A stretch of 64,000 nucleotides of DNA from a virus. The position numbers and the translations under genes are program-made. Location of the stretch: IMG/VR virus record IMGVR_UViG_3300012944_000005; one strand, given 5' to 3'. The number at the start of each line of letters is the position of its first letter. The first letter of the stretch is position 1. The notes under the pieces were generated by a model, which was not told the DNA's origin, did no database searches, and worked only from the letters and a program-made list of their open reading frames with translations. This document shows, in pieces, positions 1-64,000 of the stretch.

Positions 1-474
1 GATAGCGTTGAGCCGACCGATAACAGGCAGAAGGCGATTGATGGTCTGTTCGGCGACATTGAAGATGCGTAACTGCGTATCCAGCGCGGTCGCGAGAGAG
101 GTCGTCAGTCCGGGGGTTTTCTGCGCTATCTGGAAAAGTTCCTGAAATCGCTGCTGGGCCGCCGCCGCGCTTCCGGTCAAAGCCCTGAGCGAATTGATCT
201 GCCGATCTATCGCAATGGCAGCATCCACGGCGCGGCTCGCAATATCCCTCAGGACCGCAATGCCACCCAGTGCCGCGAAGGCCGCCGTCAGCCCAGTCAC
301 CGCTGTGCGCATTGTGTTGATGCCGAGCGTTGCAGAGTCGGTCGAGGATTTCAGGCTCTTGAAACCGGCGCCACCGCCATCCAGCGCGCCTTTTAGTTTG
401 CTCTGAATCTCCTGCGCCGCGCGAGCTATATCGCGCGTGTCGAGGGTGATTTTGATCACGATTCCTTGGGCCAT
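1..474 (-). CDS. tape measure protein, N-terminal part (ORF runs off the left edge)
   Basis: Manual minus-strand translation from ATG 474: MAQGIVIKITLDTRDIARAAQEIQSKLKGALDGGGAGFKSL... It stays open to position 1. Ala/Leu/Gly-rich helical sequence directly downstream of the chaperone pair, the canonical TMP position. Confidence 0.6.
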   Translation of the reverse strand, partial: MAQGIVIKITLDTRDIARAAQEIQSKLKGALDGGGAGFKSLKSSTDSATLGINTMRTAVTGLTAAFAALGGIAVLRDIASRAVDAAIAIDRQINSLRALTGSAAAAQQRFQELFQIAQKTPGLTTSLATALDTQLRIFNVAEQTINRLLPVIGRLNAI

Positions 475-477
475 ATT

Positions 478-795
478 TTACCTGTGGCTCAGTCGCTCCA
501 ATTCGGCGCGTCTTGATGCCTCTTCGGCCTTCCTCTGCCTATCCTTCATTCCATTGTTGTCGCTATTGCTCCGCGCGGCCTTGATCGCGACGAGACATAC
601 CCATTCAAGCGGATCGAGGTAATCTAGAATCTCGGGATACGCGAAGCCGCTGCATACTAAGCTGTCTTCTTCCAGTTCGCTGGCGATCTGGATCGCCTGT
701 GATAAATGTAAGGGCTCGCGTCCCGGTTTCGTCTCTTTCAGCCTGCATTCGGCGCATATCTGTTCGATCTCTTTATCGGGCTGGCTCTTACGCAT
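478..795 (-). CDS. tail assembly chaperone -1 frame extension (gpT-like) candidate
   Basis: Stop at 478-480 abuts the TMP ATG at 474. The frame stays open upstream through at least 796-958 with no start codon. It is the -1 frame of the 900..1709 ORF. Confidence 0.4.
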   Translation of the reverse strand: MRKSQPDKEIEQICAECRLKETKPGREPLHLSQAIQIASELEEDSLVCSGFAYPEILDYLDPLEWVCLVAIKAARSNSDNNGMKDRQRKAEEASRRAELERLSHR

Positions 796-899
796 CTGGT
801 AAATTCTCGCGCCTCTCTTCGTCTCGCATCGCTCTTCACCAGGACAGCTCTCGTAATTCAGTTCCCTAATCTTGTCGAACCGAACGGTGAACCACTCCG

Positions 900-1709
900 T
901 CAGTTCTTCTTTAAGTCCCGGTGTGGAGCCGCGAAACTACTGACCAGTTCATCAATCGCACCCTGTTTCCAGAGAGCGCTTACGAGATCCTTGCGTTGAG
1001 CGATATTCGGGTCGTTGCCGCTGACGCCTTCGAGTCGGAGGAAAAGCCTGTCGTAAAGATCGACGAAGGGTTTCACGTTCGTGAAGATCTTTGACTTAAC
1101 CTTGGCCGATCCTGACTGATATTGTGTCTCTCGCGATTTACGCACGAGCTCGCGTCGATCTTTCTCGGATGGCCTGTGAAACACATGCCATATCTCGTAT
1201 GGCCCGTAGGACTGTTTGACGCGATAGGTTTGCGCGCCCAGAACGAAGCCCTTACCCTTCGGTCTCTCGACCTCGAACTCTGACGCGAACAAGCCGACAA
1301 GTGCCTCAGATTTGTGCTCTGATGGAATCTCGGCGGCGAGTTCGGCTGTAACAGGCGTCCATTGATCCGGATCGATGCCGTTCCATTCGTAGCCCCTTAC
1401 CTGACTCGCAAACTTGTCCCAAAGCCTGGCGTTTGCGGATACGCTGTCGGCGTTCTGGTATTTACTCACTCCTACGCCGAGCACCTGCGTCTCCGCCGGC
1501 GTCTGCTGATCTCTCTCAATGAGCGCACCGAGTGTTGGCCATTTGATTCTGTGCGAAAGCGTCATTTTCGAGTCGTCGCCGTCAACGACCTCGATTTCAA
1601 TCGTGGCTTCGGGCAGATCAAGCGGATAAAGCCTGGGCAAGTCTTCTGACTGGGATTCGATGATGAGGGTGTCGAGTTTTTCGACTGCGGTTTCTGCTGC
1701 TTCGTTCAT
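900..1709 (-). CDS. tail assembly chaperone (gpG-like) candidate
   Basis: ATG 1709 preceded by AAGGAGG. Lies between the tail tube candidate and TMP. Ends ...GAC TTA AAG AAG AAC TGA. Assigned by synteny only. Confidence 0.4.
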   Translation of the reverse strand: MNEAAETAVEKLDTLIIESQSEDLPRLYPLDLPEATIEIEVVDGDDSKMTLSHRIKWPTLGALIERDQQTPAETQVLGVGVSKYQNADSVSANARLWDKFASQVRGYEWNGIDPDQWTPVTAELAAEIPSEHKSEALVGLFASEFEVERPKGKGFVLGAQTYRVKQSYGPYEIWHVFHRPSEKDRRELVRKSRETQYQSGSAKVKSKIFTNVKPFVDLYDRLFLRLEGVSGNDPNIAQRKDLVSALWKQGAIDELVSSFAAPHRDLKKN

Positions 1710-1817
1710 ATGCCTCCTTCGTGGCAATCCTTCAATTAGGTATCGGCCCGCGAGCGCGTGAAGGTGTCGCGCTTTGTCCTCGCGGCGCGCAACCGCGAGT
1801 GAGCGAGCCGATGGTTA

Positions 1818-2015
1818 TTACTGCTCGCGAGCGGGCTCCTTCGCTTCGAAGACTTCCCGCCCGTCGAATGAGTTATGAATGATCAACGCGGTCTGTCCGT
1901 GGACTTCCACGCGAGGCTTGCATGCGCAAGGACCGCCTTTCAGATTGTGCGGCGCGAGATCGTTGAGCGGGTAAACGTGCTCAATTTTGATTGAGATTGT
2001 TAAGCCTTCAGCCAT
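1818..2015 (-). CDS. hypothetical small protein (65 aa)
   Basis: ORF co-oriented with and tightly packed in the tail module. No recognisable motif. Confidence 0.35.
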   Translation of the reverse strand: MAEGLTISIKIEHVYPLNDLAPHNLKGGPCACKPRVEVHGQTALIIHNSFDGREVFEAKEPAREQ

Positions 2016-2016
2016 G

Positions 2017-2250
2017 TCACCATTTATCCTTCGGACACTTCAGATCCCGCATCCGCCATTTCGTTCTCAAATCGCTGACCGCCCAGGGCGGACATTCGCA
2101 GGCATTGCAGAACACGCCGTTCGACATCAGTCGCAGGTGCTCGCAGCCCAGACAGATCGCCTGCCGGCGGTCGTGCTCGACCAATAGCGCATCGCCGTGC
2201 CGAGCAAACGACCAGAGCGCGCGTAGAAAACTCTCTACTTTCCACAGCAT
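2017..2250 (-). CDS. Cys-rich small protein (putative zinc-binding)
   Basis: 77 aa with CLGC...CNACEC...CP cysteine pattern. 1-nt gap to the next ORF. Confidence 0.4.
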   Translation of the reverse strand: MLWKVESFLRALWSFARHGDALLVEHDRRQAICLGCEHLRLMSNGVFCNACECPPWAVSDLRTKWRMRDLKCPKDKW

Positions 2251-2483
2251 CGCCTGACTACCTCGACGCCATCGGTTGACGTGTGGTCTTCGAACTTTAG
2301 GCCGTTGCTTTCGAGAATGGCCTTGCGTTCAGCGAGCGCCTGCTCGTTGCGGCGCTGGTAATCCTCGCGCGCGAGCCTGTCGCGAGCCTGCTCGTAGGTT
2401 TCTTCGGCGACGGTCGGAGGGACCGCCAAGCTTTCTTCAACTGCGACGTCTTCGGCCATTGCTTCTTTCTCTTTTTTAGCCAT
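2235..2483 (-). CDS. hypothetical acidic protein (82 aa)
   Basis: ORF with Glu/Ala-rich helical sequence. Overlaps the downstream start by 16 nt. Confidence 0.4.
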   Translation of the reverse strand: MAKKEKEAMAEDVAVEESLAVPPTVAEETYEQARDRLAREDYQRRNEQALAERKAILESNGLKFEDHTSTDGVEVVRRCCGK

Positions 2484-2584
2484 TTTTCCTCGGTCATTTG
2501 GCGGTGAGGTGCGAGCGAATGTTGCCAGCGAGCCGAACTTAATCGGTCAACTCACCGCTGGCTCGTCTCCCTCACCATAACTCC

Positions 2585-4018
2585 TCAGTTATACAGCGGC
2601 GAGACCCCATCAAGTCCGTTGATAACCTCGATACGCGCGCCAATCGCGGTCGTGTCGAATTCAGTCTCAAAGCTCAAAGTAAACGCGGCGAAGCCGTCGC
2701 TATCAGCGCCACGGAGCACGCCGAATTTCGCTTTAGGGATGACCACTTTCAACGCCTCATAGGTCGGCCCCGCGCCATCAAGCAGAGCGCCGCGAGCGCC
2801 AAAAATGACGCCAGTAAGTTGAACGCTGTCGCAAAGCGCTTCCCATTGAGCCAAGTTTTCATCGACCAGATACGTGATCTCGGCCGTGATCGTGCGAGGA
2901 CCGCGTGAGAGCTTTTGTAAATAAGCTCCCACACCTACACCGGTCGTGACCGTGTAATCGCCGCGCTTCTGTCGCTGGTCGCCGCCGCAACGGTCGCGCT
3001 GCGGGGAATGATTGTTGTTGATCGCGACTGACCAGGCGCGCCATCGGCAAGTCGCCGTCAGGTCCTGCAAGCCGCCGGGATCGGTGTATTGAAGGAACGG
3101 CTGCGCGTTGAGACAGGCAAACGCAGGGGCCGCTGGCAGCGTGTACGAGCCGGCTGTCGTATTCGCCGACGTCAGAGCCGGCGTGATGCCTGTGCAAGTG
3201 CCATTGTCCAGGCTCAGGTTCATCGTGGTGTCGTTAGGTGCCGTTGCGCGCGCTGTTAAGATGACGGCAGTCGTCGCGCCAGAGACGACAAAGAACCCAT
3301 TCACGATTGGATCAGCCGTCAGCGCGGCGCGCACTTTTCCTGCCCAGACGGTGGCCGTGTCAGTGCTCGTCACTGCGACCGAAACAGTCCTCGGCGAGCC
3401 GGACATTCCGGCGGCCGTGACGATGACGGTTGCGTTGCCTGATGTGCCGATTGTGCCGACCGCCGTCGCCGTCTCGACCTGTTGGACGCCTATAAGATGC
3501 GGCCTGCGGTGTTTACCCGAACCGACGAGGCTGAATTGAACCTGTACATCATCATCGCCCTGCTGCGACATGGCGAAAGAGTCAACGACGACGCCCGGCC
3601 AGAGGAATGAAGCCCCGCCAACGGCTGTCACAGCGTTGAACGATGGCAACTGTAAGCCGGCCGATTTTGGCAGCATGTTAGCCGCGTGTTGGAATGCCGT
3701 GACTGCGACCAGCGTAACCGGCGCGAGGGGTGCGCCGCCGACGCAGCGCATTGCTAGTTTCCCGTAAAGGCCGAAGTTCGCTCGATCGGTAATTCCGATG
3801 GTCTCCGGAAGGAAGCGCCGCAGACACCGACCTGTCGCGAATTCTGAGGCGTTGCCAGCACGCCCGGCGTCGTTCGAGAACTCGGGTTCAGGGATATACA
3901 CGGCCGGGCTCTGCGTCGTGGCGCGATCGTAATTCGTCCCGACCGTGACTGGCGTGTTGAATGCGCCTTCCCGTGTCGAGATGAATAGCTCAATATCTTG
4001 TGTCAAAAAATCAGGCAT
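2585..4018 (-). CDS. major tail protein candidate with inserted Thr/Ala/Val-rich domain
   Basis: 477 aa. Largest ORF between the head-tail joining genes and the chaperone/TMP block. Assigned by synteny only. Confidence 0.45.
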   Translation of the reverse strand: MPDFLTQDIELFISTREGAFNTPVTVGTNYDRATTQSPAVYIPEPEFSNDAGRAGNASEFATGRCLRRFLPETIGITDRANFGLYGKLAMRCVGGAPLAPVTLVAVTAFQHAANMLPKSAGLQLPSFNAVTAVGGASFLWPGVVVDSFAMSQQGDDDVQVQFSLVGSGKHRRPHLIGVQQVETATAVGTIGTSGNATVIVTAAGMSGSPRTVSVAVTSTDTATVWAGKVRAALTADPIVNGFFVVSGATTAVILTARATAPNDTTMNLSLDNGTCTGITPALTSANTTAGSYTLPAAPAFACLNAQPFLQYTDPGGLQDLTATCRWRAWSVAINNNHSPQRDRCGGDQRQKRGDYTVTTGVGVGAYLQKLSRGPRTITAEITYLVDENLAQWEALCDSVQLTGVIFGARGALLDGAGPTYEALKVVIPKAKFGVLRGADSDGFAAFTLSFETEFDTTAIGARIEVINGLDGVSPLYN

Positions 4019-4252
4019 AGCGTTCCCTCGTCAGGTTGTCGAGGTCGCTATGCGCTGATTGGCAGCGTTGACAGGTCTAGCTTCCGCCTTCGCCCGTCGC
4101 TCTCTCGTGTATTAATTTGTCAATCAGTCCCGAGTCTGCGGCAGCTCGCTCTCTTCCCTGCTCTCTTTGAGCCAGTCTTCCCACGCCTTCAAGATACCCT
4201 TAAAGAGCGTAATCAATCGTTCATGGAGTCGGATTGTGGCTGTCCTCATTGC

Positions 4253-4720
4253 TCAACATTGCTCAATCGTTATTTCCCCAACCGATCGATGCAGCATCTG
4301 CCCTCCGAACACGTTCAAATCAATCGTAAAATCCAATTCGCTGTTCTCTGCTATCCGGTTGATTGACTTCGGCAAGGTCGTCCTATTTGCAAACCGCGCG
4401 CAGATCGCGTCGAGTTCGGCGTTGTAGGTCAGATCGGTATTCGCCGTGCGGTCGCCGGTCTCATACCAGCGCAAGCCGCGAATCTGATAAGTAAAAAAGC
4501 GCCTCACGCATGCCGGATTCTCTCGCTTACCAAAAGTCCGCCGGCGCGTGATCACGTAGCCGTGAACCCTGTTGTCGTCGGCTGCGGAAACCAGCTTGCC
4601 CGGCCATTGCCGATCGTCCCCGCCCAAAGCCCACCAACTGAAAACAACTGCGAGCGGCGCCGCCAATTGAATCTGACCTTCGAGCTCTGCGCGCATTTGG
4701 GCTTCGGTGTAGGTCGCCAT
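4253..4720 (-). CDS. tail completion / head-tail joining protein candidate
   Basis: 155 aa. Its start overlaps the stop of the gp10-like gene. Assigned by synteny. Confidence 0.4.
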   Translation of the reverse strand: MATYTEAQMRAELEGQIQLAAPLAVVFSWWALGGDDRQWPGKLVSAADDNRVHGYVITRRRTFGKRENPACVRRFFTYQIRGLRWYETGDRTANTDLTYNAELDAICARFANRTTLPKSINRIAENSELDFTIDLNVFGGQMLHRSVGEITIEQC

Positions 4721-5097
4721 TACTCGCTCGCCCCCGACAGAAATCCGCCGCCATCAAACTGCTTCAACACGCTTTCAATCGCGGGCCGCACGAAGGGCCG
4801 ATCTTTCATAAATTCCAGCGCCTCGGCATATTCAGCGCCGATTGTGATCTGGGCTTCGGTATCAGATTTCACGCTTGTCTGAATCGAATTGATCAGAAAC
4901 CCGGTATCAACAGCGGGCGCTTCGCCTGGCGCAGAGGCGATATGGATACGGCCGCGCCGGTTGTACTCGCGCCCGCCCTTCGGCCCGGTCATCAGGATCT
5001 TCATCTCCGCTTCGATCCCGAAGGCAATGGCGCGCACGAATCGACCGATCTCTTTGTTATTGTCGCCGCTGATTTGAACGTTGAAGGTCAGACTCAT
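4720..5097 (-). CDS. HK97 gp10-family tail component
   Basis: Motif GGREYNRRGRIHIASAPGEAPAVDTGFLINSI is typical of the HK97 gp10 family. Start taken at MSLTFNV (ATG 5097). Confidence 0.6.
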   Translation of the reverse strand: MSLTFNVQISGDNNKEIGRFVRAIAFGIEAEMKILMTGPKGGREYNRRGRIHIASAPGEAPAVDTGFLINSIQTSVKSDTEAQITIGAEYAEALEFMKDRPFVRPAIESVLKQFDGGGFLSGASE

Positions 5098-5098
5098 C

Positions 5099-5374
5099 TC
5101 AGCAATTCCCTCGCGCCTTCGGTAAGACGCCACAAGATAAAGTCAACGGACGAATCTGGCGTGTCGGGACTATTTTCGGCCGCTCCCGATCAATTCGTGG
5201 CAATACTCTTTTCACTGGGGGCTCCGATTCTGGCACTGGTAAGACATATCCGACATTGCTGGCGTAATTCCCGTAAATCAGCATGCTGCCTGTCCCGCAG
5301 TCATGGCCAGAATGCCAGCCCCTGCCACAGCAGTTGCAATAACCTAAGCCGAGTAACGTGTCGGAACTGATCAC
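5099..5374 (-). CDS. small Cys/Gly-rich protein
   Basis: 91 aa. The start overlaps the upstream stop (ATGA) and the stop abuts the next start. That packing suggests a real gene. Confidence 0.35.
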   Translation of the reverse strand: MISSDTLLGLGYCNCCGRGWHSGHDCGTGSMLIYGNYASNVGYVLPVPESEPPVKRVLPRIDRERPKIVPTRQIRPLTLSCGVLPKARGNC

Positions 5375-5733
5375 GTGGTCGCCCCCGTCAATGGAATCAA
5401 TCTCAGGACGTACCCCGCGCCGATCTGTTGCTGCGGCAAAAGCTCGTCAATTGAGTACCGCAGTGTCTGCCCGTTGATTGTGAGCGCAACAGCGCCGCCG
5501 ACGTGAAGCTGATCGCGGTCAATCTCGGTATCGGTAGCCAAGACCATCTTGACTCCGGTTCCATCTTGCCCTGGTCCGCGCTGCTCACGGATGACGGAGA
5601 AACCGCCCGTAATACTGCCGATCTCGACTTCCCCGTCCGACGGTGTGACCTTGTAAAACACGGCTTGAACGTTCCGCCCGTAGAGCGTGCGGTTGATCTT
5701 GTTCAGCCGGGATTTGGCAAGGAGTGTTTTCAT
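5371..5733 (-). CDS. head-tail adaptor candidate
   Basis: 120 aa, overlapping start/stop with neighbours in the head-tail joining block. Confidence 0.4.
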   Translation of the reverse strand: MKTLLAKSRLNKINRTLYGRNVQAVFYKVTPSDGEVEIGSITGGFSVIREQRGPGQDGTGVKMVLATDTEIDRDQLHVGGAVALTINGQTLRYSIDELLPQQQIGAGYVLRLIPLTGATT

Positions 5734-6179
5734 TTCGGCAACATATCTACCAACCGAAGCGCCAGATCCTGCACGAATGACTCATGCCGCTGGCGCAGCT
5801 CTTCCAAAAGCGACTCGCGAAACTTTGGCGCTTCAGATTCAGGCACAATCCGATTGATCGTGTCGCGCGCCCAATCGGCCATTACGCAGGACGAGGCGTG
5901 CAAAATCTCGTGAATCACCTGCGTTCTATGTTCATCCTCGCGCTGTGGCAGAAAGCTCGGATCGAAGGTCATCGAGAAAAAGCGATAGCTGTAATTCGCG
6001 ATGCATTCAATCGTTGCGCCCTTGCCATCACCGGCATCGCCCCAGTGCACATAAATCAACTGCGCCCAAGTCGGCAATAAAGCCGAATAGCGATCGATCA
6101 GCGGCTCAATGATGCCGCGCGCCATATCTGGCACGTCGCGGTATTCGATCTTTGCCTTATAGGTGATTTGTTCTATCAA
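5730..6179 (-). CDS. hypothetical head-tail joining block protein
   Basis: 149 aa, translationally coupled on both sides. Confidence 0.4.
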   Translation of the reverse strand: MIEQITYKAKIEYRDVPDMARGIIEPLIDRYSALLPTWAQLIYVHWGDAGDGKGATIECIANYSYRFFSMTFDPSFLPQREDEHRTQVIHEILHASSCVMADWARDTINRIVPESEAPKFRESLLEELRQRHESFVQDLALRLVDMLPK

Positions 6180-6715
6180 GCTCTTACCAGCCTATTCCCG
6201 GCAATCAACCCCGAAATCAACTGCAGTACCCTCGGCGGTAGCCCACCATTAGGCCGCGACTGCCTCAGCTTCACGCTCACCCCATCTGCCGAGAATGAAT
6301 CCATCGCGTCTTCCTGCCCATCGTCAAAGCCTTCCAGATATGCTAACGCAAGCTCGCATTGGGCGTCTTTGACGAGCTGCGGGATTTCGGTCGTAAGGTA
6401 TTGCTCGCCGTAACCCCAGCCCCAATCGTAGCCGTAACTGCCGTACCAAAGGCCGATCCCGACCGGATCAACCTTCGTGACACCGATTCGCGGCCAGGTC
6501 AGCCGCTGCGTTGTCGTGACGCGATTGCCGAGCCAGTTCTCGGCGTCCAGTCTCTTGGCCGCCATCAGGAGTGCCCGAGTCTTATCGTCTGCAACTGCAG
6601 ATGACCATGAAGCGCTATTGAGCCGCGCGTCGAGGAAGCTCTCGGCGTCTTCCATTGCGACATATGAATTCGCGGAGGCGCCGCCGATCGTGATGTCTAT
6701 GACAGGAATCGCCAT
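6176..6715 (-). CDS. gp6-like head-tail connector protein
   Basis: N-terminus SANSYVAMEDAESFLDARL...DKTRALLMAAKRLD...QRLTWPR resembles the phage gp6-like connector family. Lies just downstream of the capsid gene. Confidence 0.55.
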   Translation of the reverse strand: MAIPVIDITIGGASANSYVAMEDAESFLDARLNSASWSSAVADDKTRALLMAAKRLDAENWLGNRVTTTQRLTWPRIGVTKVDPVGIGLWYGSYGYDWGWGYGEQYLTTEIPQLVKDAQCELALAYLEGFDDGQEDAMDSFSADGVSVKLRQSRPNGGLPPRVLQLISGLIAGNRLVRA

Positions 6716-6718
6716 TGA

Positions 6719-6913
6719 TTACTTCTCGACTTTGGTCTTCGGCTTGGCTTCAGGCTTTGGCGCTCCCTCGCCTTCAGGTTTTGAATCGCCATCGGGTTGC
6801 GGTGGCTCATACGCTTTATGAATCGCCGGATCAAAGTCTGATTTGTTAATTAAGTAGCAGCCTCCAGGCGCTCTTTCGTCTGCGACTTTCACGGTTTCAA
6901 TTGTTTCCGACAT
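6719..6913 (-). CDS. small Pro/Lys/Glu-rich protein
   Basis: 64-aa ORF between the capsid and connector genes. Confidence 0.35.
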   Translation of the reverse strand: MSETIETVKVADERAPGGCYLINKSDFDPAIHKAYEPPQPDGDSKPEGEGAPKPEAKPKTKVEK

Positions 6914-6997
6914 AAGATCTCCACGAAGTTTCTAGAAAGATTCAAAAGTAGCGCCAAAAGCACTGGCTATTCTTGACGCTACTTTTTTTGAAGGTCA

Positions 6998-8155
6998 TTA
7001 ACCGAGCAACACTGTGATGAAATCATTCTTCACGGCCTTGGTGCCCCATGCCATGCCAACCTCATAGCTGATCTGCCGGTATTGACGATAGAGCGCGACC
7101 TGGAAGGCGAGTCCCGTTTGCGGGTCGACAATCTCGATCACGTCATCAGCCTGATCGCCCTGCGCAGGCATCGCTGGCGCGCGAGAGAGGAGGTGAAGGG
7201 CGTTGCGGTCGAACCCTATATTTGTCGTGGCGTTGTTGCCTATAGTCATTGCCGTGGCCACCGCCGGAAGGGCGATGCGCAGCCCTGGAGCGCCTATTAC
7301 GATGGTGCCCGGCGCTGCGACACCCGTCGTAACAACGTAGATGTTCGCGTCGCCCGCGAACGTCACACGGTCGCCAGCAAGAACAGTACCCGTACCGGTG
7401 ATCAGCGGGATGGAGGTTGTTCCCACGGGGAAGCCTGCGGCGGTCGAGGTATAAGCCGTGCCCGTACCCTTCGTGACGGAGACGATTGGGAACGAATTCC
7501 CGATCATCAATCCCATCACCTCGCCGATTATGCCGCGTCGCAGCAGGTCGGCCGTGCCGGCCTCGTTAACCCTGAAGAGCACCGCCTGCTTGCCTCGCAG
7601 ATTTGCCATTGCGGCCGCACCGACAACTAGACGCCTATTACCGGCAGGTGCGCCATCATCCTCCAACACGCGCAGGACGGCCGCGAAATCGGAGAGATCG
7701 TTTGCGGTATTAAATGGAGGGGCGCCCGCCGTGCCAGTAGCGCGCGAAGCGCCCTGATAAGCCGCCGTCCACAGATCATTTTCGATTTCGTTGACGAGCG
7801 TCCTCATCGACTGCGCGAATTGATCGCGCAAAATATTCTGGCCCTGCGGAACGTCGCCCACGCTCAACGACCTGCTCTCTTCTCCTGTCCAGTTGAACGA
7901 AACCTTGCGACTCTTTGAGATCGTCATCGACCCGGCATTGATCGTTTGATCGGCGCCGGCCGGAGCGATATTGCCAGGTGTAATGTCAGCGGCCGCCATC
8001 GAACCGACAATCGGATAGCCGATGATCTGGCCCTTCGCGGCGCGCGTTGCGGCAGCGTTGAGATAAACGGCGGGAATGAAGCCCGTGAGCTCACGAGCGA
8101 CCTGATCCGCCGCCTCATAGATAGTCGGCAGAATTGCGGTCAACGTATTTGCCAT
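6998..8155 (-). CDS. major capsid protein
   Basis: 385 aa in portal-scaffold-capsid synteny. Overall composition resembles P22-coat-like/HK97-fold capsid proteins. Confidence 0.7.
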   Translation of the reverse strand: MANTLTAILPTIYEAADQVARELTGFIPAVYLNAAATRAAKGQIIGYPIVGSMAAADITPGNIAPAGADQTINAGSMTISKSRKVSFNWTGEESRSLSVGDVPQGQNILRDQFAQSMRTLVNEIENDLWTAAYQGASRATGTAGAPPFNTANDLSDFAAVLRVLEDDGAPAGNRRLVVGAAAMANLRGKQAVLFRVNEAGTADLLRRGIIGEVMGLMIGNSFPIVSVTKGTGTAYTSTAAGFPVGTTSIPLITGTGTVLAGDRVTFAGDANIYVVTTGVAAPGTIVIGAPGLRIALPAVATAMTIGNNATTNIGFDRNALHLLSRAPAMPAQGDQADDVIEIVDPQTGLAFQVALYRQYRQISYEVGMAWGTKAVKNDFITVLLG

Positions 8156-8172
8156 TGCGATAGCTCCTTAAA

Positions 8173-8958
8173 CTAATCGGTAAGCTGCCCGCCGTCTTTC
8201 ATGAACTTCGCCCGTGCGTCGTGACCAAGTTGGTCGAAAGCCCCGCGCGTCATGACTTTTCCTCCGGCCGGGCCGGTTCTGTTATTATTGTTGTGCGCCC
8301 CAGAGCCTCCCGCGCCGGTCGCCTCGAAAGCTCGGCCAAACACTTCGTTGGCCTTCATCTCTTCAACAAGGTTGCTGATCGTGAACGGATCGCCTTTCAC
8401 GTTGGCAATCCTCGGCTGCCCTTGCGCGTCCAGCACGCGGGCGACGAATTCGCCGTTTTCCTCTACGACTTTGACCGCGCGCATCACATGCGGCAGGAGC
8501 AATTCCGGCGCACCCTTCGCGGCGGCGATTGCGGATGTCGCCTGGGCCTCGATCAAGCTCTTTTCGAGCGACGACTGCAGTTTGACGATTCGGTCATCGC
8601 GGGATTTGAGTTCCGTCTGAAAGTGCGTCTCGCGCTTGGTTAAATCAGTCGCGAGTTGCTCTTTCAACTGTTTTTCCCGCGCGTCCCAATCGCCTTTGTT
8701 CTTCAACTTGTCAGCAGCGGCTTGCTCAGCCTCCGTTTTGAGCTTTCTCGCCTCTTCTGGATCAATTCCCTCGAATCCTTTAAGCGACCTCTCGAAAGCG
8801 GCCTTCGCTTCACGCTCTTTCTGCAGCGCGCTCTTGAGACCAGCGGTCTCGGTTGGCAATTCAGCCTCGAACACGAACTTCCCGTCTTGTTCGAGTAGTG
8901 AACTGCGCAGCCATTCAGGCGCGTCCTCTTTCTTGTCAAAAACCTGCTTAACTGGCAT
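8173..8958 (-). CDS. scaffolding protein
   Basis: 261 aa, Lys/Glu/Ala-rich predicted coiled coil between portal and capsid. Confidence 0.6.
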   Translation of the reverse strand: MPVKQVFDKKEDAPEWLRSSLLEQDGKFVFEAELPTETAGLKSALQKEREAKAAFERSLKGFEGIDPEEARKLKTEAEQAAADKLKNKGDWDAREKQLKEQLATDLTKRETHFQTELKSRDDRIVKLQSSLEKSLIEAQATSAIAAAKGAPELLLPHVMRAVKVVEENGEFVARVLDAQGQPRIANVKGDPFTISNLVEEMKANEVFGRAFEATGAGGSGAHNNNNRTGPAGGKVMTRGAFDQLGHDARAKFMKDGGQLTD

Positions 8959-9043
8959 TTCAACCCTCCCGGTTGGTTATGGCGGGCGTCCTACCCGCGA
9001 CGGTTATTATTGTGAAGGAAGCGATTTATTTATTTTTCTGGCA

Positions 9044-10510
9044 CTACTGCCCGCTGTTGAACTTCTGCAACGCCAGATCTGCCAGGTTCACCTTTTTCTG
9101 CTGCTCCGCGTCGAGGCGTTGCTGCTCGACCTTAGGATCGAAGTTTGCGGGGTTCTTACCGGCCGCAGATAGGACATCCCACATTGTTTGCTTTGAGTAT
9201 TGCCCTGCGGCTTCGGCGTTCGACCAGAAGGTCATTTCCTGCGGCGTCATCGTCAGGTCGTCGAGGCTCGCGCCCAGTTCGACATTGCCACCCGTTGTGG
9301 CAGCCGGCATGAGATATTGAGCGTGGAATTTGAGCTCGAGTTCGACGGCATCTTTCAGGCTGCGCGCGGCCGTGGCGAGGTCGCTTGATTCTTCGATCTG
9401 GTCGTTCTTCTCCTCAGTCGCGGTGATCGGCCCGCCCGTGCGCTTCACGAGCAACGACAGGCCCATGATTGACATCCGCTCTTCGAGGGTTTTGATGTCG
9501 GCAGCCGCGCCGCCCAATGCCGCCCCTGTCGTCTCGGCGAATGCGACCTGACCGTTCTCGCCCACATCAAACCAGGTGTAAGGACCCACCGCTTCAATCT
9601 TTTTGCTTGTATCTCGACCGCGAAACCATAAGAGCGGCCGGCTTGCGATGTGGAGATAGATCGAAAAGTCGGAATACTTTTGATAGTGGCTGATGTTTGT
9701 CATCGCCAGGTCTAGTAATGGCGGCTGCGATTTGAGAATCCCATGCTTGCGGCTGTAGATAATTGCGACCGGAATCTCTTTGAGGGATGTTTCGCCACCA
9801 TCCTCAAAGAAGATCTTCGTCTCCTTACCGTCTTTTATCTCGCGATACAGTTCCCAACTGCCAGGCTTCAGCACTCGATAGCGCACAACTTCTTTCTCGC
9901 CGTATTCGCCATCCGACTCTTGCGAACATTCCCTAAAGACGATCAGGTCGAGCTTGGTTTGCCCGTTAACGACTACCGTCCGCCAGTTGATAATTTGATC
10001 TGCGCAATATGACACCCAATATGGACGGCGTCCCGCATTACGCTCGTCGGCAAGCGTCGCGTCTTCAGGCATCAATGGCGGCATATCCACGAGCATCGCG
10101 GCATGGCCATCGCGCATTGCGTGGGTGAAAACTTCCTTGCAGAACACAGCGCCGTGCGTGCCCGCGTTATCTATATTCTCCCACTGCCCCTCGACAGCCG
10201 TTTGAGTGTCCGTCGCTTCCCTGCCGCGAATTACTTCGGGAACGTTGTCGGCGAGTTTTGGATCGTTCCTGAAGACCATTCCAACTAGGCCGGCCAATGT
10301 CAGGTCAACGGCATTGAAGAAAATGGCGCGGCTGAGCCGGTATCTATAATGCTGATCCTCTTCACCTGGCTCACGCGGTAGATATATCGCCCCCTGTTTT
10401 CGCAATTTCAGCGTCCCAGCGGACGTATCTTCCATGATCTGCCATCCGGCCCTCATGTCCTCATAGGCGCGACAGCAATACGATGGTTGGTTTTTAGGTT
10501 CCTCGGCCAC
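9044..10510 (-). CDS. portal protein
   Basis: 488 aa, first gene of the head module. Size and synteny fit a portal. The codon at 10510 is GTG with no obvious RBS, so the start is uncertain. Confidence 0.65.
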   Translation of the reverse strand: MAEEPKNQPSYCCRAYEDMRAGWQIMEDTSAGTLKLRKQGAIYLPREPGEEDQHYRYRLSRAIFFNAVDLTLAGLVGMVFRNDPKLADNVPEVIRGREATDTQTAVEGQWENIDNAGTHGAVFCKEVFTHAMRDGHAAMLVDMPPLMPEDATLADERNAGRRPYWVSYCADQIINWRTVVVNGQTKLDLIVFRECSQESDGEYGEKEVVRYRVLKPGSWELYREIKDGKETKIFFEDGGETSLKEIPVAIIYSRKHGILKSQPPLLDLAMTNISHYQKYSDFSIYLHIASRPLLWFRGRDTSKKIEAVGPYTWFDVGENGQVAFAETTGAALGGAAADIKTLEERMSIMGLSLLVKRTGGPITATEEKNDQIEESSDLATAARSLKDAVELELKFHAQYLMPAATTGGNVELGASLDDLTMTPQEMTFWSNAEAAGQYSKQTMWDVLSAAGKNPANFDPKVEQQRLDAEQQKKVNLADLALQKFNSGQ

Positions 10511-10559
10511 GGAGGGAGATTAGGCTGGGAAGATTTTTTATTTTTGGCGAGGATTCTTC

Positions 10560-10588
10560 TTGACTAAAACCCGCCAGGGGGTTATCGT
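10560..10588 (+). promoter_or_regulatory. sigma70-like promoter candidate for the plus-strand accessory operon
   Basis: TTGACT (10560-10565), a 17-nt spacer, then TATCGT (10583-10588). Located in the portal-divergent intergenic region, 50 nt upstream of the first plus-strand ORF. Confidence 0.3.
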
Positions 10589-10638
10589 GTCCTCAGTGGC
10601 GGCAATCACGTCGCGCAAACAAACGGAGAAAAAGAAAA

Positions 10639-10890
10639 ATGATTGGTTACGATTTTGATTACGCCTATCCAGTACAAATGGAAATAATCCACGGGCGCCA
10701 CTCCTATATTTCCGGATGGTCCTCTAGGGAGGATGCGCTTAGGGGTGCGCGGAAGAGAATCGAAAATAAGCACGCAGGCACGATTTTATCGGGGGCGGAA
10801 TGCACAGTTTTTTTGCATACCGCTTACGCCTCTTATTGCGTCTGGAGACGACCAGGTCACACAGACCGAGACATAGAGGCAAGTGGGTGA
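10639..10890 (+). CDS. hypothetical protein (83 aa)
   Basis: First ORF of the plus-strand block. GGAGAAAAAG lies upstream of the ATG. Confidence 0.4.
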   Translation: MIGYDFDYAYPVQMEIIHGRHSYISGWSSREDALRGARKRIENKHAGTILSGAECTVFLHTAYASYCVWRRPGHTDRDIEASG

Positions 10891-10980
10891 AGTTCTGCGC
10901 AGAGCCTCACTCCCCGCAAACAACAATCCACCGGGGCGACGGCGCCCCACTCAACAACGCAAAGATGACAAGGAGGATCA

Positions 10981-11175
10981 ATGGCTATTTGGATGAGAGA
11001 CGAGAAAGGGGAATTCTGTACAGCCTACACGGTTGAATACCGGGGGGAGGTTTTTATCGTAACCGAGCGGGAATACGACGCTCTGGCCGAGTCGGGACCG
11101 AACGTTGCGGACGGCTCTATCGGCGGCGATGACGCTATAGGTGATTTTTTGCGAGGCTTGGGCGCTCTCGATTGA
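10981..11175 (+). CDS. hypothetical protein (64 aa)
   Basis: ORF with AAGGAGG upstream. Its stop overlaps the next start. Confidence 0.45.
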   Translation: MAIWMRDEKGEFCTAYTVEYRGEVFIVTEREYDALAESGPNVADGSIGGDDAIGDFLRGLGALD

Positions 11176-11438
11176 GCGCGATCCACGAGACATTCACTCG
11201 ATGGAAGCAAAAACAACTACAACAATCAATGGAGGAGAACAGGATGCCAGGACAATTGTGGCAAGAATGCCACTGCGGAACTGAGCCTGTGTGCTCAGAC
11301 TGCGAACACTGCAAAAAACATTGCTCGTGCGAGCAAGACAAATCGGACGCGAAACAGATTCAAGAGTTTGAGCGGGCATATCCTGGATTCTTGGAGCGCG
11401 TGCGAAAACACCACGAAGATGGCAGTAATGAACATTGA
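11172..11438 (+). CDS. Cys-rich small protein (88 aa)
   Basis: CHCG...CSDCEHCKKHCSC cysteine cluster. Coupled to its neighbours. Confidence 0.45.
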   Translation: MSAIHETFTRWKQKQLQQSMEENRMPGQLWQECHCGTEPVCSDCEHCKKHCSCEQDKSDAKQIQEFERAYPGFLERVRKHHEDGSNEH

Positions 11439-11646
11439 CCAAAAAATCCTAGCAACTCTGGGCTGGATAGCCGCCGTCAAACGCGGCGAGTCCGGCTATT
11501 TAATCTCGGCAGAGATTTTTGACGGCATTTCGACGCTCGCCGAAGAGTATAAACGGCTGGTGATTGAGAAAGCGCGTGGGTCCCAAAAGCCGAGCAAAGC
11601 GCCGGCTAGGCGCAGGCAAAAAGCCCGCAAACGCGCGGAGGATTGA
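11419..11646 (+). CDS. hypothetical protein with basic C-terminal tail
   Basis: MAVMNIDQKILATLGW... ending KAPARRRQKARKRAED. The stop is directly followed by the csf1-like ATG. Confidence 0.4.
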   Translation: MAVMNIDQKILATLGWIAAVKRGESGYLISAEIFDGISTLAEEYKRLVIEKARGSQKPSKAPARRRQKARKRAED

Positions 11647-12321
11647 ATGCCCCCTATCAGCCATTTTATTTATCCAGCCGCTCCGCGCGGCGCTGAATCC
11701 GGTATCTGCGCCGTCTGCGGCTTCGAGGGCGATGGCCAGTACGGCCGCGACATTCTGGACATCACGACCAGCAATGTTACGGCGCTGTTTGAATTGGCTT
11801 ACGGCCATATATGCGCGCCCTGCTATGGATTGTGGTCGAAGCCGAAATACTGGCATCGCGGGATCTTCGCCACTCGCGGCGGGGTGCGATTCCCAGTGAT
11901 CTCGCGCGAGAGCGTCACGCCTGAGCGTCCGACATGGTCGCAGGCGCTGCGCGCGCTCTCGCCCGATGAACCGCGCGCCATCGTCCTGACCACCGATCCA
12001 AAGAAACGCGTCTGGCCGTTTGCTCGTGTGTCATCCGGCGATACGGCGTGGATTTATATCCACGATCCATCGCGGGGCGTAAGCAGCAACCGCCCGGTCT
12101 CAATCAAGAAGTTGCTCGCCGCGCTCGACTTGGTTGAGCAGGTTTACGCGCTCGGCTGGTCCAAGCCCTGGATCGCCAGGAGCCTTATGGGCTCTCAAAA
12201 CGCCATCGTATCCACCGGCCTCGACGTCGCGCTCAATCTCGATCGGCGTCTAGCCCAAATCCGCAATGAGCCCGAGTTTCTGCCCGCGCTCATCGTTGCC
12301 CAAAAGGAGATTCCCGAATGA
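11647..12321 (+). CDS. csf1: Csf1-like (type IV Cas8-like) zinc-finger protein
   Basis: 224 aa with two CxxC pairs (ICAVCG and ICAPCYG) near the N-terminus, as in the Csf1 family. ATGA overlap with the next gene. Confidence 0.55.
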   Translation: MPPISHFIYPAAPRGAESGICAVCGFEGDGQYGRDILDITTSNVTALFELAYGHICAPCYGLWSKPKYWHRGIFATRGGVRFPVISRESVTPERPTWSQALRALSPDEPRAIVLTTDPKKRVWPFARVSSGDTAWIYIHDPSRGVSSNRPVSIKKLLAALDLVEQVYALGWSKPWIARSLMGSQNAIVSTGLDVALNLDRRLAQIRNEPEFLPALIVAQKEIPE

Positions 12322-13751
12322 TATTGAATTCGCACGTCCCCGCCCCATTCCGTTTCCTGATGACCGCCGCTAACTCCGTCGCGCACGGTGAGGCCGGCGC
12401 GAACTCGACCGGGCCAAACAACACAACTCTTTTCGCTCGCGAGCTGGCGCTCCTGAAGCGCGAGCAACTCGGATATGCGCCGGCGGAAGCGAAGGAGGCA
12501 TTCAAGTCCCTCTTCGAGTCTTTCCCAGTTGCAACCACGAATATTCCCTATCTCCATACCCGCTCCGGCGCTGAACTAATCGCCATTATCTTCACAGCTC
12601 AATATCCGCTGATCTACGGCGGCACGGGCGATGGACTATTTTCCGGCCTGGAGCGCTACCAATACCTGGTCACCCGGCTGACCGACGCGGCGGCGAGTTT
12701 CTCGACCCTGCCGTCTGTCTGGGGTTATGTGGCGCGCAAGCTGGCGCTGCCGATGTACCCGGAGAGCGCCTACAGCGTCATGGCCGCGCTCTACACGCTG
12801 CCGACTGCGCTTCAAGCTGCCGCGCTCTCGGCTGTGCTGAAATCCTCCGAGCTGATCGTTATGTCTGCGCGAATGATCGCCGATGGCGTCAAGGCGTCGA
12901 GCGAGGACTACGCCCGAAAGGCCAAAGTTTCGCCGACAACGCTCGAAGTTTACAGTCCGACCGACTCCCAGATAGCCGAGATTGTGGGCGATGGCGATAA
13001 GACAATAGCCATCCGCTTGCCTGCTATCTCCGGTAATTCCCTGCGCCACAACTTGCTGCGCGCGCCGGCGGCAACTCGATTGCTCTCCGAGCTTGGACTG
13101 CAACCGGATCGCGAGATCGTCCCGGTCGGCGTCGAGCGCTTTCTGTACAGCGGCGGCAATACCCAGAAGGGCGCCAAGTCTCCCGCCGCCGCCGATCTCT
13201 ATGAGGCCAGGGCGCGCGAACGGTATCCGACAATTGATGCGCTCGGCGGTTCGACCGATCAGTTTGTCATGACCCGCTCGGCTGTGAGTATCGCGGGCTG
13301 GATCGTTTGCCGCGAGAACAATTGGATTACAGAGCGACGGACGGACGGTAATATCCGCTCCGATGCGTCGATCTTCGATCTGGTGACGGAGACGACCAGA
13401 ACGCGCGCCGGCATTGGCGGCAAGGACGCTGAGAGCGGCCAGATGATTTTCTCCTATGAGACTCTCGCGGCGGGCACTCCTGTGCTCGTGGAAGTCAATT
13501 TCCAGCCCTTTACGCGCGACCTGACCGTCGGCTCGATGCTCCAATCCCTGCGCGACTGGCAGGCTGAGGGCGGCTTCATCGGCGCTCGGAGCGCGCAGGG
13601 GCATAGCCGATTCCTGGCTGAATTCCCGGACGATGATCGCTTTGCTTGGGCGGACGCCTATTTGCAATATTTGCAGGAGAACAAAATCGAGTTGGCCGAA
13701 GGGCTGCGAGCGGCGACGTTCGGAGCGGAGGTAAAACTATGCGCGGCGTAG
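12318..13751 (+). CDS. csf2: Csf2/Cas7-like RAMP protein with large helical insertion
   Basis: 477 aa. Has N-terminal FRFLMTAANSVAHGEAG, then LPAISGNSLRHNLLR (Cas7-type G/S-x-S-L-R motif), then glycine-rich GGFIGARSAQGHSRF near the C-terminus. AAAGGAG RBS. Confidence 0.55.
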   Translation: MILNSHVPAPFRFLMTAANSVAHGEAGANSTGPNNTTLFARELALLKREQLGYAPAEAKEAFKSLFESFPVATTNIPYLHTRSGAELIAIIFTAQYPLIYGGTGDGLFSGLERYQYLVTRLTDAAASFSTLPSVWGYVARKLALPMYPESAYSVMAALYTLPTALQAAALSAVLKSSELIVMSARMIADGVKASSEDYARKAKVSPTTLEVYSPTDSQIAEIVGDGDKTIAIRLPAISGNSLRHNLLRAPAATRLLSELGLQPDREIVPVGVERFLYSGGNTQKGAKSPAAADLYEARARERYPTIDALGGSTDQFVMTRSAVSIAGWIVCRENNWITERRTDGNIRSDASIFDLVTETTRTRAGIGGKDAESGQMIFSYETLAAGTPVLVEVNFQPFTRDLTVGSMLQSLRDWQAEGGFIGARSAQGHSRFLAEFPDDDRFAWADAYLQYLQENKIELAEGLRAATFGAEVKLCAA

Positions 13752-14476
13752 TTCACCTGTCCGACCTCGACCGCTACGGCGAGCGGCTCGCCGGATTGCA
13801 GATGCGCCCGCTGCGCGTCACGGCGCGCACGGTGACGCCCGTTGCCAGCAATGATCCGGTAGCGCTCGACGCCGTACTGGCGTGGACGATGGTTGTTGAG
13901 CAATTGGAAGGTCGGCCCTTTCCTCGCGTGGAAGGGCCGGTCTGGCAACCATTGCCGCTTGCGCTTGACCGCCTGATTGACGGCTTACCGCTCTGGCAGT
14001 CAACGGACTTTATGCCGGTCGGGCTGGCGAGGGGGATGAGCCATATCCACCGCCGCACGGGCGATAACCCCTACGCGATGCGCGGATTGCAAGAGACGCT
14101 CTCCCAGAAGCGCCCGCGCCGATACCCGAGTGAACTGGCCGGGCCATATATGAATTTCAGGGTTCCGGAGCGGCGGAACGTGGCGGAGAGTTGGTCGGCG
14201 ACCTGTGTCGGCAATAAGGCGGAGATCGAGCGGCTATTGAGCTACGTCCAGTTCTTCGGCAAAGCGCCGAAGCGTGGCTGCGGGTTCATATTCGATTGGG
14301 AAGTGGAATTGCTCGATGAGCTATTTTCGCTCTATAACGAATCCGGCGAGCCGCTGCGCCCGATCCCGGTCGAGTGGGACACGGGCGTCTGTGTCCAACA
14401 GGGATGGACGCCCCCGTACTGGCTGAAAGAGACATGGCGTCCCTGTCTCAGTTCAGCAGCGGCGAGGTTTGTATGA
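13739..14476 (+). CDS. csf3: Csf3/Cas5-like RAMP protein
   Basis: 245 aa from ATG 13739 (GGAGCGGAGG upstream). Has PVALDAVLAW and the C-terminal glycine-rich loop FFGKAPKRGCGFIFDWEV typical of RAMPs. Confidence 0.5.
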   Translation: MRGVVHLSDLDRYGERLAGLQMRPLRVTARTVTPVASNDPVALDAVLAWTMVVEQLEGRPFPRVEGPVWQPLPLALDRLIDGLPLWQSTDFMPVGLARGMSHIHRRTGDNPYAMRGLQETLSQKRPRRYPSELAGPYMNFRVPERRNVAESWSATCVGNKAEIERLLSYVQFFGKAPKRGCGFIFDWEVELLDELFSLYNESGEPLRPIPVEWDTGVCVQQGWTPPYWLKETWRPCLSSAAARFV

Positions 14477-14736
14477 TCGTAGGAGATTTATTCATCACGC
14501 CGCACGCCGTGCGGCAGTTTCGCGAGCGCATACCGGGAATGTGGCGGCTCAAATACGAGCAGGCGCTAGGGCTCATCCTTCGCGCGCTGCGAGAAAACAC
14601 GGCCAGCGTCAAGCCGACGCCAAACGGCTGTGGCGTCTCTATTCGCGTGCGGGGGGAGTTGAACTTTCGCGCGATTGCAGCGCGGGGCGAGGGCGTCAAG
14701 CCAGCGGTCGTAACGATTCTGCGGAGCGGAAAATGA
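14473..14736 (+). CDS. small operon protein (87 aa), unknown fold
   Basis: ATGA overlaps at both ends. Contains the motif ITPHAVRQFRER. No confident family. Confidence 0.45.
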   Translation: MIVGDLFITPHAVRQFRERIPGMWRLKYEQALGLILRALRENTASVKPTPNGCGVSIRVRGELNFRAIAARGEGVKPAVVTILRSGK

Positions 14737-15530
14737 AGGATTGGGCAGATTACGGCATCACCGGGAAAGTTCATTATGGCCAGCCGGTCAACGCCGAGCC
14801 GTACCGCCGCGTGATTCAGCGCCGAATGGCAAAGTCTCACGTTGCAATCGAGGAATTCCTTCACCTGGTCGGCAAGTCGGGCTACGTGGCCGTGAGTTTT
14901 GGCGTTGATTCCCTTGTGGCCTACGACCTGGCGCGGCGGATCTATCCGGAGATCTGTGCCGCGTGGGTCAACCAGGGGCCGCTCGCCGAGTGGCCTGACT
15001 GTCTCGCGCTGAAGAATCTGATGGTTGCCGGCGGAATACCTCTCACAGAGATCGCGCCCGACGTGACGCTCTACGACTGGTACAAGCAAAACGGGATCGA
15101 TTTCGGCGCTAACATGAACAACGCTGAGGATGAGCGACTAAATAAGGCGCTGATCTACGACCCTATCGAGCGATTCCACCAGGAAGAGAATCGCAAAGGC
15201 GTTATTTGGGGACTGCGCTGGCGAGGCGAGGGCGGGCATCGGGCTTTTGTGATCAAGGGCAATGGTGAGCTTTATCAGCGCAAGGCTGATGGTATCTGGG
15301 TCTGCTCGCCGGTCGGCAACTGGTCGAAGAGCGAGATATGGGCCTACCTGGATTTGCACGGTCTGCCCTACCCGGCTTTCTACGATCTAGACCGCGAGAA
15401 GATCCGCAACGGCCCACCTATTGGGGTCACGGGGCTGCATATGGGGCGTCTGGTGCGGTTTCGGATGCTGTTCCCGGAGATGTGGCGGGTGTTCTGTATG
15501 GAATTTGAGGAGATTCAACGATATGGCTGA
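14733..15530 (+). CDS. CysH-like PAPS reductase / PP-loop superfamily protein
   Basis: 265 aa from ATG 14733. PP-loop-like VAVSFGVDSLVAYDL, resembling the SFG-x-D/E-S motif of the PAPS reductase family. Confidence 0.6.
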   Translation: MKDWADYGITGKVHYGQPVNAEPYRRVIQRRMAKSHVAIEEFLHLVGKSGYVAVSFGVDSLVAYDLARRIYPEICAAWVNQGPLAEWPDCLALKNLMVAGGIPLTEIAPDVTLYDWYKQNGIDFGANMNNAEDERLNKALIYDPIERFHQEENRKGVIWGLRWRGEGGHRAFVIKGNGELYQRKADGIWVCSPVGNWSKSEIWAYLDLHGLPYPAFYDLDREKIRNGPPIGVTGLHMGRLVRFRMLFPEMWRVFCMEFEEIQRYG

Positions 15531-15768
15531 ACCTGTAAAACTGGACGATATCCTCATCTCCCTGGAGATATATGAGACATGGAACAAGCTGGCCTCGCAG
15601 GTCTCCACCTGTTTACCTGCCGGCGTCTCGCCGCAGGATATTGGCGACGAGGAAGCGGAAAAGAACGCTGATGGAAGTCTGACGATATTCTGTCGCGCGA
15701 AGGGCAAGCGGATCGCCCAATTGCGCATACCAGCCACTCACTGGCAATGGAGGTTTCCGGCAAATTGA
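15523..15768 (+). CDS. hypothetical operon protein (81 aa)
   Basis: MAEPVKLDDILISLEIYETW... Overlaps the upstream stop by 8 nt and the next start by 1 nt. Confidence 0.4.
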   Translation: MAEPVKLDDILISLEIYETWNKLASQVSTCLPAGVSPQDIGDEEAEKNADGSLTIFCRAKGKRIAQLRIPATHWQWRFPAN

Positions 15769-16664
15769 TGATGATCTATCTCGGACTCGATAATCAGGAG
15801 AAAGACAGGCGGATCGCTGATTACTGCGCGGCGCACGGTGTTGAGAAAGTCGTCATCCTATCGCCGGCGAAGTTTACGCTCTCCTGCTCGTTTGCCAACT
15901 CGGAAGTAGTCGAATGGGCTGAGATCATTGAATACAAATTCTTTTATAGGCTGATTCAGGAGATCAACAGCAAGACGCTGGTCGTAGTTAATGAATGCCT
16001 GCGGACGCAAAACCGCTACGATCTGACTTATAACTGCATTCGCCACTTCCTGAATCAGACCAGCCACCAGTTAATCTTCCAGCACTTGCCGATAATCGAT
16101 TCGATCGAGGACTTCATGATTCTCTTCGACTTTGACACGCGCAGCCGTTGGAAGCGCGAGAAGTTTAACGCAAAACCGCTGGGCGAGAGCCGGATCGAGG
16201 TCGCGCCCGTCGCGGTCGTCTTCAATACGATTCCGGTCGAGATCGACGCCAAACTGAAGGACGCCTATCGGAAGGAGAAAGAGCGACTACTCGCCCACAT
16301 CGGTCTGAAAGATCCGCACACGATCCCGCGTAATCTCTATCTGATGAGTGGCAAAGCAAAGCTGAAACACGTCGAGTCCGGAGGCGCCGGACTCTTCGCC
16401 GAGCGCCGTCATTATGTCGGCCGCAACAATCGCTTCAAGATCGAAACTCTTCAGACCTACAAGGAGCCGAGCTATCCAGATGCGCCTTATATGGTCTTCG
16501 AGTTTTGTCACAACTTCATCGACTTCGTGGACTTCATGGCGCTGTCGCGCCAGTCGTCCTTCGACGTCATGGTCGCCGACCTGAAGGTCGATCAATGGTA
16601 TCTGGCCCGATACCGCGAATGGGCTGAGAGGCTAAGGAATGCCACGGCAAGTTTACAGCGATAA
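15768..16664 (+). CDS. hypothetical operon protein (298 aa)
   Basis: Long ORF with ordinary globular composition. TGATG junction upstream (alternative ATG at 15747) and a 26-nt overlap downstream. No motif recognised. Confidence 0.5.
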   Translation: MMIYLGLDNQEKDRRIADYCAAHGVEKVVILSPAKFTLSCSFANSEVVEWAEIIEYKFFYRLIQEINSKTLVVVNECLRTQNRYDLTYNCIRHFLNQTSHQLIFQHLPIIDSIEDFMILFDFDTRSRWKREKFNAKPLGESRIEVAPVAVVFNTIPVEIDAKLKDAYRKEKERLLAHIGLKDPHTIPRNLYLMSGKAKLKHVESGGAGLFAERRHYVGRNNRFKIETLQTYKEPSYPDAPYMVFEFCHNFIDFVDFMALSRQSSFDVMVADLKVDQWYLARYREWAERLRNATASLQR

Positions 16665-17766
16665 AAAGAACGTCCTCGACGCTGCGCGCGGGCGCATGGT
16701 GTTTGTCTTTGATCATTTTGAGCAGATTATCGTTTCGGTGAGCGGCGGCAAGGATTCGACCGTCCTGGCGCACCTAGCGCTTGCCGAGGCGCGCCGGCGC
16801 CAGCGCAAGATCGGGCTGTTTTTTCTGGATGAGGAGGCGATGTATCAGAGTAGCGTGGATATGGTGGAATACCTGATGGGGATTTTCCCGGAAAACGTGA
16901 ATCGCCTCTGGCTACAAATTCCTTTCAACCTGACCAGCGCGACATCATTTCAGGAAAGTCAGATGCGATGCTGGGAACCGGGCAAGCATAAAGACTGGAT
17001 GCGCCAGAAGGGGCGCAACAATATCTGCGCGAAGCCTTGGCAGGAAAAGGAGGAGTCGTTCAGGAGCGGCTATAAATGGCTGGATTTCTACGGCGTGATT
17101 GAGAATTTCGAGCGATGTTATAAGGGCGCCGCTTTTCTGGTCGGCGAGCGCGCCACGGAAAGCCCGAACCGATGGCGCAGCGTGGCAAAGAATCCGGTAA
17201 TCATCGGGGGGACGAAGGTTTTCTGGGGGACACCTCGCGGCGACAATTTTATCTTTAAGCCGATCTACGACTGGAACTTCCATGATGTATGGCACTACAT
17301 TCATGACGAGAAACTGAGGTACTCGAAGATTTACGATTTTCAGTTAAAAAAAGGCTATCCGATCAATGAGATGCGGATAAGCTCCCTTATCCACGAACGA
17401 TCATTCAAAAGTTTGTGCGACCTACCTGAGTTCGAGCCGAAGACTTTTGAAAAACTCTGTCGGCGCATCAAGGGAATCGCATTTGTTCAGGAGACGGGAA
17501 AAAACGCGAAAGTCTTCAAGGCGCGGAAGCTGCCGAAGAACTTCAAATCGTGGATCACCTACCGCGATTTTTTGCTCGAAACATATCCCGACCCGGCGAA
17601 CAAGCCCATCTTCAAGAAGAGATTCGGCAAGCATCTGATCAATGAATACGTGGCGCGCCAGCATTGTCGTCAGCTTGTTTGCAATGATTACGAAAACAAC
17701 CTGCCGGTCGATAACCGCCCTGATCCGCGCGAGGAATTGATTCGCTATTATCAGGAGGTTTTATGA
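16639..17766 (+). CDS. IbrA/DndC-like PAPS-reductase-domain protein with C-terminal extension
   Basis: 375 aa. Canonical PP-loop SVSGGKDSTVLAHL plus a C-terminal extension of roughly 170 aa, as in IbrA-type (PAPS_reduct plus DUF3440) proteins. Confidence 0.6.
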   Translation: MPRQVYSDKKNVLDAARGRMVFVFDHFEQIIVSVSGGKDSTVLAHLALAEARRRQRKIGLFFLDEEAMYQSSVDMVEYLMGIFPENVNRLWLQIPFNLTSATSFQESQMRCWEPGKHKDWMRQKGRNNICAKPWQEKEESFRSGYKWLDFYGVIENFERCYKGAAFLVGERATESPNRWRSVAKNPVIIGGTKVFWGTPRGDNFIFKPIYDWNFHDVWHYIHDEKLRYSKIYDFQLKKGYPINEMRISSLIHERSFKSLCDLPEFEPKTFEKLCRRIKGIAFVQETGKNAKVFKARKLPKNFKSWITYRDFLLETYPDPANKPIFKKRFGKHLINEYVARQHCRQLVCNDYENNLPVDNRPDPREELIRYYQEVL

Positions 17767-18365
17767 CCTACTACGTTGATACGATTGAGCAATTCTACGC
17801 CATCCGAGAGAACCTGCAGCCGGCCTATATCACCTCGAAAAAGCACGGGCGTATTGAGGTTCCTTGCGCAAATACGCTCCTGGTCAACACGGAGTTAATC
17901 AAAGCGAATAATTACAATCCGAATTACGTGCCGAGGGAAAAGATGGCACTGCTACGGCAGTCCATTCTGGATAACGGCTTTTGTTCTCCTATTGTGACAA
18001 TATGGGACGACGAGCAGGAGCGATTCATCATAGTGGACGGCTTCCACCGTGACACAATGGGCGATAAGGAGTGGCTCGATCTGGATTATATTCCGCTGGT
18101 TGTCTTGAAGCACGGCATAGTGCAGCGAATGACCGCGACTGTGCAGTTTAACAAAGCGCGCGGCGTCCACCAAGTCGACCTCGACGCCGAAGTCATACGG
18201 GCGCTGATCGAGCAAAGTTTGAGCGAGGAAGAGATTGCGATCCATCTCGGCCTTGACCTGGAAACCATTCATCGCTACAAGCAATTGACCGGCGTCGCTG
18301 AGCTGTTCAAGAACTCAGCGTATTCGATGAGCTGGGAAATGGTCGAAGAAGAGGAGACGGCGTGA
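17763..18365 (+). CDS. ParB/Srx-domain protein (IbrB/DndB-like)
   Basis: 200 aa with ParB N-terminal-domain motif IIVDGFHRD. AGGAGG RBS. ATGA overlap upstream. Confidence 0.6.
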   Translation: MTYYVDTIEQFYAIRENLQPAYITSKKHGRIEVPCANTLLVNTELIKANNYNPNYVPREKMALLRQSILDNGFCSPIVTIWDDEQERFIIVDGFHRDTMGDKEWLDLDYIPLVVLKHGIVQRMTATVQFNKARGVHQVDLDAEVIRALIEQSLSEEEIAIHLGLDLETIHRYKQLTGVAELFKNSAYSMSWEMVEEEETA

Positions 18366-19000
18366 GCGACTGGGATTATGGCGGTATCCACCGCGCTTAT
18401 GATATGTCGGGCGTGATCGAGTTGCCCAACAACTCGCGCGTCGAGGTCTGCGATTGGACGGATCGGTTGCCAAGTTTCATGCTTGGCGCCGACACGATCT
18501 TTGTCGATCCGCCGTGGAATGCTGGAAATGCTAGGACATTTTATACAAAAGCTGACAAGACGGTTGCCGCTTTCAGCTTCGAATGGTTTTCCGACCGCCT
18601 ATTTTGCAGACTGGACCAGATCGCGCCGAATTATCTATTCATCGAGATGGGCAAGGAGTGGCTCGGCTGGTATCTTGAACGCTGCCGCGAGCGCTATAAA
18701 TATGTCACTTTCTATAACTCGACCTATTATAAGAAGCGCGAGAACAAGTGTTACGTGATCCACGCCACGGATAACCATTCGCGCCGGCGCTACAAAGAGC
18801 TTGAAGATCTGGACGAGGCAGCGATCATCGAATGGCTGTGCGCCAACCACGATTATCAATGCATCGGCGATCTATGCATGGGCTGCGGGTTAGTCGGTAG
18901 ACACGCTTTTCTAAACGGCAAACGGTTCGTCGGCACGGAACTGAACCCGAAGAGATTGGCTATTCTGGTCGATTTTATTCGGAAAACAAAAGGAGATTGA
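18362..19000 (+). CDS. DNA amino-methyltransferase (N6-adenine or N4-cytosine, beta-class motif order)
   Basis: 212 aa, GTG start overlapping the upstream stop. Motif IV IFVDPPWN comes before the AdoMet motif I-like IGDLCMGCGLVG. Confidence 0.65.
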   Translation: MSDWDYGGIHRAYDMSGVIELPNNSRVEVCDWTDRLPSFMLGADTIFVDPPWNAGNARTFYTKADKTVAAFSFEWFSDRLFCRLDQIAPNYLFIEMGKEWLGWYLERCRERYKYVTFYNSTYYKKRENKCYVIHATDNHSRRRYKELEDLDEAAIIEWLCANHDYQCIGDLCMGCGLVGRHAFLNGKRFVGTELNPKRLAILVDFIRKTKGD

Positions 19001-19257
19001 GAATGCTAACGATTGAAAACGACGGCCAGGAGATCGTTAAAACGAACTTCTGGCAAACCGAGCAGGCAAAGCAGGGCGCGTTCTATTTGTCCGTTGAGTC
19101 AGGGCCAGGTGGATCGCTGGCTACCGGCTGAGGAGTCGGGGCGCACGGCCCAGTTTTCGGCGTGGATACTGAAAGACGGCAAGCCGCATTGCGCTTATCG
19201 CTCGGAGTGCTATTACCGCACAGCGCCGCGACTGCCCTACCTGAAACCGAGAGAGAA

Positions 19258-19548
19258 ATGACAAAGGAAGAAAAGGAAGTATCTTTAGTGAACGCGCGGC
19301 GCGCTTGCCTGATGCTCATCGAATTCGCAATCGGCGCCGCGCCTGCGATTATCCTGAATCACGGTCAGCGCGAAGAAATCGCCAGTCTACTTGAAGAGTT
19401 CAGCAGGCTCGACGCCATAGAGAGGCGGCAGATAGAGGCTGGGAAAAAGAATGGGAAGCTCGGGGCGATTCACGGGAAGAAGGGCGGCAGGCCGAAAGGC
19501 TCGAAGGTCGGTAAAAAGAAAGCGAAGAAAAAGATGGCCACGGCTTAA
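19258..19548 (+). CDS. hypothetical protein with Lys/Gly-rich C-terminal tail
   Basis: MTKEEKEVSLVNARR... ending GGRPKGSKVGKKKAKKKMATA. The ATG overlaps the upstream stop. Confidence 0.4.
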   Translation: MTKEEKEVSLVNARRACLMLIEFAIGAAPAIILNHGQREEIASLLEEFSRLDAIERRQIEAGKKNGKLGAIHGKKGGRPKGSKVGKKKAKKKMATA

Positions 19549-19569
19549 TCTCACATACAAGCCGTGGCC
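19536..19569. terminator. bidirectional terminator-like hairpin between convergent operons
   Basis: GGCCACGGCT (19536-19545) pairs with AGCCGTGGCC (19560-19569). 10-bp stem, 14-nt loop. Lies between the end of the plus-strand operon and the terL stop. Confidence 0.4.
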
Positions 19570-19624
19570 ATTATTGGAGGTCACCCGTGGGTGAAGCATG
19601 AACCCAAAGCGGTGTTTATTTGTC

Positions 19625-21007
19625 TTAGCGGAAGAACGTGCCCTGCTCGAACTGGCCGCGTGGCACTCTCACCCAGTTTGCAATCGCGAGCGCATCACCT
19701 CGATCCGGCGAACGCCCGAGACGCCTCTTGATGTCGTCTTTCGATTCCAGCTTGATTCGTCCGCGCGAGTCGTAGGCGAACTTGACGTTGCTCAGGTCCG
19801 CCGCCATCTTCCGGTCATCAGGCAGGGCCAGATCGCCAGCCTTCAGCGCCTCCCGTAGCGCCCACCACATTTCAGCGCGCGCATTGACGAATTTCCCATC
19901 TTCTCGCGCCGCGCTTCCACCAATGCACGCTTTGACGCTGACACCTTGCTCTTTTAGTCGGTCCGTAACGCCGCCACCGAGTCCAGCGTCGTCAACGCCG
20001 AGCGACAGAGCACCGAGCGCCTTCAATTGCCCTGCCGTCTCCATTAGATTCTGACCGTGGCGCACGGATGGTCGGCTGACAATGCCGCCCTCGAAGATCG
20101 AGAAAATGACGGTTTCATCCTGGCCGTAGCGCGCGATATCGCAGCCCACGCAAGCCAGTTTCGCGCCCGGCTGGGGTTCAACCCATCGTTTCTGCGCGGC
20201 TTCGACCAGCGAAAGCGGGATCAGAACGTCATCGCCTTCTTCCGGCCAGAGCCCGCGCACGCGCGCGCGATATAAGCCGCTCTCCCGTCCTCCATATTCC
20301 TGCTCTCGCTCGGCGATCCATTCCCGCGTCACGGCGCCGGGGACAACGATGCGCCCTTCCCTGACGTTTGGATGGTCTTCGGCAGACAGCCGCAGGACGT
20401 TCCACAGTCCCGAATCTTCCTTGCGCTTCGCCTCACTCGTCGGGTCTGTCGGGTTGCCGATGGCCAGAAAGCGATCATCGTTGCCGACCGCGATGCCCTC
20501 GGATGCCTCCCAGATGCCGGAATCAACCCCAATTGCCTCGTCGAAGATGATCATAATTCGCGGCGCGTGGAAGCCTTGAAAGCGCGTCGGGTCGTCGGTC
20601 GAGAGACCGATCGCAAACCAATTATCTGCGAGGATAATTTGGGTTTTATGGACAGCGCCTCCCAGTGGAAATTTCGAGGCCAGGTACGCCCCGCGTAGCT
20701 CCCGCCAAAGCAGGCTTTCGACTTGTATCCAGGTCGGCGCCGTCGTGATTACTTTGCTGTTCGGATTCGAATAAAGAAACCAGAGAGCGAGACGAGCCGC
20801 GAGGTATGTTTTTCCGACGGAATTGCCCGCCGTTACGAGTGTGCGTCGATGATCCCGCACGCTCTCCAATACAGACATCTGCTGCGGGGTGAGATATTCA
20901 GCGCCGAGCACATTGCGGATAAACCACGCCGGGTCATTCCGGCTCCGCTCCAGCACTGTCTTGGCTTGGGTTCGATTCATCACTCGCCATTTGGGCCAGG
21001 ACTGCAA
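19625..21007 (-). CDS. terL: terminase large subunit
   Basis: Walker A LVTAGNSVGKTYLA, Walker B IMIIFDEA, and a C-terminal nuclease-type region. The start may be at MNRTQ (20980). Confidence 0.8.
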   Translation of the reverse strand: MQSWPKWRVMNRTQAKTVLERSRNDPAWFIRNVLGAEYLTPQQMSVLESVRDHRRTLVTAGNSVGKTYLAARLALWFLYSNPNSKVITTAPTWIQVESLLWRELRGAYLASKFPLGGAVHKTQIILADNWFAIGLSTDDPTRFQGFHAPRIMIIFDEAIGVDSGIWEASEGIAVGNDDRFLAIGNPTDPTSEAKRKEDSGLWNVLRLSAEDHPNVREGRIVVPGAVTREWIAEREQEYGGRESGLYRARVRGLWPEEGDDVLIPLSLVEAAQKRWVEPQPGAKLACVGCDIARYGQDETVIFSIFEGGIVSRPSVRHGQNLMETAGQLKALGALSLGVDDAGLGGGVTDRLKEQGVSVKACIGGSAAREDGKFVNARAEMWWALREALKAGDLALPDDRKMAADLSNVKFAYDSRGRIKLESKDDIKRRLGRSPDRGDALAIANWVRVPRGQFEQGTFFR

Positions 21008-21491
21008 AAGTTATCGACTGCCCTTTGGTCGTCAGATCCACATTCGTTCTGCGCTCGCCGAGCTCCTTGGCGATGTCGTCGAGCAATCCGCGCAGTTCCC
21101 TGATCAGCGCGGCGTCATATTTATAAACCGCGCGATCCGCATCCTTGCCTCTGTAATCGCGAGCCATCAGCCCCGTAGCGCCGCCTGCCACTTCATCGGC
21201 CATCTCTTCGCCACGCGCATGAATCAGTTCGAGGTGTTTATCGAAGAGCGCCTGCAGCCCGCGAATCCGCACGGCTCTGCGCGCTAATCCCTCACTGACG
21301 GCCTCCGCTTCAAACTCCTCGCGCAGGACGCTATATCGCTTCTTTGAGCGCTGGCGCGCGTTTTTGAGTTGGAGGTATTCGACCTCAAACGGCGGGTCGA
21401 ATTTGGCGCCGCGCTCATTAATCTCGGATAACTGCAGCCCTTCGGCGGCCCATTCGAGGAGCGCATTCTGTTGTTTCCGAGCGAGTTTCAC
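20934..21491 (-). CDS. terminase small subunit candidate
   Basis: 185 aa helical protein immediately upstream of and overlapping terL. Confidence 0.45.
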   Translation of the reverse strand: MKLARKQQNALLEWAAEGLQLSEINERGAKFDPPFEVEYLQLKNARQRSKKRYSVLREEFEAEAVSEGLARRAVRIRGLQALFDKHLELIHARGEEMADEVAGGATGLMARDYRGKDADRAVYKYDAALIRELRGLLDDIAKELGERRTNVDLTTKGQSITFAVLAQMASDESNPSQDSAGAEPE

Positions 21492-21518
21492 GCTTTGAGG
21501 ATAACGTGAGAAGACGTT

Positions 21519-22532
21519 TTATTCTGGGAATGCCCCCTCACCCGCGAGCGCGCGCTTGACGCTGAGCTGGACATAGCTCTCTCCCCAAATCGGATTGCGA
21601 CTCAGACCTACCATGTCTTCCAGCTTGAGATCGCCCTTTTTGAATGCCTCGTATCCGGCGTCCGTCCCGAGAATGTCGCGCTTCACTTCGGCGGGCTGCT
21701 TCTTGAACCAATCGGTGCCACGGTCAACCGTGACGCCGCGAACGGCTGGGATCATCGTGCAACGGCAGCGGGGATGCGGCCTCATAGGCTCGGTGACTGC
21801 GTGAAATATCCCATCAAGCGCGATGCAGACAGAACAGCATCTGCGGCTGCGTGATGATCGCCAGTACCAGCCCTGAACCACATCCCTATTTTGGGCGTAA
21901 TTTTGGCGCGAACTTTCACGATAAACCCTTAGAACCTCAGTCCTCGAAATCGTCAACGCCCGCGTAAGATTGCCGCCCAATCCCTCACGAATCGTTCTCG
22001 CAATCGCCGTAGGATTCCGCCCCAACGCCACGCCTTCAATCAATCCCTGCTCGACTATCTGCCGGCCAGTTCGCGGCAACTGGTCGAGGAGTGAGCGCAG
22101 CGGCGAGCCATTGCCGAGAAAGCCGACGAGGTTTTCGACGGCGGCGACCGGAAGGCGGTTGAAAGTCGAGGCAATGCCCGTGCTCTCGGCTGCTCTTTCC
22201 ATCAGCGCGACCGAATCACCCAATCCCGCTTTTGCGGCTGCCGATTGTTGCTTGGTGATTGTCACGTCCGCGACGTCGGAGAATCGCTTGAATTCCTGAT
22301 CCACTTGGCGCAAGAGGTCGCCATATCGTTGCTGCCTGAACAGCCAGAACTGATTGACGATCTCGCCGCGAGCGCAAGCGTCTTCGATTTGTTGGTTGAT
22401 AACGGCGAGTTGCTTGGAAAGGCGGGACCAGATCGTACCGTAGACGGTGATCAGCCGCATGGCCGCTTTGCGCTCACGTAGAAGGATCGCGGCGCGGAAG
22501 GAATTCGCAAGTTGGATGAGATTATCTGGCAC
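21519..22532 (-). CDS. Mu F / SPP1 gp7-family head morphogenesis protein
   Basis: ISRTEVLRVYRES...CCSVCIALDG...RPHPRCRCTMIP matches the Phage_Mu_F signature. Confidence 0.7.
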   Translation of the reverse strand: MPDNLIQLANSFRAAILLRERKAAMRLITVYGTIWSRLSKQLAVINQQIEDACARGEIVNQFWLFRQQRYGDLLRQVDQEFKRFSDVADVTITKQQSAAAKAGLGDSVALMERAAESTGIASTFNRLPVAAVENLVGFLGNGSPLRSLLDQLPRTGRQIVEQGLIEGVALGRNPTAIARTIREGLGGNLTRALTISRTEVLRVYRESSRQNYAQNRDVVQGWYWRSSRSRRCCSVCIALDGIFHAVTEPMRPHPRCRCTMIPAVRGVTVDRGTDWFKKQPAEVKRDILGTDAGYEAFKKGDLKLEDMVGLSRNPIWGESYVQLSVKRALAGEGAFPE

Positions 22533-22535
22533 ACG

Positions 22536-22829
22536 TTAATCGAACTGGCTCTCGCCGACTTGAAAGGCGCTTTCACTGGCTGACTTATTCGACCCAGTCC
22601 CGACCCACCTAACCACCCAGACGCCTTGACGATCAGCGTCAACGTCAACGTGATAGTTTCCGGTCGAGTCTTTAACGAGCTGCGAATCGACAGGATACAC
22701 ATAGGTCGTCACGGCGCCGAGCGGCGATTTGATTTTGAACTGCACCCCGCCCGGATCGACTGCGGCACTCGCCAAATTGGTGAAGGCGACGCGGGAACGA
22801 ACCACGTCGCCGAGATCGTAAACGTTCAT
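22536..22829 (-). CDS. small beta-rich (Ig-like?) protein
   Basis: 97-aa ORF tightly packed between the HNH and MuF-like genes. Confidence 0.4.
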   Translation of the reverse strand: MNVYDLGDVVRSRVAFTNLASAAVDPGGVQFKIKSPLGAVTTYVYPVDSQLVKDSTGNYHVDVDADRQGVWVVRWVGTGSNKSASESAFQVGESQFD

Positions 22830-23543
22830 TTAGTTCTCTTCGGGAAACAAGTCACCGTAATCTCGAAGAATCTTGCGCGCCCATTTTACGAGGTCCCCGG
22901 CCCGCTGGCCCGGCGTCTGGCGTATTATCCATAGCTCTAAATTCTCTTCTCTATTATCGTCTCGCTTGCCATTCTTATGGTGAACGTTTTCGCCGGGCTT
23001 TAATGGGCGCCCTAAAATATGCTCCATTATAAGCCGATGCTCTGATACATATCCGCCATGACCAAATGCGGCAGGATGTTCAGGGTTATAAACACAAACA
23101 TAGCCATCCTTCTTCACGTATCTACCGCCACGCCAATTGTCGGACAAGTCGCCCCGGTTCCCTTGATACGTACATGGCCTAGAACAAAATCTACCGGCGT
23201 TGTTTGGTCGAGGACGAAATATCTTCCCGCATGTCTCGCAAGGCCGATCAGTTATTGCCTGATCTATTCTTCGGGCATGAATTCCATCGAGCGCGCATTT
23301 CTGACTGCAATATTTCTGATGCATTGAGCGGGCCATGAAGCCACTCCGACATGATTCGCATTCTCGTTCGCCATACGTTGTTTTATGGCGCTGCCCCAGT
23401 CTAACTGGATTCTCTACTCGCATTGATCGATGTAGGCAGGCTCGCGAGCAATACTTTTTATTTCTCGTCTTATTCGGCTTCAGCCAAAAAGACTTTTTAC
23501 ATTCTTGGCATTTCCATCGAATCTTCGCAACAGGCATCGGCAT
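22830..23543 (-). CDS. HNH endonuclease with three tandem zinc-ribbon modules
   Basis: Three copies of the pattern CxxC-x13/14-YCSxxC, followed by HHKNGKRDDNREENLELW (HNH motif). Confidence 0.7.
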   Translation of the reverse strand: MPMPVAKIRWKCQECKKSFWLKPNKTRNKKYCSRACLHRSMRVENPVRLGQRHKTTYGERECESCRSGFMARSMHQKYCSQKCALDGIHARRIDQAITDRPCETCGKIFRPRPNNAGRFCSRPCTYQGNRGDLSDNWRGGRYVKKDGYVCVYNPEHPAAFGHGGYVSEHRLIMEHILGRPLKPGENVHHKNGKRDDNREENLELWIIRQTPGQRAGDLVKWARKILRDYGDLFPEEN

Positions 23544-23587
23544 AATGTCATTTCCTCTATGACATTATACAGCGTACTTATAAAACT

Positions 23588-24274
23588 TCAACCCCCTGCC
23601 ACGAAGCTGATCGTATACGTGGCCTGCAAACTGTCCGCCCCTCCCACCAAGGCGACGCCTGTAAACTGTGATCTGTCGAGCAATGAGCCGCCGCCGTTAG
23701 CCGCCTGATCGAAGATGCCATGCTCGGCTATGGTCACGTTCGCGTCGGGAGACAGCGTCGCAACAGTCTGATACGCTCCTGTCCCACCTGAGACCTGCGA
23801 TCCCGTTGGCCTGGTATTGTCGGTCGCATATTGGGTTGTGAGTTCAGTCTGAAGAGCCGTGTCGCCTGTCGCCTCCGCGTTAGTGCCTGTCCCGAATCCG
23901 TGAAACTTCAGGTTTTCCAGTTCCTTGGTATTCAGAAACGAATCACGGATAAAATTCACGCCAGCGGTCGTTACCAACTGTAAGGACACGAGACCCAGAT
24001 CGACAACCTGCCCATTGCCTCTGATCACGGTCAGGCTTAATTGACCCGTGAAGTGCGGCAATCGAAAGAGCCGAGCGAGTGCCAGTCGGCGAATGCCACG
24101 CCATAGATTGGGAATATTCCTCAATCGCCATAGTGCGACCTCTTTACTTATTCCGAAATGCGGGAAGCCGTATTTCAGGATCTCGTAGAAACTCAATTCG
24201 CGTGGCGGCAATACCTCGCGCCTCTTCTTCTTTAGTTTAAGTGTGCCCGTAGGCGCCAGATCTCCACCAAACAT
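23588..24274 (-). CDS. hypothetical virion-associated protein
   Basis: Start chosen at ATG 24274 (MFGGDLAP), with GGAGGA 7 nt upstream and just after the upstream stop. 228 aa. Confidence 0.45.
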   Translation of the reverse strand: MFGGDLAPTGTLKLKKKRREVLPPRELSFYEILKYGFPHFGISKEVALWRLRNIPNLWRGIRRLALARLFRLPHFTGQLSLTVIRGNGQVVDLGLVSLQLVTTAGVNFIRDSFLNTKELENLKFHGFGTGTNAEATGDTALQTELTTQYATDNTRPTGSQVSGGTGAYQTVATLSPDANVTIAEHGIFDQAANGGGSLLDRSQFTGVALVGGADSLQATYTISFVAGG

Positions 24275-24278
24275 TTCG

Positions 24279-25736
24279 CTATCCTCCGATTTCATCTGAA
24301 ATATTGCAGATCGTGAGCGCTTGATCACTGAGCGCTGCTGCCGTGACTCTCGAATCACCCAACGTCGCCGACGTCACCACCTGATCTGTAATCGTTGCCG
24401 TAACACTCGACAACGGCGACCCTGCGACGAAGTTGATCACGTTCCCAGCGAGTGTAACGATTCCTGAAAATAATTTGCCGATGAGCTTGGCGATCGAGCC
24501 GACTGGAGAGATTGAGCCGCTGAGCGCCTTATTCGTGAGCCGAGTGAGCGAGCCGGAAGGCGTGATTGCGCCAGCGAAGGACCTGAGCAGCACCTTGAGC
24601 TTTGAAAATGTCCCCGTTGGCGTAATCGCTCCGGTGAGTGCCTTACTTGCCGACTTCAGGATTGCGCCGGCGGGCGTGACAACCCCGGAAAGAGTTTTCG
24701 CCGCATTCCTCACGAGCGCGCCGGCGGGCGTGATCGCCCCGACAAAAGATCGCAAGATCACCTTGACAGTCGAGAGAGCGCCGCTCGGCGTGACGCTTCC
24801 AGTCAACGGCTTCTGAGTTATTTTAAGGATTGCTCCCGCCGGCGTTACGGTGCCCGAGAGGGGCTTATTCGCCTGTTTGAGCAATGCCCCAGTCGGCGTT
24901 ATTGCACCACTCAAGGCTCGCGCGAGCGATTTAAGGAAGGCGCCCGACGGCGTCACGGCGCCGGAAAGCGGCTTCCCGATTTGCTTGATCAGGGCACCGG
25001 TCGGAGTGACTGAGCCGCCGACTGTTAGCGTCAGAGGCCCGCCCGCTGCTGCTGGAATGAATATGCGCCGCATTCCCTGGCGCCAGACCACGGGCGGGCC
25101 GTCCGAGACAGTCAGCGCCCCATTCGCCGTCAGGTCGCGCGCATTGCTAGAATAGTCTTTAGCGGAGCCCGCAACCGTGCCATCAACCATCGGTCGCCAG
25201 GAGTGGAGGTTCGCCAACCGAACCGGCGTAAGCCTCTGCGATTCTTCCCAGAGTTCAGCCGCGGAGAGAGCGGCGTCCCATTGTTTTAGCGCTGCGATTT
25301 TGCCAGGGAAGTAGCCACCAGAAGTGTTGAACCCGTTGCTAAGACAGATCTCCTCATTGTGAGCGATGCTGTCTCCGAGCGTGCCATTCACGGATGTCAG
25401 TGAAGTGGCGGTTGCAGTTCTGCGATAAGCAGTTGTTTGATTGCTTCCGGTTCCCGTTCGCGAGAGCGCGATGAATGTCCAGGTGTTAAGAGCGAGAGCG
25501 GTAATATCAATCTGACTACTGCCTTCCCATCCGTAACTCGTTCCGTCACCGACTGTGTCGTAAAAATAGACGTATCCGAATCCGCTGCCAGTGTCACGTA
25601 CTCCCCATGCACAACCGGACGCGTTCTTGTCGGTTTCGAGCATCAGCCAGAAACAGACAGTCATCACGGACTGCGCGTAGAATCCGCCCGCCGTTCTGAT
25701 TAAGTAGTCTCCGCTTGCTGCTGCGCGAATCGCCAT
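24279..25736 (-). CDS. fibre-like protein: LamG/lectin-like N-terminal region plus 11 tandem 18-20 aa repeats
   Basis: 485 aa. Residues ~240-437 are repeats of the form G-x-(V/I)-T-P-x-G-x-x-x-K-x-x-x-K-x-L-(S/T). Confidence 0.55.
   Translation of the reverse strand: MAIRAAASGDYLIRTAGGFYAQSVMTVCFWLMLETDKNASGCAWGVRDTGSGFGYVYFYDTVGDGTSYGWEGSSQIDITALALNTWTFIALSRTGTGSNQTTAYRRTATATSLTSVNGTLGDSIAHNEEICLSNGFNTSGGYFPGKIAALKQWDAALSAAELWEESQRLTPVRLANLHSWRPMVDGTVAGSAKDYSSNARDLTANGALTVSDGPPVVWRQGMRRIFIPAAAGGPLTLTVGGSVTPTGALIKQIGKPLSGAVTPSGAFLKSLARALSGAITPTGALLKQANKPLSGTVTPAGAILKITQKPLTGSVTPSGALSTVKVILRSFVGAITPAGALVRNAAKTLSGVVTPAGAILKSASKALTGAITPTGTFSKLKVLLRSFAGAITPSGSLTRLTNKALSGSISPVGSIAKLIGKLFSGIVTLAGNVINFVAGSPLSSVTATITDQVVTSATLGDSRVTAAALSDQALTICNISDEIGG
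24426..25019 (-). repeat. coding tandem repeat, ~54-nt period, about 11 units
   Basis: Periodic GSVTPTGALIKQIGKPLS / GAVTPSGAFLKSLARALS / GAITPTGALLKQANKPLS and so on, read from the ORF translation. Confidence 0.7.
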
Positions 25737-26239
25737 TACGTGTCACTGTATTCCAACCTGGCTTCAACGAATAAGGCATCACCCGTCATTGTGTCCCCGC
25801 CAGCCGCCGCATCGCGGTAGATCGCAATCCATACCGTGTCGTTTGCCGCCAGGGAGTCGAGGTTTGAGATCGTAATCGAGGTCGTCATTTCGCGCTTCGC
25901 GGGGGTTCCGAGATGGGTATCTGTTACCGTGTTGGCCGTCGCAAGCGCCTTCGTCGTGACGTCTTGATTGTCGGCGTCCGGCGTGATCGCGGCTATTTGC
26001 GCGCCCCAAATCACATCCCCGGACGTCGCGGTATCCGCGGTCCAGCGAATAACCAGCGTCAGGTTGCCAGAGCCATAATTGATGGCCTCGATCTTCCAAA
26101 ACGCAGTCTCTTTCGTCGCGGCGTCATATGCGAGCGCGGTGACTGGAAAGTTCGTGCCGAGAAGTTTGACGAATTGCGGGAACGTGGCGGCGAGAAATTG
26201 CGCCTCTTCCGGCTGTAGCAACTGTTTAATCGTCGCCAT
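25736..26239 (-). CDS. hypothetical beta-rich structural protein
   Basis: 167 aa. Its stop overlaps the downstream start. Confidence 0.4.
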   Translation of the reverse strand: MATIKQLLQPEEAQFLAATFPQFVKLLGTNFPVTALAYDAATKETAFWKIEAINYGSGNLTLVIRWTADTATSGDVIWGAQIAAITPDADNQDVTTKALATANTVTDTHLGTPAKREMTTSITISNLDSLAANDTVWIAIYRDAAAGGDTMTGDALFVEARLEYSDT

Positions 26240-26503
26240 TTACACCCCCGCTCCCCAGCGTCTGAAGATGACGTAATTCAATAATGCGGCCTTCTGCGCC
26301 GTGCTGAGCGCAGCGCGTGCCGTCGCCGGGATCGCGTTATTGATCGCGGTCGCGTTGGTATTGAGAAAATCATCGAGCGCGTTGACCGCCGCCTGTAAAT
26401 CGGCTTTCGTCATCGCGCCGATGACCGCCTCTTTATTCTGCTGCATCCATTGCGCCCAGACGGCGACGCGATCAGGGTTTGGTAAGACTGCCATTGCAAT
26501 CAC
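26240..26503 (-). CDS. hypothetical protein (87 aa)
   Basis: ORF abutting both neighbours. Confidence 0.4.
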   Translation of the reverse strand: MIAMAVLPNPDRVAVWAQWMQQNKEAVIGAMTKADLQAAVNALDDFLNTNATAINNAIPATARAALSTAQKAALLNYVIFRRWGAGV

Positions 26504-26505
26504 TC

Positions 26506-27225
26506 CTACTGAAAGATCAACCCACCGCGAAACTTAATCACGGCGTCGTGCTTGTCATAAGTTGCCACGTACTCGCCAATCGAGTCTCGATACGTCACAT
26601 AATCGGCCTCGCCGGCGAGGCGCAGGTGGACGCGTCCGAACAGGTGGCGTGTGTACGAATAACCGCCGCGATAACCACGAAGCTGCGAGTTGTTCAGGAT
26701 CGTGGTATCGGCGAAGAGACGGGAGAAGCTCAATTCGTGGCCTTTATCAAGCTCGGCGCCAACGACGAAAAAGGGATTCAGCCCGGCGGCAGGTTCGTCG
26801 TATTCGTGTCCGCCATAGGCGTGCATGGCTTCGTGCGTGAATCGCTGCCTGAAATAGTCCACGCCGCCGCCAATGAACGGGCGAACCTTGCCGATTTCGC
26901 AGCCGATGCGTAGCCGCAACTCAGGTCTGAAGCGGAACTCACCGTTCGGCTTCTTACCCCGATCCGTATCAGAGGTGAAGATCGAATTGAGCGCGACGTC
27001 CGTCGAGTATTCATTGAGGAATCGCGCCTGCAATCCGAGCGGAAACTTGTAGCCGCCTTCGACGTAAACGCCCTTGAATGTTTTGCCGCCGTCCTTCGTG
27101 GCAAGCGGCGAAGGATCGAAAGAAGATGAGCGCGTAAGCATTACGCCGCCACCGATGAATGTTTGAGCGCCGACTGAAACGGCCAGCGCGATAAGAATAA
27201 AACTAAGGGAGAGTGCTGATTTCAT
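26506..27225 (-). CDS. secreted outer-membrane beta-barrel-like protein (moron)
   Basis: Start at ATG 27225. Signal peptide MKSALSLSFILIALAVSVGAQT. Alternating beta-strand pattern rich in Gly/Tyr/Phe. C-terminus ...FRGGLIFQ. Confidence 0.5.
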   Translation of the reverse strand: MKSALSLSFILIALAVSVGAQTFIGGGVMLTRSSSFDPSPLATKDGGKTFKGVYVEGGYKFPLGLQARFLNEYSTDVALNSIFTSDTDRGKKPNGEFRFRPELRLRIGCEIGKVRPFIGGGVDYFRQRFTHEAMHAYGGHEYDEPAAGLNPFFVVGAELDKGHELSFSRLFADTTILNNSQLRGYRGGYSYTRHLFGRVHLRLAGEADYVTYRDSIGEYVATYDKHDAVIKFRGGLIFQ

Positions 27226-27362
27226 TATGTCCTTGGGGGAAATTGGGGCGTTATTAAAGGGCGGGCGTCCTTGCCCCGTGCGACGCCCGCCCGGAATTCT
27301 GACGATGACCGCATCCCCCTCACTTAAGGATTTGGCGCCCGTCAGAATAAGCGAGCCTACGC

Positions 27363-27812
27363 TCACTTTCGGATTCCGATCACGATTGCGATAACTGCCG
27401 CAACGCCTGCGATTAACGCGAACCTCCTCGATCGACTGAGTTTCTTTTCGAGACTTGCGACCCGCGCCGCCTGCTCTTCCTTGATCTTGATGAGTGCCTC
27501 CTTCGCCTCACGCTCGGCCGCGATAACCTCTTCCAGTTTCGCCCCACGCTCGGCTTCCAGCGTTCCGAGCTGCTTGAGCGACTCGATCTCTTTCTTCGCG
27601 AGGTCAATTCTAGCGTCGGCCGCCGCGATCTGGGACTCGTAGCCGGCGATCAGGTTGCGCGCGGCCTTGAGTTCAGCCGCGGCGCCAGAGCAAGCGCGCG
27701 CCAGCCTGCTGCATTCGTCACTGACACGCGTGTCCGAGCTCTGCCAACTGGATGCAAGCGTCGGCAACGGAAATAGGAGTAAAAGAGACAGGGGCATTGC
27801 GAGTGTTTTCAT
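27363..27812 (-). CDS. signal-peptide / coiled-coil / C-terminal TM protein (spanin-like)
   Basis: N-terminal MKTLAMPLSLLLLFPLPTLASS, a central coiled coil, and C-terminal FALIAGVAAVIAIVIGI. The start lies inside the 3' end of the preceding gene in another frame. Confidence 0.45.
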   Translation of the reverse strand: MKTLAMPLSLLLLFPLPTLASSWQSSDTRVSDECSRLARACSGAAAELKAARNLIAGYESQIAAADARIDLAKKEIESLKQLGTLEAERGAKLEEVIAAEREAKEALIKIKEEQAARVASLEKKLSRSRRFALIAGVAAVIAIVIGIRK

Positions 27813-28155
27813 AGGCTTCCTTTAGGGGCGTTACGGAGCGCCGGGCGTTTCGGAGATTGGTTTCAGCGGCGTCCGCTCTGGCTTGCAGGTCGCGCAGTTC
27901 GGACTGTTTGGCATCGAGAATGCGCTCAATGGCGCTGGCCTGCTGTTCAGCCTCTTGCGCCTTCGCCTCTGCGTCTTTGACTTGCTGTTCCATTGCTTGG
28001 ACGTGCTTCTCGTATTTGCCCGCCTGCCACTTCTCGACGCCGGCACGGATCGCGAAGAAGACCAGCAGGGCGGCCACCATAGCCGCCCCTATCTTGATCA
28101 ACTTCGCGCCCGTACCGCCGAAATAAGCCGACAGTCTTTGTGAAAGACTTGGCAT
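27718..28155 (-). CDS. i-spanin-like protein (N-terminal TM plus coiled coil)
   Basis: TM segment IGAAMVAALLVFFAI followed by an Ala/Glu/Gln-rich coiled coil. Rz-like architecture. Confidence 0.45.
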   Translation of the reverse strand: MPSLSQRLSAYFGGTGAKLIKIGAAMVAALLVFFAIRAGVEKWQAGKYEKHVQAMEQQVKDAEAKAQEAEQQASAIERILDAKQSELRDLQARADAAETNLRNARRSVTPLKEAYENTRNAPVSFTPISVADACIQLAELGHACQ

Positions 28156-28158
28156 GGG

Positions 28159-28632
28159 TTACTCCGGAAGATTGAGAGTGATTGCGGTTATGGCAGCGGG
28201 ATCGCCAACCGTGACCGTCACCTGCGTGGCGCCTGTCGCGACCATATTGTTAGCCGCATCGAACAGGCGCGCGGTCACATTTGCCTGAGATTCAGTGCCA
28301 TCGGGGTTCGGACCACCGACGTGGGCATGAATGAATCGCGGATCGGCCGCGTCCTGCGTCACTTCGAAGGCGGCCGGGTTATCGCTTGTCACCATCAGCG
28401 TGTGCCCGACAGGCACTGGCGCATCGGGAATCATATTTCCCTCGCTGTCGGCTGCGTTGATTGAGACTCTGAAGTCAAAATCGGCTCTATCGGATTTGTA
28501 GGTTGGCATGGTTCCAAGTTCTCCTAAATTGAGTTTGAAGGTGAACCGTGCGGCGCTCTCGATCAGCACGAGCCTTTCGAGCGCGTCCGCGATTCGGTCG
28601 AGGTGTGAAATTGTGATTGGCAGTTCGATCAT
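28159..28632 (-). CDS. hypothetical Ig-like domain protein
   Basis: 157 aa. The C-terminal half is beta-rich (TVTVGDPAAITAITLNL). Confidence 0.4.
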   Translation of the reverse strand: MIELPITISHLDRIADALERLVLIESAARFTFKLNLGELGTMPTYKSDRADFDFRVSINAADSEGNMIPDAPVPVGHTLMVTSDNPAAFEVTQDAADPRFIHAHVGGPNPDGTESQANVTARLFDAANNMVATGATQVTVTVGDPAAITAITLNLPE

Positions 28633-28943
28633 TTTGTTTCGTCGTGATTCCCGACGCCGTTGATCCAGCCGAAGAGAAAGAGGTTAAGCCAGACAATTCC
28701 CGTGCATCGCACAAGTTGCCCAAGAATCAGCGCGGCGATCGCCCACCAGACGATTTGAGGCCGGGGTCCAAATCCAAGCGTGAGCAAGCCGAATAACGAC
28801 TGCACGGCGTTGGCGAAGAATGAGATCGACACGTAGCGGCCCCAGCGGTGTTTCAGCTTGTAAAACTTGACGGCCGCATAGCCATTGCCGAGTAGGTAGA
28901 TAGCCTGCAATAAAATTATGAAGTTGTAGACAAGAATAATCAT
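28629..28943 (-). CDS. multi-pass membrane protein (holin-like candidate)
   Basis: 104 aa with 3-4 hydrophobic segments. Overlapping start/stop with neighbours. Confidence 0.4.
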   Translation of the reverse strand: MIILVYNFIILLQAIYLLGNGYAAVKFYKLKHRWGRYVSISFFANAVQSLFGLLTLGFGPRPQIVWWAIAALILGQLVRCTGIVWLNLFLFGWINGVGNHDETK

Positions 28944-29308
28944 TTGCCGTTGTTGTTTCGAACCTGCTGATCCAGGCTATCGAGCTTCTCGGCGATCTTG
29001 GTCTGGGTCTTCATCGACTCTTTATGCGTTTGGTCGACCATCACGCTTTGGGTTCTGAGCGCCGCCATAAACACCTTGCCCTGATCTTCGAACCGGCGCG
29101 CGTTGTCTTCGCGCTCCTGTCTCAACGCCTCCGTGAACAGCTTTCCCTGCTCTTCCCAGCGTTGAAGGTTTTCCTTTCGCTCGATGTCCGCGGCATCCAG
29201 TCGCTTTTCAATGGCCGGCCACATTTTCTTGTAAAGAAAGAGGCCGAGCGCCACCAGTACTAACACCGCGATCCCGTTTTTCGAGGCTATCTCGATCCAT
29301 TGCTCCAT
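28940..29308 (-). CDS. N-terminal TM plus coiled-coil protein
   Basis: IAVLVLVALGLFLY TM segment followed by a charged coiled coil. Confidence 0.4.
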   Translation of the reverse strand: MEQWIEIASKNGIAVLVLVALGLFLYKKMWPAIEKRLDAADIERKENLQRWEEQGKLFTEALRQEREDNARRFEDQGKVFMAALRTQSVMVDQTHKESMKTQTKIAEKLDSLDQQVRNNNGK

Positions 29309-29460
29309 TGGTCCTTTGATAGTTTTCTGGGTTTAACGACAGGTGGAAGGGTAAAGGAAAGGCATGCCTTATTTTGGAAAGCAAAAGAGTGCCCGCCACA
29401 GGCGCCCCTTTTGTCAGTCAACGATGGAGAATAATGGCTGGGCAGTGGAACAAGGAAATA

Positions 29461-29880
29461 CTATTCGGTTTTCGACTGATATTTTTCGCTTACAAAATAG
29501 AGCGGTCTGCGCGCACCACGGGCGGCTTCGGTCTTGCCTCCCTGGCGACGGACTTCGAGAATGTCCCGCTCGACCAGGTCGAAGAGCATCAGATCAAGAC
29601 GGCCAGCCGAAAGCAGCGTCTCTTCAGCGATATGCTCCGGATCGTTGGCGCCGTTCTGTACGACCTCGACAATGTCCACTTCATCCGGCGTCAGCGCCGC
29701 CATCAAGTCGCCGTATTTCGCCTCCTGCTCGCGAATCAGCTTCCGAATCATCGTTGAGAGCCACGCCGATTGCGAGCGAGCGCCGGTGAGAGCGACCGCG
29801 CGGCGGAATTTCGTTTGGATAGATTTCGGAAGACCTTTGAGCCTGATTGAATTACCTCTCGACATAGTTGTTACCATCAT
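29461..29880 (-). CDS. ribbon-helix-helix DNA-binding protein with C-terminal winged-helix-like domain
   Basis: Start at ATGATG 29880/29877 with GAGGAG upstream. SIRLKGLPKSIQTKFRRAVALTGARSQSAWLSTMIRKLIRE fits a beta-alpha-alpha RHH pattern. Confidence 0.5.
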   Translation of the reverse strand: MMVTTMSRGNSIRLKGLPKSIQTKFRRAVALTGARSQSAWLSTMIRKLIREQEAKYGDLMAALTPDEVDIVEVVQNGANDPEHIAEETLLSAGRLDLMLFDLVERDILEVRRQGGKTEAARGARRPLYFVSEKYQSKTE

Positions 29881-29894
29881 CTCTCCTCTTCCGT

Positions 29895-29918
29895 AAAAAG
29901 CGGGGCCAGTGTCCCCGC
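29895..29918 (-). terminator. rho-independent terminator downstream of the CRISPR array
   Basis: Minus strand reads GCGGGG-ACACTGG-CCCCGC followed by TTTTT (plus-strand A-run at 29895-29899). A second GC-rich hairpin sits at 29921-29940. Confidence 0.55.
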
Positions 29919-29972
29919 GTTGGGGCCGCATGCGGGGCCGCGTTTGTTAAAGTAGCTGACATCAATTCCCAT

Positions 29973-30162
29973 CTTTCTGATAATGTCGGCTCATCCATTG
30001 AACATCAATTGCTACGAGGATTCGCAGAAATGGAGAAGCGCAGGATCAGGTGCTTTCAATGGCTCATCCATTGAACATCAATTGCTACGTTTGAGATCCC
30101 GTATATTCCCCATTGTCGTCACACCCTTTCAATGGCTCATCCATTGAACATCAATTGCTACG
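29973..30162 (-). CRISPR. mini CRISPR array: 3 repeats (37 nt) and 2 spacers (36 nt)
   Basis: R3 (30126-30162) and R2 (30053-30089) are identical: CTTTCAATGGCTCATCCATTGAACATCAATTGCTACG. R1 (29973-30016) keeps 29 nt and is disrupted by 4-nt and 2-nt insertions. Spacers are at 30017-30052 and 30090-30125. Orientation is inferred from the cas gene, the degenerate distal repeat and the terminator. Confidence 0.85.
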
Positions 30163-30170
30163 GCACAAAC

Positions 30171-31817
30171 TCACGCTGCATTCATTGGACTTATAGGCTT
30201 AATAGCCTTCAAAAGCTGCGAGTGGTTAACCGATGCCGAAAACCCCGTCACCGCTCGCAAATAGTCCTGCACGATCCGCAGATAGTAGAGCGCCGCCGTC
30301 GCGTCTTGGTCCTCGACATGACGCTCAGCACACTCGCGGATCAGTTCGTGACCCGGCGCTATATGCTGCCCACACTCATCGCAGGTTTGCGTCGAATATG
30401 CCGCTGGATGACCCTGCAGATCACGCCCGCGTTTCTTCATCGCCTCCGCGATATAACCGCGTAGAGTATGCAAACTAGCCCATTGGCGGCGCTTCTGTGA
30501 TGCCTCACTGATGCGATCATCCACCGTCCGCTCTTGCCATTCGCCCGTCTCTTCGTGCTCTTCCTTCCGCGCCTTCTTGCGCTTTCCAGCCGCCTCCGCC
30601 ATCCGCTTCAGCCCCAAATCGCCTTCCCACGCGACGGTGTCATAGTTGTCGGCGATCCAGGCCGCGATGCAGCGATAGATGTAGTCGCGCGCGGCAATCC
30701 AATCAATCTGCGCGGCCCGGTATCGGCGTAGGTTCGTGTCGTGCCAAAAATGCCAATCCTCCAAAAACTCATATGAGATGCCAGCCTCAAAGAGTGTCCG
30801 CCGTATCCGTTGCAGCCCGCCCGCGCGCATTTTGACGACGCCCGCCATTGACGCGCGCGCCTCGTCGGGCCAAACCGAGCGATCCACACCTGCGAGATCG
30901 ATCTTGCAGGCTTCGAGATGGTCATCCATCTTGCGCTGGGCGTCTCGAATCAGCCGGATATCGCGCAGCATTGGGCGATCGACGACGCCCTGCGATTCGA
31001 GTCGCTTAATGAATTTGCGATCCTGATTGCGGCTCAAGTCGTAAGGCAATCGCAGTTCTCGGAAATCGCCGGCGCTATCCGCTAGCATGCCAATACGAAT
31101 GCAATCGCCCATATCGCGCCATCCGAGATCGAGGCCGGCGACGCGGCCAACGGACGGCGCTTTCGGATGCGGTGGAACCTGCAACGAGAAAACCAGCGAC
31201 CACTTCCATTCAAACGGCCGCTCGTGGAAGCCGGAGAGCGCGATGCCTTTGATCAGTGCGCCATCTGGAAGCGGGCGATCCATCACGATTTCAAATGGGA
31301 TTGTGATTTCATCGTACGGCGTGTGGATCACGAAATGCCCGCGCGTCGGGCCCTGAGCCTCCCGAACATAGGCGCGGTTTTCCGAGTTTGAATGAATCCA
31401 AGTGGTAGGCTCGCTAAAGCTGCCGAACTCCATCGGAAAGAGCATGCGCTCAAGACAGCGCTTTGGCTTCGGCGCGCCACCCTGTCTTTTTGCGAATCGC
31501 TGTTGTGACTTTCGGAATTGCTCATGAACCGTGTAGTAATATCGAAAATTCAGCGCGTCTTTGCTGGCCTTCGCGCGCTCGTACAAAATGCCCCCCTTGC
31601 CATTTTTCGTCAGTTTAGCAAACTGCTCTTTCCGCATCTCCTTGCTGGCGTCTTTGAATGCGCCGCAAAAAGCTTCGTGGCGCTCGGCAAGGTCACTATA
31701 GAGCGCATTCATCGCCTTGCCCGTATCCCAGATTTCTTGGGGTAAGTCGCCAATAATGCGGACGTCGTATTTGTATGCCAGTGTCGGCATGTCCGGGTTG
31801 TTCAGTTTTCTCGTCAT
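30171..31817 (-). CDS. cas12: compact Cas12/TnpB-like RuvC nuclease (type V effector candidate)
   Basis: RuvC-I RVAGLDLGW, RuvC-II DTVAWEGDLGLK, zinc ribbon STQTCDECG...IRECAERH, RuvC-III EDQDATAALYYL. 548 aa from ATG 31817 (alternatives GTG 31880 and ATG 31790). The stop is 8 nt from repeat R3. Confidence 0.8.
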   Translation of the reverse strand: MTRKLNNPDMPTLAYKYDVRIIGDLPQEIWDTGKAMNALYSDLAERHEAFCGAFKDASKEMRKEQFAKLTKNGKGGILYERAKASKDALNFRYYYTVHEQFRKSQQRFAKRQGGAPKPKRCLERMLFPMEFGSFSEPTTWIHSNSENRAYVREAQGPTRGHFVIHTPYDEITIPFEIVMDRPLPDGALIKGIALSGFHERPFEWKWSLVFSLQVPPHPKAPSVGRVAGLDLGWRDMGDCIRIGMLADSAGDFRELRLPYDLSRNQDRKFIKRLESQGVVDRPMLRDIRLIRDAQRKMDDHLEACKIDLAGVDRSVWPDEARASMAGVVKMRAGGLQRIRRTLFEAGISYEFLEDWHFWHDTNLRRYRAAQIDWIAARDYIYRCIAAWIADNYDTVAWEGDLGLKRMAEAAGKRKKARKEEHEETGEWQERTVDDRISEASQKRRQWASLHTLRGYIAEAMKKRGRDLQGHPAAYSTQTCDECGQHIAPGHELIRECAERHVEDQDATAALYYLRIVQDYLRAVTGFSASVNHSQLLKAIKPISPMNAA

Positions 31818-31870
31818 ATGCCCTCCATCTCCCCAACCTTCTCCAGCGAGCGCCCGAAGACGCCGCCATC

Positions 31871-32173
31871 CTATATCCACTGTTTCACGATCCAGCAGAA
31901 GAACAGCGTCAACGCCGGAAGGATAAACCCTCTCACGAATAGCTTGATCATTTTCTGGTTAAACGTCTTATCCTCGTCGTCGCTCTTCGTGTCCTGCCAT
32001 GTCACTAGCCGAATAACAGAGGAAAAACCGATCGCAACTGGCACGCTCAGCCGCGCAATGCCAAATGTCGGCGAGACAAACCATCCCCACACGATACTAA
32101 GAACGTAGCCGTACCAAGTGGACAGCGCCGCCCATGTCGCTATAAAGCCAACAAACATAAACAATGCTTTCAT
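31871..32173 (-). CDS. small multi-pass membrane protein
   Basis: Start at MKALFMFVGFIATWAAL (ATG 32173). Three hydrophobic segments. Immediately upstream of the cas12-like gene. Confidence 0.45.
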   Translation of the reverse strand: MKALFMFVGFIATWAALSTWYGYVLSIVWGWFVSPTFGIARLSVPVAIGFSSVIRLVTWQDTKSDDEDKTFNQKMIKLFVRGFILPALTLFFCWIVKQWI

Positions 32174-32279
32174 ACGTCTTCTCTCCTTTTTGTCGTTTCC
32201 GCTGTCTCCCCCAACCCCGCCGCCGGCTCCCACATCGGGCAGCGGATCGGTTTGAATTCGAGTTCTTGCTGTGAGTTGG

Positions 32280-33485
32280 TCATTTCCCGTTCAGATCCTG
32301 ATAACGATTGATCATGTCGCCTAACACTTGCGCGCATTGCGGGACGACCGCGTTGCCACACGCTTTGAGGGCGGCGACACGCCATCGAGCCAATCCGATG
32401 GAAATCCCATCAATTGCAAAACCCAGCGCGGATTTAAACGCGCTGCGGACTTTACCGACCACACCAGCAAGACCTCCCCGATGTCCTGTATCCGCATCAA
32501 GTATCGAAACTGAGAAAGCAGTGCGCCGGTCAAAGAGGACTCTCGGCTCTTCCCATTCGTGCTGTGGCTCTCCTGGTCGGGCTGGCCATCGCGCAACATC
32601 AGCGCAAGAGTGGGACGATCCGTCGCGCCAGGCGATGCGCTGCGATTGGTTCGCCCTGTGCCTGAATCTATCGCTGTCGGCGTCGGCCAACTGTTCACTG
32701 CCGCCGTCCTGAGCCCATCGCCGCTCTTCGCTGTGGCTCCCTTGCGGTTCGTGTTGCCGTCCACTGTTGGCGTCGGCCACATATTCGCGAATGATTCGAG
32801 GTTGGGCGATTTGCGCTGGCGTTCGGATGGGCAATCCTGATTGATCTGCGCTTTCGGCGTCGGCCATCGCCTCACCGCATAATTCAAATCCACCTGCCGC
32901 TTCTTGCCGTCGGGCGTCTGGCCGGTTGGCGTCATAGATCCGCCCTTCTCTCCGTCCGATGCTCGTGCTGTAGGCCACGAACCACACTCGTTCTCTTCCG
33001 TGCGGCGCGCCAACGTCCTCAGCAGCCAACTCGACGGGCAGGATCTCGTAACCTCTAGCCGCAAACTCACGCGCAAGCCATTCGCTGAATTGAAGTCCCT
33101 CAACGTCGAGGCTAAGCACGCCGCGAGGGTTCTCCGCCAGCAGCCACAGGAGCGGCCGTTCTTGCGCGTCGTTGATTTCAGACACCAGGCGCAAATACTC
33201 AGGCCAGAGCCAGCGATCGTCGGCGGAGCCTCGTCGCTGGCCAGCGACGCTGGCGGGTTGGCAGGGCGGTCCTCCGACAAGCGCGTTAATTCGTCCGCAG
33301 TGATCGGAAATAAGTTTCCCTGTGAGAGTTTTGACATTCGTGTGTCTCCAAATCTTCGGCCAGTGTTTTTCAAGGACAACGTTACAGAACGGCTCAAGCT
33401 CGCACTGCCCGACGCATGTCCAGTTGGCTCTTTCGAGTCCCAAATCGAATCCGCCGATACCTGTGAAGATGCTAAAGAAGTTCAA
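32280..33485 (-). CDS. dcm: DNA (cytosine-5)-methyltransferase, apparently frame-interrupted
   Basis: Frame A has motif I FTGIGGFDLG, motif IV GGPPCQPAS, motif VI ENPRGVL, motif VIII HGRERVWFVA and motif X CGNAVVPQ. The overlapping +1 frame (32321..33397) has the TRD-type WPTP repeats and LMGFPSDW. Confidence 0.6.
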   Translation of the reverse strand: MNFFSIFTGIGGFDLGLERANWTCVGQCELEPFCNVVLEKHWPKIWRHTNVKTLTGKLISDHCGRINALVGGPPCQPASVAGQRRGSADDRWLWPEYLRLVSEINDAQERPLLWLLAENPRGVLSLDVEGLQFSEWLAREFAARGYEILPVELAAEDVGAPHGRERVWFVAYSTSIGRREGRIYDANRPDARRQEAAGGFELCGEAMADAESADQSGLPIRTPAQIAQPRIIREYVADANSGRQHEPQGSHSEERRWAQDGGSEQLADADSDRFRHRANQSQRIAWRDGSSHSCADVARWPARPGEPQHEWEEPRVLFDRRTAFSVSILDADTGHRGGLAGVVGKVRSAFKSALGFAIDGISIGLARWRVAALKACGNAVVPQCAQVLGDMINRYQDLNGK

Positions 33486-33580
33486 GCTCTTTACCTTTGT
33501 ATTGATTCGTAAAGAATCGTTCCTTCGCCTTTTAAAGCCCGCCCTTGCGTTTTACCTACCGGTCCCCTCAGCCCCGCGCC

Positions 33581-33859
33581 CTATCGTTCGCCTAGCGCTT
33601 CGGCTGGCTCAAGGCTGGCCGTCGTGGAAGCGGCTTCAACGTAAAGCCGATGCTGTTCGTCGTACCAGTGGACAGCGGTGCTAGCTTCGTTCATATCCTG
33701 ACCGAATAACTTCGTAGTTTGCGGATAACCCGATGCGATCAGTTCCCGCCCCTTCGTGATCAGTTGATCAAGTGGGATTTTGGTTTCTTGTCCGTTAATG
33801 AAAATCATGGTGGTTACCTCGCCTGCGAGTTGATAGTTTTCATAAAACTGCGCTTTCAT
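33581..33859 (-). CDS. hypothetical protein (92 aa)
   Basis: ORF overlapping the stop of the upstream gene. Confidence 0.4.
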   Translation of the reverse strand: MKAQFYENYQLAGEVTTMIFINGQETKIPLDQLITKGRELIASGYPQTTKLFGQDMNEASTAVHWYDEQHRLYVEAASTTASLEPAEALGER

Positions 33860-35117
33860 GGATGTGTATGGATGTTTTGCTGGATTCCTGCTCCAGGTAA
33901 TATCCGCAGCTCACGCAATAGATAAAGCCTTCTCCCTGTTTCACTTGCCCGTCGCAGCGCTTAGCGTGCCCGCCGGTCAATAAATCGGCTTGCCGATAGG
34001 AATAAAGCCGCCAAATGGCTAATGGCGCGTTCAGGACTTCAAGGGTCTCCCACATGGGCTGACGAAAATAGTCGCGGCCCCGAAGCCCGCCGTCTGGCGT
34101 GAGATGCGCATGCCCGCCAGTTTTTAAAAAGGCCATTAATGCCGCATGCGCCCGTTCCGCTTCTTCTTTTGCTAGGCGCCGGACCTCCCGAGATGCCCGC
34201 TCAGCCTCGATCCGCTCGGCTTCCTCCTTGGCCCTACGCTCAGCCTCAATGCGCGCCTTCTCTTGCTGTTCGCGCTTCCATTCGTCGTAAACCTGAAGTC
34301 GCTGTTGCTCGACTTCCTCTTGCCGCCGCTGTTGCTCCTGGCGCAATTCTTCCCTGCGCTTCTCTTCCTGCTCGCGCTGCAATTGGAGCTCATGCTCGCG
34401 TTTAAGTCGCTCCTGCTGAATCCTTAATTGCTCCTGGCGTCGGCGGAATTCGGCCCTCCTCATCTCCTCGGCGCAGGCTTCACAAACGGAAGGCGGCCGA
34501 GGGTAGCTAATCCCGGCGCCGATGGCATCAATGGAAAGAATATGAGCAGCCTCAACATGCCCGAAGTATTCACCTGCCAGCACATGGCTGGCCGAAATCT
34601 CGAACCAGTTCAGGCCCTGGGCCTTAAATTCGCCCTGTTTCTGGTCATCAACGGCATGGGTATGGTAAATCTCTGCCGCGCCGAGAACGGCATTTGACTG
34701 ATCCAGGCAAGCAATATCGGGGCGGCGCCTACCAATGGTCCATTCCGGCTCTGCGTGATCATAGTTTTCAATTCTTAGATATGAATACCAGTGGGTACAT
34801 TTACCGCATCGATAGACAAGAGAAGCGGAATGAAAGCCGTTTAGTTTCTGAGTAAGAAACGCCTTCGCGTTCAGATGTACAGCCGACTCGCCTCCCGCCG
34901 CGCTACGGCAAGCGGAGCCCGGCAAATGCCTGAAGTGATCCTCGATATCCCTCTTAGGAAGCACGAGCACGATCTCTTCATTGCATTCTGCGCAGATAAA
35001 GCCATCAGGTCTGCCCTTAGTCGACCCGCGATATTGATCATATTCGCGAATGTTGACCAATCGGCCATCGAATAACGCGAAGCGGACAAGCATCCCCGCT
35101 AGATGAATATCTACCAT
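33840..35117 (-). CDS. CoiA-like nuclease-domain protein with E/R/Q-rich coiled coil
   Basis: ESAVHLNAK...RRRPDIACLD...AAEIYHTH pattern as in the CoiA-like family. Residues ~225-330 are EQ/ER-rich repeats. C-terminal Cys-containing domain. Confidence 0.5.
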   Translation of the reverse strand: MVDIHLAGMLVRFALFDGRLVNIREYDQYRGSTKGRPDGFICAECNEEIVLVLPKRDIEDHFRHLPGSACRSAAGGESAVHLNAKAFLTQKLNGFHSASLVYRCGKCTHWYSYLRIENYDHAEPEWTIGRRRPDIACLDQSNAVLGAAEIYHTHAVDDQKQGEFKAQGLNWFEISASHVLAGEYFGHVEAAHILSIDAIGAGISYPRPPSVCEACAEEMRRAEFRRRQEQLRIQQERLKREHELQLQREQEEKRREELRQEQQRRQEEVEQQRLQVYDEWKREQQEKARIEAERRAKEEAERIEAERASREVRRLAKEEAERAHAALMAFLKTGGHAHLTPDGGLRGRDYFRQPMWETLEVLNAPLAIWRLYSYRQADLLTGGHAKRCDGQVKQGEGFIYCVSCGYYLEQESSKTSIHIHESAVL

Positions 35118-36595
35118 CCTGCCTCCTCGGCATACTGCTTCCAGTCTCCCGGCCGCTCCTTCTTTTCGCCCGATTTAGCCTTGCGGCTGCGATTTCCATC
35201 CCCATTGACACGTTCCCGCGACCGTTCTGGTTTTCCCGCTGGATGAGCCTCAACCGCCGCGCTTTCAAACCGCGATTGCTCTCCAAAGAAGACCAGGTTG
35301 ATCGCTACATCCTTCCTGCCGCCACGATGCTTTGCGATCACAAGCCGCCTGCCTGGGTTCTCTTGATCTTCCCAGTCCTGGGGCATCAGGAACATAACAA
35401 CATCGCTATCCTGCTCAATGGAACCCGACCCCCTAAGATCTGAAAGCTGATAATCTTTATTGGCGCGTTTCGAAAATTCGCGATTCAATTGGCTTAGAAC
35501 GATCACCGGAATGTTATGCATAATCGCGATGCGCTTCAGCGTCCGGCTTATCTCGGCCAGCCGCAAATGCTCGTTCTCGCGCTTATCGTCGGAATCAAGT
35601 AATTGCAGATAATCCACAATCAGAAAATCGAGCCGCTTATATTTCCTGCGGACCTTCGCGACACGCGCCGCTAGGCTATTGGCCGTCACTCTCGAAAATC
35701 CTTCAACATATTCGATAGAGAGCCGCTTGATCTCCTCGGCTTTCTCTCGGACGAATTCCTTTTCCTGGTCGGTCAAATCGCCAGTCTCGATCCTATAGGC
35801 GTTAAGTTGCGTGAAGGTTGAAAGAGTCTTGATCATCAACTCGTCGGTCGACATTTCCAGCGAGATAATCAATCCGACTCGGGGGCCATCAGGCCCAGCC
35901 TCAGATACGATTCGCTGTCCGAAATTAAGCGCGAGGGTTGTTTTGCCGATGCCTGTCCCCGCCGCGAGGGTATAATATTTCCCGCCGCGGAAGCCGAGCA
36001 GCACTTTGTCCAGATCGGGAAAGCCGGATGGGAGGCCGATCATGCCGCTACCGGCCTCCCATCGCTGCTCCAGTTCGAGCATGGCGCGGCTGGTAGCGGC
36101 CTCGCTGGAAATCAAGTCGTCAATGATCTGATCTTCCGTCAGTTCATCGACTTTGACGCGCAATAGTGGAAGCAGATCGGCTACGCGAGCGTCATTCGCT
36201 GTTGACTCACCGAATAGCCAATTGGCGAGATAGGCTGATTTCCGCAGAATAGCCGCATCCTTGATCAGCCTCACATATGGCGATATGTCGCTAAAGCGCG
36301 GCACGCCGTCGAAGAGTCCGGTTATTGCGACAGGACCGCCGACTCGCTCAAGATTGCCGGCCTTTTCGAGTTCGGACTGAAGGGTCAGCGGATTGATTAC
36401 CCGATTACCGTTCAGATCGCCCCGGTCGATGGCTCGCATTGCCAGGAATATCAGCCGATGCGATTCGACCGAATAATCCTCCATCGCCGTCTGATAGAGC
36501 ACCTGCGGCGCGAGCCCATTATCGAGCATCACGCATCCGAGCGCCATTCTCTCGGCCTCCGGCTCTGAGGGCAGCTTGTCAACTTGGTATATCAA
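35111..36595 (-). CDS. dnaB: replicative DNA helicase DnaB
   Basis: Walker A LAAGTGIGKTTLAL, plus VIVLSQLNREF and LRGSGSIEQDSDVV motifs. N-terminal AERMALGCVML. TTG start overlaps the upstream stop. Confidence 0.85.
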   Translation of the reverse strand: MIYQVDKLPSEPEAERMALGCVMLDNGLAPQVLYQTAMEDYSVESHRLIFLAMRAIDRGDLNGNRVINPLTLQSELEKAGNLERVGGPVAITGLFDGVPRFSDISPYVRLIKDAAILRKSAYLANWLFGESTANDARVADLLPLLRVKVDELTEDQIIDDLISSEAATSRAMLELEQRWEAGSGMIGLPSGFPDLDKVLLGFRGGKYYTLAAGTGIGKTTLALNFGQRIVSEAGPDGPRVGLIISLEMSTDELMIKTLSTFTQLNAYRIETGDLTDQEKEFVREKAEEIKRLSIEYVEGFSRVTANSLAARVAKVRRKYKRLDFLIVDYLQLLDSDDKRENEHLRLAEISRTLKRIAIMHNIPVIVLSQLNREFSKRANKDYQLSDLRGSGSIEQDSDVVMFLMPQDWEDQENPGRRLVIAKHRGGRKDVAINLVFFGEQSRFESAAVEAHPAGKPERSRERVNGDGNRSRKAKSGEKKERPGDWKQYAEEAGW

Positions 36596-37464
36596 CGGAC
36601 ACCTCTCACGCAGTCACATCGCCTAGCCCGAGTCTCCCCTTGAGCGGAATTAGGCCGCAGCCATCCGCCGACACAATTCCCGCAATATTGGCGCTTTGTA
36701 GCGGCGCCGTTCCCGTTAGAGTGCGTCTCGGTATAGTCGTTTAGCGTATTAAGTAGATTAAAGTGACTCATTTGCGAGCGGGGCCATCCGTGCCGATACC
36801 AGGCCCGCCAGCCATCCAGGGTCTCAGCGGTCCACTTCCTGGCCCGCAGTGCGCCAAAAACTTTTTCGAGTTGCGGGCGATTAGCGGCCAGCGCGGGAAA
36901 TAAGTCCTGCAATTTCTCGCCTAACTGCTGAATGGGTGTCATTCCGCCGCCCTGTACAGATTCCACCCCACCAAAACTGCCCGCGCGCGTCTGCGCGTTA
37001 TTCGTCTCCGAATACGTCTCCGTCTCCGTGCGCAATTGACCGGCGCTTGACTGCCTGTTGACGGTCAATGGACGGTCATCTATCTGACTGTCAATCGGCG
37101 GGCTCTCGCCTGCCTGCGATGTGGCGGGAATCGTCGTCCCATCCATTGGCCCCGGAAATTTGCTTTCACTCTGACGCGTCCTCTGTCGAAAGTTCTGGAT
37201 TTCCAGAAACTGCCGGCCCCTGGCATCCACGTAACAGCGAATCAAACCGGACTTCTCGCACGCAGCGGTCCATCGGGAAATGTCGGTGTCGCGTATCTCT
37301 GGCAGGAGTGGGAACAGGTTGGCTTTCAACAGGCGAGGGTCAGCATGAAAGCGTCCGAAGTCGTCAACTTTCATAATCAGCCGAACGAAGAATCTCTCTG
37401 CGAGCGCATCGAGTTCGTTTATTGAATAAGAATCAGTCCAGTCTCTGAGGATTCGATTCGGCAT
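36592..37464 (-). CDS. replication initiation / replisome-organizer-like protein
   Basis: N-terminus MPNRILRDWTDSYSINELDALAERFFVRLIMKVDDFGRF. Coupled to dnaB. C-terminal CGNC...CDC cysteines. Confidence 0.4.
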   Translation of the reverse strand: MPNRILRDWTDSYSINELDALAERFFVRLIMKVDDFGRFHADPRLLKANLFPLLPEIRDTDISRWTAACEKSGLIRCYVDARGRQFLEIQNFRQRTRQSESKFPGPMDGTTIPATSQAGESPPIDSQIDDRPLTVNRQSSAGQLRTETETYSETNNAQTRAGSFGGVESVQGGGMTPIQQLGEKLQDLFPALAANRPQLEKVFGALRARKWTAETLDGWRAWYRHGWPRSQMSHFNLLNTLNDYTETHSNGNGAATKRQYCGNCVGGWLRPNSAQGETRARRCDCVRGVR

Positions 37465-37570
37465 TTGGATTAAGTATTATTGCGCATCCTGATAATTGGT
37501 CCCTAAAGTCGAGAGCAACGCGGGCTGCTCTGCATGAAAAACCGAAAGCCGTTATTTATTTTTAGAGCAG

Positions 37571-37840
37571 TCAACACACCGTCAACGTCTCGCTCACTTG
37601 CACTTTGGCCTTAGCGGTCTTCTTACCGGCCTCTAAGACGCGAAATTTCACATCCCGCATCTTCAACTTCTCCAGCAGTTCCCCGATTCCCTTCTCTGTA
37701 ATTCCTCTCACTTCCAGCCACGGCCAATCCGCCAGCACAAGATGAACTTTCGGATTGAGCGCCACGATCTCGGCGCGCAGTTCGTCGGCCTCGATCGGCG
37801 TCAGGTACGGGCGGGAAAGTTGGAGAAGGATGCTTGGCAT
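37571..37840 (-). CDS. hypothetical protein (89 aa)
   Basis: ATG 37840 overlaps the upstream stop (TAATG). Confidence 0.4.
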   Translation of the reverse strand: MPSILLQLSRPYLTPIEADELRAEIVALNPKVHLVLADWPWLEVRGITEKGIGELLEKLKMRDVKFRVLEAGKKTAKAKVQVSETLTVC

Positions 37841-38262
37841 TAAGCCAACACCTCCTGCGGAATCCACATCCCGCCCTTCCATTGAAACAACCAGAACTCA
37901 AATTCCGGATAGCAATTCGCGGCCATCTTCAGCGCCGAAATACCGGCTTCCCTCTGGCGCGGCCGTCCACCTTTGATCTCCCATAAGATCAGCTTGCCCG
38001 CCGGAAACCTGATCGCGCTCCAATCCGCTGTATACCGCAGTCCGTTTGCCAGTTTCAGCGTGATCGCCTCGTATCTATAGGCTCCAATCTGGCCAGCGGC
38101 ATACATTGGGTGAAGCTTCTCAATCTCAAACCTCTTCTCCGTCTTATTCGGCTCGCGCCGCGACTGGCGAATCACCCGCTTCCCCCCGGACAGAGGTAAC
38201 TCGCCAGCGGCCATAGCGCGGCGCGAAATCAATGCGTTGTATTCGTCTTCGGAGAGTTTCAT
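37840..38262 (-). CDS. DUF1064-like PD-(D/E)xK nuclease (resolvase-like)
   Basis: NKTEKRFEIEKL...YTADW...LWEIKGG pattern. Confidence 0.5.
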   Translation of the reverse strand: MKLSEDEYNALISRRAMAAGELPLSGGKRVIRQSRREPNKTEKRFEIEKLHPMYAAGQIGAYRYEAITLKLANGLRYTADWSAIRFPAGKLILWEIKGGRPRQREAGISALKMAANCYPEFEFWLFQWKGGMWIPQEVLA

Positions 38263-38420
38263 TGAAACTGTCTTGCCTCTTGCCGCTTCATTGCGCCGAC
38301 TAGATAATTGGTCTCTTCCGACGTTAGCCGGCGGCCCTTAGTCCGCTTTGCGTTGCGGATGGCCCGCTTGCGCAGTTCGCGCTGCATCTTCCGAAGTTGT
38401 TTTTGTCTGTGTTTACTCAT
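38259..38420 (-). CDS. small basic protein (53 aa)
   Basis: Manual translation gives MSKHRQKQLRKMQRELRKRAIRNAK... ATGA overlap with the downstream gene. Below the ORF-track length cutoff. Confidence 0.35.
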   Translation of the reverse strand: MSKHRQKQLRKMQRELRKRAIRNAKRTKGRRLTSEETNYLVGAMKRQEARQFQ

Positions 38421-38424
38421 AGGC

Positions 38425-38637
38425 TTAACTAAAAGGACAGTCGTAATCGCATTGTTCAGTTCCAGCTAGCGAGCAGTAACCATCGAGATCCTTGCCGCAC
38501 TCGGCCATCAGTTCTTCGATTGCGTCGTCGTCAGTGAATCGCTCGTCCTCGTTAAAGTCGTAATTGCACTCAGCGTGCTCCTTCCGCTCTGCGATCGCGC
38601 GATTCAATCTCGCATCCGGCCTCATATCTTTAGCCAT
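38425..38637 (-). CDS. hypothetical acidic Cys-containing protein (70 aa)
   Basis: ORF in the tightly packed early operon. Confidence 0.4.
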   Translation of the reverse strand: MAKDMRPDARLNRAIAERKEHAECNYDFNEDERFTDDDAIEELMAECGKDLDGYCSLAGTEQCDYDCPFS

Positions 38638-38640
38638 ATC

Positions 38641-38832
38641 TCAAACCTCCCACTGCTGCCACTCTGTAATCGGCTGTAGGGATTCCTCTATCTCGAATGA
38701 ATACCGCAGCGCCGCCGTCTCCAACTCGTCACAGTCCACGCAAGTCGGCTCTGGATAGTCGGACTGCGCGGAAACTTCTTTGCCGCAGAAGCGACAAGGG
38801 ACGCGCACGGTTGTAGTTTCGGGTTTCGGCAT
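38641..38832 (-). CDS. small zinc-ribbon protein
   Basis: CRFCG...CVDC pattern. 63 aa. Confidence 0.4.
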   Translation of the reverse strand: MPKPETTTVRVPCRFCGKEVSAQSDYPEPTCVDCDELETAALRYSFEIEESLQPITEWQQWEV

Positions 38833-39366
38833 TCAGACCTCCTGCCTTGCCAACCATCGCAGCACTTCCCTTGCCGCCTTCGCGTCGCCGAGTGCCCTAT
38901 GTCCGCCCGGCTCGACGCCGATGTTGTGGCAAACGGTTTCGAGCCGCTGCCAGCGGTCAAAGCCGTGGAATTCCATCCAGGCGTTCATCAAACAGTGCCA
39001 TTCGTGGTTGCGGGCCTCGGGGCCAAATGTCTGCTCGATCATCCGGGAATCGAATGGCGCGTTATAGGCGAGCAGGGCCGAGCCGCAAATGATCTGATGA
39101 ACGAGCGGCCATAATTCATCGGCCGCTATCGCCTGATCGGCCATCTCGGTTGTAATGCCGTGAATGTTCGTCGCGGCTGGCGGGATCGGCTTCGAAAGCT
39201 TGACCAATGATGCAAACTCCAACGTGTAGGCCGCGTCAACAATCGCAATCTCAACGATCTGGTCATCTTCGCCGAGACCAGTCGTTTCCGTATCGATGAT
39301 CAAGGCTTTGCTCGCGATAAATCGCTGCGCCCATTCTACGATTCGTTTCTTGCGGTCATCGGACAT
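38833..39366 (-). CDS. DnaQ-like 3'-5' exonuclease (DEDDh)
   Basis: ExoI LIIDTETTGL, ExoII LLAYNAPFDSRMI, ExoIII HRALGDAKAA. Confidence 0.75.
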   Translation of the reverse strand: MSDDRKKRIVEWAQRFIASKALIIDTETTGLGEDDQIVEIAIVDAAYTLEFASLVKLSKPIPPAATNIHGITTEMADQAIAADELWPLVHQIICGSALLAYNAPFDSRMIEQTFGPEARNHEWHCLMNAWMEFHGFDRWQRLETVCHNIGVEPGGHRALGDAKAAREVLRWLARQEV

Positions 39367-39862
39367 TCGCGCTCACCTCCCTCTCTGCCGGTATCTCAAC
39401 CGCCTTCTCTTCCAACTCCAGCGATAACACCTCGACTCGAAGCCCCTCGTGGAAGAGCTGCACGAGCTGAGTTCTGCCGTTCGCGAATTTGAACGCATCG
39501 CGATACCTGAACGGCTCGAAGGTGAGCTGAACAAAAGTCACTTCCTCGACCTCGTCGACGTCGAGTTCCTGCCGTGCCCCCAAAGGAATCCCACTAAGCA
39601 TCAGCTTCGCGCCCGGCGGAACGCAGATGGCCGGCAGGTAATAGGATTCCTGACCTGAGACCACGCGCTGGGCCTCTCTGACCCGATGAGCTATCCGGCC
39701 GAAGAATCCCGTCCCCGCCGGCGCCGGCCTGACGGTCTTCAGCGAGTTGAAGTCCGCGACCGCGGCGAGCCCTTTCGAGCTGGTATGAAACGTGTTAACG
39801 AATAACTGCTCGCCGTCAAAGGCGAGCCGATTCTTGATCCCGTGTAGGCTGTAATCGCACAT
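39356..39862 (-). CDS. hypothetical protein
   Basis: Start chosen at MCDYSLHG (ATG 39862) with AAGGAG upstream. Alternative ATG at 39901. Confidence 0.4.
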   Translation of the reverse strand: MCDYSLHGIKNRLAFDGEQLFVNTFHTSSKGLAAVADFNSLKTVRPAPAGTGFFGRIAHRVREAQRVVSGQESYYLPAICVPPGAKLMLSGIPLGARQELDVDEVEEVTFVQLTFEPFRYRDAFKFANGRTQLVQLFHEGLRVEVLSLELEEKAVEIPAEREVSANVR

Positions 39863-39879
39863 ATTGCTTTGCTCCTTTT

Positions 39880-40056
39880 CTATCTGATAATCCGCAGCCA
39901 TTGCCGCTCGATTTCGACTGAGTCCCTACGGAACTTGCTCCACGCCTTTACATCCGCATGTGTCAGTGGCTTCTTGATCGTCACGGCCTTCGGCGGCTCT
40001 TTCGCCGGCGCGGGTTCGGATTGCTCAAGTTGGGGTTTGGGGGATTTCTTCGTCAT
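39880..40056 (-). CDS. small Pro/Lys-rich protein (58 aa)
   Basis: Manual translation gives MTKKSPKPQLEQSEPAPAKEPPKAVTIKKPL... GAGGTGAG RBS. Below the ORF-track cutoff. Confidence 0.35.
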   Translation of the reverse strand: MTKKSPKPQLEQSEPAPAKEPPKAVTIKKPLTHADVKAWSKFRRDSVEIERQWLRIIR

Positions 40057-40059
40057 AAC

Positions 40060-40419
40060 TCACCTCTGTTGGACGTAGACGATGGCGTCAGGCCAGCAGC
40101 CCGATTCGTATTGTCTCGGGGAATATTCCGGATTGAGCGTCACCTTGAAGCAATGCCGCCCCGCGACCGTGTAACTGCGCACCTCAACAACGCGCGCCTC
40201 GCGAATGGCGAGTTCATGCTCGGCAACTAACACCGTGTCCCCTACCCGAACGTCTGACCAGTGCGCCTTGCAAAAGGGCCTCTTCACTGAGTCCTCCAGC
40301 TCGGCGACGCGCAACGCAGCGTTGTATTCAGCCGGCGTGATCTCGTTGGCGGCGTAAGCGCTGCTCAGTGTGGCCTTGTAAGGGATCGCTTCAGCGCCGG
40401 TTCCAAAAGTAGATAGCAT
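40060..40419 (-). CDS. hypothetical protein (119 aa)
   Basis: ORF in the early operon. Confidence 0.4.
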   Translation of the reverse strand: MLSTFGTGAEAIPYKATLSSAYAANEITPAEYNAALRVAELEDSVKRPFCKAHWSDVRVGDTVLVAEHELAIREARVVEVRSYTVAGRHCFKVTLNPEYSPRQYESGCWPDAIVYVQQR

Positions 40420-40427
40420 TGGTTCTC

Positions 40428-40955
40428 CTATTTAATACGGAGGTGATTTCCACGCTCACTAATAGCGCAACCGTTAATCTCTTCGCCCGCCTCGAGCGCT
40501 TCACGGATCGCCTGTTTGTCGAGTTCGATCACCCGGCGATGAAAAGCCTCCGGCGCGGTCGACGGCAGCGCTTCCCACATCTCCGGCACGACGAGCGGCG
40601 ACTTGCCTCCATTGGCCTGCACGCTGATGCGGAATCGCGGCGTGTCGAGCTTCTTGATCTCGTGCAGTTCGAAGAAGAGCTTTAGCCGCTCTTTCAGGCG
40701 CTTTACGTTGTTGGCGTCCGAGCCTGCAAGCGCCATCAGACGTTTCGCCTCGACCTCGCGAGCGTCGGCGCGGGCATCAAGTTCGCGGATCAACGCAGCG
40801 TAGTTGTCGATCTTCGTGTCGCGTTCGGCGCCCAGAGTGTCGAACCAATCCTGCAGCGCGGCCCCGGCCTCGTCTTCCGTTATCTCGCCGCCGGCTAGCG
40901 CCAACATCTCTTCGAGCGCCAACAGATCGTCCGAAATCTCAAACAGTGACCGCAT
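40428..40955 (-). CDS. Siphovirus Gp157-like protein
   Basis: MRSLFEISDDLLALEEML...IDNYAALIRELDARADAREVEAKRL...PRFRISVQ matches the Gp157 family pattern. AAGGAGGAG RBS. Confidence 0.55.
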   Translation of the reverse strand: MRSLFEISDDLLALEEMLALAGGEITEDEAGAALQDWFDTLGAERDTKIDNYAALIRELDARADAREVEAKRLMALAGSDANNVKRLKERLKLFFELHEIKKLDTPRFRISVQANGGKSPLVVPEMWEALPSTAPEAFHRRVIELDKQAIREALEAGEEINGCAISERGNHLRIK

Positions 40956-41135
40956 TTCGCTCCTCCTTTTCGCACTGACCACTGATCATCCCGATCTCGC
41001 TCTTGTTCTCCATGACGGTTTTAAAAACAGCCTCAGTGAGCGACTCGCGCTCCTGGTCGGTCGTTCGCGTCGCGTTGTCGGCCAGCGTCTTCGCCAGCGC
41101 GCATAGCGCCTTGGCGGTTTGATTGACTGATCTCA
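40939..41135 (-). CDS. hypothetical protein (65 aa)
   Basis: Start at MRSVNQT with AAAGGAGAAA upstream. Confidence 0.35.
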
Positions 41136-41527
41136 TTGGGTTTCTCCTTTGGCTTCGGTTTTGGCTTTGTCGAGGACGTCGCGAATGCGCCCTAGCAGTG
41201 CGACGTTGTTTTCGTAATCCTTGTGGTTGCAAAATCCGACCGGTAGTAGGCTGATGGCCGTCGCAAGCTCGCGCTCGCACTCTTCCAGCGCTTCCAGCAG
41301 TGCATCGTGCGCGTTGTACGCCCTCACGACCTTATCGGCGAACGCTTTCGCCGTAGCATCGATCTCTTCGGTCTGCGCTGGGAATCCAAATTCCTCAGCG
41401 TTGAAGATCGTGCCGGCTGTGGTTCCGCCTGGCCCTTCCCCTTCGAACAAGAAGATCGTGTCGCCCAGGTCCTGCTGTTGATATTGCGCTGAGTGGTGAA
41501 TTGACTCCGGAATCTTGATGTCGCTCA
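41133..41527 (-). CDS. hypothetical protein (131 aa)
   Basis: Start at MSDIKIPE (ATG 41527) with GGAGGG RBS. Confidence 0.4.
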
Positions 41528-41596
41528 TAGAAGTATTCCCTCCATTGGCTGTGTCAGCTCCCTTCAACGGCTCTCCCGTTGAATTGCTACCGCAAG

Positions 41597-41932
41597 TCAT
41601 CTTGCGCGGTCTGCGCAAAGCAGCTCGAAGTACCAGCCGCATTTCAGACACAGGTAAAGGTTGTTGCGTTCGTGGCCGGCGATTTCGCCGGCGCAGGCGT
41701 CCCACGGACAGGCTTTTAGCTTGCGCCCGTGGACGGTCATCGGCCTGCGAATCGAGCCGTGTGGCGGAAGCGTCAAGAGCGCGAGCATTTCGGCTTTGAC
41801 CTCCGCGACCTGAGCGCGGTCGGCGTCAGTGATGACGCCTTTCCGATCCGCGCTCAACTTCACCTTATCGCCATCCGCCCAGACGTGGACGCCGCGCTCT
41901 CCGAGGTTGTTGATGATTTCGGTTGCGGTCAT
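41597..41932 (-). CDS. hypothetical protein with C-terminal zinc-ribbon
   Basis: Start at MTATEIINNLGERGVHVW (ATGA overlap). C-terminal CPWDAC...CLKCG. Confidence 0.4.
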   Translation of the reverse strand: MTATEIINNLGERGVHVWADGDKVKLSADRKGVITDADRAQVAEVKAEMLALLTLPPHGSIRRPMTVHGRKLKACPWDACAGEIAGHERNNLYLCLKCGWYFELLCADRAR

Positions 41933-42894
41933 ACGCTCACCGTCTCGGTCTCCTGGACAGGCTCGGCGGTCGCGGCGTTGGCGGCTGCGGCCTTTTGCCA
42001 AATGGCAAGCATGGTCTCCAGTTCGTCCGGGGTTTTGTCCGAGAGCTTCATCTGATAGGCGTTCCAGTCGGTTTCCGTTTTCCCTTGTGACAAATAGACA
42101 TCACGCAGGTCGCCGATAATTGATTTACGAGCCTCTTCGTAGGCAGGATCAACCGCAGGCGCTACGGGCTTGGGCGCAGGCTCGGCCTGCCTCACTGGCT
42201 CAGGCACCGCGCCGTCCGACAGCCACGCGACGAGGATTTCGGCGAGCTCGCGACCGGGTTTCTTGAAGGTCTTCCCGTCGAGTTTGGCGCAGCGGGTCTT
42301 AGTGATGACGCCGACGTGATCGATGTCAAGTTCCATCGCCACGTCATGCTCATAGTCCATGCCTTCTCTTTGGATTGGGGCCATCCCGACCTTGCGCACC
42401 ACCGTCTGGCCGCGCTCGTTCTGTTCCTGGACGTAATCAATCTTCGATCGCATCGTGGTGATGACGTGGCATCTCGACCGAACGATCGTGTCGATGAACC
42501 GGGTATGCAGCGGTGTCACATCTGCCCAGGCCGTGTAACTGTTCTTGGTTTTCTGCTTGCGGATAGCGGCTTCGTGGAGCTCGAGAATGCCATCCTTTGA
42601 GTTCCATTCGTGCGTGAGCGAGTCGATGATCAACACGTCATATCCGGCTTTCTCCGCCGCCTCAATTGCTTCCATGTAGTTATCCGGATGGAAGTTTTCG
42701 AGTTCGATAACATCAAACTCGAAGATGTCTGAATATTTACTTGCTGAGCCGCGTTCGGTGTCAATGAGGGCGATTCTGCCCAGGTGCATGCCGATATTCA
42801 GGGCGGTATAGGTCTTGCCACTGCCCGACGATCCCGCGATTGACAGTCTCAGCCTGCTTTGCTTTTTCGTGGCCTTACGAAACTGAATTGCCAT
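41929..42894 (-). CDS. AAA_24/Sak4-like recombination ATPase
   Basis: Walker A IAGSSGSGKTYTAL and Walker B VLIIDSLTHEW. Confidence 0.6.
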   Translation of the reverse strand: MAIQFRKATKKQSRLRLSIAGSSGSGKTYTALNIGMHLGRIALIDTERGSASKYSDIFEFDVIELENFHPDNYMEAIEAAEKAGYDVLIIDSLTHEWNSKDGILELHEAAIRKQKTKNSYTAWADVTPLHTRFIDTIVRSRCHVITTMRSKIDYVQEQNERGQTVVRKVGMAPIQREGMDYEHDVAMELDIDHVGVITKTRCAKLDGKTFKKPGRELAEILVAWLSDGAVPEPVRQAEPAPKPVAPAVDPAYEEARKSIIGDLRDVYLSQGKTETDWNAYQMKLSDKTPDELETMLAIWQKAAAANAATAEPVQETETVSV

Positions 42895-42898
42895 TGCT

Positions 42899-43225
42899 TT
42901 ATCTCCCTAAAAAACCGGAGCCGCCGTTGCGCGACGGCCCCGCAGTTTCCACAGCGCCGCTTAAAGGCGCGGTCATTCGAACAAGCTGCCTGGATTGCTC
43001 GGCGGTGGCCGGCAGCGGGGCCGTTCCGCTAAGATTGATAGATCGAGACCGGAGAAGGAGGCCGCGAATATTCGAGATCACCTTCTCTTGCGCTCCGAGT
43101 CGGCGATCGCTCATTTTCAGTTGCCCGCAGGCAGCCTTTAACGCGGCGCGGATTTCGCGAGTGCGGCAGAGATGGAAGGCGGCGCCGATTACGAGTCCGA
43201 TGAAAATGCCGAGAATGAGAGTCAT
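42899..43225 (-). CDS. small membrane-anchored protein
   Basis: N-terminal TM segment MTLILGIFIGLVIGAAF. Confidence 0.35.
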   Translation of the reverse strand: MTLILGIFIGLVIGAAFHLCRTREIRAALKAACGQLKMSDRRLGAQEKVISNIRGLLLRSRSINLSGTAPLPATAEQSRQLVRMTAPLSGAVETAGPSRNGGSGFLGR

Positions 43226-43419
43226 GGTTTTTTCTTTTTCGTCTTCTCTTCTGTCCCTGTTCTCTGTGACGGCAAAGCGCCGCGTTCATTGTTCAAAAAG
43301 TCGGCGTAGTCTTCCGCGCGCTTCTGGGCTGGTGTGACAACGTTTACGGCCACTGCTTTCTTGCCGTACTTGCCCTTGACGCGGAACTTTCTCGGTTCAC
43401 TCATGTCGTATCTGTCCAT
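43222..43419 (-). CDS. small basic protein (65 aa)
   Basis: ORF coupled to its neighbours. Confidence 0.35.
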   Translation of the reverse strand: MDRYDMSEPRKFRVKGKYGKKAVAVNVVTPAQKRAEDYADFLNNERGALPSQRTGTEEKTKKKKP

Positions 43420-43907
43420 CCAGCAACAATGGCAGCCATCTTTTCCTGTAGTGCGCGGCGTTGAGACTGCAGGGCATCGATCTGTTTTCCGAACGTTCGC
43501 ATTTCCTCTTCGAGCTGCATGATGGCTTCCATTCGCTCGTGTCCTAAGATTGCCTGTCCCTTCGCCAACTTAAGCGCTTGCCACTTCATCAGTAGTTGAG
43601 CGCCGGGCGCGAAAACGGCGTTCACGGCAATCAGCAATAAGTTGAAGCGATGGCCGGGTCCGCGACGGCCACTTGGATCGTTTCCAGCAAGGGCGCCGGT
43701 AGCAGGGAGCAAGTCTGGATTGACTCGCCAAGCCTCGACTGTTCTTACATCCACCCCGAGCGTGTCGGCGACTTCCGGGGCCACCCCGTAGGGCAGCGCT
43801 TTTTCCATCACCTGGTGTATGCGCATCTTCGCGAGATCTTCATTCGTGAGAGCTTTGATCTCGGCGATTTCCTTCTCGTACTCTTTCTCGTATCCGTGAG
43901 ATGTCAT
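43401..43907 (-). CDS. HTH regulatory protein, first gene(s) of the leftward early operon
   Basis: VADTLGVDVRTVEAWR helix-turn-helix. ATG 43907, with an alternative GTG at 43952. Confidence 0.4.
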   Translation of the reverse strand: MTSHGYEKEYEKEIAEIKALTNEDLAKMRIHQVMEKALPYGVAPEVADTLGVDVRTVEAWRVNPDLLPATGALAGNDPSGRRGPGHRFNLLLIAVNAVFAPGAQLLMKWQALKLAKGQAILGHERMEAIMQLEEEMRTFGKQIDALQSQRRALQEKMAAIVAGWTDTT

Positions 43908-44285
43908 CCTGTGAGTGTCCTGTGCGTTTAAGGTAAAACTTCGCACTTCCACAGTGGGGTTGTGTCGGTGTAGCTTTGGCGTATGGTCCCGAAATCAATT
44001 CAGCGTCAACGGGTTCGTTATCGTGCAGCGTTTCGCTTTGCGCCGTGGCGTCTGCAAAAACAATATCGGCGCGTTCTCCGTGGCGGCTACCTATGCTGAG
44101 TTGAATGATCATTGCTGTTTGACAATTCGTGTTAACTACTTTCGGCAGTCAGTCTTTCCCGGCGGGCTGCCGATACGTGTATATGGCGTTTATAAAGATC
44201 ATCTCCGGAGGCGGGGCGAGCATCCCTTTTGAACACCCCGCCCCCCGGCGCTCGGAAGCCCGTGGGGTTGCTTCCGAACTTGCAT

Positions 44286-44409
44286 TGCTGCGGGCCGGAA
44301 TCGAACCGGCTTACGTGTTTCGCCTTCTTCTTCGGTTTCCCGTGGAGATAGTCGGCGTCCAACGGGCTGTACTATCCAGGCCGCGTGTCCCCATCCACGC
44401 CGCCGCAGC
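44286..44409 (-). other. tRNA-like element (perfect T-arm plus 7-bp acceptor-like closure, non-canonical length)
   Basis: Minus strand has GCTGCGG...GCGT-loop-ACGC...GCCGG-TTCGATT-CCGGC-CCGCAGC-A. It is 124 nt and has no canonical anticodon arm. Confidence 0.3.
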
Positions 44410-44827
44410 AAATTGAAACTTAAAAGATCAGGCCCGAGCGCGGCGTCACGATCCCCATCGCTTTTATCGCCGCGCCCGGTCTCGCGGAATGGAAAACTCC
44501 ATTTCCCCCATCCCGCGCAATCGAAGCCCTTCCCTTTGGCTCCGACACTTGAAGGATCAGCGTGCATTCCACGTGGCGTCTGCGAGCGTCCAATACCGCC
44601 GCCAGCCGAGGCCGGGAAAGAATGCGTAATTGCCGACGAGGCGCGTCGCCTCCGAGATGCAAGGCCGATCTCGATCAGTCGCGATCAGCGTCGTCGGCTC
44701 GCTCAGGCTGTTGGTCTCAACGATTTCCACCGGGTTTCTCCCGCGAAGGCGACGCTTCCAACGTCGCCCCCGCTGCATTTCCAACCGCCCGCGTGACGGT
44801 CACCGTTTCGGCCGAACGCCGAAGCTC

Positions 44828-45184
44828 TCACGCCGTTCGCAGCGCGGATCGCGCGCCACGCTCGCGGCTCTGCAAATAACTCTCGATTGATTCGACTCGG
44901 TACCTGATCTGGCCGCCTTCAGTGCGAATGAAGGGTATGCGCGGTGCTGGGCGCTCTTTTCGCCACTTCGCCAGACTCTCAATGCTCACGTCGAGCAGCT
45001 CGGCCGCTTGCCGCTCGGTCATCAACTGACTGCGCGAGACGACGCGCTCAAGCCGGCTCTCAATCTGGTGAGCACGAAGGTCCTGCTGTTCCGCCCGCTC
45101 GACGAGCGTCTTGACCAGTTGCTCCAGGAGCGCGATTCGCCCGAGCAATTGAGCGGTCGAGTTGTCGATGAATGGAGATTTCAC
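44828..45184 (-). CDS. excisionase/MerR-like HTH protein with N-terminal coiled coil
   Basis: MTERQAAELLDVSIESLAKWRKERPAPRIPFIR resembles Xis-type HTH_17 domains. Confidence 0.5.
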   Translation of the reverse strand: MKSPFIDNSTAQLLGRIALLEQLVKTLVERAEQQDLRAHQIESRLERVVSRSQLMTERQAAELLDVSIESLAKWRKERPAPRIPFIRTEGGQIRYRVESIESYLQSRERGARSALRTA

Positions 45185-45483
45185 GCCGCTATCCTTTCCG
45201 CGTCGCGCTTCGCGGCAGCTTTGAAATGTTCCATATCGCGCCTATTGCCTGCGAGCAACGCCTTCTCTGCCCTGCAGAGGCTGAGGGCGATGATCGGAAC
45301 AGTCGAAATTGATTTGGGAATATTGAGAGCTTCGAGGGTCAGACCAGCGTCACAGAGCATCCACGCGAACTTGACCGCACATTCCGGGCCGACGCCTTTG
45401 GCGAGCGATTCGGCGGCTTTCAAGGCTTTTTTGCAGATTTTGCAGCGTGGAATTGCGATCTTCATAAGTTCCCTCGGTTTCAA
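45181..45483 (-). CDS. DUF6011-like small protein
   Basis: CKICKKALKAAESLAKGVGPEC matches the CxxC...S...G-x-GP-x-C pattern. Confidence 0.45.
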   Translation of the reverse strand: MKPRELMKIAIPRCKICKKALKAAESLAKGVGPECAVKFAWMLCDAGLTLEALNIPKSISTVPIIALSLCRAEKALLAGNRRDMEHFKAAAKRDAERIAA

Positions 45484-45519
45484 GATTGTCGGTCTGCGTG
45501 ACTGACATGGGGAATATTA

Positions 45520-45534
45520 TACGATGTTATCGTA
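45520..45534. promoter_or_regulatory. operator-like palindrome TACGAT-N3-ATCGTA
   Basis: Perfect 6+6 inverted repeat tacgatgttatcgta. Confidence 0.5.
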
Positions 45535-45540
45535 CAAGTC

Positions 45541-45555
45541 AACGATATTATCGTA
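45541..45555. promoter_or_regulatory. operator-like palindrome (one mismatch)
   Basis: aacgatattatcgta, 7 nt from the previous copy. Overlaps the stop of the 45548 gene. Confidence 0.45.
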
Positions 45556-45850
45556 AGTTTTGAGAGAAAAATTGCGTGAGCGCGTCGGCTTGGGGAACCA
45601 AGTAGCGCAAATCAAAATCGAGAACTAAGGCAGCGCGAATCGCGACACGTAGGCTGGGCTTTGCCTGCTTACTGTTTCTATAATCGCTGTAAGTAGCTGG
45701 CTTTACACCGATTAACTCTGCAAACTGGGTATCGGTGAGATGAGGAAACTTCCTCTCTTTTTCCTGCTGGAGGCGATCCATGTCTATCTCGATCGTCTCT
45801 AGCAATGCAAACGCCTGCCTATTTAGTTGTTTTCCATCTTCGATAGCCAT
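45548..45850 (-). CDS. XRE-family HTH regulator (Cro-like, heads the leftward early operon)
   Basis: LTDTQFAELIGVKPATYSDYRNSK helix-turn-helix. Divergent from the 45915 gene. Confidence 0.6.
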   Translation of the reverse strand: MAIEDGKQLNRQAFALLETIEIDMDRLQQEKERKFPHLTDTQFAELIGVKPATYSDYRNSKQAKPSLRVAIRAALVLDFDLRYLVPQADALTQFFSQNLR

Positions 45851-45898
45851 ACGACTTCATCTTAAAACAAAAAGATAAGGTCGTAAAGCGTTTAATGA

Positions 45899-45913
45899 TA
45901 CGATCACATCGTA
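45899..45913. promoter_or_regulatory. operator-like palindrome TACGAT-N3-ATCGTA
   Basis: tacgatcacatcgta, ending 1 nt before the ATG at 45915. A degenerate half-site-like copy, tacgacttcatctta, is at 45850-45864. Confidence 0.5.
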
Positions 45914-45914
45914 A

Positions 45915-46445
45915 ATGGCAACTAGAATGACACAAGTAGAAATTGAATCTCTGATTAAATTCTCCAACGAATTTAATCACCGAGCGGAAGCTTTGCGATT
46001 GGGACCAACGGAGCTATCCCGTAGGACAGAGACAGATGAGACTGAGGGTATCAGTGTGGGATATATAAACGACATTTTAAGGGTAGGGCGAGGAGACTCC
46101 GAAAAACGATTCAGAATATACCCTGACAAAGTAACGCGCCTCGCGCGCGCAGTGGAATGGGACGAAAGTGAAGCGCTCGATTTCGCTGGCTATAAGAGGG
46201 CTGACGCTGGAGCCGAGAGCGAAAATAAGCGCACGGCGGATGCGGCTCTCATGGCAGCAGGGGTCGAGAATCTCGCGATGCTCTCAACGGACGAAAAGGC
46301 TCAGGCGGTCGCCGCGCTCAAGGCTTTCAGGGAGGGACATCCCGAAGCTCTCGATATTTTAGGCCCCAACTTTAAGGTAAAGACGACTGACGAGATTGAC
46401 CAAGATCAGACCCATATCAAAAAAGAAGACACCAAACCTAAATGA
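45915..46445 (+). CDS. HTH regulator (CI-like repressor candidate)
   Basis: 176 aa. LGPTELSRRTETDETEGISVGYINDILRVGRG is HTH-like. Co-oriented with the integrase. Confidence 0.5.
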   Translation: MATRMTQVEIESLIKFSNEFNHRAEALRLGPTELSRRTETDETEGISVGYINDILRVGRGDSEKRFRIYPDKVTRLARAVEWDESEALDFAGYKRADAGAESENKRTADAALMAAGVENLAMLSTDEKAQAVAALKAFREGHPEALDILGPNFKVKTTDEIDQDQTHIKKEDTKPK

Positions 46446-46639
46446 CAGACCAGGACATTGATACGCTCAACGCTGAAACATTCTCAGCGCTGCCACCCAA
46501 GCGCCAAATCGAGATAACAGCCGAATTGCTCACTCGGCAGGACTGGAAGAGAATTGAAGCTCTCGGGATTAAAATCGTAACGCCAGAGGAATTAGAGAAC
46601 GAACCGCCGGATGTGATCGAGGTCACGTCTTTGAACTGA
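46442..46639 (+). CDS. hypothetical protein (65 aa)
   Basis: ATGA overlap with the upstream gene. Confidence 0.4.
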   Translation: MTDQDIDTLNAETFSALPPKRQIEITAELLTRQDWKRIEALGIKIVTPEELENEPPDVIEVTSLN

Positions 46640-47012
46640 GCCCGGCGCGGACAGCGCGCGCAATTATCTCGCCGATGTTGGTTTCAAAGGCGTCGATTCG
46701 CGCAGCGAAACTGGTCTCGAACGTATTCATGCGCGCAGTGAGAGTTTCGACTTGGCTTTGCAGTTTTACCAAGGGCGGCAGCTCGGCGAGCGCCGACGAC
46801 GCCACGATGCCTGCGACCTCCGGCAAGCTCCAGAACGCCTTTTTGTTGCGGTCAGTTTCGGAATAATAGAGATAGATTATTTGGTGATTGAGATGGACTC
46901 GGAAACTATACGCCATGACTGAGACCACCTGCCCGTTGCGCAGGTAGATGTGATGTGGTTCCAGTTTCGGACTGGGTTCCGGTTTAGAGACCTTGACGTC
47001 CATTAATGTCAA
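46623..47012 (-). CDS. hypothetical protein with C-terminal coiled coil
   Basis: 129-aa ORF preceded by an AT-rich intergenic region. Confidence 0.4.
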   Translation of the reverse strand: MTLMDVKVSKPEPSPKLEPHHIYLRNGQVVSVMAYSFRVHLNHQIIYLYYSETDRNKKAFWSLPEVAGIVASSALAELPPLVKLQSQVETLTARMNTFETSFAARIDAFETNIGEIIARAVRAGLSSKT

Positions 47013-47338
47013 TATTGCTATATTGCTGAGAATTTCGGAAGTCTTTTATTGACCCCTTATAAAGACAATCATAAGCGTCCAGAAAGGAATATTAATGCGC
47101 TCACCTCCTATCTAATTCAATCGCTCTCCCGGTCGCTGACGACTTCCCCTGTCTTTGATGTATCCAACCGGTTCCCTGCTTGATATTTGAATCATAACAC
47201 GATGAATGCGGTTCGCTTGAGCTTATAGACTAGCGCCGAGACCGACTAATCCCAGAAAGAATCAATACGTGCTTCACGCCTGAGTCGTCAATTAAACAAC
47301 AAGCGGGCTGCTTTGTTTTTAACAAGGAGCACTCCGCA

Positions 47339-47677
47339 ATGACAGAATTCACCGTGGTTACTAGGGATCTCGAAACACCCTACGGCGCGCGCATTACCTA
47401 CCAGCCTCAATTCCCGATCGAGACGGGGGCGCTGTACTTACTTTCCATAGGCGACCTCTTGACCGTTGGTCGCTATTACTGCGACGTTGCCGGCTGCGAC
47501 TGGATCATACAGCCCGGACTGCTGATTCGGGTTGCGGACAGCATCAACGTCGAAATCTGGGGACTGGTCGTGTCGCTGGAATCTCCTGGCGGCGACCGAA
47601 CCGCATGGTCTGGCCTATCTATCGCAGCCGTGTCCGTCATAGAGATCTACAATCTAGTCACGCTGCTCGTGGTATGA
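47339..47677 (+). CDS. hypothetical beta-rich protein
   Basis: AAGGAG RBS. 112 aa. Confidence 0.4.
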   Translation: MTEFTVVTRDLETPYGARITYQPQFPIETGALYLLSIGDLLTVGRYYCDVAGCDWIIQPGLLIRVADSINVEIWGLVVSLESPGGDRTAWSGLSIAAVSVIEIYNLVTLLVV

Positions 47678-47766
47678 CTAGGTCGCATCCCCCATCTCAC
47701 CCACGACTGAGCGGCTCTCAGTCGCGGGATTTACTATCAACTATAGCCATAGAAAGGACTCCCTCT

Positions 47767-48396
47767 ATGCAAGAACCCCTCAAATTCTGCTCAGCCTGCG
47801 GAACGCAAAACAATCTCAGCGCTGAGTTTTGCCAGAAATGCGGCACCCAATACTCGGGCGCTCCGCCACCTGTCCAGCCCCGACCGAAGCGGGACCTTGC
47901 GGCCACGTTGCTAATCGTTGTCGTGGGAGTCTTTTTCGGATGCTGCGGACTGAGCGGGGCTATCGGTCTGCTTCGGGGGAATACAGCAAGACAGCCAGCC
48001 GACGGCGCAGGGCTGACAGATTCACCGGCGCCAGCATTCAGCGCGTCGTCACCGCTTCCATCGCCCACGCCTCTCGCTTGGACCCATTTAACGGTCGTCA
48101 AATCTAATTGGGAGAGGGGCGGCTTCGGATCTATTGCAATGTGGCATGTGACTTTCAAGAACAACAGCGACCGACCAATTGGCGACATTCAATATCGGAC
48201 AATCTATTATTCAGAAACCGGCAACGTCGTAGATAAGGGCGGTATAGATTCGCCGCTCGATAAGAAAATCATTCAGAGGGTCATTCCGGCGAAGTCAACG
48301 CGCACGGTCGAAGTCAACGATGGCTTTGTACATAGCGAAGGCGTTCGTGCGCGCTTCGAGCTTGTGGATTGTCGGTTCGTCGCTGATTCAAGGTAA
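47767..48396 (+). CDS. zinc-ribbon / TM / extracytoplasmic-domain protein
   Basis: Start at MQEPLKFCSACGTQNNLSAEFCQKCG (double CxxCG). TM segment LLIVVVGVFFGCCGLSGAIGLL. Lies next to the integrase. Confidence 0.5.
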   Translation: MQEPLKFCSACGTQNNLSAEFCQKCGTQYSGAPPPVQPRPKRDLAATLLIVVVGVFFGCCGLSGAIGLLRGNTARQPADGAGLTDSPAPAFSASSPLPSPTPLAWTHLTVVKSNWERGGFGSIAMWHVTFKNNSDRPIGDIQYRTIYYSETGNVVDKGGIDSPLDKKIIQRVIPAKSTRTVEVNDGFVHSEGVRARFELVDCRFVADSR

Positions 48397-48405
48397 GAGG
48401 TTGAT

Positions 48406-49563
48406 ATGCCGCGCAAATCAAAGGGCTATTCAAAAACCGCCGTCAAAAAGAAGGGCAAATGGTACGGACGTTTGCGTATCACCAAACCGCCCGGCGGCGA
48501 GTATTACACCCATCAGGCCCGCAACAAGACCGATGCGCGTCAGCTCACCGACGAACTCGAGGCGAAATACATCACAGGCGGAGCCGAAGCGCTCAACGCC
48601 GAGAATATGACCTTTGCCGACCTGGTCGCGCGCTTCAAAGAGAAGCGGCTGATCGAGCCGGTTTTCATTGGAGAAAGAAAAGTCGCCGGCTACAAGCACA
48701 AGAACAAACTCGAAGGCAGGATTGACCGGCTGACTGAGCACTTCGGCGCGCAGCTTCTCAGCCAGATTACGCTGGCCCAGATCGAGGATTACAAGATACA
48801 CCTGATCAAGACGCCGACCAGACTGGAAAAACAGCGGTCCGCTTACGATGTCAACCATCAGCTCCGGACTCTGCGCGTGCTGCTCAATTTTGCGAAGAAG
48901 AGCCGCTGGCTGAAAGAGAGTCCGATGGACTTCGCGACCGAGCCACTGATAAACCCAGGAGACGAAATCCCTCGGCGCCGGCCCGAGAAGAGAGGGGAAT
49001 TCGAGAAACTGCTCTGCCAGTGCGTCGGCCCACGCATACATCTGCGGCCGTGGATACTCTGCGCGATCGAGACATCGATGCGCCCAGGCGAAATCACCCG
49101 ACTCACGCGAGCCAACATACTCTTCGACGAGGGGCTGATCCAGGTCACGGCGTCGAACTCGAAGACGAATCGGGAAAGACACGTTCCACTTACCGCGCCC
49201 CTGGCCATCGAGCTGCGGAGCTGGCTGGATTTCATCGCGGAGGACCCGGTGTGGTCGGAGGCAGTCCCGGACGAGCCGGGGGCCAGAATCTTCGGCCCCG
49301 CGGCGTCGAACCGTAAAGCCTTTGCGACAGCCTGCCGCCTAGCCGGCATCAAGGACCTCCAGCGGAAGGACCTCCGTAAGTGGGCCACAACGCGATACGT
49401 CGCTTCCGCTCGCCGCGCCGGGATTCCGGAGAACCAGGTTATGACCGTGACAGGTCACACGAAGTTCGAGACCTTCCGCTGGTATCTGCTGACAGATCAG
49501 GAAACCGTCCGGTCGATCGGCGCCGCGCTCGATGCGGAGCGGGGGCGGGAGCAAAAGAAGTAG
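48406..49563 (+). CDS. int: tyrosine integrase
   Basis: 385 aa. ETSMRPGEITRL (catalytic Arg region), and GHTKFETFRWYL near the C-terminus (His and Tyr region). Followed by the tRNA fragment. Confidence 0.8.
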   Translation: MPRKSKGYSKTAVKKKGKWYGRLRITKPPGGEYYTHQARNKTDARQLTDELEAKYITGGAEALNAENMTFADLVARFKEKRLIEPVFIGERKVAGYKHKNKLEGRIDRLTEHFGAQLLSQITLAQIEDYKIHLIKTPTRLEKQRSAYDVNHQLRTLRVLLNFAKKSRWLKESPMDFATEPLINPGDEIPRRRPEKRGEFEKLLCQCVGPRIHLRPWILCAIETSMRPGEITRLTRANILFDEGLIQVTASNSKTNRERHVPLTAPLAIELRSWLDFIAEDPVWSEAVPDEPGARIFGPAASNRKAFATACRLAGIKDLQRKDLRKWATTRYVASARRAGIPENQVMTVTGHTKFETFRWYLLTDQETVRSIGAALDAERGREQKK

Positions 49564-49687
49564 GCCCGCTGTTCCCCTTTTTACTCTCCCTTTGAACGCC
49601 TGCTTGATCCGTTTTACGCTGGTCGGCGGGATTGATAATAAACGGGAAAGCGAAGAATGCCAGCCATTTACGGCTGACGACGGGCGC

Positions 49688-49740
49688 GAGTCTGCGGACT
49701 GAAAATCCGTGTGTCGGCGGTTCGACTCCGTCCCTGGCCA
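49688..49740 (+). other. 3' fragment of tRNA-Phe(GAA): attP core candidate
   Basis: Anticodon arm GCGGA-CTGAAAA-TCCGT, variable loop GTGTC, T-arm GGCGG-TTCGACT-CCGTC, acceptor 3' strand CCTGGCC-A. No matching 5' acceptor strand or D-arm lies upstream. Confidence 0.65.
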
Positions 49741-49760
49741 TCTGAAAATAAAAGAGTTAA

Positions 49761-49790
49761 GGGCGGCCGATCAGCCGCCCATTTCTTTTT
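49761..49790 (+). terminator. rho-independent terminator
   Basis: GGGCGGC-CGATCA-GCCGCCC followed by ATTTCTTTTT. Confidence 0.6.
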
Positions 49791-49968
49791 GTTCCCCCTG
49801 CTGCTCCCCTAATTGAAAAAGTTTCGCGTTCAGCCGCCTCTGTGCTATCCTGTGCCCGCATTTTCAACCGTCCTTGTCCGTCAGGTGCTTCCAACACCGG
49901 ACGCCAATCCAAAAAACAACCAAGCTCTTGCGTAGTGTATCTACGCACGTCTTTTACTCAGGAGACCT

Positions 49969-50247
49969 ATGTCAAATCACTTCTCAGACCCCAACCTCGC
50001 GCCTGACTCGCTCAAGCAAATATTCGACACGGCGCCACCAGAAGTCGGCGCGACTGGACGCTATCCGGAAGGCAAGCTTGGCGGATACGACGAAGGCGAG
50101 ATTGCTTTCGCCGTGGCGGCTGACAATGGAAGCAAGAAAGTGTTGATCAACTTTGGCAAGCCTGTGGCTTTTCTCGGAATGAGCAGGGAGTGTGCGATAG
50201 AGCTCGCCCACTTGCTGGTCCAAAAGGCTATGGAGATTGACCGCTAA
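49969..50247 (+). CDS. hypothetical protein (92 aa)
   Basis: ORF with GGAGAC upstream. First gene after attP. Confidence 0.4.
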   Translation: MSNHFSDPNLAPDSLKQIFDTAPPEVGATGRYPEGKLGGYDEGEIAFAVAADNGSKKVLINFGKPVAFLGMSRECAIELAHLLVQKAMEIDR

Positions 50248-50318
50248 GCGCGAGACGCCTGGCCGTTCAACTCGAAAGGTCAACGACCAGGCGCTTTACC
50301 TTCCACTCAGGAGGTTTT

Positions 50319-50816
50319 ATGCCAAATGGTGATAGACGCTCAGTGCTCGATTCGCTACCCATGCAGGAGAAATTTACGAACTATACAATCAAAATTGAGT
50401 GGCACAACGGATGGGAATGTTGGCTATGGCAAGGATATCTCGTGGGTAAAGGTTATGGCGGATTTAAGCAACATCATTACATGTATCTAGCGCACAGAGT
50501 TAGTTATGAGGTTTTTGTCGAGCGAATTCCAGATGGTCTTGTTATTGACCATCTATGTCGGCGACTGAACTGTATTAACCCCGACCACCTTGAGCCCGTC
50601 ACTAGCCGTGAAAACACTCTTCGCGGTAAATCAAAAATAGCGAACTTCGCACGACGGACCCATTGCAACTATGGCCATCCTTTCTCCGGCGAGAATTTGC
50701 GAATTATGTCAGGAGGGTACCGGTCTTGCAGGGAATGCGAGCGGACATATCGAGAGAAGCACGACCAATTTAAGCGGCGACGGGAATTTAAACCGCGCCG
50801 GCGGCGATCCACATGA
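50319..50816 (+). CDS. HNH endonuclease (HNH_3-like)
   Basis: CWLWQGYLVGKGYGGF...YLAHRVSYE...VIDHLCRRLNCINPDHLEPVTSRENTLRG. Confidence 0.7.
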   Translation: MPNGDRRSVLDSLPMQEKFTNYTIKIEWHNGWECWLWQGYLVGKGYGGFKQHHYMYLAHRVSYEVFVERIPDGLVIDHLCRRLNCINPDHLEPVTSRENTLRGKSKIANFARRTHCNYGHPFSGENLRIMSGGYRSCRECERTYREKHDQFKRRREFKPRRRRST

Positions 50817-50981
50817 GGCCATGTGCCTCTACACCTTCGTCCAGCAGATGAAACCCGTTGGACGAATTAACCACGAGTGGCCGTGGAAGGCGCAGAGGCA
50901 AGCGAATCGTAACCAGTAAATGGTTGAAACGCTAGCCTTTGAGCATTTCTAGCCGCTCCCTGAAACAGGGAAGGGAGCAAT

Positions 50982-51632
50982 ATGAAATCGAACATCAATG
51001 ACGTTCTACGCGACGCTGAAGATCAACTTGAAAACTCGAACACGCTGCTGATCATTGGCGCCGGGTTCATCGTCCTAACCAGCCTATTTCTGTCTTACCA
51101 CTCGTGGCATCTCTTCCTGCGCCTCGCTGGTGGAGAAGCAGCGGGGAAGGGCGCCTATCTCAACGCAACGATGGCAGTGGGCTGTGTGGAAGGCAGCCTG
51201 ATCGCCCTGATCATCTGCCACTTCCTGCTCTTCACCACGTCGGCGCAGAAGTGGATTGGCCTGGCTGGCGACGCGGTGACTTACACCATCCTGCTCTTTC
51301 ACGCCGCGCTGAACTTCCGTCAGAACATGTTTGGCTATCTGGACGGGTTCGGTGAGTTCTACCAGTCTAACGGCCTTCCCGTTCTCGTCTTCGGCGCCAC
51401 GCTCGCTACCTGGGCGGGAATCATCCTGCTTGATGTCCGCGCCAAGATGCGGATCAAAACAGTCTCTACCCTATCCGCGATGCGCGAGCGGGATCTGAAA
51501 GGCGCGCTCAGAGCAAAGACGGCTATCGCCCCGCCCTCTCAATTGCCAGTGGCCGGGTTCGCAAGATCGGCTCGGGATGAACGGGATGAACGGGATGAAG
51601 ATGGCCCAAAATCGCAGGCGGACCGGGACTAA
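50982..51632 (+). CDS. multi-pass membrane protein
   Basis: 216 aa with at least 5 hydrophobic segments. Acidic RDERDERDED tail from a 9-nt x3 tandem repeat at 51573-51599. Confidence 0.5.
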   Translation: MKSNINDVLRDAEDQLENSNTLLIIGAGFIVLTSLFLSYHSWHLFLRLAGGEAAGKGAYLNATMAVGCVEGSLIALIICHFLLFTTSAQKWIGLAGDAVTYTILLFHAALNFRQNMFGYLDGFGEFYQSNGLPVLVFGATLATWAGIILLDVRAKMRIKTVSTLSAMRERDLKGALRAKTAIAPPSQLPVAGFARSARDERDERDEDGPKSQADRD

Positions 51633-51637
51633 ACGCC

Positions 51638-52342
51638 GTGCCCGGTTCGTCGAATCGGGCGGCAATGGAGGTGAGAGATGGACAGAAAAACGAAACGGCT
51701 GATTTTGTGGGAAGTCCTAACCGGGGTGACGGGTTGCCTGATTTACGCCCTATGGCGGTGGTGGCCGAGCGTGGCGAGGTTGCTGATGTAATTGGGGCAT
51801 TTGAGGCCAAAAAGCCGACAGCAAATGCCCCAAAAATAGTTAGGGAAATGCCCCAAATGCCCCAGGGATCAAATGCCCCAAATGCCCCAACGGTAACTAT
51901 TGAAAATGCGGGATTTGCCAAACCTACAGGATGGTCGAAATTATGGAGGTTGGAACGAAATGGACTCTACTTTAAGTACAGATTGCGATTCACAAACAGC
52001 AACGACACGCCCCAAGAATTCAAGCGGGTCACTCGGCAAGGCGGGAAGATCGGCCCCAAAATCGAAAGGGCGCTCGCGAAGCGGCCGGGCAGCGGACGAC
52101 ACGCGGCCAGCAGGGTGGAAGCCGGCCGGTTCCGAAGTCGGGCTTTCGATATTGCAGGCAGGATTCGATCAAGCGCTGGACGAGGGATTGACGGCGAGAT
52201 TGGGGCATTTGCCGCCGAGCGGGGAGATCTTGCACCACAGGATATTGATCGAAATTTGGGGCGCAGCGATATGCCCCAATTGTCAGGCGTGGACGGGGCA
52301 GACGATATGCCCCGCGTGCAGGAATCAGATTGGGTGATGTGA
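51638..52342 (+). CDS. hypothetical protein, reading frame doubtful in the 3' half
   Basis: The N-terminal two-thirds are plausible in this frame. The overlapping frame (51900..52337) ends in a convincing zinc ribbon, ICPNCQAWTGQTICPACRNQIG. Confidence 0.3.
   Translation: MPGSSNRAAMEVRDGQKNETADFVGSPNRGDGLPDLRPMAVVAERGEVADVIGAFEAKKPTANAPKIVREMPQMPQGSNAPNAPTVTIENAGFAKPTGWSKLWRLERNGLYFKYRLRFTNSNDTPQEFKRVTRQGGKIGPKIERALAKRPGSGRHAASRVEAGRFRSRAFDIAGRIRSSAGRGIDGEIGAFAAERGDLAPQDIDRNLGRSDMPQLSGVDGADDMPRVQESDWVM
51793..51890. repeat. iteron-like cluster of AAATGCCCCA(A)
   Basis: Five direct copies (51823, 51846, 51855, 51871, 51880) and one inverted copy (51793-51803) within 98 nt. Confidence 0.6.
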
Positions 52343-52355
52343 AGAAAGGAAACCA

Positions 52356-52595
52356 ATGACCGTTGAAGAAATTGCCAAATCAGGCGACTGGAAAATAGCG
52401 GGCGACATTGGCGACTGCGATGTCGGGCATTGCCTAAAGACGCCAAGCTCGTACGCCGAAATTCGCAAGCAGAAGGGCCACATCACCGTGGTTGATACGT
52501 GGTTCTTCTGCGGAGAACACTTCGCTGAATACCTGCGCGCCTGTGACGAGTTGAGAGAGAAGGCGAGGCTGAGCGCTCAGTCTAACGCGGCATAG
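52356..52595 (+). CDS. hypothetical protein (79 aa)
   Basis: ORF with GAAAGGAAACC upstream. Confidence 0.4.
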   Translation: MTVEEIAKSGDWKIAGDIGDCDVGHCLKTPSSYAEIRKQKGHITVVDTWFFCGEHFAEYLRACDELREKARLSAQSNAA

Positions 52596-52604
52596 GAGAA
52601 AACC

Positions 52605-52832
52605 ATGACCACAGAACAAAACGAAACCATTCGAATCCTGCGCGAGCTGCAAGGCTCGAAATGCTTCTGCGGCGCCAAGAAAGCCATGATGCAGAGCTTT
52701 TGTCGACCGCATTATTCGTCGCTGCCGCCGCTGATGCGCTCAGTGCTATATCAGCGCTTCGGTGAAGGCTACGAAGGGGCCTACGCGAAGGCTCGGGAAT
52801 ATTTTGAGCAAAACCAGAAAGAGGGGAAGTGA
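52605..52832 (+). CDS. hypothetical protein (75 aa)
   Basis: ORF with GGAGAAAACC upstream. ATGA overlap downstream. Confidence 0.4.
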   Translation: MTTEQNETIRILRELQGSKCFCGAKKAMMQSFCRPHYSSLPPLMRSVLYQRFGEGYEGAYAKAREYFEQNQKEGK

Positions 52833-53251
52833 TGAAAGCATTATCAATCAGACAGCCCTGGGCATGGGCGATACTCAACGCCGGCAAGGATATAGAAAAC
52901 CGCGACTGGCCGACGCGCTTTCGCGGGACGGTTGCGATCCACGCCGCGAAGGGGATGACGCGCGAGGAGTACGATCTTGCAATGGAGTTCCTTCGTGATA
53001 GCTTCCAGTTGGGTAGCGAGATTCCAAATCCGCCGTACCTCAACCAGTACGATCGCGGCGCCATCCTGGGCCTCGTTGACATCGTGGACTGCGTAACGCA
53101 CTCGGATTCGCCGTGGTTTCAGGGCGAATACGGCTTTGTCCTGGCCAATCCGCGACCGCTGAAAACCCCGATCCCGTGCCGCGGCGCGCTCAATTTTTGG
53201 GACGTGCCGGCGGAGATCCTTGAACAAATAAAGGAGCAAATAAATCTATGA
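52829..53251 (+). CDS. ASCH-domain protein
   Basis: MKALSIRQPWAWAILNAGKDIENRDWPTRFRGTVAIHAA is the typical ASCH N-terminal signature. Confidence 0.6.
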   Translation: MMKALSIRQPWAWAILNAGKDIENRDWPTRFRGTVAIHAAKGMTREEYDLAMEFLRDSFQLGSEIPNPPYLNQYDRGAILGLVDIVDCVTHSDSPWFQGEYGFVLANPRPLKTPIPCRGALNFWDVPAEILEQIKEQINL

Positions 53252-53964
53252 CACCGAATGAACGGGCGCACATTGCCGCGCAAAATCTATTCACAAACGG
53301 CGCTGGCGAGAAGGCCGTCAGGCTCACGCTACTCGACGCAGACGGACGCGAAATTGGCGGCTGGGGATTCGATCCGGCCGTAAAACTGATCGAGGACGTA
53401 ATCACCGCATTCGCGCTGAATGAAGCCGACATTCAACAGATCATGCCGAATCTACCAGCGTTGAAACTGGCGGCTTACCTACCTCACCTGATCAAGGCAA
53501 TGGCGGATCACGAGATCAATACACCGCTGCGCGCGGCCGCTTTTCTCGCGCAGCTCGCTCACGAGTCAGGCGAATTCCGCTGGCTTGAGGAAATTTGGGG
53601 CCCGACGCCTGCGCAAAAACGCTACGAAGGGCGCAAGGATCTCGGCAATACTCAACCGGGCGACGGCTTCCGCTTCAGAGGCCGCGGCCCCATTCAGATC
53701 ACCGGGCGCGACAACTACAAGAAGTACGGCGAGCTGCTCGGCGTTGACCTGATCGGCGATCCCGGTCTAGCGGCGCAGCCTGAGTGGACTTTTCAGATTG
53801 CGGCGGCCTATTGGGAGACCCACGAATTAAACAAGCGAGCAGACGCCGGGGACTTCGTTGCGATCACGCGCGCGATAAATGGTGGGTTGAATGGATTGGA
53901 AGATCGTGAGCGGTATTACGAGATAGCGAAGAAGGCGCTGGGCGTGGAGGTGAAAGCAGGATGA
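53248..53964 (+). CDS. endolysin, glycoside hydrolase family 19 (chitinase-like) catalytic domain
   Basis: AAFLAQLAHESGEFRWLEE...FRGRGPIQITGRDNYKKYG...INGGLNGLEDR motifs. Confidence 0.8.
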   Translation: MTPNERAHIAAQNLFTNGAGEKAVRLTLLDADGREIGGWGFDPAVKLIEDVITAFALNEADIQQIMPNLPALKLAAYLPHLIKAMADHEINTPLRAAAFLAQLAHESGEFRWLEEIWGPTPAQKRYEGRKDLGNTQPGDGFRFRGRGPIQITGRDNYKKYGELLGVDLIGDPGLAAQPEWTFQIAAAYWETHELNKRADAGDFVAITRAINGGLNGLEDRERYYEIAKKALGVEVKAG

Positions 53965-54164
53965 GCAATCAAGGAACGACAAAATACAAATGCCGGTGTG
54001 GAAAGGTCTTCATTCTGAGAAAGGACGGGACGATTCCGCAGCACGTCAGACCTATGAATAGGGTATGGCGGCGGCCTGGTCGAAGCGCCTGGGACTTGGA
54101 TCGTTGCGGTCTCGGCGGCCAAAGACCAGAGATGTACGAGGATGTCAAAACAATCCTTTTGTAG
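53961..54164 (+). CDS. hypothetical protein (67 aa)
   Basis: ATGA overlap with the endolysin gene. Confidence 0.35.
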   Translation: MSNQGTTKYKCRCGKVFILRKDGTIPQHVRPMNRVWRRPGRSAWDLDRCGLGGQRPEMYEDVKTILL

Positions 54165-54376
54165 CGAGTAGTCAATGACTGAGCAGGTATCAGGCATAGA
54201 TCCCAAAGTTCTCACCGGCGCGAAAACAGAAACCTGATCAAGGCCAAATATCCAAAGGCCATTTGTTTTTATCACGGCGCACTCCGTGATCGTTATGGCG
54301 TCAGGCTTACACCGGACGGGGAAGTGGTCGCTTATGGCCAATCGCCCGGCCAGGCTTGGCGCAGGGCGTATGAGAA

Positions 54377-54568
54377 ATGTTTGTAAAAGGGGCTTTTATG
54401 ATGGACCCAATCGAACTTGAAGAAAAAGCGACCGACTGGCTTACCCATATCGCTAGTCTCACAGGCTGCTGGCTGGTGGGTGTGCTGCTCCTGTTGCTGC
54501 TCGCGGGGTTCGTTGGGCTTGTAGTCGGCTTTGCGATCCGGGCCGCGAAATGGGCGATGGGGGTATGA
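54377..54568 (+). CDS. small TM protein (holin/lysis-associated candidate)
   Basis: TM segment WLVGVLLLLLLAGFVGLVVGFAI. Confidence 0.4.
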   Translation: MFVKGAFMMDPIELEEKATDWLTHIASLTGCWLVGVLLLLLLAGFVGLVVGFAIRAAKWAMGV

Positions 54569-54738
54569 GCGACCGCGAACTTGAACAACTCGAAAAGGAT
54601 GCCAAGCGACCTAACCGGGGCTGCAAATACTATCCGCCGTTCGTCGTCCTGGCGCTGATTGAGGAGTTGAAGAAAGCGCGGGAAGAATTGAGGGTGAAAC
54701 AGTGCGAACTATTTTCTACCGCTGAGGTGAAGGAATGA
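54550..54738 (+). CDS. hypothetical protein (62 aa)
   Basis: ORF overlapping the upstream gene by 19 nt. Confidence 0.35.
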   Translation: MGDGGMSDRELEQLEKDAKRPNRGCKYYPPFVVLALIEELKKAREELRVKQCELFSTAEVKE

Positions 54739-54783
54739 GCGAAGGCTGAGAAAGCGCCTCCTGGTGCAAAACTTCTATGACGG

Positions 54784-55680
54784 ATGGAAAGCCAAACCGA
54801 TAGGAAAATCAGACCCTCTTACATAACCTATATTATGCACGCTACAGAACTAGACAACTTAGACACTTTTTTGGCCGGATGGCTCGACAGCGGGCGCCGT
54901 AGCAGCCCGAATACACAGGAGGCTTACAGGCGTGACGTGCGGGCCTTTGCGGCCTATTCCCGCAAGCCAATCAAGGAAACTCAACCCGGTGACGTGATTG
55001 GCTATCAGTCCTATCTGCGCCATCAGGTCGGCAGCCCGGCGACGGAATATCGGAAGCTGTCCGCCCTTCGCAGCTTCTTCAAATACCTGAAGCTGACGAA
55101 GGAGATCACGGAAGACTTGGCCGCGATCATCAAGGCGCCGAAGGTGGAGAGCAATTTCAAGGCGAAGGCGCTGAGCGTGGACGAGATCCAGGCCATCATC
55201 GATGCAGCCGCGCCCAACCCGCTCGATTCCCTACTGCTGCGAATGCTCTTTGTGACAGGCGGCCGGATCTCCGAAGTCCTGGCGCTTACGTGGACACATT
55301 TGAAGGCGGCTGAAATTGGGGGCGGCTACGTCCATATTCTCGGCAAGGGCAAGAAGGAGCGCGAGGTCTACGTCGGGCCGGAACTGTGGGCGGACTTGAA
55401 CCTACATATCGTTGACGACGGCGCTAACGGGTATTTGTTTCAAATGGATCGCCACGAGGCGGCGGCAATGCTGAAGAAGGCGGCGAAGGCTGCAAAGATC
55501 ACCAAGTCTGTCACGCCTCACATCTTCCGGCATTCGCTGGCGACCTACTTGCTGGCCAGCAGAAAAGCCACGCTGATGCAGGTACGCGATCAGCTTGGAC
55601 ACTCCGACATTTCAACCACGTCGCTCTATCTTCACGCTGAGGATAGGGCGGCAATGATTCGAGATATGCCGATTAAGTAA
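54784..55680 (+). CDS. second tyrosine recombinase (XerC/D-like)
   Basis: N-terminal SAM-like region AYRRDVRAFAAY, then TGGRISEVLALTW, HIFRHSLATYLL and LGHSDISTTSLYLH. The start may be at 54838. Confidence 0.75.
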   Translation: MESQTDRKIRPSYITYIMHATELDNLDTFLAGWLDSGRRSSPNTQEAYRRDVRAFAAYSRKPIKETQPGDVIGYQSYLRHQVGSPATEYRKLSALRSFFKYLKLTKEITEDLAAIIKAPKVESNFKAKALSVDEIQAIIDAAAPNPLDSLLLRMLFVTGGRISEVLALTWTHLKAAEIGGGYVHILGKGKKEREVYVGPELWADLNLHIVDDGANGYLFQMDRHEAAAMLKKAAKAAKITKSVTPHIFRHSLATYLLASRKATLMQVRDQLGHSDISTTSLYLHAEDRAAMIRDMPIK

Positions 55681-55717
55681 CCGACTGCACGGCTTATAGG
55701 CGATAGAGAAAGGAAAT

Positions 55718-55984
55718 ATGACGCAAGAGGAAAAACGAGCATATCAGCGAGGCTATGCGGCTGGCATTCGTGGCAGATGGCCCGTTCATAGGCCGCCCCA
55801 ACCTCCAAATCAAGTCATTGCCAGTCTATTGTTGGCGTTGCGCGAAATCCGCGACCACCTGGATAGCGAACTGGCAACAATAGACGACGCGGAGTGGGAG
55901 TTGGCGTTCAGCCCAATCATTAACAAAGCTGACGCGGCCGCTGAGTCGGTTACTGAGTGGCTAGCCAGTGCAACAGAATGTTAA
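55718..55984 (+). CDS. hypothetical protein (88 aa)
   Basis: ORF with GAAAGGAAAT upstream. Confidence 0.4.
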   Translation: MTQEEKRAYQRGYAAGIRGRWPVHRPPQPPNQVIASLLLALREIRDHLDSELATIDDAEWELAFSPIINKADAAAESVTEWLASATEC

Positions 55985-56149
55985 GAAGGTAGCGCCATAA
56001 ATCGAGGAATATGAAAGAACACAACTGGCGAGGCTGGCTAAGTTTCGCAATATTCGTGGGTTTAACCCTTACGTTGCTTTACTTGTACAGCGATAGATAT
56101 TAAACCGCGGCCGCATAACCGCCACGGACGCGTGGTAAATGGAGAGAAC

Positions 56150-56500
56150 ATGAAAGATGCAGAATTGGAATCCGGACGCGAACTCGACGCCCTGATTGCT
56201 GAGAGGGTTATGGGCTGGCTGCCACACCGGCGAAACTCTGCCTACTATGTGGACGCTGCCGCTGTGAATTCCGTCGGCGAGGCGTTTGTGATCCGCGAAT
56301 CTGTTACGCACTGGAAGCCGTCAGTCCATATTGCCGCCGCTTGGCAGGTGAAGCAGGAAATACTCAAGAAAGGCCTCGGCCAGCAGTTCGCTGACTGCTA
56401 TATCAACGAGACGCCCTGGCATTGGGTGTTCCTCAAGACCGAGGCGTTCTGTCTGATTATCTGTCGCGCCGCATTGAAGGCCATGAACATCGCCGCATAA
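56150..56500 (+). CDS. phage ABA-sandwich-domain-like protein
   Basis: Start at MKDAELESGRELDALIAERVMGWLP (GGAGAG RBS). The LDALIAE-x-VMGW signature is present. Confidence 0.45.
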   Translation: MKDAELESGRELDALIAERVMGWLPHRRNSAYYVDAAAVNSVGEAFVIRESVTHWKPSVHIAAAWQVKQEILKKGLGQQFADCYINETPWHWVFLKTEAFCLIICRAALKAMNIAA

Positions 56501-56516
56501 CCCCGCGCAGCTCAGG

Positions 56517-56756
56517 GTGTGGGATGGAAGGGACGATGCCCCGCCCAAGCCGGCGCGCAAGATGGGATTTCACTATTATGGAAAAATGACGACTTCTCGG
56601 AGAATCTTGATGCCTGAAACCATAACCGCTGAACCCATCAACCCGCCCTGCCCTATCTGCAAAGAGCAGGCGCTGATTTTGCAGCAACGCGAGCCGCCGG
56701 TCTACTGGTGTGCCATGTGCCGGAAGTGGTTTAATGAGAAATTGGAGAGGATATGA
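56517..56756 (+). CDS. small zinc-ribbon protein
   Basis: CPICKE...WCAMCRKW. The true start is possibly internal. Confidence 0.35.
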   Translation: MWDGRDDAPPKPARKMGFHYYGKMTTSRRILMPETITAEPINPPCPICKEQALILQQREPPVYWCAMCRKWFNEKLERI

Positions 56757-57406
56757 GCTTGCATTGGCTAACAAACGAATACGATCCCACCCGAGAGGAT
56801 GCCGAAAACTACCTGCCAATTATGCGCGGCCAGGATAGAGGCCAGGCATGGCGTCACCATCAAGAATGGCTGCAAGATAAGATAATTGCCCTGCCGAGAG
56901 CTACAAGCGAATATTCTGTCGAGGATATGGAGGCTGCGCACATAGTAGGGATCTATAGTAGGATGGAAGAATCTATTCCCTGCGGAATGCCATTCGAAAC
57001 GCCATTCAGGGAATACGACCCGGAACCATCTACGGATTCATCCTGCGATCTGGAGATCGAGTGCGACGCCTTGCGAGACAAAGAGGCGCGCATTCTATCC
57101 CGCGCAATTGGCGGCAATATCGAAAGCCGCGAGCTGGCTGAAGGGACATATGAGCACGCCGTAAAGGAGACGCCGATGCAATGGACAACTGAATATCCGA
57201 CGCAGCCGGGGTTTTATTGGGTTAAGAATATGATCCATCGGTCTAAGCGCGTAGATGCCGAGCCGCATATCGTAGGCGTTATTCCCGAATATCCGCCCGA
57301 ACTTGGCCCGTCTGATATGGAATTCTACTTCCCTGGCAATGAAGCGCGCGGGGATCGCGATGATGTTTCAGCCGAATGGTACGGCCCGATCGAGCCGCCG
57401 GAATAA
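56753..57406 (+). CDS. hypothetical protein (217 aa)
   Basis: ATGA overlap upstream. Last gene of the plus-strand block. Confidence 0.45.
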   Translation: MSLHWLTNEYDPTREDAENYLPIMRGQDRGQAWRHHQEWLQDKIIALPRATSEYSVEDMEAAHIVGIYSRMEESIPCGMPFETPFREYDPEPSTDSSCDLEIECDALRDKEARILSRAIGGNIESRELAEGTYEHAVKETPMQWTTEYPTQPGFYWVKNMIHRSKRVDAEPHIVGVIPEYPPELGPSDMEFYFPGNEARGDRDDVSAEWYGPIEPPE

Positions 57407-57439
57407 TCAAAGGCACGCCGGCTTCCCTGCCCTTCCCTA

Positions 57440-57700
57440 TCACCTCACCAGCTCCGTCGCCCTCGAACTATTCATAGGCGGATCGCGCCTCACGATGACA
57501 TGTCCTAACTGGCCCGTTCTCGTCGACGTCGTCACCGCTCCGGCGCATTTTACGATCACGGTATCGCCCAGGATTTCAATGATCCAGCCGTCGAGTTCCA
57601 GGCACCCAGCCCTCGGCGTCTCGGGCACAATCTCGCTGATCGGCTGCGTCGACAGATTCTGGCGTGGCAGAAGGCTGTAAATCTTTCCTTGCTCGTTCAT
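57440..57700 (-). CDS. hypothetical protein (86 aa)
   Basis: Start at MNEQGKIY (ATG 57700), overlapping the stop of the 896-aa gene. Confidence 0.4.
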   Translation of the reverse strand: MNEQGKIYSLLPRQNLSTQPISEIVPETPRAGCLELDGWIIEILGDTVIVKCAGAVTTSTRTGQLGHVIVRRDPPMNSSRATELVR

Positions 57701-60390
57701 CAAAGCCTCGCCTCCAGGAACTGGAACGAAAGATCGATCACGCATTCATCATAGCCATCGTGATGGATGATCGAGTCGAACCAGCCGACCTTGCGAATAC
57801 CGCGGAGCTTATCTTCGAGAATGAAGCGCTTGCCGAACCCGTGCGCGTCGAAGAAGGCGTCCACGCTGTTTGATTCCGTCAAACTGCGCTCGGTGAATTT
57901 CACAGGATAGGAATCGTAGGCCGGAGCCTTCTCGCGTGTGATTCGACTGCTGCGATCCTCGCTCATGCTGATCAGCGCTGTGAGATTCCGATCCCAACTG
58001 ACCGGCAGTGTCGGATTGTTCAATGGGAACAGATCGAGAATCAGCACATCCCGAATCGCCGTGAAGGTCCCATTGCTAACCGTAATTCTTACGGTCTGCC
58101 CAGTCAGCGACGGCGAGGTCCAGTTTCCCGTGCTCGAATTGATCGTACCAGTGCTGACCGTCCATACGATTGGAGCAGGCTTCAGCGCGATCGATATCCT
58201 GCCCTGAACGCTCGCAGTCGCAAGCGTGGCAGTCGTTGCGGCATATGCGCCCGCAACAACTTTCTCGCCCGTGATAACAGCGAACCCGCCGCCGTTGCCC
58301 TGCGCCGTATTGATGTCCGCCCGCTCTGTCAGATTCGCCAGATCGGTATTGACGTATCCGGACGCTTGTGGAGTGGCTGTATCCGTCGCATTCGCCACGG
58401 CCAGAACGACCAGGCAGTTAGGAAGTGTCGTCGTGTCACCGGGGATTGATACCGCCGTGCTCGACCCGCCTGTGTTGCCGGAGGTCACGTCCCACGGATT
58501 GCCGGTATCAATACAACCGCGAAACGCGTGAATCTGAGCAACCACGTGATCACCCGGATCGGTAATCGTCGGCGCTGATTCATTCGCTGTCGCCCGGCGC
58601 CAAAATACAGTCAGGGCGGTCGAGGTCGCGCCCCCAACCGTCCCTGTACCCTGCGGAGAGTCAGCAACGGCGCTCCATCCTGCCGGCGCGGAGACGGTCT
58701 CATTCGCGGTCTCGACGAATAACAGTAGGATGTCATTCGCCTGGATGCCCGCAGGCGGTCCGGGCGTAATATTCCCCGTTCCCTCGGCAAACGTCCCGGC
58801 GGCAATGAAAGTCGGTAGCGCCGGAATGTTCGTATCCCAGTCTATTGTTTCAAGCGGTCCGACGAAGGCAAAACTCGGAGTGATTATCGCGGGAATATTA
58901 ACGAGAATATCCGCCACCTGATTTCCGGTTGCGGCTGTTGCTCGAACCACGGTCGTGCCTGGAGCGATCGGCGCCGTGAAGACGCCATTCGAAAACGAGC
59001 CCCCACCGCTGACCACTGACCATGTTGGCGGATTATTGGCGACGTCGTAGTTCGTCTGAAAGCGAATTATCTGGCCCGGTTGAAGCGTGACGACTGTATC
59101 ACCAAATATCTGCAGCGGCGGAATCGTAGTTGTGGCTGATGTGCTCTGTAGGGACGGATACTTACCGAACTGATCGAATTCACACCGACCGTCGAAGAGA
59201 TAGAAGCTCCCGCCATTGAGCACTCTGCCTTCTAGGTCAACCAGTGAGGCTGGTACCTCCAATCGCGTCCATACTCCGGTCGCAGGCAGCGCGCCCATAA
59301 AGCGCCGGCTGGGCGTGCCGTTCGTCCCGTTGGCGATCAGATTCGCGCCCCAGTAGGCCCGATGCTCGAAGCCGGTCGCGTCCGTCGCCTTCCATTCCAG
59401 CACAATTTCTTGTGGAGGGGTGACCGCGTCGAGGTAGACATAGCATGTCAACACGTCGCCCTGATTGATCTGGAAAGTAGCGGCCGCGCCACTGAAAACA
59501 TAATTGTGGTTACCTGCCGCATTCGGGATTCGAAGTTCGAGATTACCCGAGATCGGCACAGGCGGCGGTGAATTGACCCATGAACCCGAAGGGGTGCCGA
59601 TAAGCGTGGCGCCGGCTGGCAGTCCGTCTTCAAGCCAGATTTCGATGCCCGTATCAATCTTCGCAGCCAGTTGATACGCGCCGGGAATGGTCGCGTTGAA
59701 GTATTCGGCTTGAAGATCAGATACGTTGGTCGAGCCGTGACTCGGCGTCGCAAAAACCACGATTGGGTTATTGCTGCGGTTCCGTGGCCGCAACCGCCAA
59801 TCTCCCTTAAGAAGCGGCGCGGGGATTACCGGGGTCCTGCCCGTGCCTGAGGGCACGGTCACCTGTAAATCGCTGAAAAACGCTGGGCCCTGAATGCCGG
59901 CCGCAAAGCCGGCGGTTCGCTCATGTGCCAATATATCGTTGATAAATAGCCGAAACCCGCTATTGAGTTCGGTTCGCACCCGATCCCCAATGCCTACTGT
60001 ACGAGCCAGCGTTGTCAGTATGGCAAAGGTCTCATCGCGGATTATTATCTGAGAGGGATTAAGCTCGACGCTGTAGATCCAATGGTTAGGATCGCCGGGG
60101 CTACCAAAATAAGCTTTCCATAGAAATATTCCACCCGAAATTACCGGCAAGCAGTTATTTTCAATCAAAAACTCAAACGAACCGGCACCCATCAATTGCA
60201 GCGCGCTTTCGGCTGCCGTGGTGGTCTGAGTGGCGCCACCGCCTGCTATGCTCTGGGCGACGGATCCATTAACTCGGACAACGCCACCAACGCCCGACCA
60301 GAGCGGGACCAAGTCTTTGGCCCTGACACTAAATATCTGACGGTCATTCGGGAAGATTTGAATGGCCTGCGGAAACATGTCTATGCTCAT
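57700..60390 (-). CDS. tail fibre / host-recognition protein
   Basis: 896 aa, last large gene of the tail-tip block. Beta-rich and Thr/Gly/Ala-rich. Shares a domain of about 110 aa with the upstream 710-aa protein. Confidence 0.55.
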   Translation of the reverse strand: MSIDMFPQAIQIFPNDRQIFSVRAKDLVPLWSGVGGVVRVNGSVAQSIAGGGATQTTTAAESALQLMGAGSFEFLIENNCLPVISGGIFLWKAYFGSPGDPNHWIYSVELNPSQIIIRDETFAILTTLARTVGIGDRVRTELNSGFRLFINDILAHERTAGFAAGIQGPAFFSDLQVTVPSGTGRTPVIPAPLLKGDWRLRPRNRSNNPIVVFATPSHGSTNVSDLQAEYFNATIPGAYQLAAKIDTGIEIWLEDGLPAGATLIGTPSGSWVNSPPPVPISGNLELRIPNAAGNHNYVFSGAAATFQINQGDVLTCYVYLDAVTPPQEIVLEWKATDATGFEHRAYWGANLIANGTNGTPSRRFMGALPATGVWTRLEVPASLVDLEGRVLNGGSFYLFDGRCEFDQFGKYPSLQSTSATTTIPPLQIFGDTVVTLQPGQIIRFQTNYDVANNPPTWSVVSGGGSFSNGVFTAPIAPGTTVVRATAATGNQVADILVNIPAIITPSFAFVGPLETIDWDTNIPALPTFIAAGTFAEGTGNITPGPPAGIQANDILLLFVETANETVSAPAGWSAVADSPQGTGTVGGATSTALTVFWRRATANESAPTITDPGDHVVAQIHAFRGCIDTGNPWDVTSGNTGGSSTAVSIPGDTTTLPNCLVVLAVANATDTATPQASGYVNTDLANLTERADINTAQGNGGGFAVITGEKVVAGAYAATTATLATASVQGRISIALKPAPIVWTVSTGTINSSTGNWTSPSLTGQTVRITVSNGTFTAIRDVLILDLFPLNNPTLPVSWDRNLTALISMSEDRSSRITREKAPAYDSYPVKFTERSLTESNSVDAFFDAHGFGKRFILEDKLRGIRKVGWFDSIIHHDGYDECVIDLSFQFLEARL

Positions 60391-62441
60391 AACGTCAGCG
60401 CCTCCTGTCGCGGCCGGTGGTAGGTATCGTCATAGAGTTTGCCGTCAATTCGCTGCAATTCGAAGGCAATTTCATCGGCTGCCTGCTCCGCGCTGCGAAG
60501 GCGAAAGCCGAGTGCGAGACAGAGTTGGTAGGGGTTTTCTATCTCGGGGTGAGAGATGGTAACGTAATCACCGGGGAGTACCTTGAACGCCTCAGCATTC
60601 CCCACCAGGAAATATCTAACTGGATTATCAAACTCCAGCCGCGCGCGGTATTCGATAAGTCGGAAAGCCTGGCTGAAGGTCATATTAGTGAATTCGCGCT
60701 CGGAGCGTATCTCGCCGACTTTTAGAATCGCCCGCTCGCGGCGGGTGTGTTCAGGAGTAAAATCCGGCGGCTCGACAGATGCGGCGCCGAGGAAGCCATC
60801 ATCGAGGTCGCGGAATCTTGCAATGAATCGGTTCGCCCTGCGCCGCATGTCTACGACCGAGATATTGACGCCGCCGCCGATGATATTGCTGGAAGTGAAA
60901 TGATGAACCGGCGCGCGATCGATCGGCGGAAGAAAGATCAGCTTGCTCCCCTCGTCCTGCCAGAAAGTCGCAGACAAGCCCGTAATTTGGTCGAGGGCCT
61001 GGGCGAGCGATAGGTCACCGGCGAAAGCGATGTGAGCTTCAAAACGAGGGATAAATACATTCGTACCGCTGCCGTCGCGGTCCCAAGCTATGAGCGCATC
61101 ACAAAAGTCTCGCCACTCAACCCAGGAAGGCCAATAGATACGGTCGCGGAATTTCTCTCTGGCGAGCGGAATATTGTTGCGATACCTTCGCTCATAAAAA
61201 TGAAGGATTCTATCCGCCGCTACCCTTGCAGGATTCGCTGAGTATCCATAATCGACCTCTGCCCCCGTCGCGTCGAAGTTGAAAACCCTCCTGCACTTCG
61301 CGCGAACTTTAAGGCCATCAGGGCGATCCTGTGCCGATTGGGTCGTGTTTAATCTTACCGTGGCATGCGCCGAGCCGTTGTAAGCCAGTCCGCTCGGCCA
61401 AGCACTAAGATTCTGTGCCTGAATCAAATCGTTGTGATCGGGCGCGATAATGCCGGGGCGGAAAATGTATCCACTGTTACCGCTCGTTGTGCTAATCCAG
61501 CGCACTACCGGACCCCAAGTCGCCGCTCCGCCGAAGAGAAGGAAGGCCGCGCCATCGATAGTCGTCCCTTCCAACCCAACCTGGCTAGCAAGAATATCCA
61601 GCCGCTGCCATGATCCTGTTGGGCCTATTGAGGCGCTGAGCTGGCGGCGCGAGTTCGTGCCGTTCACGCCTAGCGCGATCGAATTCGCGCCCCAATAGGC
61701 GCGGTGCTCGAAGTCTGCTCCGATCGAGAATTGCAGCATTATCTCGGTCGGCGGATTCACCGGATCAATGAATATCCAACACGAAATTACATCGCCCGTT
61801 CCAATCGCCAGCCCCTGCGCGCCCCCGAAACTATGGTCATGCTGGCCGGCTATGACGGGCGATTGGTGAGAGTATTTGCCGAGATAGGGCGGCGGGCTGG
61901 CTGATACCCAGTTCCAGCCATCCAGGTTTGTGGCCGCAATAGCGCCCGGTGGCAACCTATCCCGGAACCATTCTGTCAAGCTGAAGCGGTTCGCAAGCTC
62001 TTCGCCGAGATACCAGGCCTTTACTATCCCCTCCCATTCGCCGTGTCCCCCTAAGCCGCCCCACCCTTCACCGAGGACGAGAGTAAACGTGTTGCGCGGA
62101 ACACCCGGCTCGTACAAATGCGAAACCAGCGTCCCGCTCAGCAGCCTCTCACCGTAATCAATCGGAATTGCCGCACCTTCTTCGGTCTCCATCCGCGCGG
62201 CCTGATCAACTTGCGCAACGCTAAGACCGCCCGCGAGTTCCTGTGCGTTTGTGATGGGGGTTGGAAGCGAGGCGGGCGCTGGCATGGCAAGCGGTGACGT
62301 CTGTATAGATGGGCCGGTAAAGCTCCCTCTGTCACTAAAGCTCTCGTCGAGGGGCACATCGCTGAGGACGGGCTCGAAACGGATATATCGCGGCCCGCCG
62401 GCGCGGTGTTGAGAGCGAGAATTTAAGAGCGGGAAAGCCAT
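60387..62441 (-). CDS. tail-tip / host specificity protein (gpJ-like central tail hub)
   Basis: Start at MAFPLLNS (ATG 62441). Large protein following a gpL-like gene. The C-terminal half resembles the phage-tail_3 type region. Confidence 0.5.
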   Translation of the reverse strand: MAFPLLNSRSQHRAGGPRYIRFEPVLSDVPLDESFSDRGSFTGPSIQTSPLAMPAPASLPTPITNAQELAGGLSVAQVDQAARMETEEGAAIPIDYGERLLSGTLVSHLYEPGVPRNTFTLVLGEGWGGLGGHGEWEGIVKAWYLGEELANRFSLTEWFRDRLPPGAIAATNLDGWNWVSASPPPYLGKYSHQSPVIAGQHDHSFGGAQGLAIGTGDVISCWIFIDPVNPPTEIMLQFSIGADFEHRAYWGANSIALGVNGTNSRRQLSASIGPTGSWQRLDILASQVGLEGTTIDGAAFLLFGGAATWGPVVRWISTTSGNSGYIFRPGIIAPDHNDLIQAQNLSAWPSGLAYNGSAHATVRLNTTQSAQDRPDGLKVRAKCRRVFNFDATGAEVDYGYSANPARVAADRILHFYERRYRNNIPLAREKFRDRIYWPSWVEWRDFCDALIAWDRDGSGTNVFIPRFEAHIAFAGDLSLAQALDQITGLSATFWQDEGSKLIFLPPIDRAPVHHFTSSNIIGGGVNISVVDMRRRANRFIARFRDLDDGFLGAASVEPPDFTPEHTRRERAILKVGEIRSEREFTNMTFSQAFRLIEYRARLEFDNPVRYFLVGNAEAFKVLPGDYVTISHPEIENPYQLCLALGFRLRSAEQAADEIAFELQRIDGKLYDDTYHRPRQEALTL

Positions 62442-63091
62442 CAAATGATCTTTTGAAAAACCTGATTGTCGAGGAACGGCGTGCCCATATGGCGAACGAA
62501 TTTTTCTACCGCGCCCCAACGCCCATCACAGCCGCCCGCGCCGTTGAGAGTGAAATCACAGGTCGGCGGGTCAGTGACAGGCCGGCCGCATTCGGGCGTC
62601 TTATATCCCGCCTGGCAGAGTCGCCGGATATGGCGGAACGGGCCGACAGAGACGCCTGAATAGGTGTCGGGAATAATTGTTAATTGAACGGATTGCTCAT
62701 TGGGATCGAGACCGGTAACGAGTCCGGTTAATAGCGTTTCATGCCATTCAGAACCGCGCTCTAAGTCGGCCCAATATCTACCCACGCGTGCTTCGGCTCC
62801 GAAAAGGAATTCCTCAATAGCAACGAATGCGATTCCGAGAATTGTATCGACATTCTGGATTTCGAGTATCGCTTCGCTCGCGTCGGCCCCGAGATTCGCT
62901 GTAATCTCAGCCGTCGCTCTCAACTCTGGCCGCCAATTGATGCCGTTGAAATTGAGCGTGGCTGTGGCCAGATAATAACTTCGCGTTTCGGCACCAGTGT
63001 TAACCGCGAGTTCCAGCGTGCCATGTGAGCGCATCCGCTGATCGGTACGTCCGATCACGTCGCCCAGCCCTGCGGCCATCAGTCTCGGCAC
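62441..63091 (-). CDS. gpL-like minor tail protein with 4-Cys cluster
   Basis: 216 aa directly after TMP. C-terminal CQAGYKTPEC...PPTCDFTLNGAGGCDGRWG (four Cys). Confidence 0.5.
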   Translation of the reverse strand: MPRLMAAGLGDVIGRTDQRMRSHGTLELAVNTGAETRSYYLATATLNFNGINWRPELRATAEITANLGADASEAILEIQNVDTILGIAFVAIEEFLFGAEARVGRYWADLERGSEWHETLLTGLVTGLDPNEQSVQLTIIPDTYSGVSVGPFRHIRRLCQAGYKTPECGRPVTDPPTCDFTLNGAGGCDGRWGAVEKFVRHMGTPFLDNQVFQKII

Positions 63092-64000
63092 TATCTGCCT
63101 CCCTTTCTGAGCCGCACGTTTTCGATATGGTTGACGACCACCTGCTCGCCGTTGCGGCCGCTCATACCCGTAATCGCTATTCCCTCAGCGTCCACGCTGA
63201 CAAATAACCGATCGATTACGACAGTTCCGCCCGATCCGCTTGAACTAGCAGTCCGAGCATACCCACCGTCCGCGTACCTGCCCGACGTATTGACGGCCGG
63301 GACGCCGGCGCGAGAGAAGACATCCGGCCCAGCTTGGCGCATCACGCCAGCTTGCTGTCCGCGATTGAGAACCAGCTCGCCCGGCGTCAACATTGTCAAT
63401 ACAGAGTCACGTCCACGGTCAATCCCTGACACGAAGCCGCCTGATGCGAATTGTGGTATGAGCCGGCTATCAATCGCTGAGAATCGTGCAGAGTCCGCAG
63501 CCAGGCGCGCAGCGTCGGCAGCTTTGCGCTGCTGTTCAGCGATCAAGGGCGGGATGCGCGCCTGGTAGGTATTTTCGAGATCGCGCACCTGATTGTGCAG
63601 GCGCGAGTCGCGGACACTCGCAGTTTTGAGCGCGCCGATTTGCCGCTTGAACGTGGCGAGGATTTGGCTGTCGAAGATCGAGCGCGCCTGGCTGCCGTCA
63701 ATCTGACCACTCCCTACGCCGGCTGCCAATTGGTCAATGGCTGTGAGAGCCTGCGTGAGAAACTGGCCGGAAGCCTCTTCGTCTTTTCGACGTTGAGCCG
63801 CTTTGCCGAGAAGGATCGAGCCGATCAGCAGCGGGACGCCAATCAACGCTGCCGGCCCCAGCGCCGCCAGCGCTGCCTGAGCTATCCCGCCGCCAGCGCC
63901 AAATACGGAGGCCCCGAACGATACGCCGAGTCCCACCGCGCCAGCGCCGGCAGCTCCGAGGACCTGGCCAGTCTTACTTTGTCCACCCAGTCCGGCGCCG
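63091..64000 (-). CDS. tape measure protein, C-terminal part (ORF enters from the right edge)
   Basis: The frame is open from 64000 down to the stop at 63091. Gly/Ala-rich TM-like stretch, then a coiled coil. Followed by the gpL-like gene. Confidence 0.6.
   Translation of the reverse strand, partial: GAGLGGQSKTGQVLGAAGAGAVGLGVSFGASVFGAGGGIAQAALAALGPAALIGVPLLIGSILLGKAAQRRKDEEASGQFLTQALTAIDQLAAGVGSGQIDGSQARSIFDSQILATFKRQIGALKTASVRDSRLHNQVRDLENTYQARIPPLIAEQQRKAADAARLAADSARFSAIDSRLIPQFASGGFVSGIDRGRDSVLTMLTPGELVLNRGQQAGVMRQAGPDVFSRAGVPAVNTSGRYADGGYARTASSSGSGGTVVIDRLFVSVDAEGIAITGMSGRNGEQVVVNHIENVRLRKGGR

Follow-up and report, generated by a model that had tools for sequence, protein, structure and literature searches.

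An IbrA/IbrB–methyltransferase module inside a type IV-B CRISPR operon of a temperate-like phage

The genes for an IbrA-like PP-loop ATP pyrophosphatase, an IbrB-like ParB/Srx-fold protein and a DNA amino-methyltransferase were found, together with a fourth conserved gene, in the same ten-gene operon (approximately 11647–19000, + strand) as the genes of a type IV-B CRISPR system. The operon lies in a stretch of viral DNA of 64,000 nucleotides (the window). From csf1 to the methyltransferase gene every one of the ten genes overlaps its neighbour in the gene calls of the source contig, and this unbroken run ties the type IV-B genes to the module. We found no link between type IV-B and IbrA/IbrB in the literature searched, which does not mention such a module within a type IV-B system. 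The best reading of the locus, one that we consider quite possible but still tentative, is a phage machine for DNA modification and anti-restriction, expressed late, that would engage DNA via either an SNF2 motor or a Csf complex. The features of the locus are listed below by position in the window.

9044–10510, opposite in orientation to the operon: portal gene (PHROG 145, 2e-113)
11647–12321, + strand: csf1, Cys-rich type IV Cas8-like large subunit (PADLOC typeIV_Cas8 Csf1, E 9e-7, residues 12–215)
12318–13751, + strand: cas11::cas7 (csf2) fusion, 477 aa (PADLOC typeIV_Cas7, 2e-30, residues 231–463)
13739–14476, + strand: csf3, type IV Cas5 (PADLOC typeIV_Cas5, 3.5e-27; NCBIfam cas5_csf3, 1e-11; Pfam PF27782 Csf3, this last match taken from the source contig's gene call)
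14473–14736, + strand: small ORF, 87 aa, called in the source contig and overlapping both neighbours
14733–15530, + strand: cysH-like (CasCysH) PAPS-reductase-fold protein, type IV-B signature gene (Pfam PAPS_reduct, 1.5e-8)
15523–15768, + strand: small ORF, 81 aa, called in the source contig
15768–16664, + strand: p305, predicted SNF2-like two-RecA-lobe protein with degenerate ATPase motifs (AlphaFold2, Foldseek, hhalign)
16639–17766, + strand: IbrA-like PP-loop ATP pyrophosphatase, PAPS_reduct plus DUF3440, 375 aa (Pfam, PHROG, AlphaFold2)
17763–18365, + strand: IbrB-like ParB/Srx-fold protein with a C-terminal HTH-like segment, 200 aa (PHROG, alignment)
18362–19000, + strand: minimal beta-class DNA amino-methyltransferase (DPPW), 212 aa (family profile, motifs)
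19625–21007, opposite in orientation to the operon: large terminase gene, TerL (PHROG 2, 6e-39)
29980–30162, − strand: CRISPR-like mini-array of three 37-nt repeats and two 36-nt spacers

The first-pass annotation had placed an IbrA-like, an IbrB-like and a beta-class amino-methyltransferase gene at 16639–19000. Its coordinates were exact and all three calls were right; independent gene calls gave the same ORFs, which overlap by 4 nt. The second PP-loop enzyme that it had reported was also present, at 14733–15530, and the family matches of all these genes are far beyond chance. It had missed the SNF2-like p305, which belongs to the module, so that the triad is a tetrad. The operon is inserted between the phage portal and large terminase genes. 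No convincing + strand terminator was found within it, and weak evidence pointed to a promoter-like site at 10560–10588. Two tyrosine recombinases make the phage temperate-like. The 87-aa ORF has homologues in two related loci (L011 and L047) and gave no match in the family libraries searched.

IbrA matched Pfam PAPS_reduct with an E-value of 1.3e-12 (48.5 bits, cut-off 22.5), Pfam DUF3440 with 32.1 bits (cut-off 25) and PHROG 2302 at 1e-79. The PP-loop motif SGGKDS was unchanged across 24 relatives, and no cysteine was conserved across the family. In the AlphaFold2 model the N-terminal domain matched the FAD synthase PAPS domain, CysH, APS reductase, CysD, TtuA and TilS, and the protein is predicted to have the PAPS-reductase/FMN-adenylyltransferase fold. 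Its C-terminal half was matched by PADLOC PDLC03333, a model whose name refers to a type II methyltransferase. Relatives with 57–72% identity came from MAGs binned to Acidobacteria, Gammaproteobacteria, Desulfobulbales, Chloroflexota, CPR and Firmicutes.

IbrB matched PHROG 2159 'ParB-like' at 2e-41 and the ParB-methyltransferase profiles of PHROG 498, and stayed under the threshold of Pfam ParB_N (18 bits versus 26.3). Within its family DGFHR, NYNPN and RM.AT.QFN.ARG.HQ were invariant, and the HTH-like segment at the C-terminus was conserved. The methyltransferase ORF by itself gave no significant Pfam match; N6_N4_Mtase was matched by 26 of the 31 family members (best 8e-9), and the family profile matched the solved beta-class DNA methyltransferases 8urk, DpnA, CcrM, MboIIA and RsrI (best 1e-9). 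Motif IV, DPPW (residues 49–52), precedes motif I, DLCMGCG (residues 170–176, the DxCxGxG pattern), which is the beta-class order and bears out the earlier observation that DPPW comes before the glycine motif. The target is probably N6-adenine. The placement of the family within the DNA-specific N6_N4_Mtase was counted as support for a DNA substrate.

Each of the 769 homologues of p305 is named 'hypothetical', and the protein gave no match by sequence to Pfam or PDB, nor to any of 50,697 GenBank phage records. Its AlphaFold2 model (pLDDT 92) found as best Foldseek matches the ATPase cores of ISWI, Chd1, INO80 and SNF2h and phage SNF2 helicases (probability 1.0, TM ∼0.6). Alignment with the neighbouring SNF2 helicases by hhalign (E 3e-4) set NEC against DES and FQxLP against NGTP. 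There is no canonical Walker A, the site being occupied by GxxxxEK, and the model indicates that p305 folds as a degenerate SNF2-like ATPase core.

The cas operon starts with csf1, which overlaps the next gene. The N-terminal ∼225 aa of the Cas11::Cas7 fusion are conserved in relatives; the corresponding part of the homologous L012 fusion matched typeIV_Cas11 at 1.5e-8, and a weak alignment (10 bits) was obtained between the fusion's N-terminal part and the position-inferred, unannotated cas11 ORF of RHA1 pRHL3. In L013, L022 and L047 a separate ORF of 125–162 aa replaces this part. The nearest plasmid relatives of the cysH-like protein are the csf-adjacent cysH-like genes of Rhodococcus plasmids, including RHA1 pRHL3; its clade has a degenerate PP-loop, SFGVDS, without the Lys and has no conserved cysteine. 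The mini-array was also present in a near-identical independent metagenome contig (L057), and its spacers had no match within the 64-kb window. It is at most a possible guide source for the Csf complex.

The screen of related loci used profiles of the window's own proteins, together with a few Pfam calls that had been precomputed; PADLOC confirmed the divergent Cas7 and Cas5 proteins (1e-30 to 1e-78). The p305, IbrA and IbrB genes were contiguous in 46 of 46 loci with the necessary DNA, p305 standing immediately 5′ of IbrA in every locus with upstream DNA. The methyltransferase was present in nearly all, either downstream as here or directly upstream of p305. When we examined what accompanied the tetrad in the 40 loci with enough flanking DNA, 17 had only type IV-B and 21 had only the SNF2 state, a zinc-ribbon protein and a true SNF2 helicase beside the tetrad; none had both and two had neither. 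For this either/or pattern Fisher's test gave p = 4e-7 (first 33 loci), a value that overstates independence because the loci are phylogenetically related. The two states were interspersed on an IbrA neighbour-joining tree (unbootstrapped, provisional), which suggests several independent swaps. Of 19 type IV-B loci, at least 12 had the core csf genes on one side of the tetrad and the remainder of the system, usually cysH, on the other, the commonest order being csf1-cas11-cas7-csf3-MT-p305-IbrA-IbrB-cysH. A distant IbrA/IbrB pair (30–38% identity) comes after cysH in L038. The pair adjoins packaging genes in FCV-1, and in several IMG/VR loci it adjoins a conserved ORF of ∼450–480 aa, putatively TerL by its position in L041 and L043.

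The first-pass annotation had proposed that the triad forms a DNA-modification unit. The domain calls were right and fusions elsewhere support a unit: ParB is fused to a methyltransferase in PHROG 498, and a PAPS/DUF3440-like region occurs inside PDLC03333. ParB-like proteins are known to activate phage DNA base-modifying enzymes, and a PAPS::Dam fusion of a Vibrio phage, with one adjacent gene, has anti-Dnd activity (Piel et al. 2022). In the machine that we propose the core would be the conserved module of methyltransferase, p305, IbrA and IbrB, which may mark DNA, most likely the phage's own, after replication and around packaging, allowing escape from host restriction-type defences. The methyltransferase would add m6A (or m4C). 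IbrB would load on the DNA and, in the manner of the ParB-like partners of DpdA and phage T-dioxygenases, activate or position IbrA; IbrA would spend ATP on adenylylating a DNA group, to be resolved into a second, non-methyl, non-sulfur modification. An adaptor role is suggested for p305, linking these enzymes to a 'front end' that engages DNA. This front end would be the zinc-ribbon protein and the bona fide SNF2 translocase in most relatives; here and in ∼40% of relatives it would be the type IV-B Csf ribonucleoprotein (Csf1, Cas11::Cas7, Csf3) with its cysH-like partner, and the Csf complex would bind DNA through an RNA and give the enzymes access by opening it as an R-loop. Against a joint machine, the sole type IV-B Csf complex studied bound heterogeneous RNA, and DNA engagement by Csf is part of the proposal. 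The loss of the PP-loop lysine from the cysH-like protein and the lack of a canonical Walker A in p305 mean that some components may be non-catalytic.

A further point against joint action is that type IV-B and the tetrad are each also found on their own: related phages (L039, L041 and L042) and actinobacterial plasmids carry type IV-B but no tetrad, and half of the loci have the tetrad but no type IV-B. Because the two lie in an accessory-gene hotspot near packaging genes, some of the co-location could be positional. The two could then be independent modules that share this hotspot and do no joint work, type IV-B having a role such as crRNA sponge or anti-CRISPR, both proposed in the literature, and the IbrA/IbrB/methyltransferase genes being an ordinary anti-restriction set. 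The terminase–portal interval is variable among relatives, the genes differ in order and in orientation (the two modules converge in L043 and L060), and AcrVA2-like genes nearby in L062 and L063 suggest anti-defence islands. Independence would, however, leave unexplained the placement of the tetrad between csf3 and cysH in most type IV-B loci, the overlap of all ten genes here, and the exclusion between type IV-B and SNF2 plus zinc-ribbon (0 of 40 with both) with its apparent repeated swaps. Type IV-B is moreover rare, close relatives of this Cas7 being found at 6 loci when 2.9 million viral contigs were scanned, and yet it is present in ∼40% of tetrad loci. We regard this alternative as unlikely, though the most serious of those considered.

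Other explanations concern the chemistry. The parallel with DndC/DndB drawn in the first-pass annotation did not hold beyond the superfamily level: the NCBIfam DndC model gave 22.6 bits, against a cut-off of 290.4, over 61 residues only. Phosphorothioation of the Dnd/Ssp kind, with IbrA as DndC/SspD, IbrB as DndB and sulfur placed into the DNA backbone, would agree with the common superfamilies, with matches of PADLOC DndC models to IbrA residues 162–225 at ∼1e-7 (SspD at 1.6e-3) and with the countering of Dnd by a phage PAPS-domain protein. No Dnd-related genes were recognised among the approximately 30 window ORFs searched, and neither a cysteine desulfurase nor DndD/SspC nor DndE/SspB. The lack of a conserved cysteine in the IbrA family implies that there is no Fe-S or persulfide site, as in the cysH-like protein, and the nearest structures were adenylyl-transferring or PAPS-binding enzymes in general. 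Because IbrA has no conserved cysteine and fails the DndC model, and no Dnd partners were recognised among the window ORFs searched, we judge phosphorothioation to be the least probable of the readings. Hardly more credible is a true PAPS reductase that serves sulfur metabolism as an auxiliary gene, or a system that modifies RNA (tRNA) and not DNA. In favour of this reading are the PHROG and GenBank label 'phosphoadenosine phosphosulfate reductase', the auxiliary metabolic gene class, the many PP-loop enzymes that modify tRNA (TilS and TtuA being among the structural matches), the RNA bound by type IV-B complexes, and the presence of RtcB and RNA ligase genes close to the module in two large contigs. 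The catalytic C-terminal cysteine motif is absent, no sulfur-assimilation genes were seen among annotated neighbours, and the module is obligatorily tied to a ParB/HTH protein, a DNA methyltransferase family and a dsDNA translocase family. A point against the proposed machine is that the E. coli IbrA/IbrB of Sandt and Hill are reportedly activators of eib gene expression and not modification enzymes. That IbrA/IbrB act here as co-activators or anti-silencers of phage or prophage genes, with the methyltransferase an unrelated neighbour, is improbable. It would fit the database annotation 'co-activator of prophage gene expression IbrA', the HTH-like segment of IbrB, the action of ParB-fold proteins such as KorB in transcription control, and the temperate-like phage. 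The invariant PP-loop, the conserved methyltransferase partner and the SNF2/Csf front ends are hard to fit with a simple regulator. That the same domains occur elsewhere fused to methyltransferases points to chemistry on nucleic acid, and regulation could follow downstream of modification.

Compared with known systems, the proposed DNA-modification machine shares its csf1, cas11, csf2/cas7, csf3/cas5 and cysH-like gene set with type IV-B of Rhodococcus jostii RHA1 pRHL3 and Mycobacterium sp. JS623, the Csf complex structure of the latter having been solved. As in those systems, none of the genes for Cas6, a helicase, a nuclease or adaptation was recognised beside the locus, no adjacent CRISPR array was found, and the cysH-like protein lacks the catalytic cysteine, as a published review describes. 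In contrast to the plasmid systems, the locus belongs to a phage and stands between its terminase and portal genes; it has a cas11–cas7 fusion, a co-directional cysH (divergent there) and a mini-array 14.5 kb away. The main difference is that the plasmid loci examined have no methyltransferase/SNF2-like/IbrA/IbrB module, either sharing the operon or embedded in the system. The IbrA/IbrB pair has the architecture of its E. coli and phage counterparts, PAPS_reduct plus DUF3440 beside a ParB-like gene. The phage homologues (30–36% identity) occur in Flavobacterium phages FCL-2, FCV-1 and 6H and in Streptococcus, Lactobacillus and Mycobacterium phages. In FCV-1 the pair comes after an SNF2-like gene between terminase and portal genes; the cultured-phage pairs differ in having neither p305 nor type IV-B.

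DndB/DndC, SspD and BrxP likewise pair a PAPS-reductase-superfamily PP-loop enzyme with a DNA-acting ParB-superfamily protein. The module differs from Dnd in failing the DndC model, in the lack of conserved IbrA cysteines and of a recognised DndA, DndD or DndE partner, and in carrying DUF3440 as the IbrA C-terminal domain in place of DndC-specific regions. By domain description the Vibrio phage PAPS-domain::Dam protein also joins a PAPS fold to an N6-adenine methyltransferase, and it evades a host DNA-modification-based defence (Piel et al. 2022), but it is a single fused polypeptide with one other gene, and no ParB, SNF2-like or Cas partners were reported. The 5mYOX T-dioxygenases and the DpdA/DpdB 7-deazaguanine system resemble the module in that an orphan ParB-fold NTP-binding protein stands beside a post-replication DNA-modifying enzyme that requires it. 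Terminase genes often lie close to such ParB-dependent phage modifier genes. The catalytic partner of the ParB-fold protein is a dioxygenase or transglycosylase in those systems and a PP-loop enzyme here. Every type IV subtype except IV-B comes with a DNA helicase, DinG or RecD, and we count this precedent in favour of the proposed machine. In types IV-A and IV-D a Csf complex works with a superfamily 1 or 2 DNA motor (DinG or RecD); similarly, the Csf complex of this locus is tied to the SNF2-like p305, and an SNF2 helicase takes its place in other loci. In contrast to those types, p305 has no canonical Walker A, Cas6 and a neighbouring array are missing, and the partners are modification enzymes.

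The three genes described in the first-pass annotation, coding for an IbrA-like PP-loop protein, an IbrB-like ParB/Srx protein and an amino-methyltransferase, occupy exactly 16639-19000 as three plus-strand ORFs with successive 4-nt overlaps, and independent gene calling on the source contig (ENA ERZ27253147 k141_3893551, 66,183 bp) gave the same genes. In the gene calls of that contig they end a run of ten genes, from csf1 to the methyltransferase gene, all of which overlap their neighbours. A promoter-like site at 10560-10588 and the lack of a convincing terminator inside the operon are both weak evidence.

Features of the operon (coordinates, strand, feature)
11647-12321, plus, csf1 (PADLOC 9e-7)
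12318-13751, plus, cas7/csf2 (PADLOC 2e-30 over residues 231-463; the N-terminal ~225 residues take the place of cas11)
13739-14476, plus, csf3/cas5 (PADLOC 3.5e-27; NCBIfam cas5_csf3 1e-11; Pfam Csf3 on the source gene call)
14473-14736, plus, small ORF of 87 aa between csf3 and cysH
14733-15530, plus, cysH-like gene of the PAPS-reductase fold (CasCysH), the type IV-B partner gene
15523-15768, plus, small ORF of 81 aa between cysH and p305
15768-16664, p305, directly upstream of the IbrA-like gene
16639-17766, plus, IbrA-like protein (ORF 1), 375 aa, PAPS_reduct then DUF3440
17763-18365, plus, IbrB-like protein (ORF 2), 200 aa, PHROG 2159 'ParB-like' (2e-41)
18362-19000, plus, methyltransferase (ORF 3), 212 aa, beta-class motif order and family-profile matches

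The IbrA-like protein matched Pfam PF01507 (PAPS_reduct; 48.5 bits against a cut-off of 22.5, E 1.3e-12) and PF11922 (DUF3440; 32.1 bits against a cut-off of 25, E 1.2e-7), an architecture common to all 120 homologues among the matches listed, as well as PHROG 2302 (1e-79). The family, named 'predicted PAPS sulfurtransferase' in COG, has at least 1,662 members. The SGGKDS PP-loop of the window's protein is intact at residues 35-40 and was invariant in alignments of 24 and 41 relatives. The label IbrA is transitive, taken from phage homologues so named in GenBank rather than from direct comparison with E. coli IbrA. Structural neighbours of the protein were CysD, FMN adenylyltransferase/FAD synthase, CysH and DndC/SspD. 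The DUF3440 region was modelled with moderate confidence (pLDDT <50 at residues 249-294) and no function could be read from its structure model; a PADLOC model bearing the name of a type II methyltransferase matched the C-terminal half of the protein. No cysteine was invariant across the family alignment once L038, one of the related loci (L-numbers) that we collected for comparison, and Flavobacterium phage FCV-1 were included. The relatives at 57-72% amino acid identity (L002-L054) included MAGs of Acidobacteria, Methylomonas, Desulfobulbales, Myxococcota and Chloroflexota, with further assignments to Paceibacterota, Izemoplasmatales, Pelotomaculum and Ruminococcus. Such conservation across hosts is unusually high for an accessory gene of a phage and contrasts with the linked Cas proteins, which share only 17-32% identity with those of the window.

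Adjacency of IbrA and IbrB, which overlap by 4 nt in the window, was kept in all loci. The PHROG 2159 match and an invariant Box II-type arginine motif, DGFHR, place IbrB in the ParB/Srx superfamily; Pfam ParB_N on this protein alone stayed below threshold (18 bits against 26.3). NYNPN and RM.AT.QFN.ARG.HQ were also invariant, an HTH-like segment was conserved at the C-terminus, and PHROG 498 (ParB-methyltransferase) matched as well. The methyltransferase of the window taken alone gave no significant Pfam match (PF01555 at 13.2 bits, below threshold), and N6_N4_Mtase (PF01555) was matched by 26 of the 31 members of its family. The family profile retrieved the solved beta-class DNA methyltransferases 8urk, DpnA, CcrM, MboIIA and RsrI, the best at 1e-9, and motif IV (DPPW, residues 49-52) precedes motif I (DLCMGCG, DxCxGxG, residues 170-176). 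The motif order together with the family model assigns ORF 3 to the beta-class N6/N4 amino-methyltransferases, and DPPW instead of SPPY is presumably a sign of N6-adenine specificity.

All three genes belong together as had been proposed, but not as a unit of three, since p305 always stands directly upstream and makes the module a tetrad. For comparison we assembled 36 loci from IMG/VR and 11 from genomes or MAGs, all with IbrA relatives at 57-72% identity, and the MAGs carrying them were binned to very different phyla. At every locus with upstream DNA a p305 homologue lay immediately before IbrA and IbrB immediately after it, while the methyltransferase gene was found after IbrB or before p305. 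There were at least 769 p305 homologues, every one named 'hypothetical'. The p305 sequence had no match in Pfam or PDB, and the fold search alone was informative. The AlphaFold2 model was confident (pLDDT 92), and Foldseek aligned it with the ATPase cores of ISWI, Chd1, INO80 and SNF2h (probability 1.0, TM about 0.6) and with phage 'chromatin remodeling ATPase' and SNF2 helicases, which corresponds to a two-RecA-lobe SNF2-type fold. Profile-profile comparison with the SNF2 helicases neighbouring p305 at other loci gave E 3e-4 and paired NEC with DES (motif II) and HQLIFQxLP with YRLILNGTP (motif III). The Walker A position of p305 reads GxxxxEK with no canonical GxGKT, motif II is [ND]E and motif III FQxLP, and SNF2-rel_dom was touched by one of 25 members (E 0.034). 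Since p305 has the SNF2 fold but neither canonical Walker A, DExx and motif III sequences nor a Pfam SNF2 match, we describe it as SNF2-like with degenerate ATPase motifs, rather than as a member of the SNF2 family. A tblastn search with p305 against GenBank phages returned nothing; the tetrad containing it is absent from GenBank phages and unnamed.

The genes on the other side of p305 encode a type IV CRISPR-Cas effector. Csf1, cas11, csf2 (cas7) and csf3 (cas5) are all present, and these four with a cysH-like gene are the published gene set defining CRISPR-Cas subtype IV-B; because the csf set and the cysH-like gene occur together, we assign the system of the window to type IV-B. Direct support for cas11 as an N-terminal fusion to cas7 came from the homologue in L012 (typeIV_Cas11 1.5e-8). 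The N-terminus of the window's fusion aligned weakly with the cas11 ORF of R. jostii RHA1 pRHL3, itself inferred by position, and three loci (L013, L022 and L047) have a separate ORF of 125-162 aa at the cas11 position. The closest plasmid relatives of the cysH-like protein are encoded next to csf genes on plasmids of Rhodococcus (pRHL3 among them) and Mycobacterium. In the window's clade the CasCysH PP-loop is SFGVDS, with the lysine lost, and other clades retain S-x-GKDS. The cysH-like protein has no conserved cysteine and lacks the catalytic one, which fits the published description of CasCysH. Two PP-loop enzymes in one operon had been remarked on before; both are indeed present, IbrA and CasCysH, and the pairing is explained by one of them being the CasCysH of type IV-B. 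Neither a DinG/RecD helicase nor Cas6, adaptation genes or an adjacent array was found within or next to the operon, and neither the window nor 21 related loci had a CRISPR array beside the cas genes. Phage-borne type IV-B systems have been reported previously; tblastn of the window's Cas7 against GenBank phages found nothing. The 87-aa and 81-aa ORFs had no family match, and the former has homologues in L011 and L047. A gene between csf3 and the methyltransferase gene in L059 (6514-7398) gave a weak Pfam match to Cas6; this locus is on a 123-kb contig of jumbo-phage-like content (RtcB, Cpn60, DNA pol III subunits, RNR), and no array was seen in the 17 kb of it that the analysis covered.

Annotation of all ORFs in the loci with local profiles, followed by clustering, revealed that the tetrad is joined to one of two alternative gene sets. 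In loci without cas genes, the stretch directly upstream of p305 codes for a zinc-ribbon protein of ~375-390 aa and for an SNF2 helicase of ~470 aa with canonical motifs (GTGKT, DES and QAEDRxHRIGQ). The two are fused in L016, and the SNF2 gene of L017 (3124-5586) is split by an intein in the Walker A region. Of the 33 loci in which 3 kb or more of sequence precedes p305, 11 had type IV-B genes alone and 20 the SNF2 pair alone, with two loci carrying neither and none carrying both (Fisher p = 4e-7, which is not a clean probability, since the loci are related). Seven further p305 homologues, chosen solely for their long contigs (46-473 kb), comprised six loci of the IV-B type and one of the SNF2 type, as judged from Pfam Csf1 and Csf3 on gene calls. 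The combined count for 40 loci was thus 17 IV-B, 21 SNF2, two neither and none both. PADLOC confirmed the divergent Cas7 and Cas5 proteins of these loci at 1e-30 to 1e-78.

The commonest order, csf1-cas11-cas7-csf3-MT-p305-IbrA-IbrB-cysH (MT, methyltransferase), has the core csf genes on one side of the tetrad and the signature cysH on the other; cas7-cysH-p305-IbrA-IbrB-MT-csf3 and cas7-p305-IbrA-IbrB-MT-cysH were found as variants. On a neighbour-joining tree of IbrA, built without support values, the IV-B and SNF2 states were intermixed: the window was sister to an SNF2-type locus, L043 (IV-B) was sister to L044 (SNF2), and an SNF2 clade was nested among IV-B loci. This pattern suggests several swaps. 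L038, whose cas set is closely related to the window's IV-B genes, has directly after cysH, at 10926-12871, a pair of distant IbrA and IbrB homologues that share 30-38% identity with those of the window; this IbrA is 418 aa long, and the pair comes without p305 and without a methyltransferase. This looks like an independent association of type IV-B with IbrA/IbrB. Type IV-B genes without the tetrad were observed in L039, L041, L042 and plasmids. AcrVA2-like genes (PF26125) closely follow the module in two loci, one of the IV-B type and one of the SNF2 type (L062, 13340-14284; L063, 11226-12149), a hint of an anti-defence island.

The cluster is inserted in reverse orientation; the genes for the portal (9044-10510), scaffold and major head protein flank it at one end, and those for TerL (19625-21007) and a head protein similar to Mu-F/SPP1 gp7 at the other. 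When the operon was compared at nucleotide level with GenBank phages, a single match of 150 nt came up, so it has no close cultured relative there. The two tyrosine recombinases listed below make the phage probably temperate, or a user of site-specific recombination. No recognised RNA was found in the window with Rfam. Besides the intein of L017, selfish elements in or around the module are represented by HNH_3 endonuclease genes at 22830-23543 and 50319-50816 of the window and by a GIY-YIG ORF between IbrA and IbrB in contig ENA ERZ1426827.

Features of the window beyond the operon (coordinates, feature)
29980-30162, CRISPR-like mini-array, likely minus orientation, three 37-nt repeats and two unique 36-nt spacers, period 73
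48406-49563, tyrosine recombinase (integrase)
54784-55680, tyrosine recombinase (integrase)
53248-53964, chitinase class I-like protein (glycoside hydrolase 19), likely endolysin

The mini-array sits in a gap between two minus-strand genes, 14.5 kb from cysH. On the plus strand its repeat reads CTTTCAATGGCTCATCCATTGAACATCAATTGCTACG, the copy at 29980 being degenerate, and on the minus strand the repeat ends with ATTGAAAG and contains an 8-bp hairpin (-8.7 kcal/mol, z -2.4). The same mini-array is present in an independent metagenome contig (L057), a near-identical copy of the same phage. Outside that copy the repeat was absent from metagenomes, as it was from IMG/VR viral contigs, and the spacers had no match within the window. 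Since type IV-B systems are said to be without arrays, the mini-array could be a source of guides or a decoy for a host system. Another repetitive stretch of the window (32674-32873) has three copies of the 23-nt motif CTGTCGGCGTCGGCCA... at intervals of about 88 nt within an ORF on the minus strand, and probably reflects a repeat in the protein.

The parallel first proposed for IbrA and IbrB, with DndC and DndB of the phosphorothioation system, did not survive comparison with the family models. The DndC model TIGR03183 reached 22.6 bits against a cut-off of 290.4 and aligned with residues 165-225 only, and the cysteines for an Fe-S cluster or sulfur relay are not conserved in the IbrA family. 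IbrB gave no DndB match in NCBIfam or PADLOC and has DGFHR in place of DGQHR. No dndA/iscS, dndD or dndE partner was recognised in the operon or among the part of the window's ORFs that was searched. A role of IbrA as PAPS reductase in sulfate assimilation was also considered and rejected, because the protein has no catalytic cysteine and comes in obligatory association with DNA-related partners.

The best-supported reading is that the tetrad and its front end, the csf genes or the zinc-ribbon protein with SNF2 helicase, form a post-replicative DNA-marking, anti-restriction machine. It draws on precedents for PAPS-reductase-fold and ParB-like proteins, on fusions, on the SNF2 dsDNA translocase as partner and on the position beside packaging genes. 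Enzymes of the PAPS-reductase fold (CysD, FMN adenylyltransferase/FAD synthase, CysH, DndC/SspD) bind or transfer adenylyl groups, and in a Vibrio phage a fusion of a PAPS domain to Dam, with one adjacent gene, confers Dnd resistance. ParB-fold domains of phages are frequently fused to N6_N4 methyltransferases, and ParB-fold partners are needed by DNA-modifying enzymes of phages and bacteria, as DpdB is for DpdA and a ParB-like protein for 5mYOX T-dioxygenases. From the observed gene content, linkage, either/or pattern and folds we infer every step of the following mechanism. The methyltransferase would write m6A or m4C; IbrB would load on DNA and activate IbrA, which may prime a DNA group for a second modification at the expense of ATP; and p305 would couple these enzymes to the front end, either the SNF2 motor or the Csf complex with CasCysH.

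A bolder proposal, which we consider improbable, is that type IV-B is a natural RNA-guided DNA-modification system, in which R-loops of the Csf RNP recruit the methyltransferase, IbrA/IbrB and CasCysH through the SNF2-like adaptor and DNA is marked at or around the target. The RNP would carry crRNA-like or other RNAs, for which the phage's own mini-array is a conceivable source, and the SNF2 motor of sister phages would do the same task without a guide. If so, a DNA-marking enzyme would have two PP-loop subunits that are paralogues, one of them the cysH-like protein, and, were the guidance real, the system would be a natural programmable DNA modifier. Returning to the DNA-marking machine as such, the interchangeability of the whole Csf set with an SNF2 DNA translocase leads to the hypothesis that Csf is the DNA-engaging front end of a modification machine; a second testable hypothesis is that CasCysH and IbrA are paralogous partners. 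The module is widespread, may write an unfamiliar DNA mark and may play a part in how phages withstand restriction, Dnd/Ssp and BREX.

These findings bear directly on the function of type IV-B, the most enigmatic CRISPR-Cas subtype, which has no array, nuclease or helicase and an unexplained cysH-like gene. Reviews hold that this gene is the key to what the subtype does, and they speculate on epigenetic roles. The window and about twenty related phage loci supply a context: genes for a DNA methyltransferase, for a second PP-loop enzyme and for a ParB-like and an SNF2-like protein are interspersed among the cas genes. In the literature searched we found no link between type IV-B and IbrA/IbrB, ParB-like or SNF2-like genes; one figure legend names an 'N6-MTase' among IV-B neighbours. 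Pairs resembling IbrA/IbrB, known by annotation only, abound in sequenced phages, with 214 GenBank records carrying them. A DNA helicase is part of every other type IV subtype and missing from IV-B; the link of IV-B to an SNF2-like protein and its exchange with an SNF2 helicase fit the helicase theme of type IV. A simpler set is carried by Flavobacterium phage FCV-1, where an SNF2-like protein (gp07), a ParB-like protein (gp08) and a PAPS reductase (gp09) are encoded between the terminase and portal genes.

Follow-up and report, generated by a model that had tools for sequence, protein, structure and literature searches.

A type V-M-like CRISPR-Cas cassette with two spacers in a complete temperate phage genome

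The DNA analysed here, a 64,000-nt stretch of a viral genome (hereafter the window), carries a short series of CRISPR-like repeats immediately downstream of a cas12-like gene. The locus raises the question of which kind of CRISPR-Cas system a phage maintains with two spacers and no adaptation genes, and what such a system could do for the phage that carries it.

Repeats, spacers and terminator of the array

An initial annotation of the locus described two identical 37-nt repeats, a third, degenerate copy and two 36-nt spacers, and the coordinates bear out this description (Table 1). Within the 64-kb window there are exactly three occurrences of the 29-nt repeat core GGCTCATCCATTGAACATCAATTGCTACG, and 100 dinucleotide-preserving shuffles contained none. 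Successive repeats start 73 nt apart, and each spacer is single-copy, with no further match to either found in the window when up to three mismatches were allowed. On the minus strand the repeat reads CGTAGCAATTGATG-TTCAATGG-ATGAG-CCATTGAA-AG, and its predicted fold has the geometry that had been proposed, an 8-bp stem with a 5-nt loop that ends 2 nt short of the spacer (−8.7 kcal/mol, z = −2.4; 4 of 200 shuffles were as stable). The array is real.

Table 1. Features of the cassette, in window coordinates.
Feature	Position	Strand	Description
Cas12m-like effector gene	30171-31817	minus	548 aa from ATG; ENA gene call also 548 aa
Gap, cas12m-like stop codon to repeat 1	30163-30170	minus	GTTTGTGC, 8 nt
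Repeat 1	30126-30162	minus	CGTAGCAATTGATGTTCAATGGATGAGCCATTGAAAG (minus-strand reading), 37 nt
Spacer 1	30090-30125	minus	GGTGTGACGACAATGGGGAATATACGGGATCTCAAA, 36 nt
Repeat 2	30053-30089	minus	37-mer identical to repeat 1
Spacer 2	30017-30052	minus	CACCTGATCCTGCGCTTCTCCATTTCTGCGAATCCT, 36 nt
Terminal degenerate repeat	29973-30016	minus	44 nt; from alignment
Decayed fragment of a further repeat	29955-29969	minus	GGAATTGATGTCAGC, 15 nt
Intrinsic terminator	29895-29918	minus	6-bp all-GC stem, 7-nt loop, then TTTTT

As annotated, the degenerate copy is the one farthest from the cas gene and its damage lies in the hairpin half. Its 5' 29 nt are intact, and the hairpin is absent from its predicted fold (minimum free energy −4.1 kcal/mol, z = +0.7). 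The insertions had been given as 4 and 2 nt; this has to be corrected, since the alignment places insertions of 3 nt and 4 nt, which split the 3' hairpin arm and bring the copy to 44 nt in total. Directly beyond it, with no spacer in between, lies a decayed fragment that agrees at 15 of 16 positions with the 5' half of the repeat type found at locus L004 of a sister lineage, at an alignment score that none of ~3000 random windows of the phage reached. The broken terminal repeat and the adjoining repeat fragment together indicate that the distal end of the array has been eroded. The GC hairpin and T5 terminator noted on the same strand were also found, with the letters GCGGGG-ACACTGG-CCCCGC at 29918-29900 followed by TTTTT.

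The array does start 8 nt past the stop codon of the cas12-like ORF (30171-31817), as had been stated. In addition, the cassette stands at the end of a same-strand string of replication and methylase genes, and a promoter scan of 29400-32400 found no minus-strand promoter-like site, so that read-through from the cas12m-like gene into the array is the simplest reading. From the 8-nt gap and the promoter scan we infer that the cas gene and the array are co-transcribed. On the plus strand, the scan gave one promoter-like match (29956-29984), while shuffles of the region average 1.7, and transcription of the array from that strand was rejected on this comparison. No anti-repeat or other tracrRNA-like complement was found in 29000-31500 or in the whole window, which fits the tracrRNA-free mode of Cas12m. 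Rfam and tRNA scans of the window returned nothing.

The database search for spacer targets that had been suggested along with the annotation yielded no protospacer in GenBank phages, PLSDB plasmids, IMG/VR or the sister loci. BLAST of both spacers against the GenBank phages and PLSDB plasmids gave just chance-level matches of 19-24 nt (E = 3), and neither spacer was found in IMG/VR as exact 26-mers or 20-mers. Spacer 1 is also present on L009, a contig of the same phage from a second sample; since the second sample holds the same first spacer, there is no sign of ongoing acquisition in the present phage.

A Cas12m-like effector from a metagenomic lineage

The mechanical ORF of the effector is longer than the gene listed in Table 1 and reaches a GTG at 31880. 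The protein carries a RuvC triad (D230/E398/D505) of the D-E-D type found in Cas12m clades 3 and 4, the triads known among Cas12m clades being HEK/HQK, HDD, DED/NED and DND, and a CCCH zinc finger formed by C479, C482, C496 and H500. The triad and the zinc-finger residues are invariant in 13 homologues with identities down to 31%. A single-sequence search against the PDB returned one significant match, a Cas12m (6.6e-6). A family profile built from the 13 metagenomic homologues matched TfCas12m (23vw_A) at 4.4e-30, UnCas12m4a at 3.8e-21 and Cas12m2 at 1e-5, and ranked Cas12m entries above TnpB, Cas12f and Cas12p; the 23vw_A sequence is the TfCas12m sequence of Bigelyte et al. Furthermore, the PADLOC Cas12u1 (V-U1) model matched the effector at 2e-23. 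Matches to generic TnpB/Cas12f models were weak and sub-threshold, with NCBIfam guided_TnpB at 7.7e-6 (25 bits against a cut-off of 100) and Pfam Cas12f1-like_TNB at 2.6e-5, below the family cut-off.

An AlphaFold2 model of the effector (pLDDT 82) has the compact bilobed WED/REC/RuvC/TNB architecture of the Cas12m fold. The top four Foldseek matches in the PDB were Cas12m2 (8hhm, 8hhl and 8hio) and GoCas12m (8pm4), with E from 4e-19 to 6e-15 and TM from 0.56 to 0.64, the best being Cas12m2 8hhm/8hhl; matches to Cas12f and TnpB were at 1e-11 or weaker. The profile and PADLOC searches, together with the Foldseek comparison of the predicted model, support the assignment of the effector as a relative of Cas12m (type V-M, formerly V-U1). 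Its pairwise identity is 21% to TfCas12m and 24% to the IMG/VR-derived UnCas12m, and at just 21-24% identity any use of Cas12m biochemistry for the present effector is an extrapolation.

HMMER, run exhaustively over 1.84 billion cluster representatives, returned 79 clusters of this lineage, counted at 50% identity, with E ≤ 1e-30, and 493 clusters in all passed E ≤ 1e-3. Among 128 full-length cluster representatives, the D-E-D triad is kept in 110 and the CCCH finger in ~118. Protein-based scans found no relative of the effector in 185,579 representative bacterial and archaeal genomes, and two distant relatives in IMG/VR. The lineage was located solely on phage-like metagenomic contigs, and the neighbouring genes were phage- or mobile-element-like in the eight homologue loci examined.

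The initial annotation had allowed that the repeats might prove to be a regulatory or recombination element unrelated to the adjacent nuclease. This is answered by the homologous loci, where the same repeat stands 3' of the effector stop codon at a distance of ~2-9 nt. At L001, whose effector is 69% identical to that of the phage, at least 23 copies of GTGAAAATAGGTGTTCAACGGGAGAGCCGTTGAAAG begin 2 nt past the stop codon and are separated by spacers of 35-38 nt, all unique save one near-duplicate pair. The Logan contigs L002, L004 and L005 stop 32-38 nt past the stop codon, within a first repeat of like design; assemblies commonly break at CRISPR arrays. Across loci the stem covaries (TTCAATGG/CCATTGAA, TTCAACGG/CCGTTGAA, CTCAGCCG/CGG... 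and TTCAAAGG/CC...), while the loop RWGAR, the AG tail and a 5' G-U-R-G-N-A-A segment are constant. The more distant L010, a viral IMG/VR contig with an effector of 26% identity, has a canonical GCAGC...GCUGCGAC repeat end. These results collectively show that the array belongs to the present effector lineage.

The long, length-variable array of L001 shows that the lineage can acquire spacers, presumably through adaptation proteins acting in trans; none of its 22 spacers had a match, whether among phages and plasmids, within the window or at the other loci compared. The repeat pattern itself was found neither in IMG/VR nor in the 185,579 reference genomes, and the only contig that one metagenome scan brought up was L009, which comes from the same phage and is an inverted duplicate of low quality. 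The locus had no megablast match among phages.

The handle of the repeat, initially called type V-like, can now be narrowed to Cas12m by the relationship of the effector and by three elements that the phage repeat has in common with Cas12m crRNAs, namely a 5' GUAGCAA, a 21-nt stem-loop module and a 2-nt tail. The mapped MsCas12m crRNA reads GUAGCAACGCCUAG-CUCAG-GGGCUCGAAAA-CUGAG-AC, with GUAGCAA-CGCCUAG as its 5' part (PMC11013384 supplement), and the phage repeat as RNA reads GUAGCAA-UUGAUG-UUCAAUGG-AUGAG-CCAUUGAA-AG. The stems of L004 and L005 open with CUCAG, as does the stem of the Ms crRNA. However, the repeat family of the phage locus has a predicted 8-bp stem and 5-nt loop where Cas12m crRNAs have a 5-bp stem and an 11-nt loop that forms a pseudoknot, and the tail is AG in the phage repeat and AC in the published crRNA. 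In five family repeats compared by eye, no conserved GCC/GGC pseudoknot pairing was visible.

In the literature on Cas12m (Bigelyte et al. 2024, PMC11013384; Wu et al. 2022; Omura et al. 2023, PMC10442227), the members of the D-E-D clades, TfCas12m (PDB 23vw), Ms, Ap and Un, are like the present effector compact single effectors with WED, REC, RuvC and zinc-finger regions and a D-E-D triad. Their loci, like that of the phage, have an adjacent array with 36-37-nt repeats, no tracrRNA and no adaptation genes. In contrast, the characterised D-E-D proteins have 536-628 aa, compared with 548 aa and a shorter REC region here; their zinc finger is CCCC and not CCCH; and the phage array, unlike those of characterised Cas12m loci, starts within ~10 nt of the effector stop codon. 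Sequence, fold, architecture and triad type thus agree, the handle agrees in part, and the locus is a divergent additional member of type V-M, not a new kind of system. Overall, we consider it very probable that the cassette is genuine, type V-M-like and read on the minus strand.

The related hypercompact systems are more distant. Cas12j/Cas-phi and Cas-lambda process their own crRNA without a tracrRNA, and their presumed role is in competition between mobile elements. They likewise occur on phages with short arrays and without adaptation genes; however, they belong to different effector families, and Cas-phi3 (7odf, E 4e-6) and Cas-lambda2 (9izq, E 5e-5) were far weaker Foldseek matches. In addition, they are active nucleases of 700-800 aa, and the present carrier is a 66-kb temperate phage, whereas Cas-phi is hosted by huge phages. 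TnpB and Cas12f have the RuvC and zinc-finger (TNB) core in common with the phage effector. TnpB, however, relies on one long guide RNA, located at the end of a transposon, and not on a CRISPR array, and Cas12f acts as a dimer and needs a tracrRNA, while the phage locus has no anti-repeat.

The carrier phage and its second CRISPR module

The 64-kb window is phage DNA. Its terminase large subunit (19625-21007) has at most 37% identity to that of any cultured phage, and its structural genes encode a portal (DUF4055), a Mu-F-like head protein, a tape-measure protein and a GH19 lysozyme. Further genes encode a DnaB helicase, a replication initiator, a Sak4-like protein, a DNA methyltransferase, HTH repressors and two tyrosine integrases. 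The ENA assembly k141_3893551 (66,183 nt) is the same genome with another start point. Its ends overlap by exactly 141 nt, which is the assembly k-mer, at window positions 41909-42049, and the window reads straight through this junction; it follows that the assembled genome is a 66,042-bp circle, of which the 2 kb beyond the window are the remainder of the tape-measure gene. The phage is temperate and tailed, and its genome is complete. The reported absence of cas1, cas2 and cas4 was upheld, as the Cas1, Cas2 and Cas4 families matched none of the called phage genes and were not among the strongest PADLOC matches.

The association of Cas12m with phages has already been reported between 2024 and 2026. 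UnCas12m, a D-E-D protein derived from IMG/VR, was characterised by Bigelyte et al. 2024 (PMC11013384), and viral effectors from landfill viromes have been placed with Cas12m (PMC12607003). MvCas12m of the myxophage MV-1 is described as a 610-aa D-E-D protein with an adjacent 8-spacer array and with no cas1/2/4, tracrRNA or identifiable protospacers (bioRxiv 10.64898/2026.09.14.751636, Sept 2026). It is likewise phage-encoded beside a short array, and it differs in its 610 aa and 8 spacers from the present 548 aa and 2 spacers, to which a decayed terminal repeat and a type IV-B-like module are added here. The complete circular genome of a temperate phage joins the few documented cases of virus-encoded Cas12m. 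Its effector is part of a sizeable, metagenome-only lineage, in which the loci sampled are phage-like and the signature is a D-E-D triad and a CCCH finger with a handle that is predicted to be a simpler hairpin than the Cas12m pseudoknot.

The same phage carries a type IV-B-like module on the plus strand (11647-19000). It comprises a Csf1-like gene (9e-7), a Csf3/Cas5 gene (3.5e-27; Pfam Csf3) and a Csf2/Cas7 gene (2e-30) with an additional N-terminal region of 230 aa, together with two PAPS-reductase/CysH-like genes, a ParB-like gene and a methylase-like gene; it has no array, Cas6 or DinG. For archaeal viruses, there are reports of type IV-B systems with cysH encoded by the virus. The presence of this module and a Cas12m cassette in one phage is unusual, and the pairing is not conserved at sister loci.

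Proposed function and rival explanations

We propose that the cassette is a self-contained type V-M-like CRISPR-Cas locus, consisting of an effector gene placed 8 nt from a two-spacer array with its terminator, which would serve RNA-guided DNA binding and silencing; on the present computational evidence we give this reading a probability of roughly 0.7. By analogy with Cas12m biochemistry, the effector gene and the array would yield one RNA, in which the effector would bind the 3' hairpin of each repeat and process the pre-crRNA without a tracrRNA. The expected products are two crRNAs, each with a handle of ~30-35 nt and a guide of roughly 17-20 nt, and the broken last repeat would merely close the array. 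Cas12m effectors are indeed known to process their own pre-crRNA, and mature Cas12m crRNAs of ~50-60 nt have a handle of ~30-33 nt and a guide of 17-20 nt (PMC11013384, PMC10442227, bioRxiv 10.64898/2026.03.26.714355). Each complex would next be expected to locate a DNA target flanked by a PAM and to attach tightly to it. Once a rival mobile element or a host gene was bound in this way, its transcription or replication would be blocked, and the phage would profit. Two DNA sites would be silenced in this way, most plausibly in a competing phage or plasmid and possibly in the host. The two guides are effectively hard-wired, because the phage has no cas1 or cas2; new spacers could be gained only through adaptation proteins in trans, or the spacers may have been inherited from an ancestor. 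We hypothesize that such a two-guide cassette without adaptation genes represents phage CRISPR used as a fixed weapon or regulator.

Whether the effector would stop at binding or also cut is the point on which the readings of its function divide. Among eight Cas12m variants, PAM-dependent binding of dsDNA was observed in six and dsDNA cleavage in none, and this non-cleaving set spans D-E-D, H-D-D and N-D-D proteins, the D-E-D ones being Ms, Tf, Ap and the IMG/VR-derived Un (PMC11013384). Purified Ms and Go Cas12m complexes showed no cleavage of target RNA and no collateral cleavage (PMC11013384), and binding alone guards cells from plasmids and phages by a block of transcription or replication (PMC11013384, PMC10442227, bioRxiv 10.64898/2026.03.26.714355). 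On these grounds we lean towards a binding-only mechanism for the phage effector. The alternative, which we regard as possible and clearly the less likely, is that the same locus encodes an RNA-guided DNA nuclease that is active and, like Cas12f, Cas12j or Cas-lambda, cleaves the DNA it targets. D230, E398 and D505 are invariant in the 13 homologues, and the retention of the triad in 110 of 128 representatives argues for selection on some catalytic activity. Processing of crRNA does not account for this conservation, because the D274A mutant of MsCas12m still processed pre-crRNA (PMC11013384). Against a nuclease speaks the lack of dsDNA cleavage throughout the set of Bigelyte et al., including the D-E-D proteins Ms, Tf, Ap and Un (PMC11013384); TfCas12m, the closest solved relative, is among the non-cleaving proteins. 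The phage cassette offers a natural setting in which to ask why D-E-D Cas12m proteins keep a catalytic site that is apparently unused on dsDNA. With 548 aa and a crRNA as its sole guide, the effector is also a compact candidate for tests of DNA binding or editing.

The erosion at the distal end bears on a further explanation, that the array is an unused, decaying relic of a longer ancestral one. Only two spacers are left, a repeat fragment adjoins the broken terminal repeat without an intervening spacer, adaptation genes are missing, no targets were found, and the spacer in the second sample is identical. However, the two functional repeats show 100% identity, the effector ORF is unbroken and retains all invariant residues of the family, the 8-nt junction and the terminator are preserved, and degenerate terminal repeats are usual in working arrays, all of which makes a relic improbable. 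Highly improbable, in our view, is that the array serves other machinery, either Cas proteins of the host, as a mini-array mimic of host repeats, or the array-less type IV-B-like module of the phage itself (11647-14476). The phage does have Csf1, Csf2 and Csf3 genes without an array or Cas6, and there are known cases of phage mini-arrays that work with the Cas proteins of the host (cited in the mini-CRISPR passage of bioRxiv 10.64898/2026.09.14.751636); but the repeat co-varies with the Cas12m homologue and adjoins its stop codon in every close relative, the homologue loci lack type IV genes in the 4-8 kb upstream, none of the 185,579 reference genomes contains the repeat pattern, and the repeat itself is similar to Cas12m crRNAs. 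The host-Cas version was rejected, given the cognate effector that adjoins the array and the absence of the repeat pattern from the reference genomes.

Almost no weight can be given to a unit that is not CRISPR at all, such as a set of iterons, binding sites for regulators or the guide-RNA end of a transposon of the TnpB type. The protein is related to TnpB (guided_TnpB 7.7e-6), and the locus stands beside the replication module of the phage. TnpB guide RNAs, however, are single and not arrayed, and here repeats and unique spacers alternate with a regular period, as they do over the 23 repeats and 35-38-nt spacers of L001; the structured repeat covaries between loci, and the TnpB/Cas12f models remained far below their cut-offs while the evidence for Cas12m is strong. 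The homologous arrays and the covariation effectively refute both the reading as iterons or regulatory repeats and that as a TnpB guide RNA.

A further reading concerns the cassette and the type IV-B-like module together, two RNA-guided systems that both appear unable to cut a target, in a phage with a single CRISPR array. It is conceivable, and in our estimate very unlikely, that the two cooperate and that the type IV-B complex is loaded too, either with crRNAs processed by the Cas12m-like effector or with the same transcript, the two hard-wired guides acting as a non-destructive repressor in lysogeny. If true, a specific locus of the host or of a rival element would be under programmable repression by both systems.

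Genome form and lifestyle of the phage

The ENA assembly k141_3893551 (66,183 nt) was found to represent the same genome as the window, circularly permuted relative to it. Its ends overlap by 141 nt, a length equal to the assembly k-mer, and the junction falls at window 41909-42049; the complete phage genome thus closes into a circle of 66,042 bp. The remaining 2 kb beyond the window consists of the rest of the tape-measure gene. Because the genome carries two tyrosine integrase genes together with Cro/cI-like HTH genes (see table), the phage is probably temperate. Its terminase shares at most 37% identity with that of any cultured phage.

A type IV-B-like module and a DEDDh exonuclease gene

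A type IV-B-like CRISPR-Cas module lies between the portal and terminase genes (window 11647-19000, plus strand). It comprises three Csf genes followed by PAPS-reductase/CysH-like, ParB_N-like and methylase-like genes, and Cas6, DinG and an array are all absent from the module. In the Csf2/Cas7 product, only residues 231-463 match Cas7, indicating an extra N-terminal region of 230 aa. PADLOC also matched a DEDDh gene outside the module; this gene more probably encodes an exonuclease of the replication module than a Cas protein.

Features of the phage genome with their window coordinates and model matches
Feature	Window coordinates	Strand	Match
Csf1/Cas8-like	11647-12321	+	PADLOC 9e-7
Csf2/Cas7	12318-13751	+	2.2e-30
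Csf3/Cas5	13646-14476	+	3.5e-27; Pfam Csf3
PAPS-reductase/CysH-like, first	14469-15530	+	
PAPS-reductase/CysH-like, second, with DUF3440	16639-17766	+	
ParB_N-like	17763-18365	+	
Methylase-like	18362-19000	+	
DEDDh (RNase T/DnaQ-like) exonuclease	38833-39366	-	PADLOC 'CRISPR-associated DEDDh' 1e-31; PDC-S48 2e-21
Cro/cI-like HTH genes	~44800-45850		
Tyrosine integrase, one of two	48406-49563	+	
Tyrosine integrase, second of two	54784-55680	+	

The cas12m-like effector, its array and homologous loci

The product of the cas12m-like gene (window 30171-31817, minus strand) contains a Lys/Arg/Glu-rich helical insertion after the RuvC-II glutamate, at residues ~409-445 (KRKKARKEEHEETGEWQERTVDDRISEASQKRRQ). 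This insertion is present in some members of the effector family and missing from others, and it was modelled with low confidence (pLDDT 58-69). At the adjoining array, a sigma-70-like match (CTGACA-17-GATAAT, 10/12 positions) at window 29956-29984 on the plus strand is directed into the array in antisense orientation; one such match was found in the region versus 1.7 expected, which is within chance expectation.

Downstream of the distant effector homologue P0015 (606 aa, 28% identity), short and very GC-rich hairpin units follow one another irregularly, with uneven spacing (L007 3067-3830, and also L008). These units end in GCGAC (e.g. GCGGCGACGCCGCGAC), the typical 3' end of Cas12m repeats, but the series does not form a regular array. 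In the 23-repeat array of the sister contig L001, spacers 6 and 22 (L001 7028-7063 and 8191-8217) are near duplicates, AATGGTGTTACCGACAATCAGCCGCGCG and AACAGCGTTACCGACAATCAGCCGCGC; the pair apparently stems from separate acquisitions of two variants of the same protospacer.

The contig of the same phage from a second sample (L009; JGI Ga0137411_1377721) is chimeric over its whole length, consisting of the cas12m region in a hairpin-like inverted duplication. Since, in addition, both contig ends lie inside the array and many single-base indels are present, this structure is an assembly or sequencing artefact. Despite the artefact, the first spacer of the window array also occurs in L009 and thus in a second sample.

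What the first reader, a model, noticed from the sequence alone, without database searches (positions are those of the whole stretch)
30171..31817. Compact (about 548 aa) Cas12/TnpB-like effector with an intact RuvC triad in a temperate phage
The ORF has RuvC-I (GLDLGW), RuvC-II (AWEGDLGLK), a CxxC-containing zinc ribbon (STQTCDECG...REC..H) and RuvC-III (DQDATAAL) in TnpB/Cas12 order. It sits directly beside a CRISPR array. Its size places it with the miniature type V effectors (Cas12f/m/n and the V-U groups), not Cas12a-e. I cannot assign a subtype from sequence alone. No obvious tracrRNA locus is visible. A phage-encoded stand-alone effector with only two spacers probably targets competing mobile elements, and it may represent an undescribed compact lineage.
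Basis: partly seen in the sequence, partly recalled or inferred. Interest (0 to 1): 0.85.

Follow-up and report, generated by a model that had tools for sequence, protein, structure and literature searches.

The report
Phage-encoded compact Cas12m-type CRISPR effector
A temperate phage carries a small (548 aa) RNA-guided Cas12m-family protein with its own two-spacer CRISPR array; this is a new, unusually trimmed member of a known family that most likely blocks rival DNA by binding it, not by cutting it.

Summary
Window 31817->30171 (- strand) encodes a 548-aa TnpB/Cas12-type protein with RuvC D230/E398/D503 and a CCCH zinc ribbon. A 3-repeat, 2-spacer CRISPR array on the same strand starts 8 nt after its stop codon and ends at an intrinsic terminator.

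The subtype can be assigned: it is Cas12m (type V-M, formerly V-U1). The evidence is profile searches in both directions, the predicted fold, and repeats homologous to MsCas12m and TfCas12m crRNAs. Its nearest NCBI relatives are already listed as Cas12m clade 4 in Bigelyte et al. 2024.

It differs from every characterised Cas12m in one respect. The coiled-coil REC2 insertion is cut to 43 aa, against 84-115 aa.

Relatives in other metagenomes carry homologous arrays of up to 23 repeats. An 8-bp 3' hairpin in the repeats covaries. These relatives sit beside phage integrases, and the gene is under purifying selection.

All tested Cas12m proteins, including those with a D-E-D triad, bind DNA but do not cut it. 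Binding-based interference against competing mobile elements is therefore the likeliest mechanism. No protospacer was found.

The same phage also encodes an array-less type IV-B-like Cas module.

Verdict: a real locus and a new member of a known kind, of moderate interest.

The parts
30171..31817 (-). cas12m-like gene, 548 aa (stop codon 30171-30173)
   Evidence: ORF. PADLOC Cas12u1 E 2e-23. Family profile against PDB Cas12m entries E 5e-50 to 1e-14. AF2 model pLDDT 83.6; Foldseek top hits are Cas12m2 and GoCas12m. dN/dS is 0.12-0.22 against four homologues.
31822..31826 (-). Shine-Dalgarno GGAGG, 4 nt upstream of the ATG at 31817
   Evidence: Read from the sequence. Supports the 548-aa start, as do the homologue N-termini.
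31539..31667 (-). aa 51-93: remnant of the REC2 insertion (two short helices, 59-70 and 77-87)
   Evidence: 43 residues here, against 84-115 in the eight characterised Cas12m proteins, Rctr197k and P0015. Secondary structure from the AF2 model.
31128..31130 (-). RuvC-I aspartate D230 (GLDLGW)
30624..30626 (-). RuvC-II glutamate E398 (AWEGD)
30318..30383 (-). TNB zinc ribbon C479-x2-C482 ... C496-x3-H500 (CCCH)
   Evidence: Invariant in alignment A1. Pfam Cas12f1-like_TNB covers aa 451-510 at 24.7 bits, just under the 26.3-bit cut-off.
30309..30311 (-). RuvC-III aspartate D503 (DQD)
   Evidence: Invariant. Aligned with the published third catalytic residue of characterised Cas12m proteins.
30126..30162 (-). 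CRISPR repeat 1 (CGTAGCAATTGATGTTCAATGGATGAGCCATTGAAAG); starts 8 nt after the stop codon
   Evidence: The 3' hairpin TTCAATGG/CCATTGAA folds at -8.7 kcal/mol (z -2.4). It covaries in homologous arrays.
30090..30125 (-). spacer 1 (GGTGTGACGACAATGGGGAATATACGGGATCTCAAA)
   Evidence: No target found.
30053..30089 (-). CRISPR repeat 2 (identical to repeat 1)
30017..30052 (-). spacer 2 (CACCTGATCCTGCGCTTCTCCATTTCTGCGAATCCT)
   Evidence: No target found.
29980..30016 (-). terminal degenerate repeat: 5' 29 nt intact, 3' arm of the hairpin lost
   Evidence: 81% identity. Its fold is no better than shuffled sequence.
29893..29918 (-). intrinsic terminator GCGGGGACACTGGCCCCGC + TTTTT, closing the cas12m-array transcription unit

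Best explanation
This is a minimal type V-M (Cas12m-family) CRISPR-Cas locus carried by a temperate phage.

Transcription (inferred). The gene and the array are transcribed together from the - strand. The array begins 8 nt after the stop codon, and a terminator follows the last repeat.

crRNA (inferred by homology). The protein itself trims the transcript into two crRNAs. Each has a roughly 30-33-nt repeat-derived 5' handle ending in an 8-bp hairpin, followed by the spacer. No tracrRNA is involved.

Action (inferred from characterised relatives). The ribonucleoprotein recognises PAM-flanked double-stranded DNA of a competing phage, plasmid or prophage. It stays bound and blocks transcription or replication instead of cutting, as every Cas12m tested so far does, including those with a D-E-D triad.

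Spacer acquisition (inferred). The locus has no adaptation genes, so new spacers must come from a host Cas1-Cas2 acting in trans or from recombination.

Shown here: gene, fold, family, array, hairpin covariation, phage context and purifying selection.

Not shown here: co-transcription, crRNA processing, PAM, binding versus cutting, and target identity.
For: Family.
- PADLOC Cas12u1 E 2e-23.
- The family profile hits four PDB Cas12m sequences over nearly full length: 23vw (which is TfCas12m) 5e-50, UnCas12m4a 1e-32, Cas12m2 1e-16 and GoCas12m 1e-14. The next best hit is at 1e-9 and covers the C-terminus only.
- A profile built from the eight biochemically characterised Cas12m proteins hits this protein at E 1.9e-25.
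- Foldseek top hits are Cas12m2 (TM 0.67/0.62) and GoCas12m.
- The protein aligns from residue 1 with NCBI proteins that Bigelyte et al. list as Cas12m clade c4, at 27-30% identity and E down to 4e-41.

RNA.
- The repeat is 36-37 nt with a GUAGCAAU 5' end and a 3' hairpin plus short tail. This is the layout of the Ms (GUAGCAAC...CUGAGAC) and Tf (GUUGCAAU...CUGAGAC) crRNAs.
- The hairpin is 100% paired in 8 repeats from 4 loci, with 4 of 8 pairs showing compensatory changes; 0 of 500 shuffles reach the observed covariation score.
- There is no anti-repeat.

Conserved locus design.
- L004 has 23 repeats starting 2 nt after the stop codon.
- The contigs L002, L003, L005 and L009 end 32-39 nt after the stop codon. 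In three of them (L003, L005, L009) the contig tail is recognisably a first repeat.
- L010, L013 and L014-16 also have arrays.
- GenBank phage Rctr197k has a 622-aa Cas12m followed by an annotated CRISPR.

Function retained.
- dN/dS is 0.12-0.22 against four homologues.
- A terminator follows the array.

Mechanistic prior.
- D-E-D, H-D-D and N-D-D Cas12m proteins all bind dsDNA in a PAM-dependent way and none cleaves.
- They still protect against plasmids and phage.
- crRNA processing is independent of RuvC and no tracrRNA is used (PMC11013384; PMC10442227; bioRxiv 10.64898/2026.03.26.714355).

Phage context. Head, portal and terminase; integrases; integrases next to the homologues in L004, L005 and L010.
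Against: - No protospacer was found, so neither the PAM nor the kind of target is known.
- The D-E-D triad is nearly invariant across this clade: 148, 139 and 153 of 160 sequences. That conservation is hard to explain if RuvC does nothing, so some nuclease activity cannot be excluded.
- The protein lacks most of the coiled-coil REC2. In Cas12m2, REC2 holds the PAM-distal heteroduplex and forms the Arg-rich pocket said to give tight binding (PMC10442227). The tight-binding mechanism may therefore not transfer unchanged.
- Identity to characterised Cas12m proteins is only 17-26%. A rough NJ tree puts all of them in a clade that excludes this protein.
- With only two spacers, the array may be little used.
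Confidence: 0.6

Rival explanations
1. Same locus and same crRNA biogenesis, but the effector is an active RNA-guided DNase. The conserved D230/E398/D503 site nicks or cleaves target DNA, as in Cas12f or TnpB. The phage would then destroy competing DNA instead of silencing it.
For: The triad and the zinc ribbon are almost invariant across about 160 relatives. The gene is under purifying selection. [quoted passage not shown] This REC2-short branch has never been tested. The REC architecture is closer to that of TnpB and Cas12f, which cut.
Against: Four D-E-D Cas12m proteins (Ms, Ap, Un, Tf) showed no dsDNA cleavage (PMC11013384). The best-matching solved structure, 23vw, is one of them (TfCas12m). 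Converting the Cas12m2 H-D-D triad to D-E-D did not restore cleavage.
Confidence: 0.28
2. The system is a phage gene-regulation device, not a weapon. The two crRNAs direct binding to host or phage promoters (natural CRISPRi), for example to control lysogeny or host functions.
For: Cas12m proteins are transcriptional silencers. The array is tiny and fixed in size. Altae-Tran et al. describe repeated recruitment of TnpB/Cas12 scaffolds for regulation.
Against: There is no match of either spacer inside the 64-kb window beyond 11-12 nt chance hits. The 69%-identical relative in L004 carries 22 different spacers with typical immune-array turnover, including two variants of one spacer. The host genome is unknown, so host targeting could not be tested.
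Confidence: 0.08
3. It is a transposon-type TnpB (IS200/IS605/IS607 cargo) that landed in the phage, and the repeats are incidental.
For: The only Pfam hit is the shared TNB domain. NCBIfam gives a weak 'guided_TnpB' hit at 25 bits against a cut-off of 100. BFVD structural hits are viral TnpB/Fanzor proteins at TM <= 0.49.
Against: No TnpA-like gene is adjacent; the ten neighbouring ORFs have no such domain. The 3' flank is a CRISPR array, not an omega-RNA/RE end, and homologous arrays with covarying hairpins follow the gene in unrelated contigs. Matches to Cas12m are far stronger and full length.
Confidence: 0.02
4. It is a decaying remnant. The locus is no longer functional: two spacers, a degenerate last repeat and no adaptation genes.
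For: The array is small. The relatives in L010 and L013 have eroded arrays with irregular spacing.
Against: The ORF is intact, with dN/dS of 0.12-0.22. Two repeats are perfect copies, and a degenerate terminal repeat is normal in arrays. The Shine-Dalgarno sequence and terminator are intact. The catalytic and zinc-binding residues are intact.
Confidence: 0.04

Closest known systems
Cas12m (type V-M, formerly V-U1), D-E-D members such as TfCas12m (PDB 23vw) and MsCas12m
   Same: Single small effector with WED-REC-RuvC-TNB order. D-E-D triad and zinc ribbon. A 36-nt repeat with a GUAGCAA-type 5' end and a 3' stem-loop. No tracrRNA and no adaptation genes. These proteins give the best profile and fold matches.
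   Different: Identity is only 17-26%. The coiled-coil REC2 is 43 aa instead of 84-115 aa, so the Arg-rich pocket region is missing. The repeat hairpin has an 8-bp stem and a 5-nt loop, instead of a 6-bp stem with a 9-12-nt loop. The locus is encoded by a phage.
NCBI proteins MBI4468381.1, MBI4468182.1, MBF6570780.1 and MBI2508861.1, listed as Cas12m clade c4 in Bigelyte et al. 2024, Table S1
   Same: Same short-REC architecture and motifs (GLDLGWR..YLRIGML..ELRLPL). They align from residue 1 at 27-30% identity, E 1e-32 to 4e-41. They fall among the representative relatives found here (P0144 is MBI2508861.1).
   Different: In that table none of the four has the CRISPR flag set, and none was tested. 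Here the clade is shown to be array-associated, in several cases next to phage integrases.
Phage-borne Cas12m: MvCas12m of myxophage MV-1 (bioRxiv 10.64898/2026.09.14.751636), UnCas12m from an IMG/VR contig (PMC11013384), and the unannotated Cas12m of Virus Rctr197k (KX853510.1)
   Same: Virus-encoded Cas12m plus an adjacent array, without cas1/2/4 or a tracrRNA, with a D-E-D triad. No spacer targets were found for MV-1 either.
   Different: Those proteins are 583-622 aa. For UnCas12m and Rctr197k the long REC2 was measured here, and Rctr197k falls in the canonical Cas12m clade. MvCas12m was compared by length only. This protein is 548 aa and belongs to the REC2-short branch.
Cas12f (type V-F) and TnpB
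   Same: Similar size class, RuvC/TNB core, and a minimal REC lobe without a long REC2.
   Different: Cas12f needs a tracrRNA and works as a dimer. TnpB uses an omega-RNA inside an IS element. Here there is a tracr-less CRISPR array. Sequence matches to these groups are weak and confined to the TNB region (E >= 4.5e-6).
CasPhi (Cas12j) and CasLambda (Cas12l), compact type V effectors of phages
   Same: Phage-encoded, single effector, tracr-less, adaptation-less loci.
   Different: They are unrelated at family level: PDB profile E 0.61 for CasPhi3, and Foldseek TM <= 0.35 for CasLambda. They are 700-800 aa and are active nucleases (own knowledge).

Membership tests
Cas12m / type V-M | Sequence-profile similarity to bona fide Cas12m that exceeds similarity to other Cas12 subtypes and TnpB | tested here: met
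   PADLOC Cas12u1 2e-23. Family profile against PDB Cas12m entries 5e-50 to 1e-14, with the next family at 1e-9. Reciprocal profile of the 8 characterised Cas12m proteins, E 1.9e-25.
Cas12m / type V-M | Bilobed WED/REC plus RuvC/TNB fold closest to solved Cas12m structures | tested here: met
   AF2 pLDDT 83.6, pTM 0.72. Foldseek ranks 1-4 are Cas12m2 (8hhl, 8hhm, 8hio) and GoCas12m (8pm4), TM 0.60-0.67. Cas12f and TnpB give <= 0.47.
Cas12m / type V-M | RuvC triad in one of the family's known configurations (clade 3/4: D-E-D) and a TNB zinc finger | tested here: met
   D230/E398/D503 fall in the same alignment columns as the published triads of Go, Mm, Ms, Ap, Un and Tf. CCCH zinc ligands are invariant.
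Cas12m / type V-M | [quoted passage not shown] 2023) | tested here: not met
   43 residues between REC1 helix 1 and the LYW-type motif, against 84-115 in 8 characterised Cas12m proteins, Rctr197k and P0015. The alignment shows a clean deletion of about 65 aa. The same deletion occurs in NCBI proteins that the literature nevertheless lists as Cas12m clade c4.
Cas12m / type V-M | Adjacent CRISPR array with a ~36-nt repeat carrying a 3' stem-loop; single crRNA; no tracrRNA | tested here: met
   Array. Repeat layout and ends resemble the Ms and Tf crRNAs. Hairpin covariation. No anti-repeat in the window. RNA processing itself was not tested.
Cas12m / type V-M | No adaptation module (cas1/cas2/cas4) in the locus | tested here: met
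   The ten flanking ORFs have no Cas domains. The called genes within +/-10 kb have none either. A PADLOC scan of 70 window ORFs showed no Cas1/2/4 among the 25 strongest of 51 families, but the list was truncated, so absence across the whole window is not proven.
Cas12m / type V-M | PAM-dependent dsDNA binding without cleavage; interference by blocking transcription or replication | not testable with these tools
   Needs PAM-SCANR or PAM-depletion and in vitro cleavage assays. No protospacer was found from which to infer a PAM.
Cas12m / type V-M | Phylogenetic placement inside the family | tested here: inconclusive
   A rough NJ tree puts the 8 characterised proteins in an 11-member clade that excludes the window protein, which sits in a clade of at least 122 members. 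That larger clade contains proteins published as Cas12m clade c4. No outgroups were included, and sampling is biased towards the query.
TnpB (IS200/IS605/IS607 OMEGA element) | Association with TnpA or IS ends, and an omega-RNA at the 3' end instead of a CRISPR array | tested here: not met
   Neighbours are phage genes, with no Y1 or serine recombinase. The 3' flank is a CRISPR array conserved in homologous loci.
Cas12f / type V-F | tracrRNA with an anti-repeat; closest profile and fold matches to Cas12f | tested here: not met
   No anti-repeat. PDB Cas12f matches cover only the TNB region (E >= 4.5e-6). One PADLOC model labelled Cas12f (PDLC01692) scores 4.6e-20 over the same coordinates as the Cas12u1 model, so that label is ambiguous.

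The most novel reading that the evidence does not exclude
The REC2-short Cas12m branch, which is large in metagenomes and never tested, may work differently from canonical Cas12m. There are two possibilities. (a) It may be a genuinely active hypercompact nuclease that uses its strictly conserved D-E-D site, possibly as a dimer that compensates for the missing REC2, as Cas12f does. (b) In this phage, its array may also supply guides to the array-less type IV-B Csf complex encoded 12 kb away. That would give type IV-B, whose natural RNA is unknown, a crRNA source.
Probability: 0.15. Interest if true: 0.75.

Novelty: new member of a known kind. Interest (0 to 1): 0.45.

Why it matters
Cas12m proteins are used as compact, naturally nuclease-free DNA binders for base and epigenome editing. 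A 548-aa natural variant that lacks about 65 aa of REC2 would show how far the scaffold can be trimmed, if it still binds targets. It would also test the published idea that REC2 was needed for TnpB to become a CRISPR effector.

In biological terms, the locus adds a clear case of a temperate phage carrying a V-M system. It has several metagenomic relatives next to integrases, some with arrays of up to 23 repeats. This supports the view that such systems serve conflicts between mobile elements.

The presence of an array-less type IV-B module in the same phage offers a concrete place to ask what RNA type IV-B complexes use.

Tried and rejected
Protospacer searches (all negative)
- Exact 36-mers and 22-mers of both spacers in IMG/VR.
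- 24-mers of both spacers in JGI metagenomes, written so as to exclude the array itself.
- BLAST of the window array and of the 23-repeat L004 array against GenBank phages. Only chance-level hits at E >= 2 were returned.
- BLAST of the L004 array against PLSDB plasmids. One hit at E 0.5.
- All spacers against the window and every fetched locus. There is no self-targeting or cross-targeting.

Searches for relatives
- Protein-pattern scans of IMG/VR and of GTDB representative genomes found nothing. The broad alignment A1 was too divergent for that tool.
- A degenerate repeat pattern found nothing in IMG/VR.
- The same pattern found one chance hit in genomes (L007, no array).
- The host therefore remains unknown. 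The capsid protein is about 50% identical to capsid proteins of Caulobacter, Rhizobium, Acinetobacter and enterobacterial phages, which suggests only a proteobacterial host.

Other negatives
- Rfam: no hit in 29000-32500.
- A literature search for 'Cas12m4' found nothing.
- A sigma-70-like site on the + strand at 29956-29984 points into the array, but such sites are no more frequent here than in shuffles, and the orientation contradicts every homologous locus. It was rejected.
- The 17-nt inverted repeat flanking the locus (29673-29689 / 32108-32124, 82% complementary) lies inside neighbouring ORFs and was judged to be chance.
Full report
**1. What is in the sequence**

The - strand ORF 31817->30171 encodes 548 aa. 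The ATG at 31817 is preceded by GGAGG at 31826-31822. It gives the N-terminus M-T-R-K-L-N-N-P-D-M-P, which all close homologues share. The longer GTG start at 31880 is therefore unlikely.

Eight nucleotides after the stop codon, on the same strand, lie three 37-nt repeats with an exact 73-nt period and two 36-nt spacers. The repeat does not occur elsewhere in the window, and none is expected by chance. The last repeat keeps its 5' 29 nt but has lost the 3' arm of the hairpin. That is usual for a terminal repeat.

A strong intrinsic terminator (GCGGGG-ACACTGG-CCCCGC-TTTTT, 29918->29893) follows. Gene, array and terminator therefore look like one transcription unit. This is inferred.

**2. The element is a temperate phage**

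- PHROGs identify a major head protein (6998-8155), portal (9044-10510), large terminase (19625-21007) and DnaB-type helicase (35111-36595).
- There is also a replication initiator (36592-37464) and an integrase (48406-49563, phrog_1, 6.7e-37).
- Pfam adds a second tyrosine recombinase (54784-55680) and a GH19 lysin-like protein.
- The source contig is 66,183 nt.
- GC content of the cas region (0.555) equals that of the rest of the phage.

**3. Which family**

Pfam sees only the TNB zinc ribbon, just below its threshold. PADLOC's Cas12u1 model (V-U1, now V-M) gives 2e-23.

A profile of the 15 homologues found in 5.8 billion proteins was searched against PDB sequences:

| PDB entry | Protein | E-value | Coverage |
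|---|---|---|---|
| 23vw | Cas12m | 5e-50 | near full length |
| 23vu | UnCas12m4a | 1e-32 | near full length |
| 8hio | Cas12m2 | 1e-16 | near full length |
| 8pm4 | GoCas12m | 1e-14 | near full length |
| next best | Fanzor2, Cas12p, Cas12f, TnpB | 1e-9 or weaker | C-terminal RuvC/TNB part only |

The sequence of 23vw is TfCas12m of Bigelyte et al. 2024.

The AF2 model (pLDDT 83.6, pTM 0.72) finds Cas12m2 and GoCas12m as its four best PDB matches (TM 0.60-0.67). Cas12f and TnpB come next at TM <= 0.47.

In the reverse direction, an HMM built from the eight biochemically characterised Cas12m proteins (sequences from the paper's supplement) hits the window protein at E 1.9e-25.

The protein also aligns from residue 1 with four NCBI proteins (MBI4468381.1 and others). 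Identity is 27-30%, with E down to 4e-41. Bigelyte et al. list these four in their 134-member Cas12m family table as clade c4.

The protein is Cas12m (type V-M), on the clade-4 side of the family.

**4. How it differs from characterised Cas12m**

- **Identity.** Identity to the eight tested proteins is 17-26%. In a rough NJ tree those eight, the phage Rctr197k protein and two metagenomic proteins form a clade that excludes the window protein. The window protein sits in a group of at least 122 representatives. This tree has no outgroup and its sampling is biased towards the query, so it is only indicative.
- **REC2.** The structural difference is clear. Between the first REC1 helix and the LYW-type motif, characterised Cas12m proteins have 84-115 residues. 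This stretch is the coiled-coil REC2. The window protein has 43 residues there, its close clade has 36-55, and 113 of 151 of its best metagenomic relatives have 20-60. The AF2 model shows only two short helices in this region (59-70 and 77-87).
- **Why REC2 matters.** Omura et al. describe REC2 as 'characteristic' of Cas12m2. They report that it grips the PAM-distal part of a 17-bp heteroduplex and forms an Arg-rich pocket important for tight binding. They argue that the REC2 insertion was key to the TnpB-to-Cas12 transition. This branch lacks most of it.
- **Size of the wider family.** 1,323 50%-identity clusters match the family profile at E < 1e-30. The close clade of the window protein has only 16 detectable members, none from NCBI or UniProt.

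**5. The guide RNA**

On the gene strand the repeat reads CGUAGCAAUUGAUG-UUCAAUGG-AUGAG-CCAUUGAA-AG. The 8-bp hairpin is the minimum-free-energy structure.

Homologous repeats follow the gene in other loci:
- **L004:** 23 repeats, starting 2 nt after the stop codon, with hairpin UUCAACGG/CCGUUGAA.
- **L010 and L013:** arrays are present.
- **L003, L005 and L009:** partial first repeats lie at the contig ends. The assemblies break inside the first repeat.

Over eight repeats from four loci, all 64 cells of the helix are paired. Four of the eight pairs show double (compensatory) changes, and slid registers drop to 33-55% paired.

The 5' end (GUAGCAAU) and the general layout match the crRNAs used for MsCas12m (GUAGCAACGCC...GCUCAG...CUGAGAC) and TfCas12m (GUUGCAAUGCC...). 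The loop here is 5 nt, against 9-12 nt in those RNAs and in Rctr197k.

No anti-repeat exists and Rfam finds nothing. Cas12m proteins are reported to need no tracrRNA and to process their own pre-crRNA independently of RuvC.

**6. Is it functional and CRISPR-linked in general?**

dN/dS between the window gene and four homologues is 0.12-0.22. dS is near saturation, so these values are approximate.

Integrases lie next to the homologues in L004, L005 and L010.

A more distant relative, P0020 (32% identity on the trimmed alignment), has arrays with a 29-nt repeat and a 61-nt period.

GenBank phage 'Virus Rctr197k' (KX853510.1) carries a 622-aa canonical Cas12m annotated only as 'similar to transposase', followed by an annotated CRISPR of about 21 repeats.

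Phage-borne Cas12m is therefore real but barely recognised. A September 2026 preprint calls its 610-aa MvCas12m the first in a phage. However, UnCas12m of Bigelyte et al. already came from an IMG/VR contig.

**7. Mechanism**

By homology, the most likely action is PAM-dependent, crRNA-guided binding of double-stranded DNA that blocks transcription or replication of the target. Bigelyte et al. tested four D-E-D, two H-D-D and two N-D-D Cas12m proteins and saw binding but no cleavage. They still observed protection against plasmids and phage. Omura et al. could not restore cleavage by rebuilding D-E-D in Cas12m2.

Two observations keep an active-nuclease rival alive at about 0.28. First, the triad is strongly conserved in this clade. 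Second, the clade lacks the REC2/Arg pocket that is thought to underlie tight binding.

Targets are unknown, because every protospacer search failed. 'Targets competing mobile elements' is therefore an inference from phage carriage and from the 22 diverse spacers of L004.

**8. Side finding**

A PADLOC scan of 70 window ORFs, followed by per-ORF scans, gave:
- Csf1/Cas8-like: 11647-12321, E 9e-7.
- Csf2/Cas7: 12318-13751, E 2e-30. The match covers aa 231-465 and leaves a 230-aa N-terminal extension.
- Csf3/Cas5: 13646-14476, E 3.5e-27.
- A CysH/PAPS-reductase-like protein: 16639-17766 (phrog_2302, 1e-79; DndC-like).

Core csf genes plus a cysH-like gene and no array is the published signature of type IV-B. 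The Cas12m array is the only array in the window. The effector is thus not the phage's only Cas module. No link between the two systems was tested.

**9. Verdict**

It is a new member of a known kind and is of moderate interest.

Noticed in passing
window 11647-17766 (+ strand), between portal and terminase genes: A type IV-B-like Cas module. It comprises Csf1-like (11647-12321), Csf2/Cas7 with a 230-aa N-terminal extension (12318-13751), Csf3/Cas5 (13646-14476), two unassigned ORFs (14469-15530 and 15747-16664), and a CysH/PAPS-reductase-like gene (16639-17766). It has no array of its own. The only array in the window is the one beside cas12m.
   Followed up: partly
L010 1652-2170 and L013 2956-3413: Relatives P0014 and P0009 are followed by eroded arrays. 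The repeats differ from one another (with compensatory hairpin changes) and the spacers range from about 5 to 37 nt. In L010 the first repeat overlaps the stop codon of the gene. These do not look like products of regular adaptation.
   Followed up: partly
L014 6552-6770, L015 1699-2097, L016 1698-1962: The relative P0020 (518 aa) carries arrays with a 29-nt repeat and a 61-nt period (32-nt spacers). These are the dimensions of type I-E arrays, which hints that spacers may be acquired by a host I-E Cas1-Cas2 in trans.
   Followed up: no
L004 7167-7202 and 8330-8356: Spacers 6 and 22 of the 23-repeat array are variants of one sequence (AATGGTGTTACCGACAATCAGCCGCGC... and AACAGCGTTACCGACAATCAGCCGCGC). 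The array therefore holds two spacers against variants of the same target, or an assembly or duplication artefact is present.
   Followed up: no
L008 (GenBank KX853510.1, Virus Rctr197k, record 110803-114219): A 622-aa canonical D-E-D Cas12m is annotated only as 'similar to transposase'. It sits next to an annotated CRISPR of about 21 repeats (CTCACAAGAGAAGCTCAGATCTTTGGGTTCTGAGAC) in a 197-kb phage deposited years before Cas12m was named.
   Followed up: partly
L002, L003, L005, L009 (contig ends): Four homologue-bearing contigs stop 32-39 nt after the stop codon. In L003, L005 and L009 the contig tail is recognisably a first CRISPR repeat; in L002 the tail is different and was not shown to be a repeat. 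Arrays of this family probably break short-read assemblies, so array association is under-counted in databases.
   Followed up: partly
window 32280-33485 (-): The C5 cytosine methylase ORF matches Pfam DNA_methylase only over its first 185 aa (profile positions 1-174 of 324). A 358-aa ORF in another frame overlaps it (32321-33397). Three 23-nt direct repeats spaced about 90 nt apart lie inside it (32674-32873). It may have an inserted or repetitive target-recognition region, or a frameshift.
   Followed up: no
window 29461-29877 (-), immediately downstream of the terminator: This 138-aa ORF has no Pfam or PHROGs hit. By eye its N-terminus looks ribbon-helix-helix-like. It could be a small regulator next to the CRISPR locus.
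   Followed up: no
window 38833-39366 (-): A DEDDh/RNase T-type exonuclease (Pfam RNase_T in the contig's gene calls) is the likely source of the PADLOC 'Cas-associated DEDDh' hit (1e-31) in the 70-ORF scan, but the hit was not assigned to a specific ORF. It lies in the replication module and is probably an ordinary phage exonuclease.
   Followed up: no
window 29956-29984 (+): A sigma-70-like site (CTGACA-17-GATAAT) points into the array from the far side, antisense to cas12m. Such sites are no more frequent here than in shuffled sequence, so it is probably not meaningful.
   Followed up: partly
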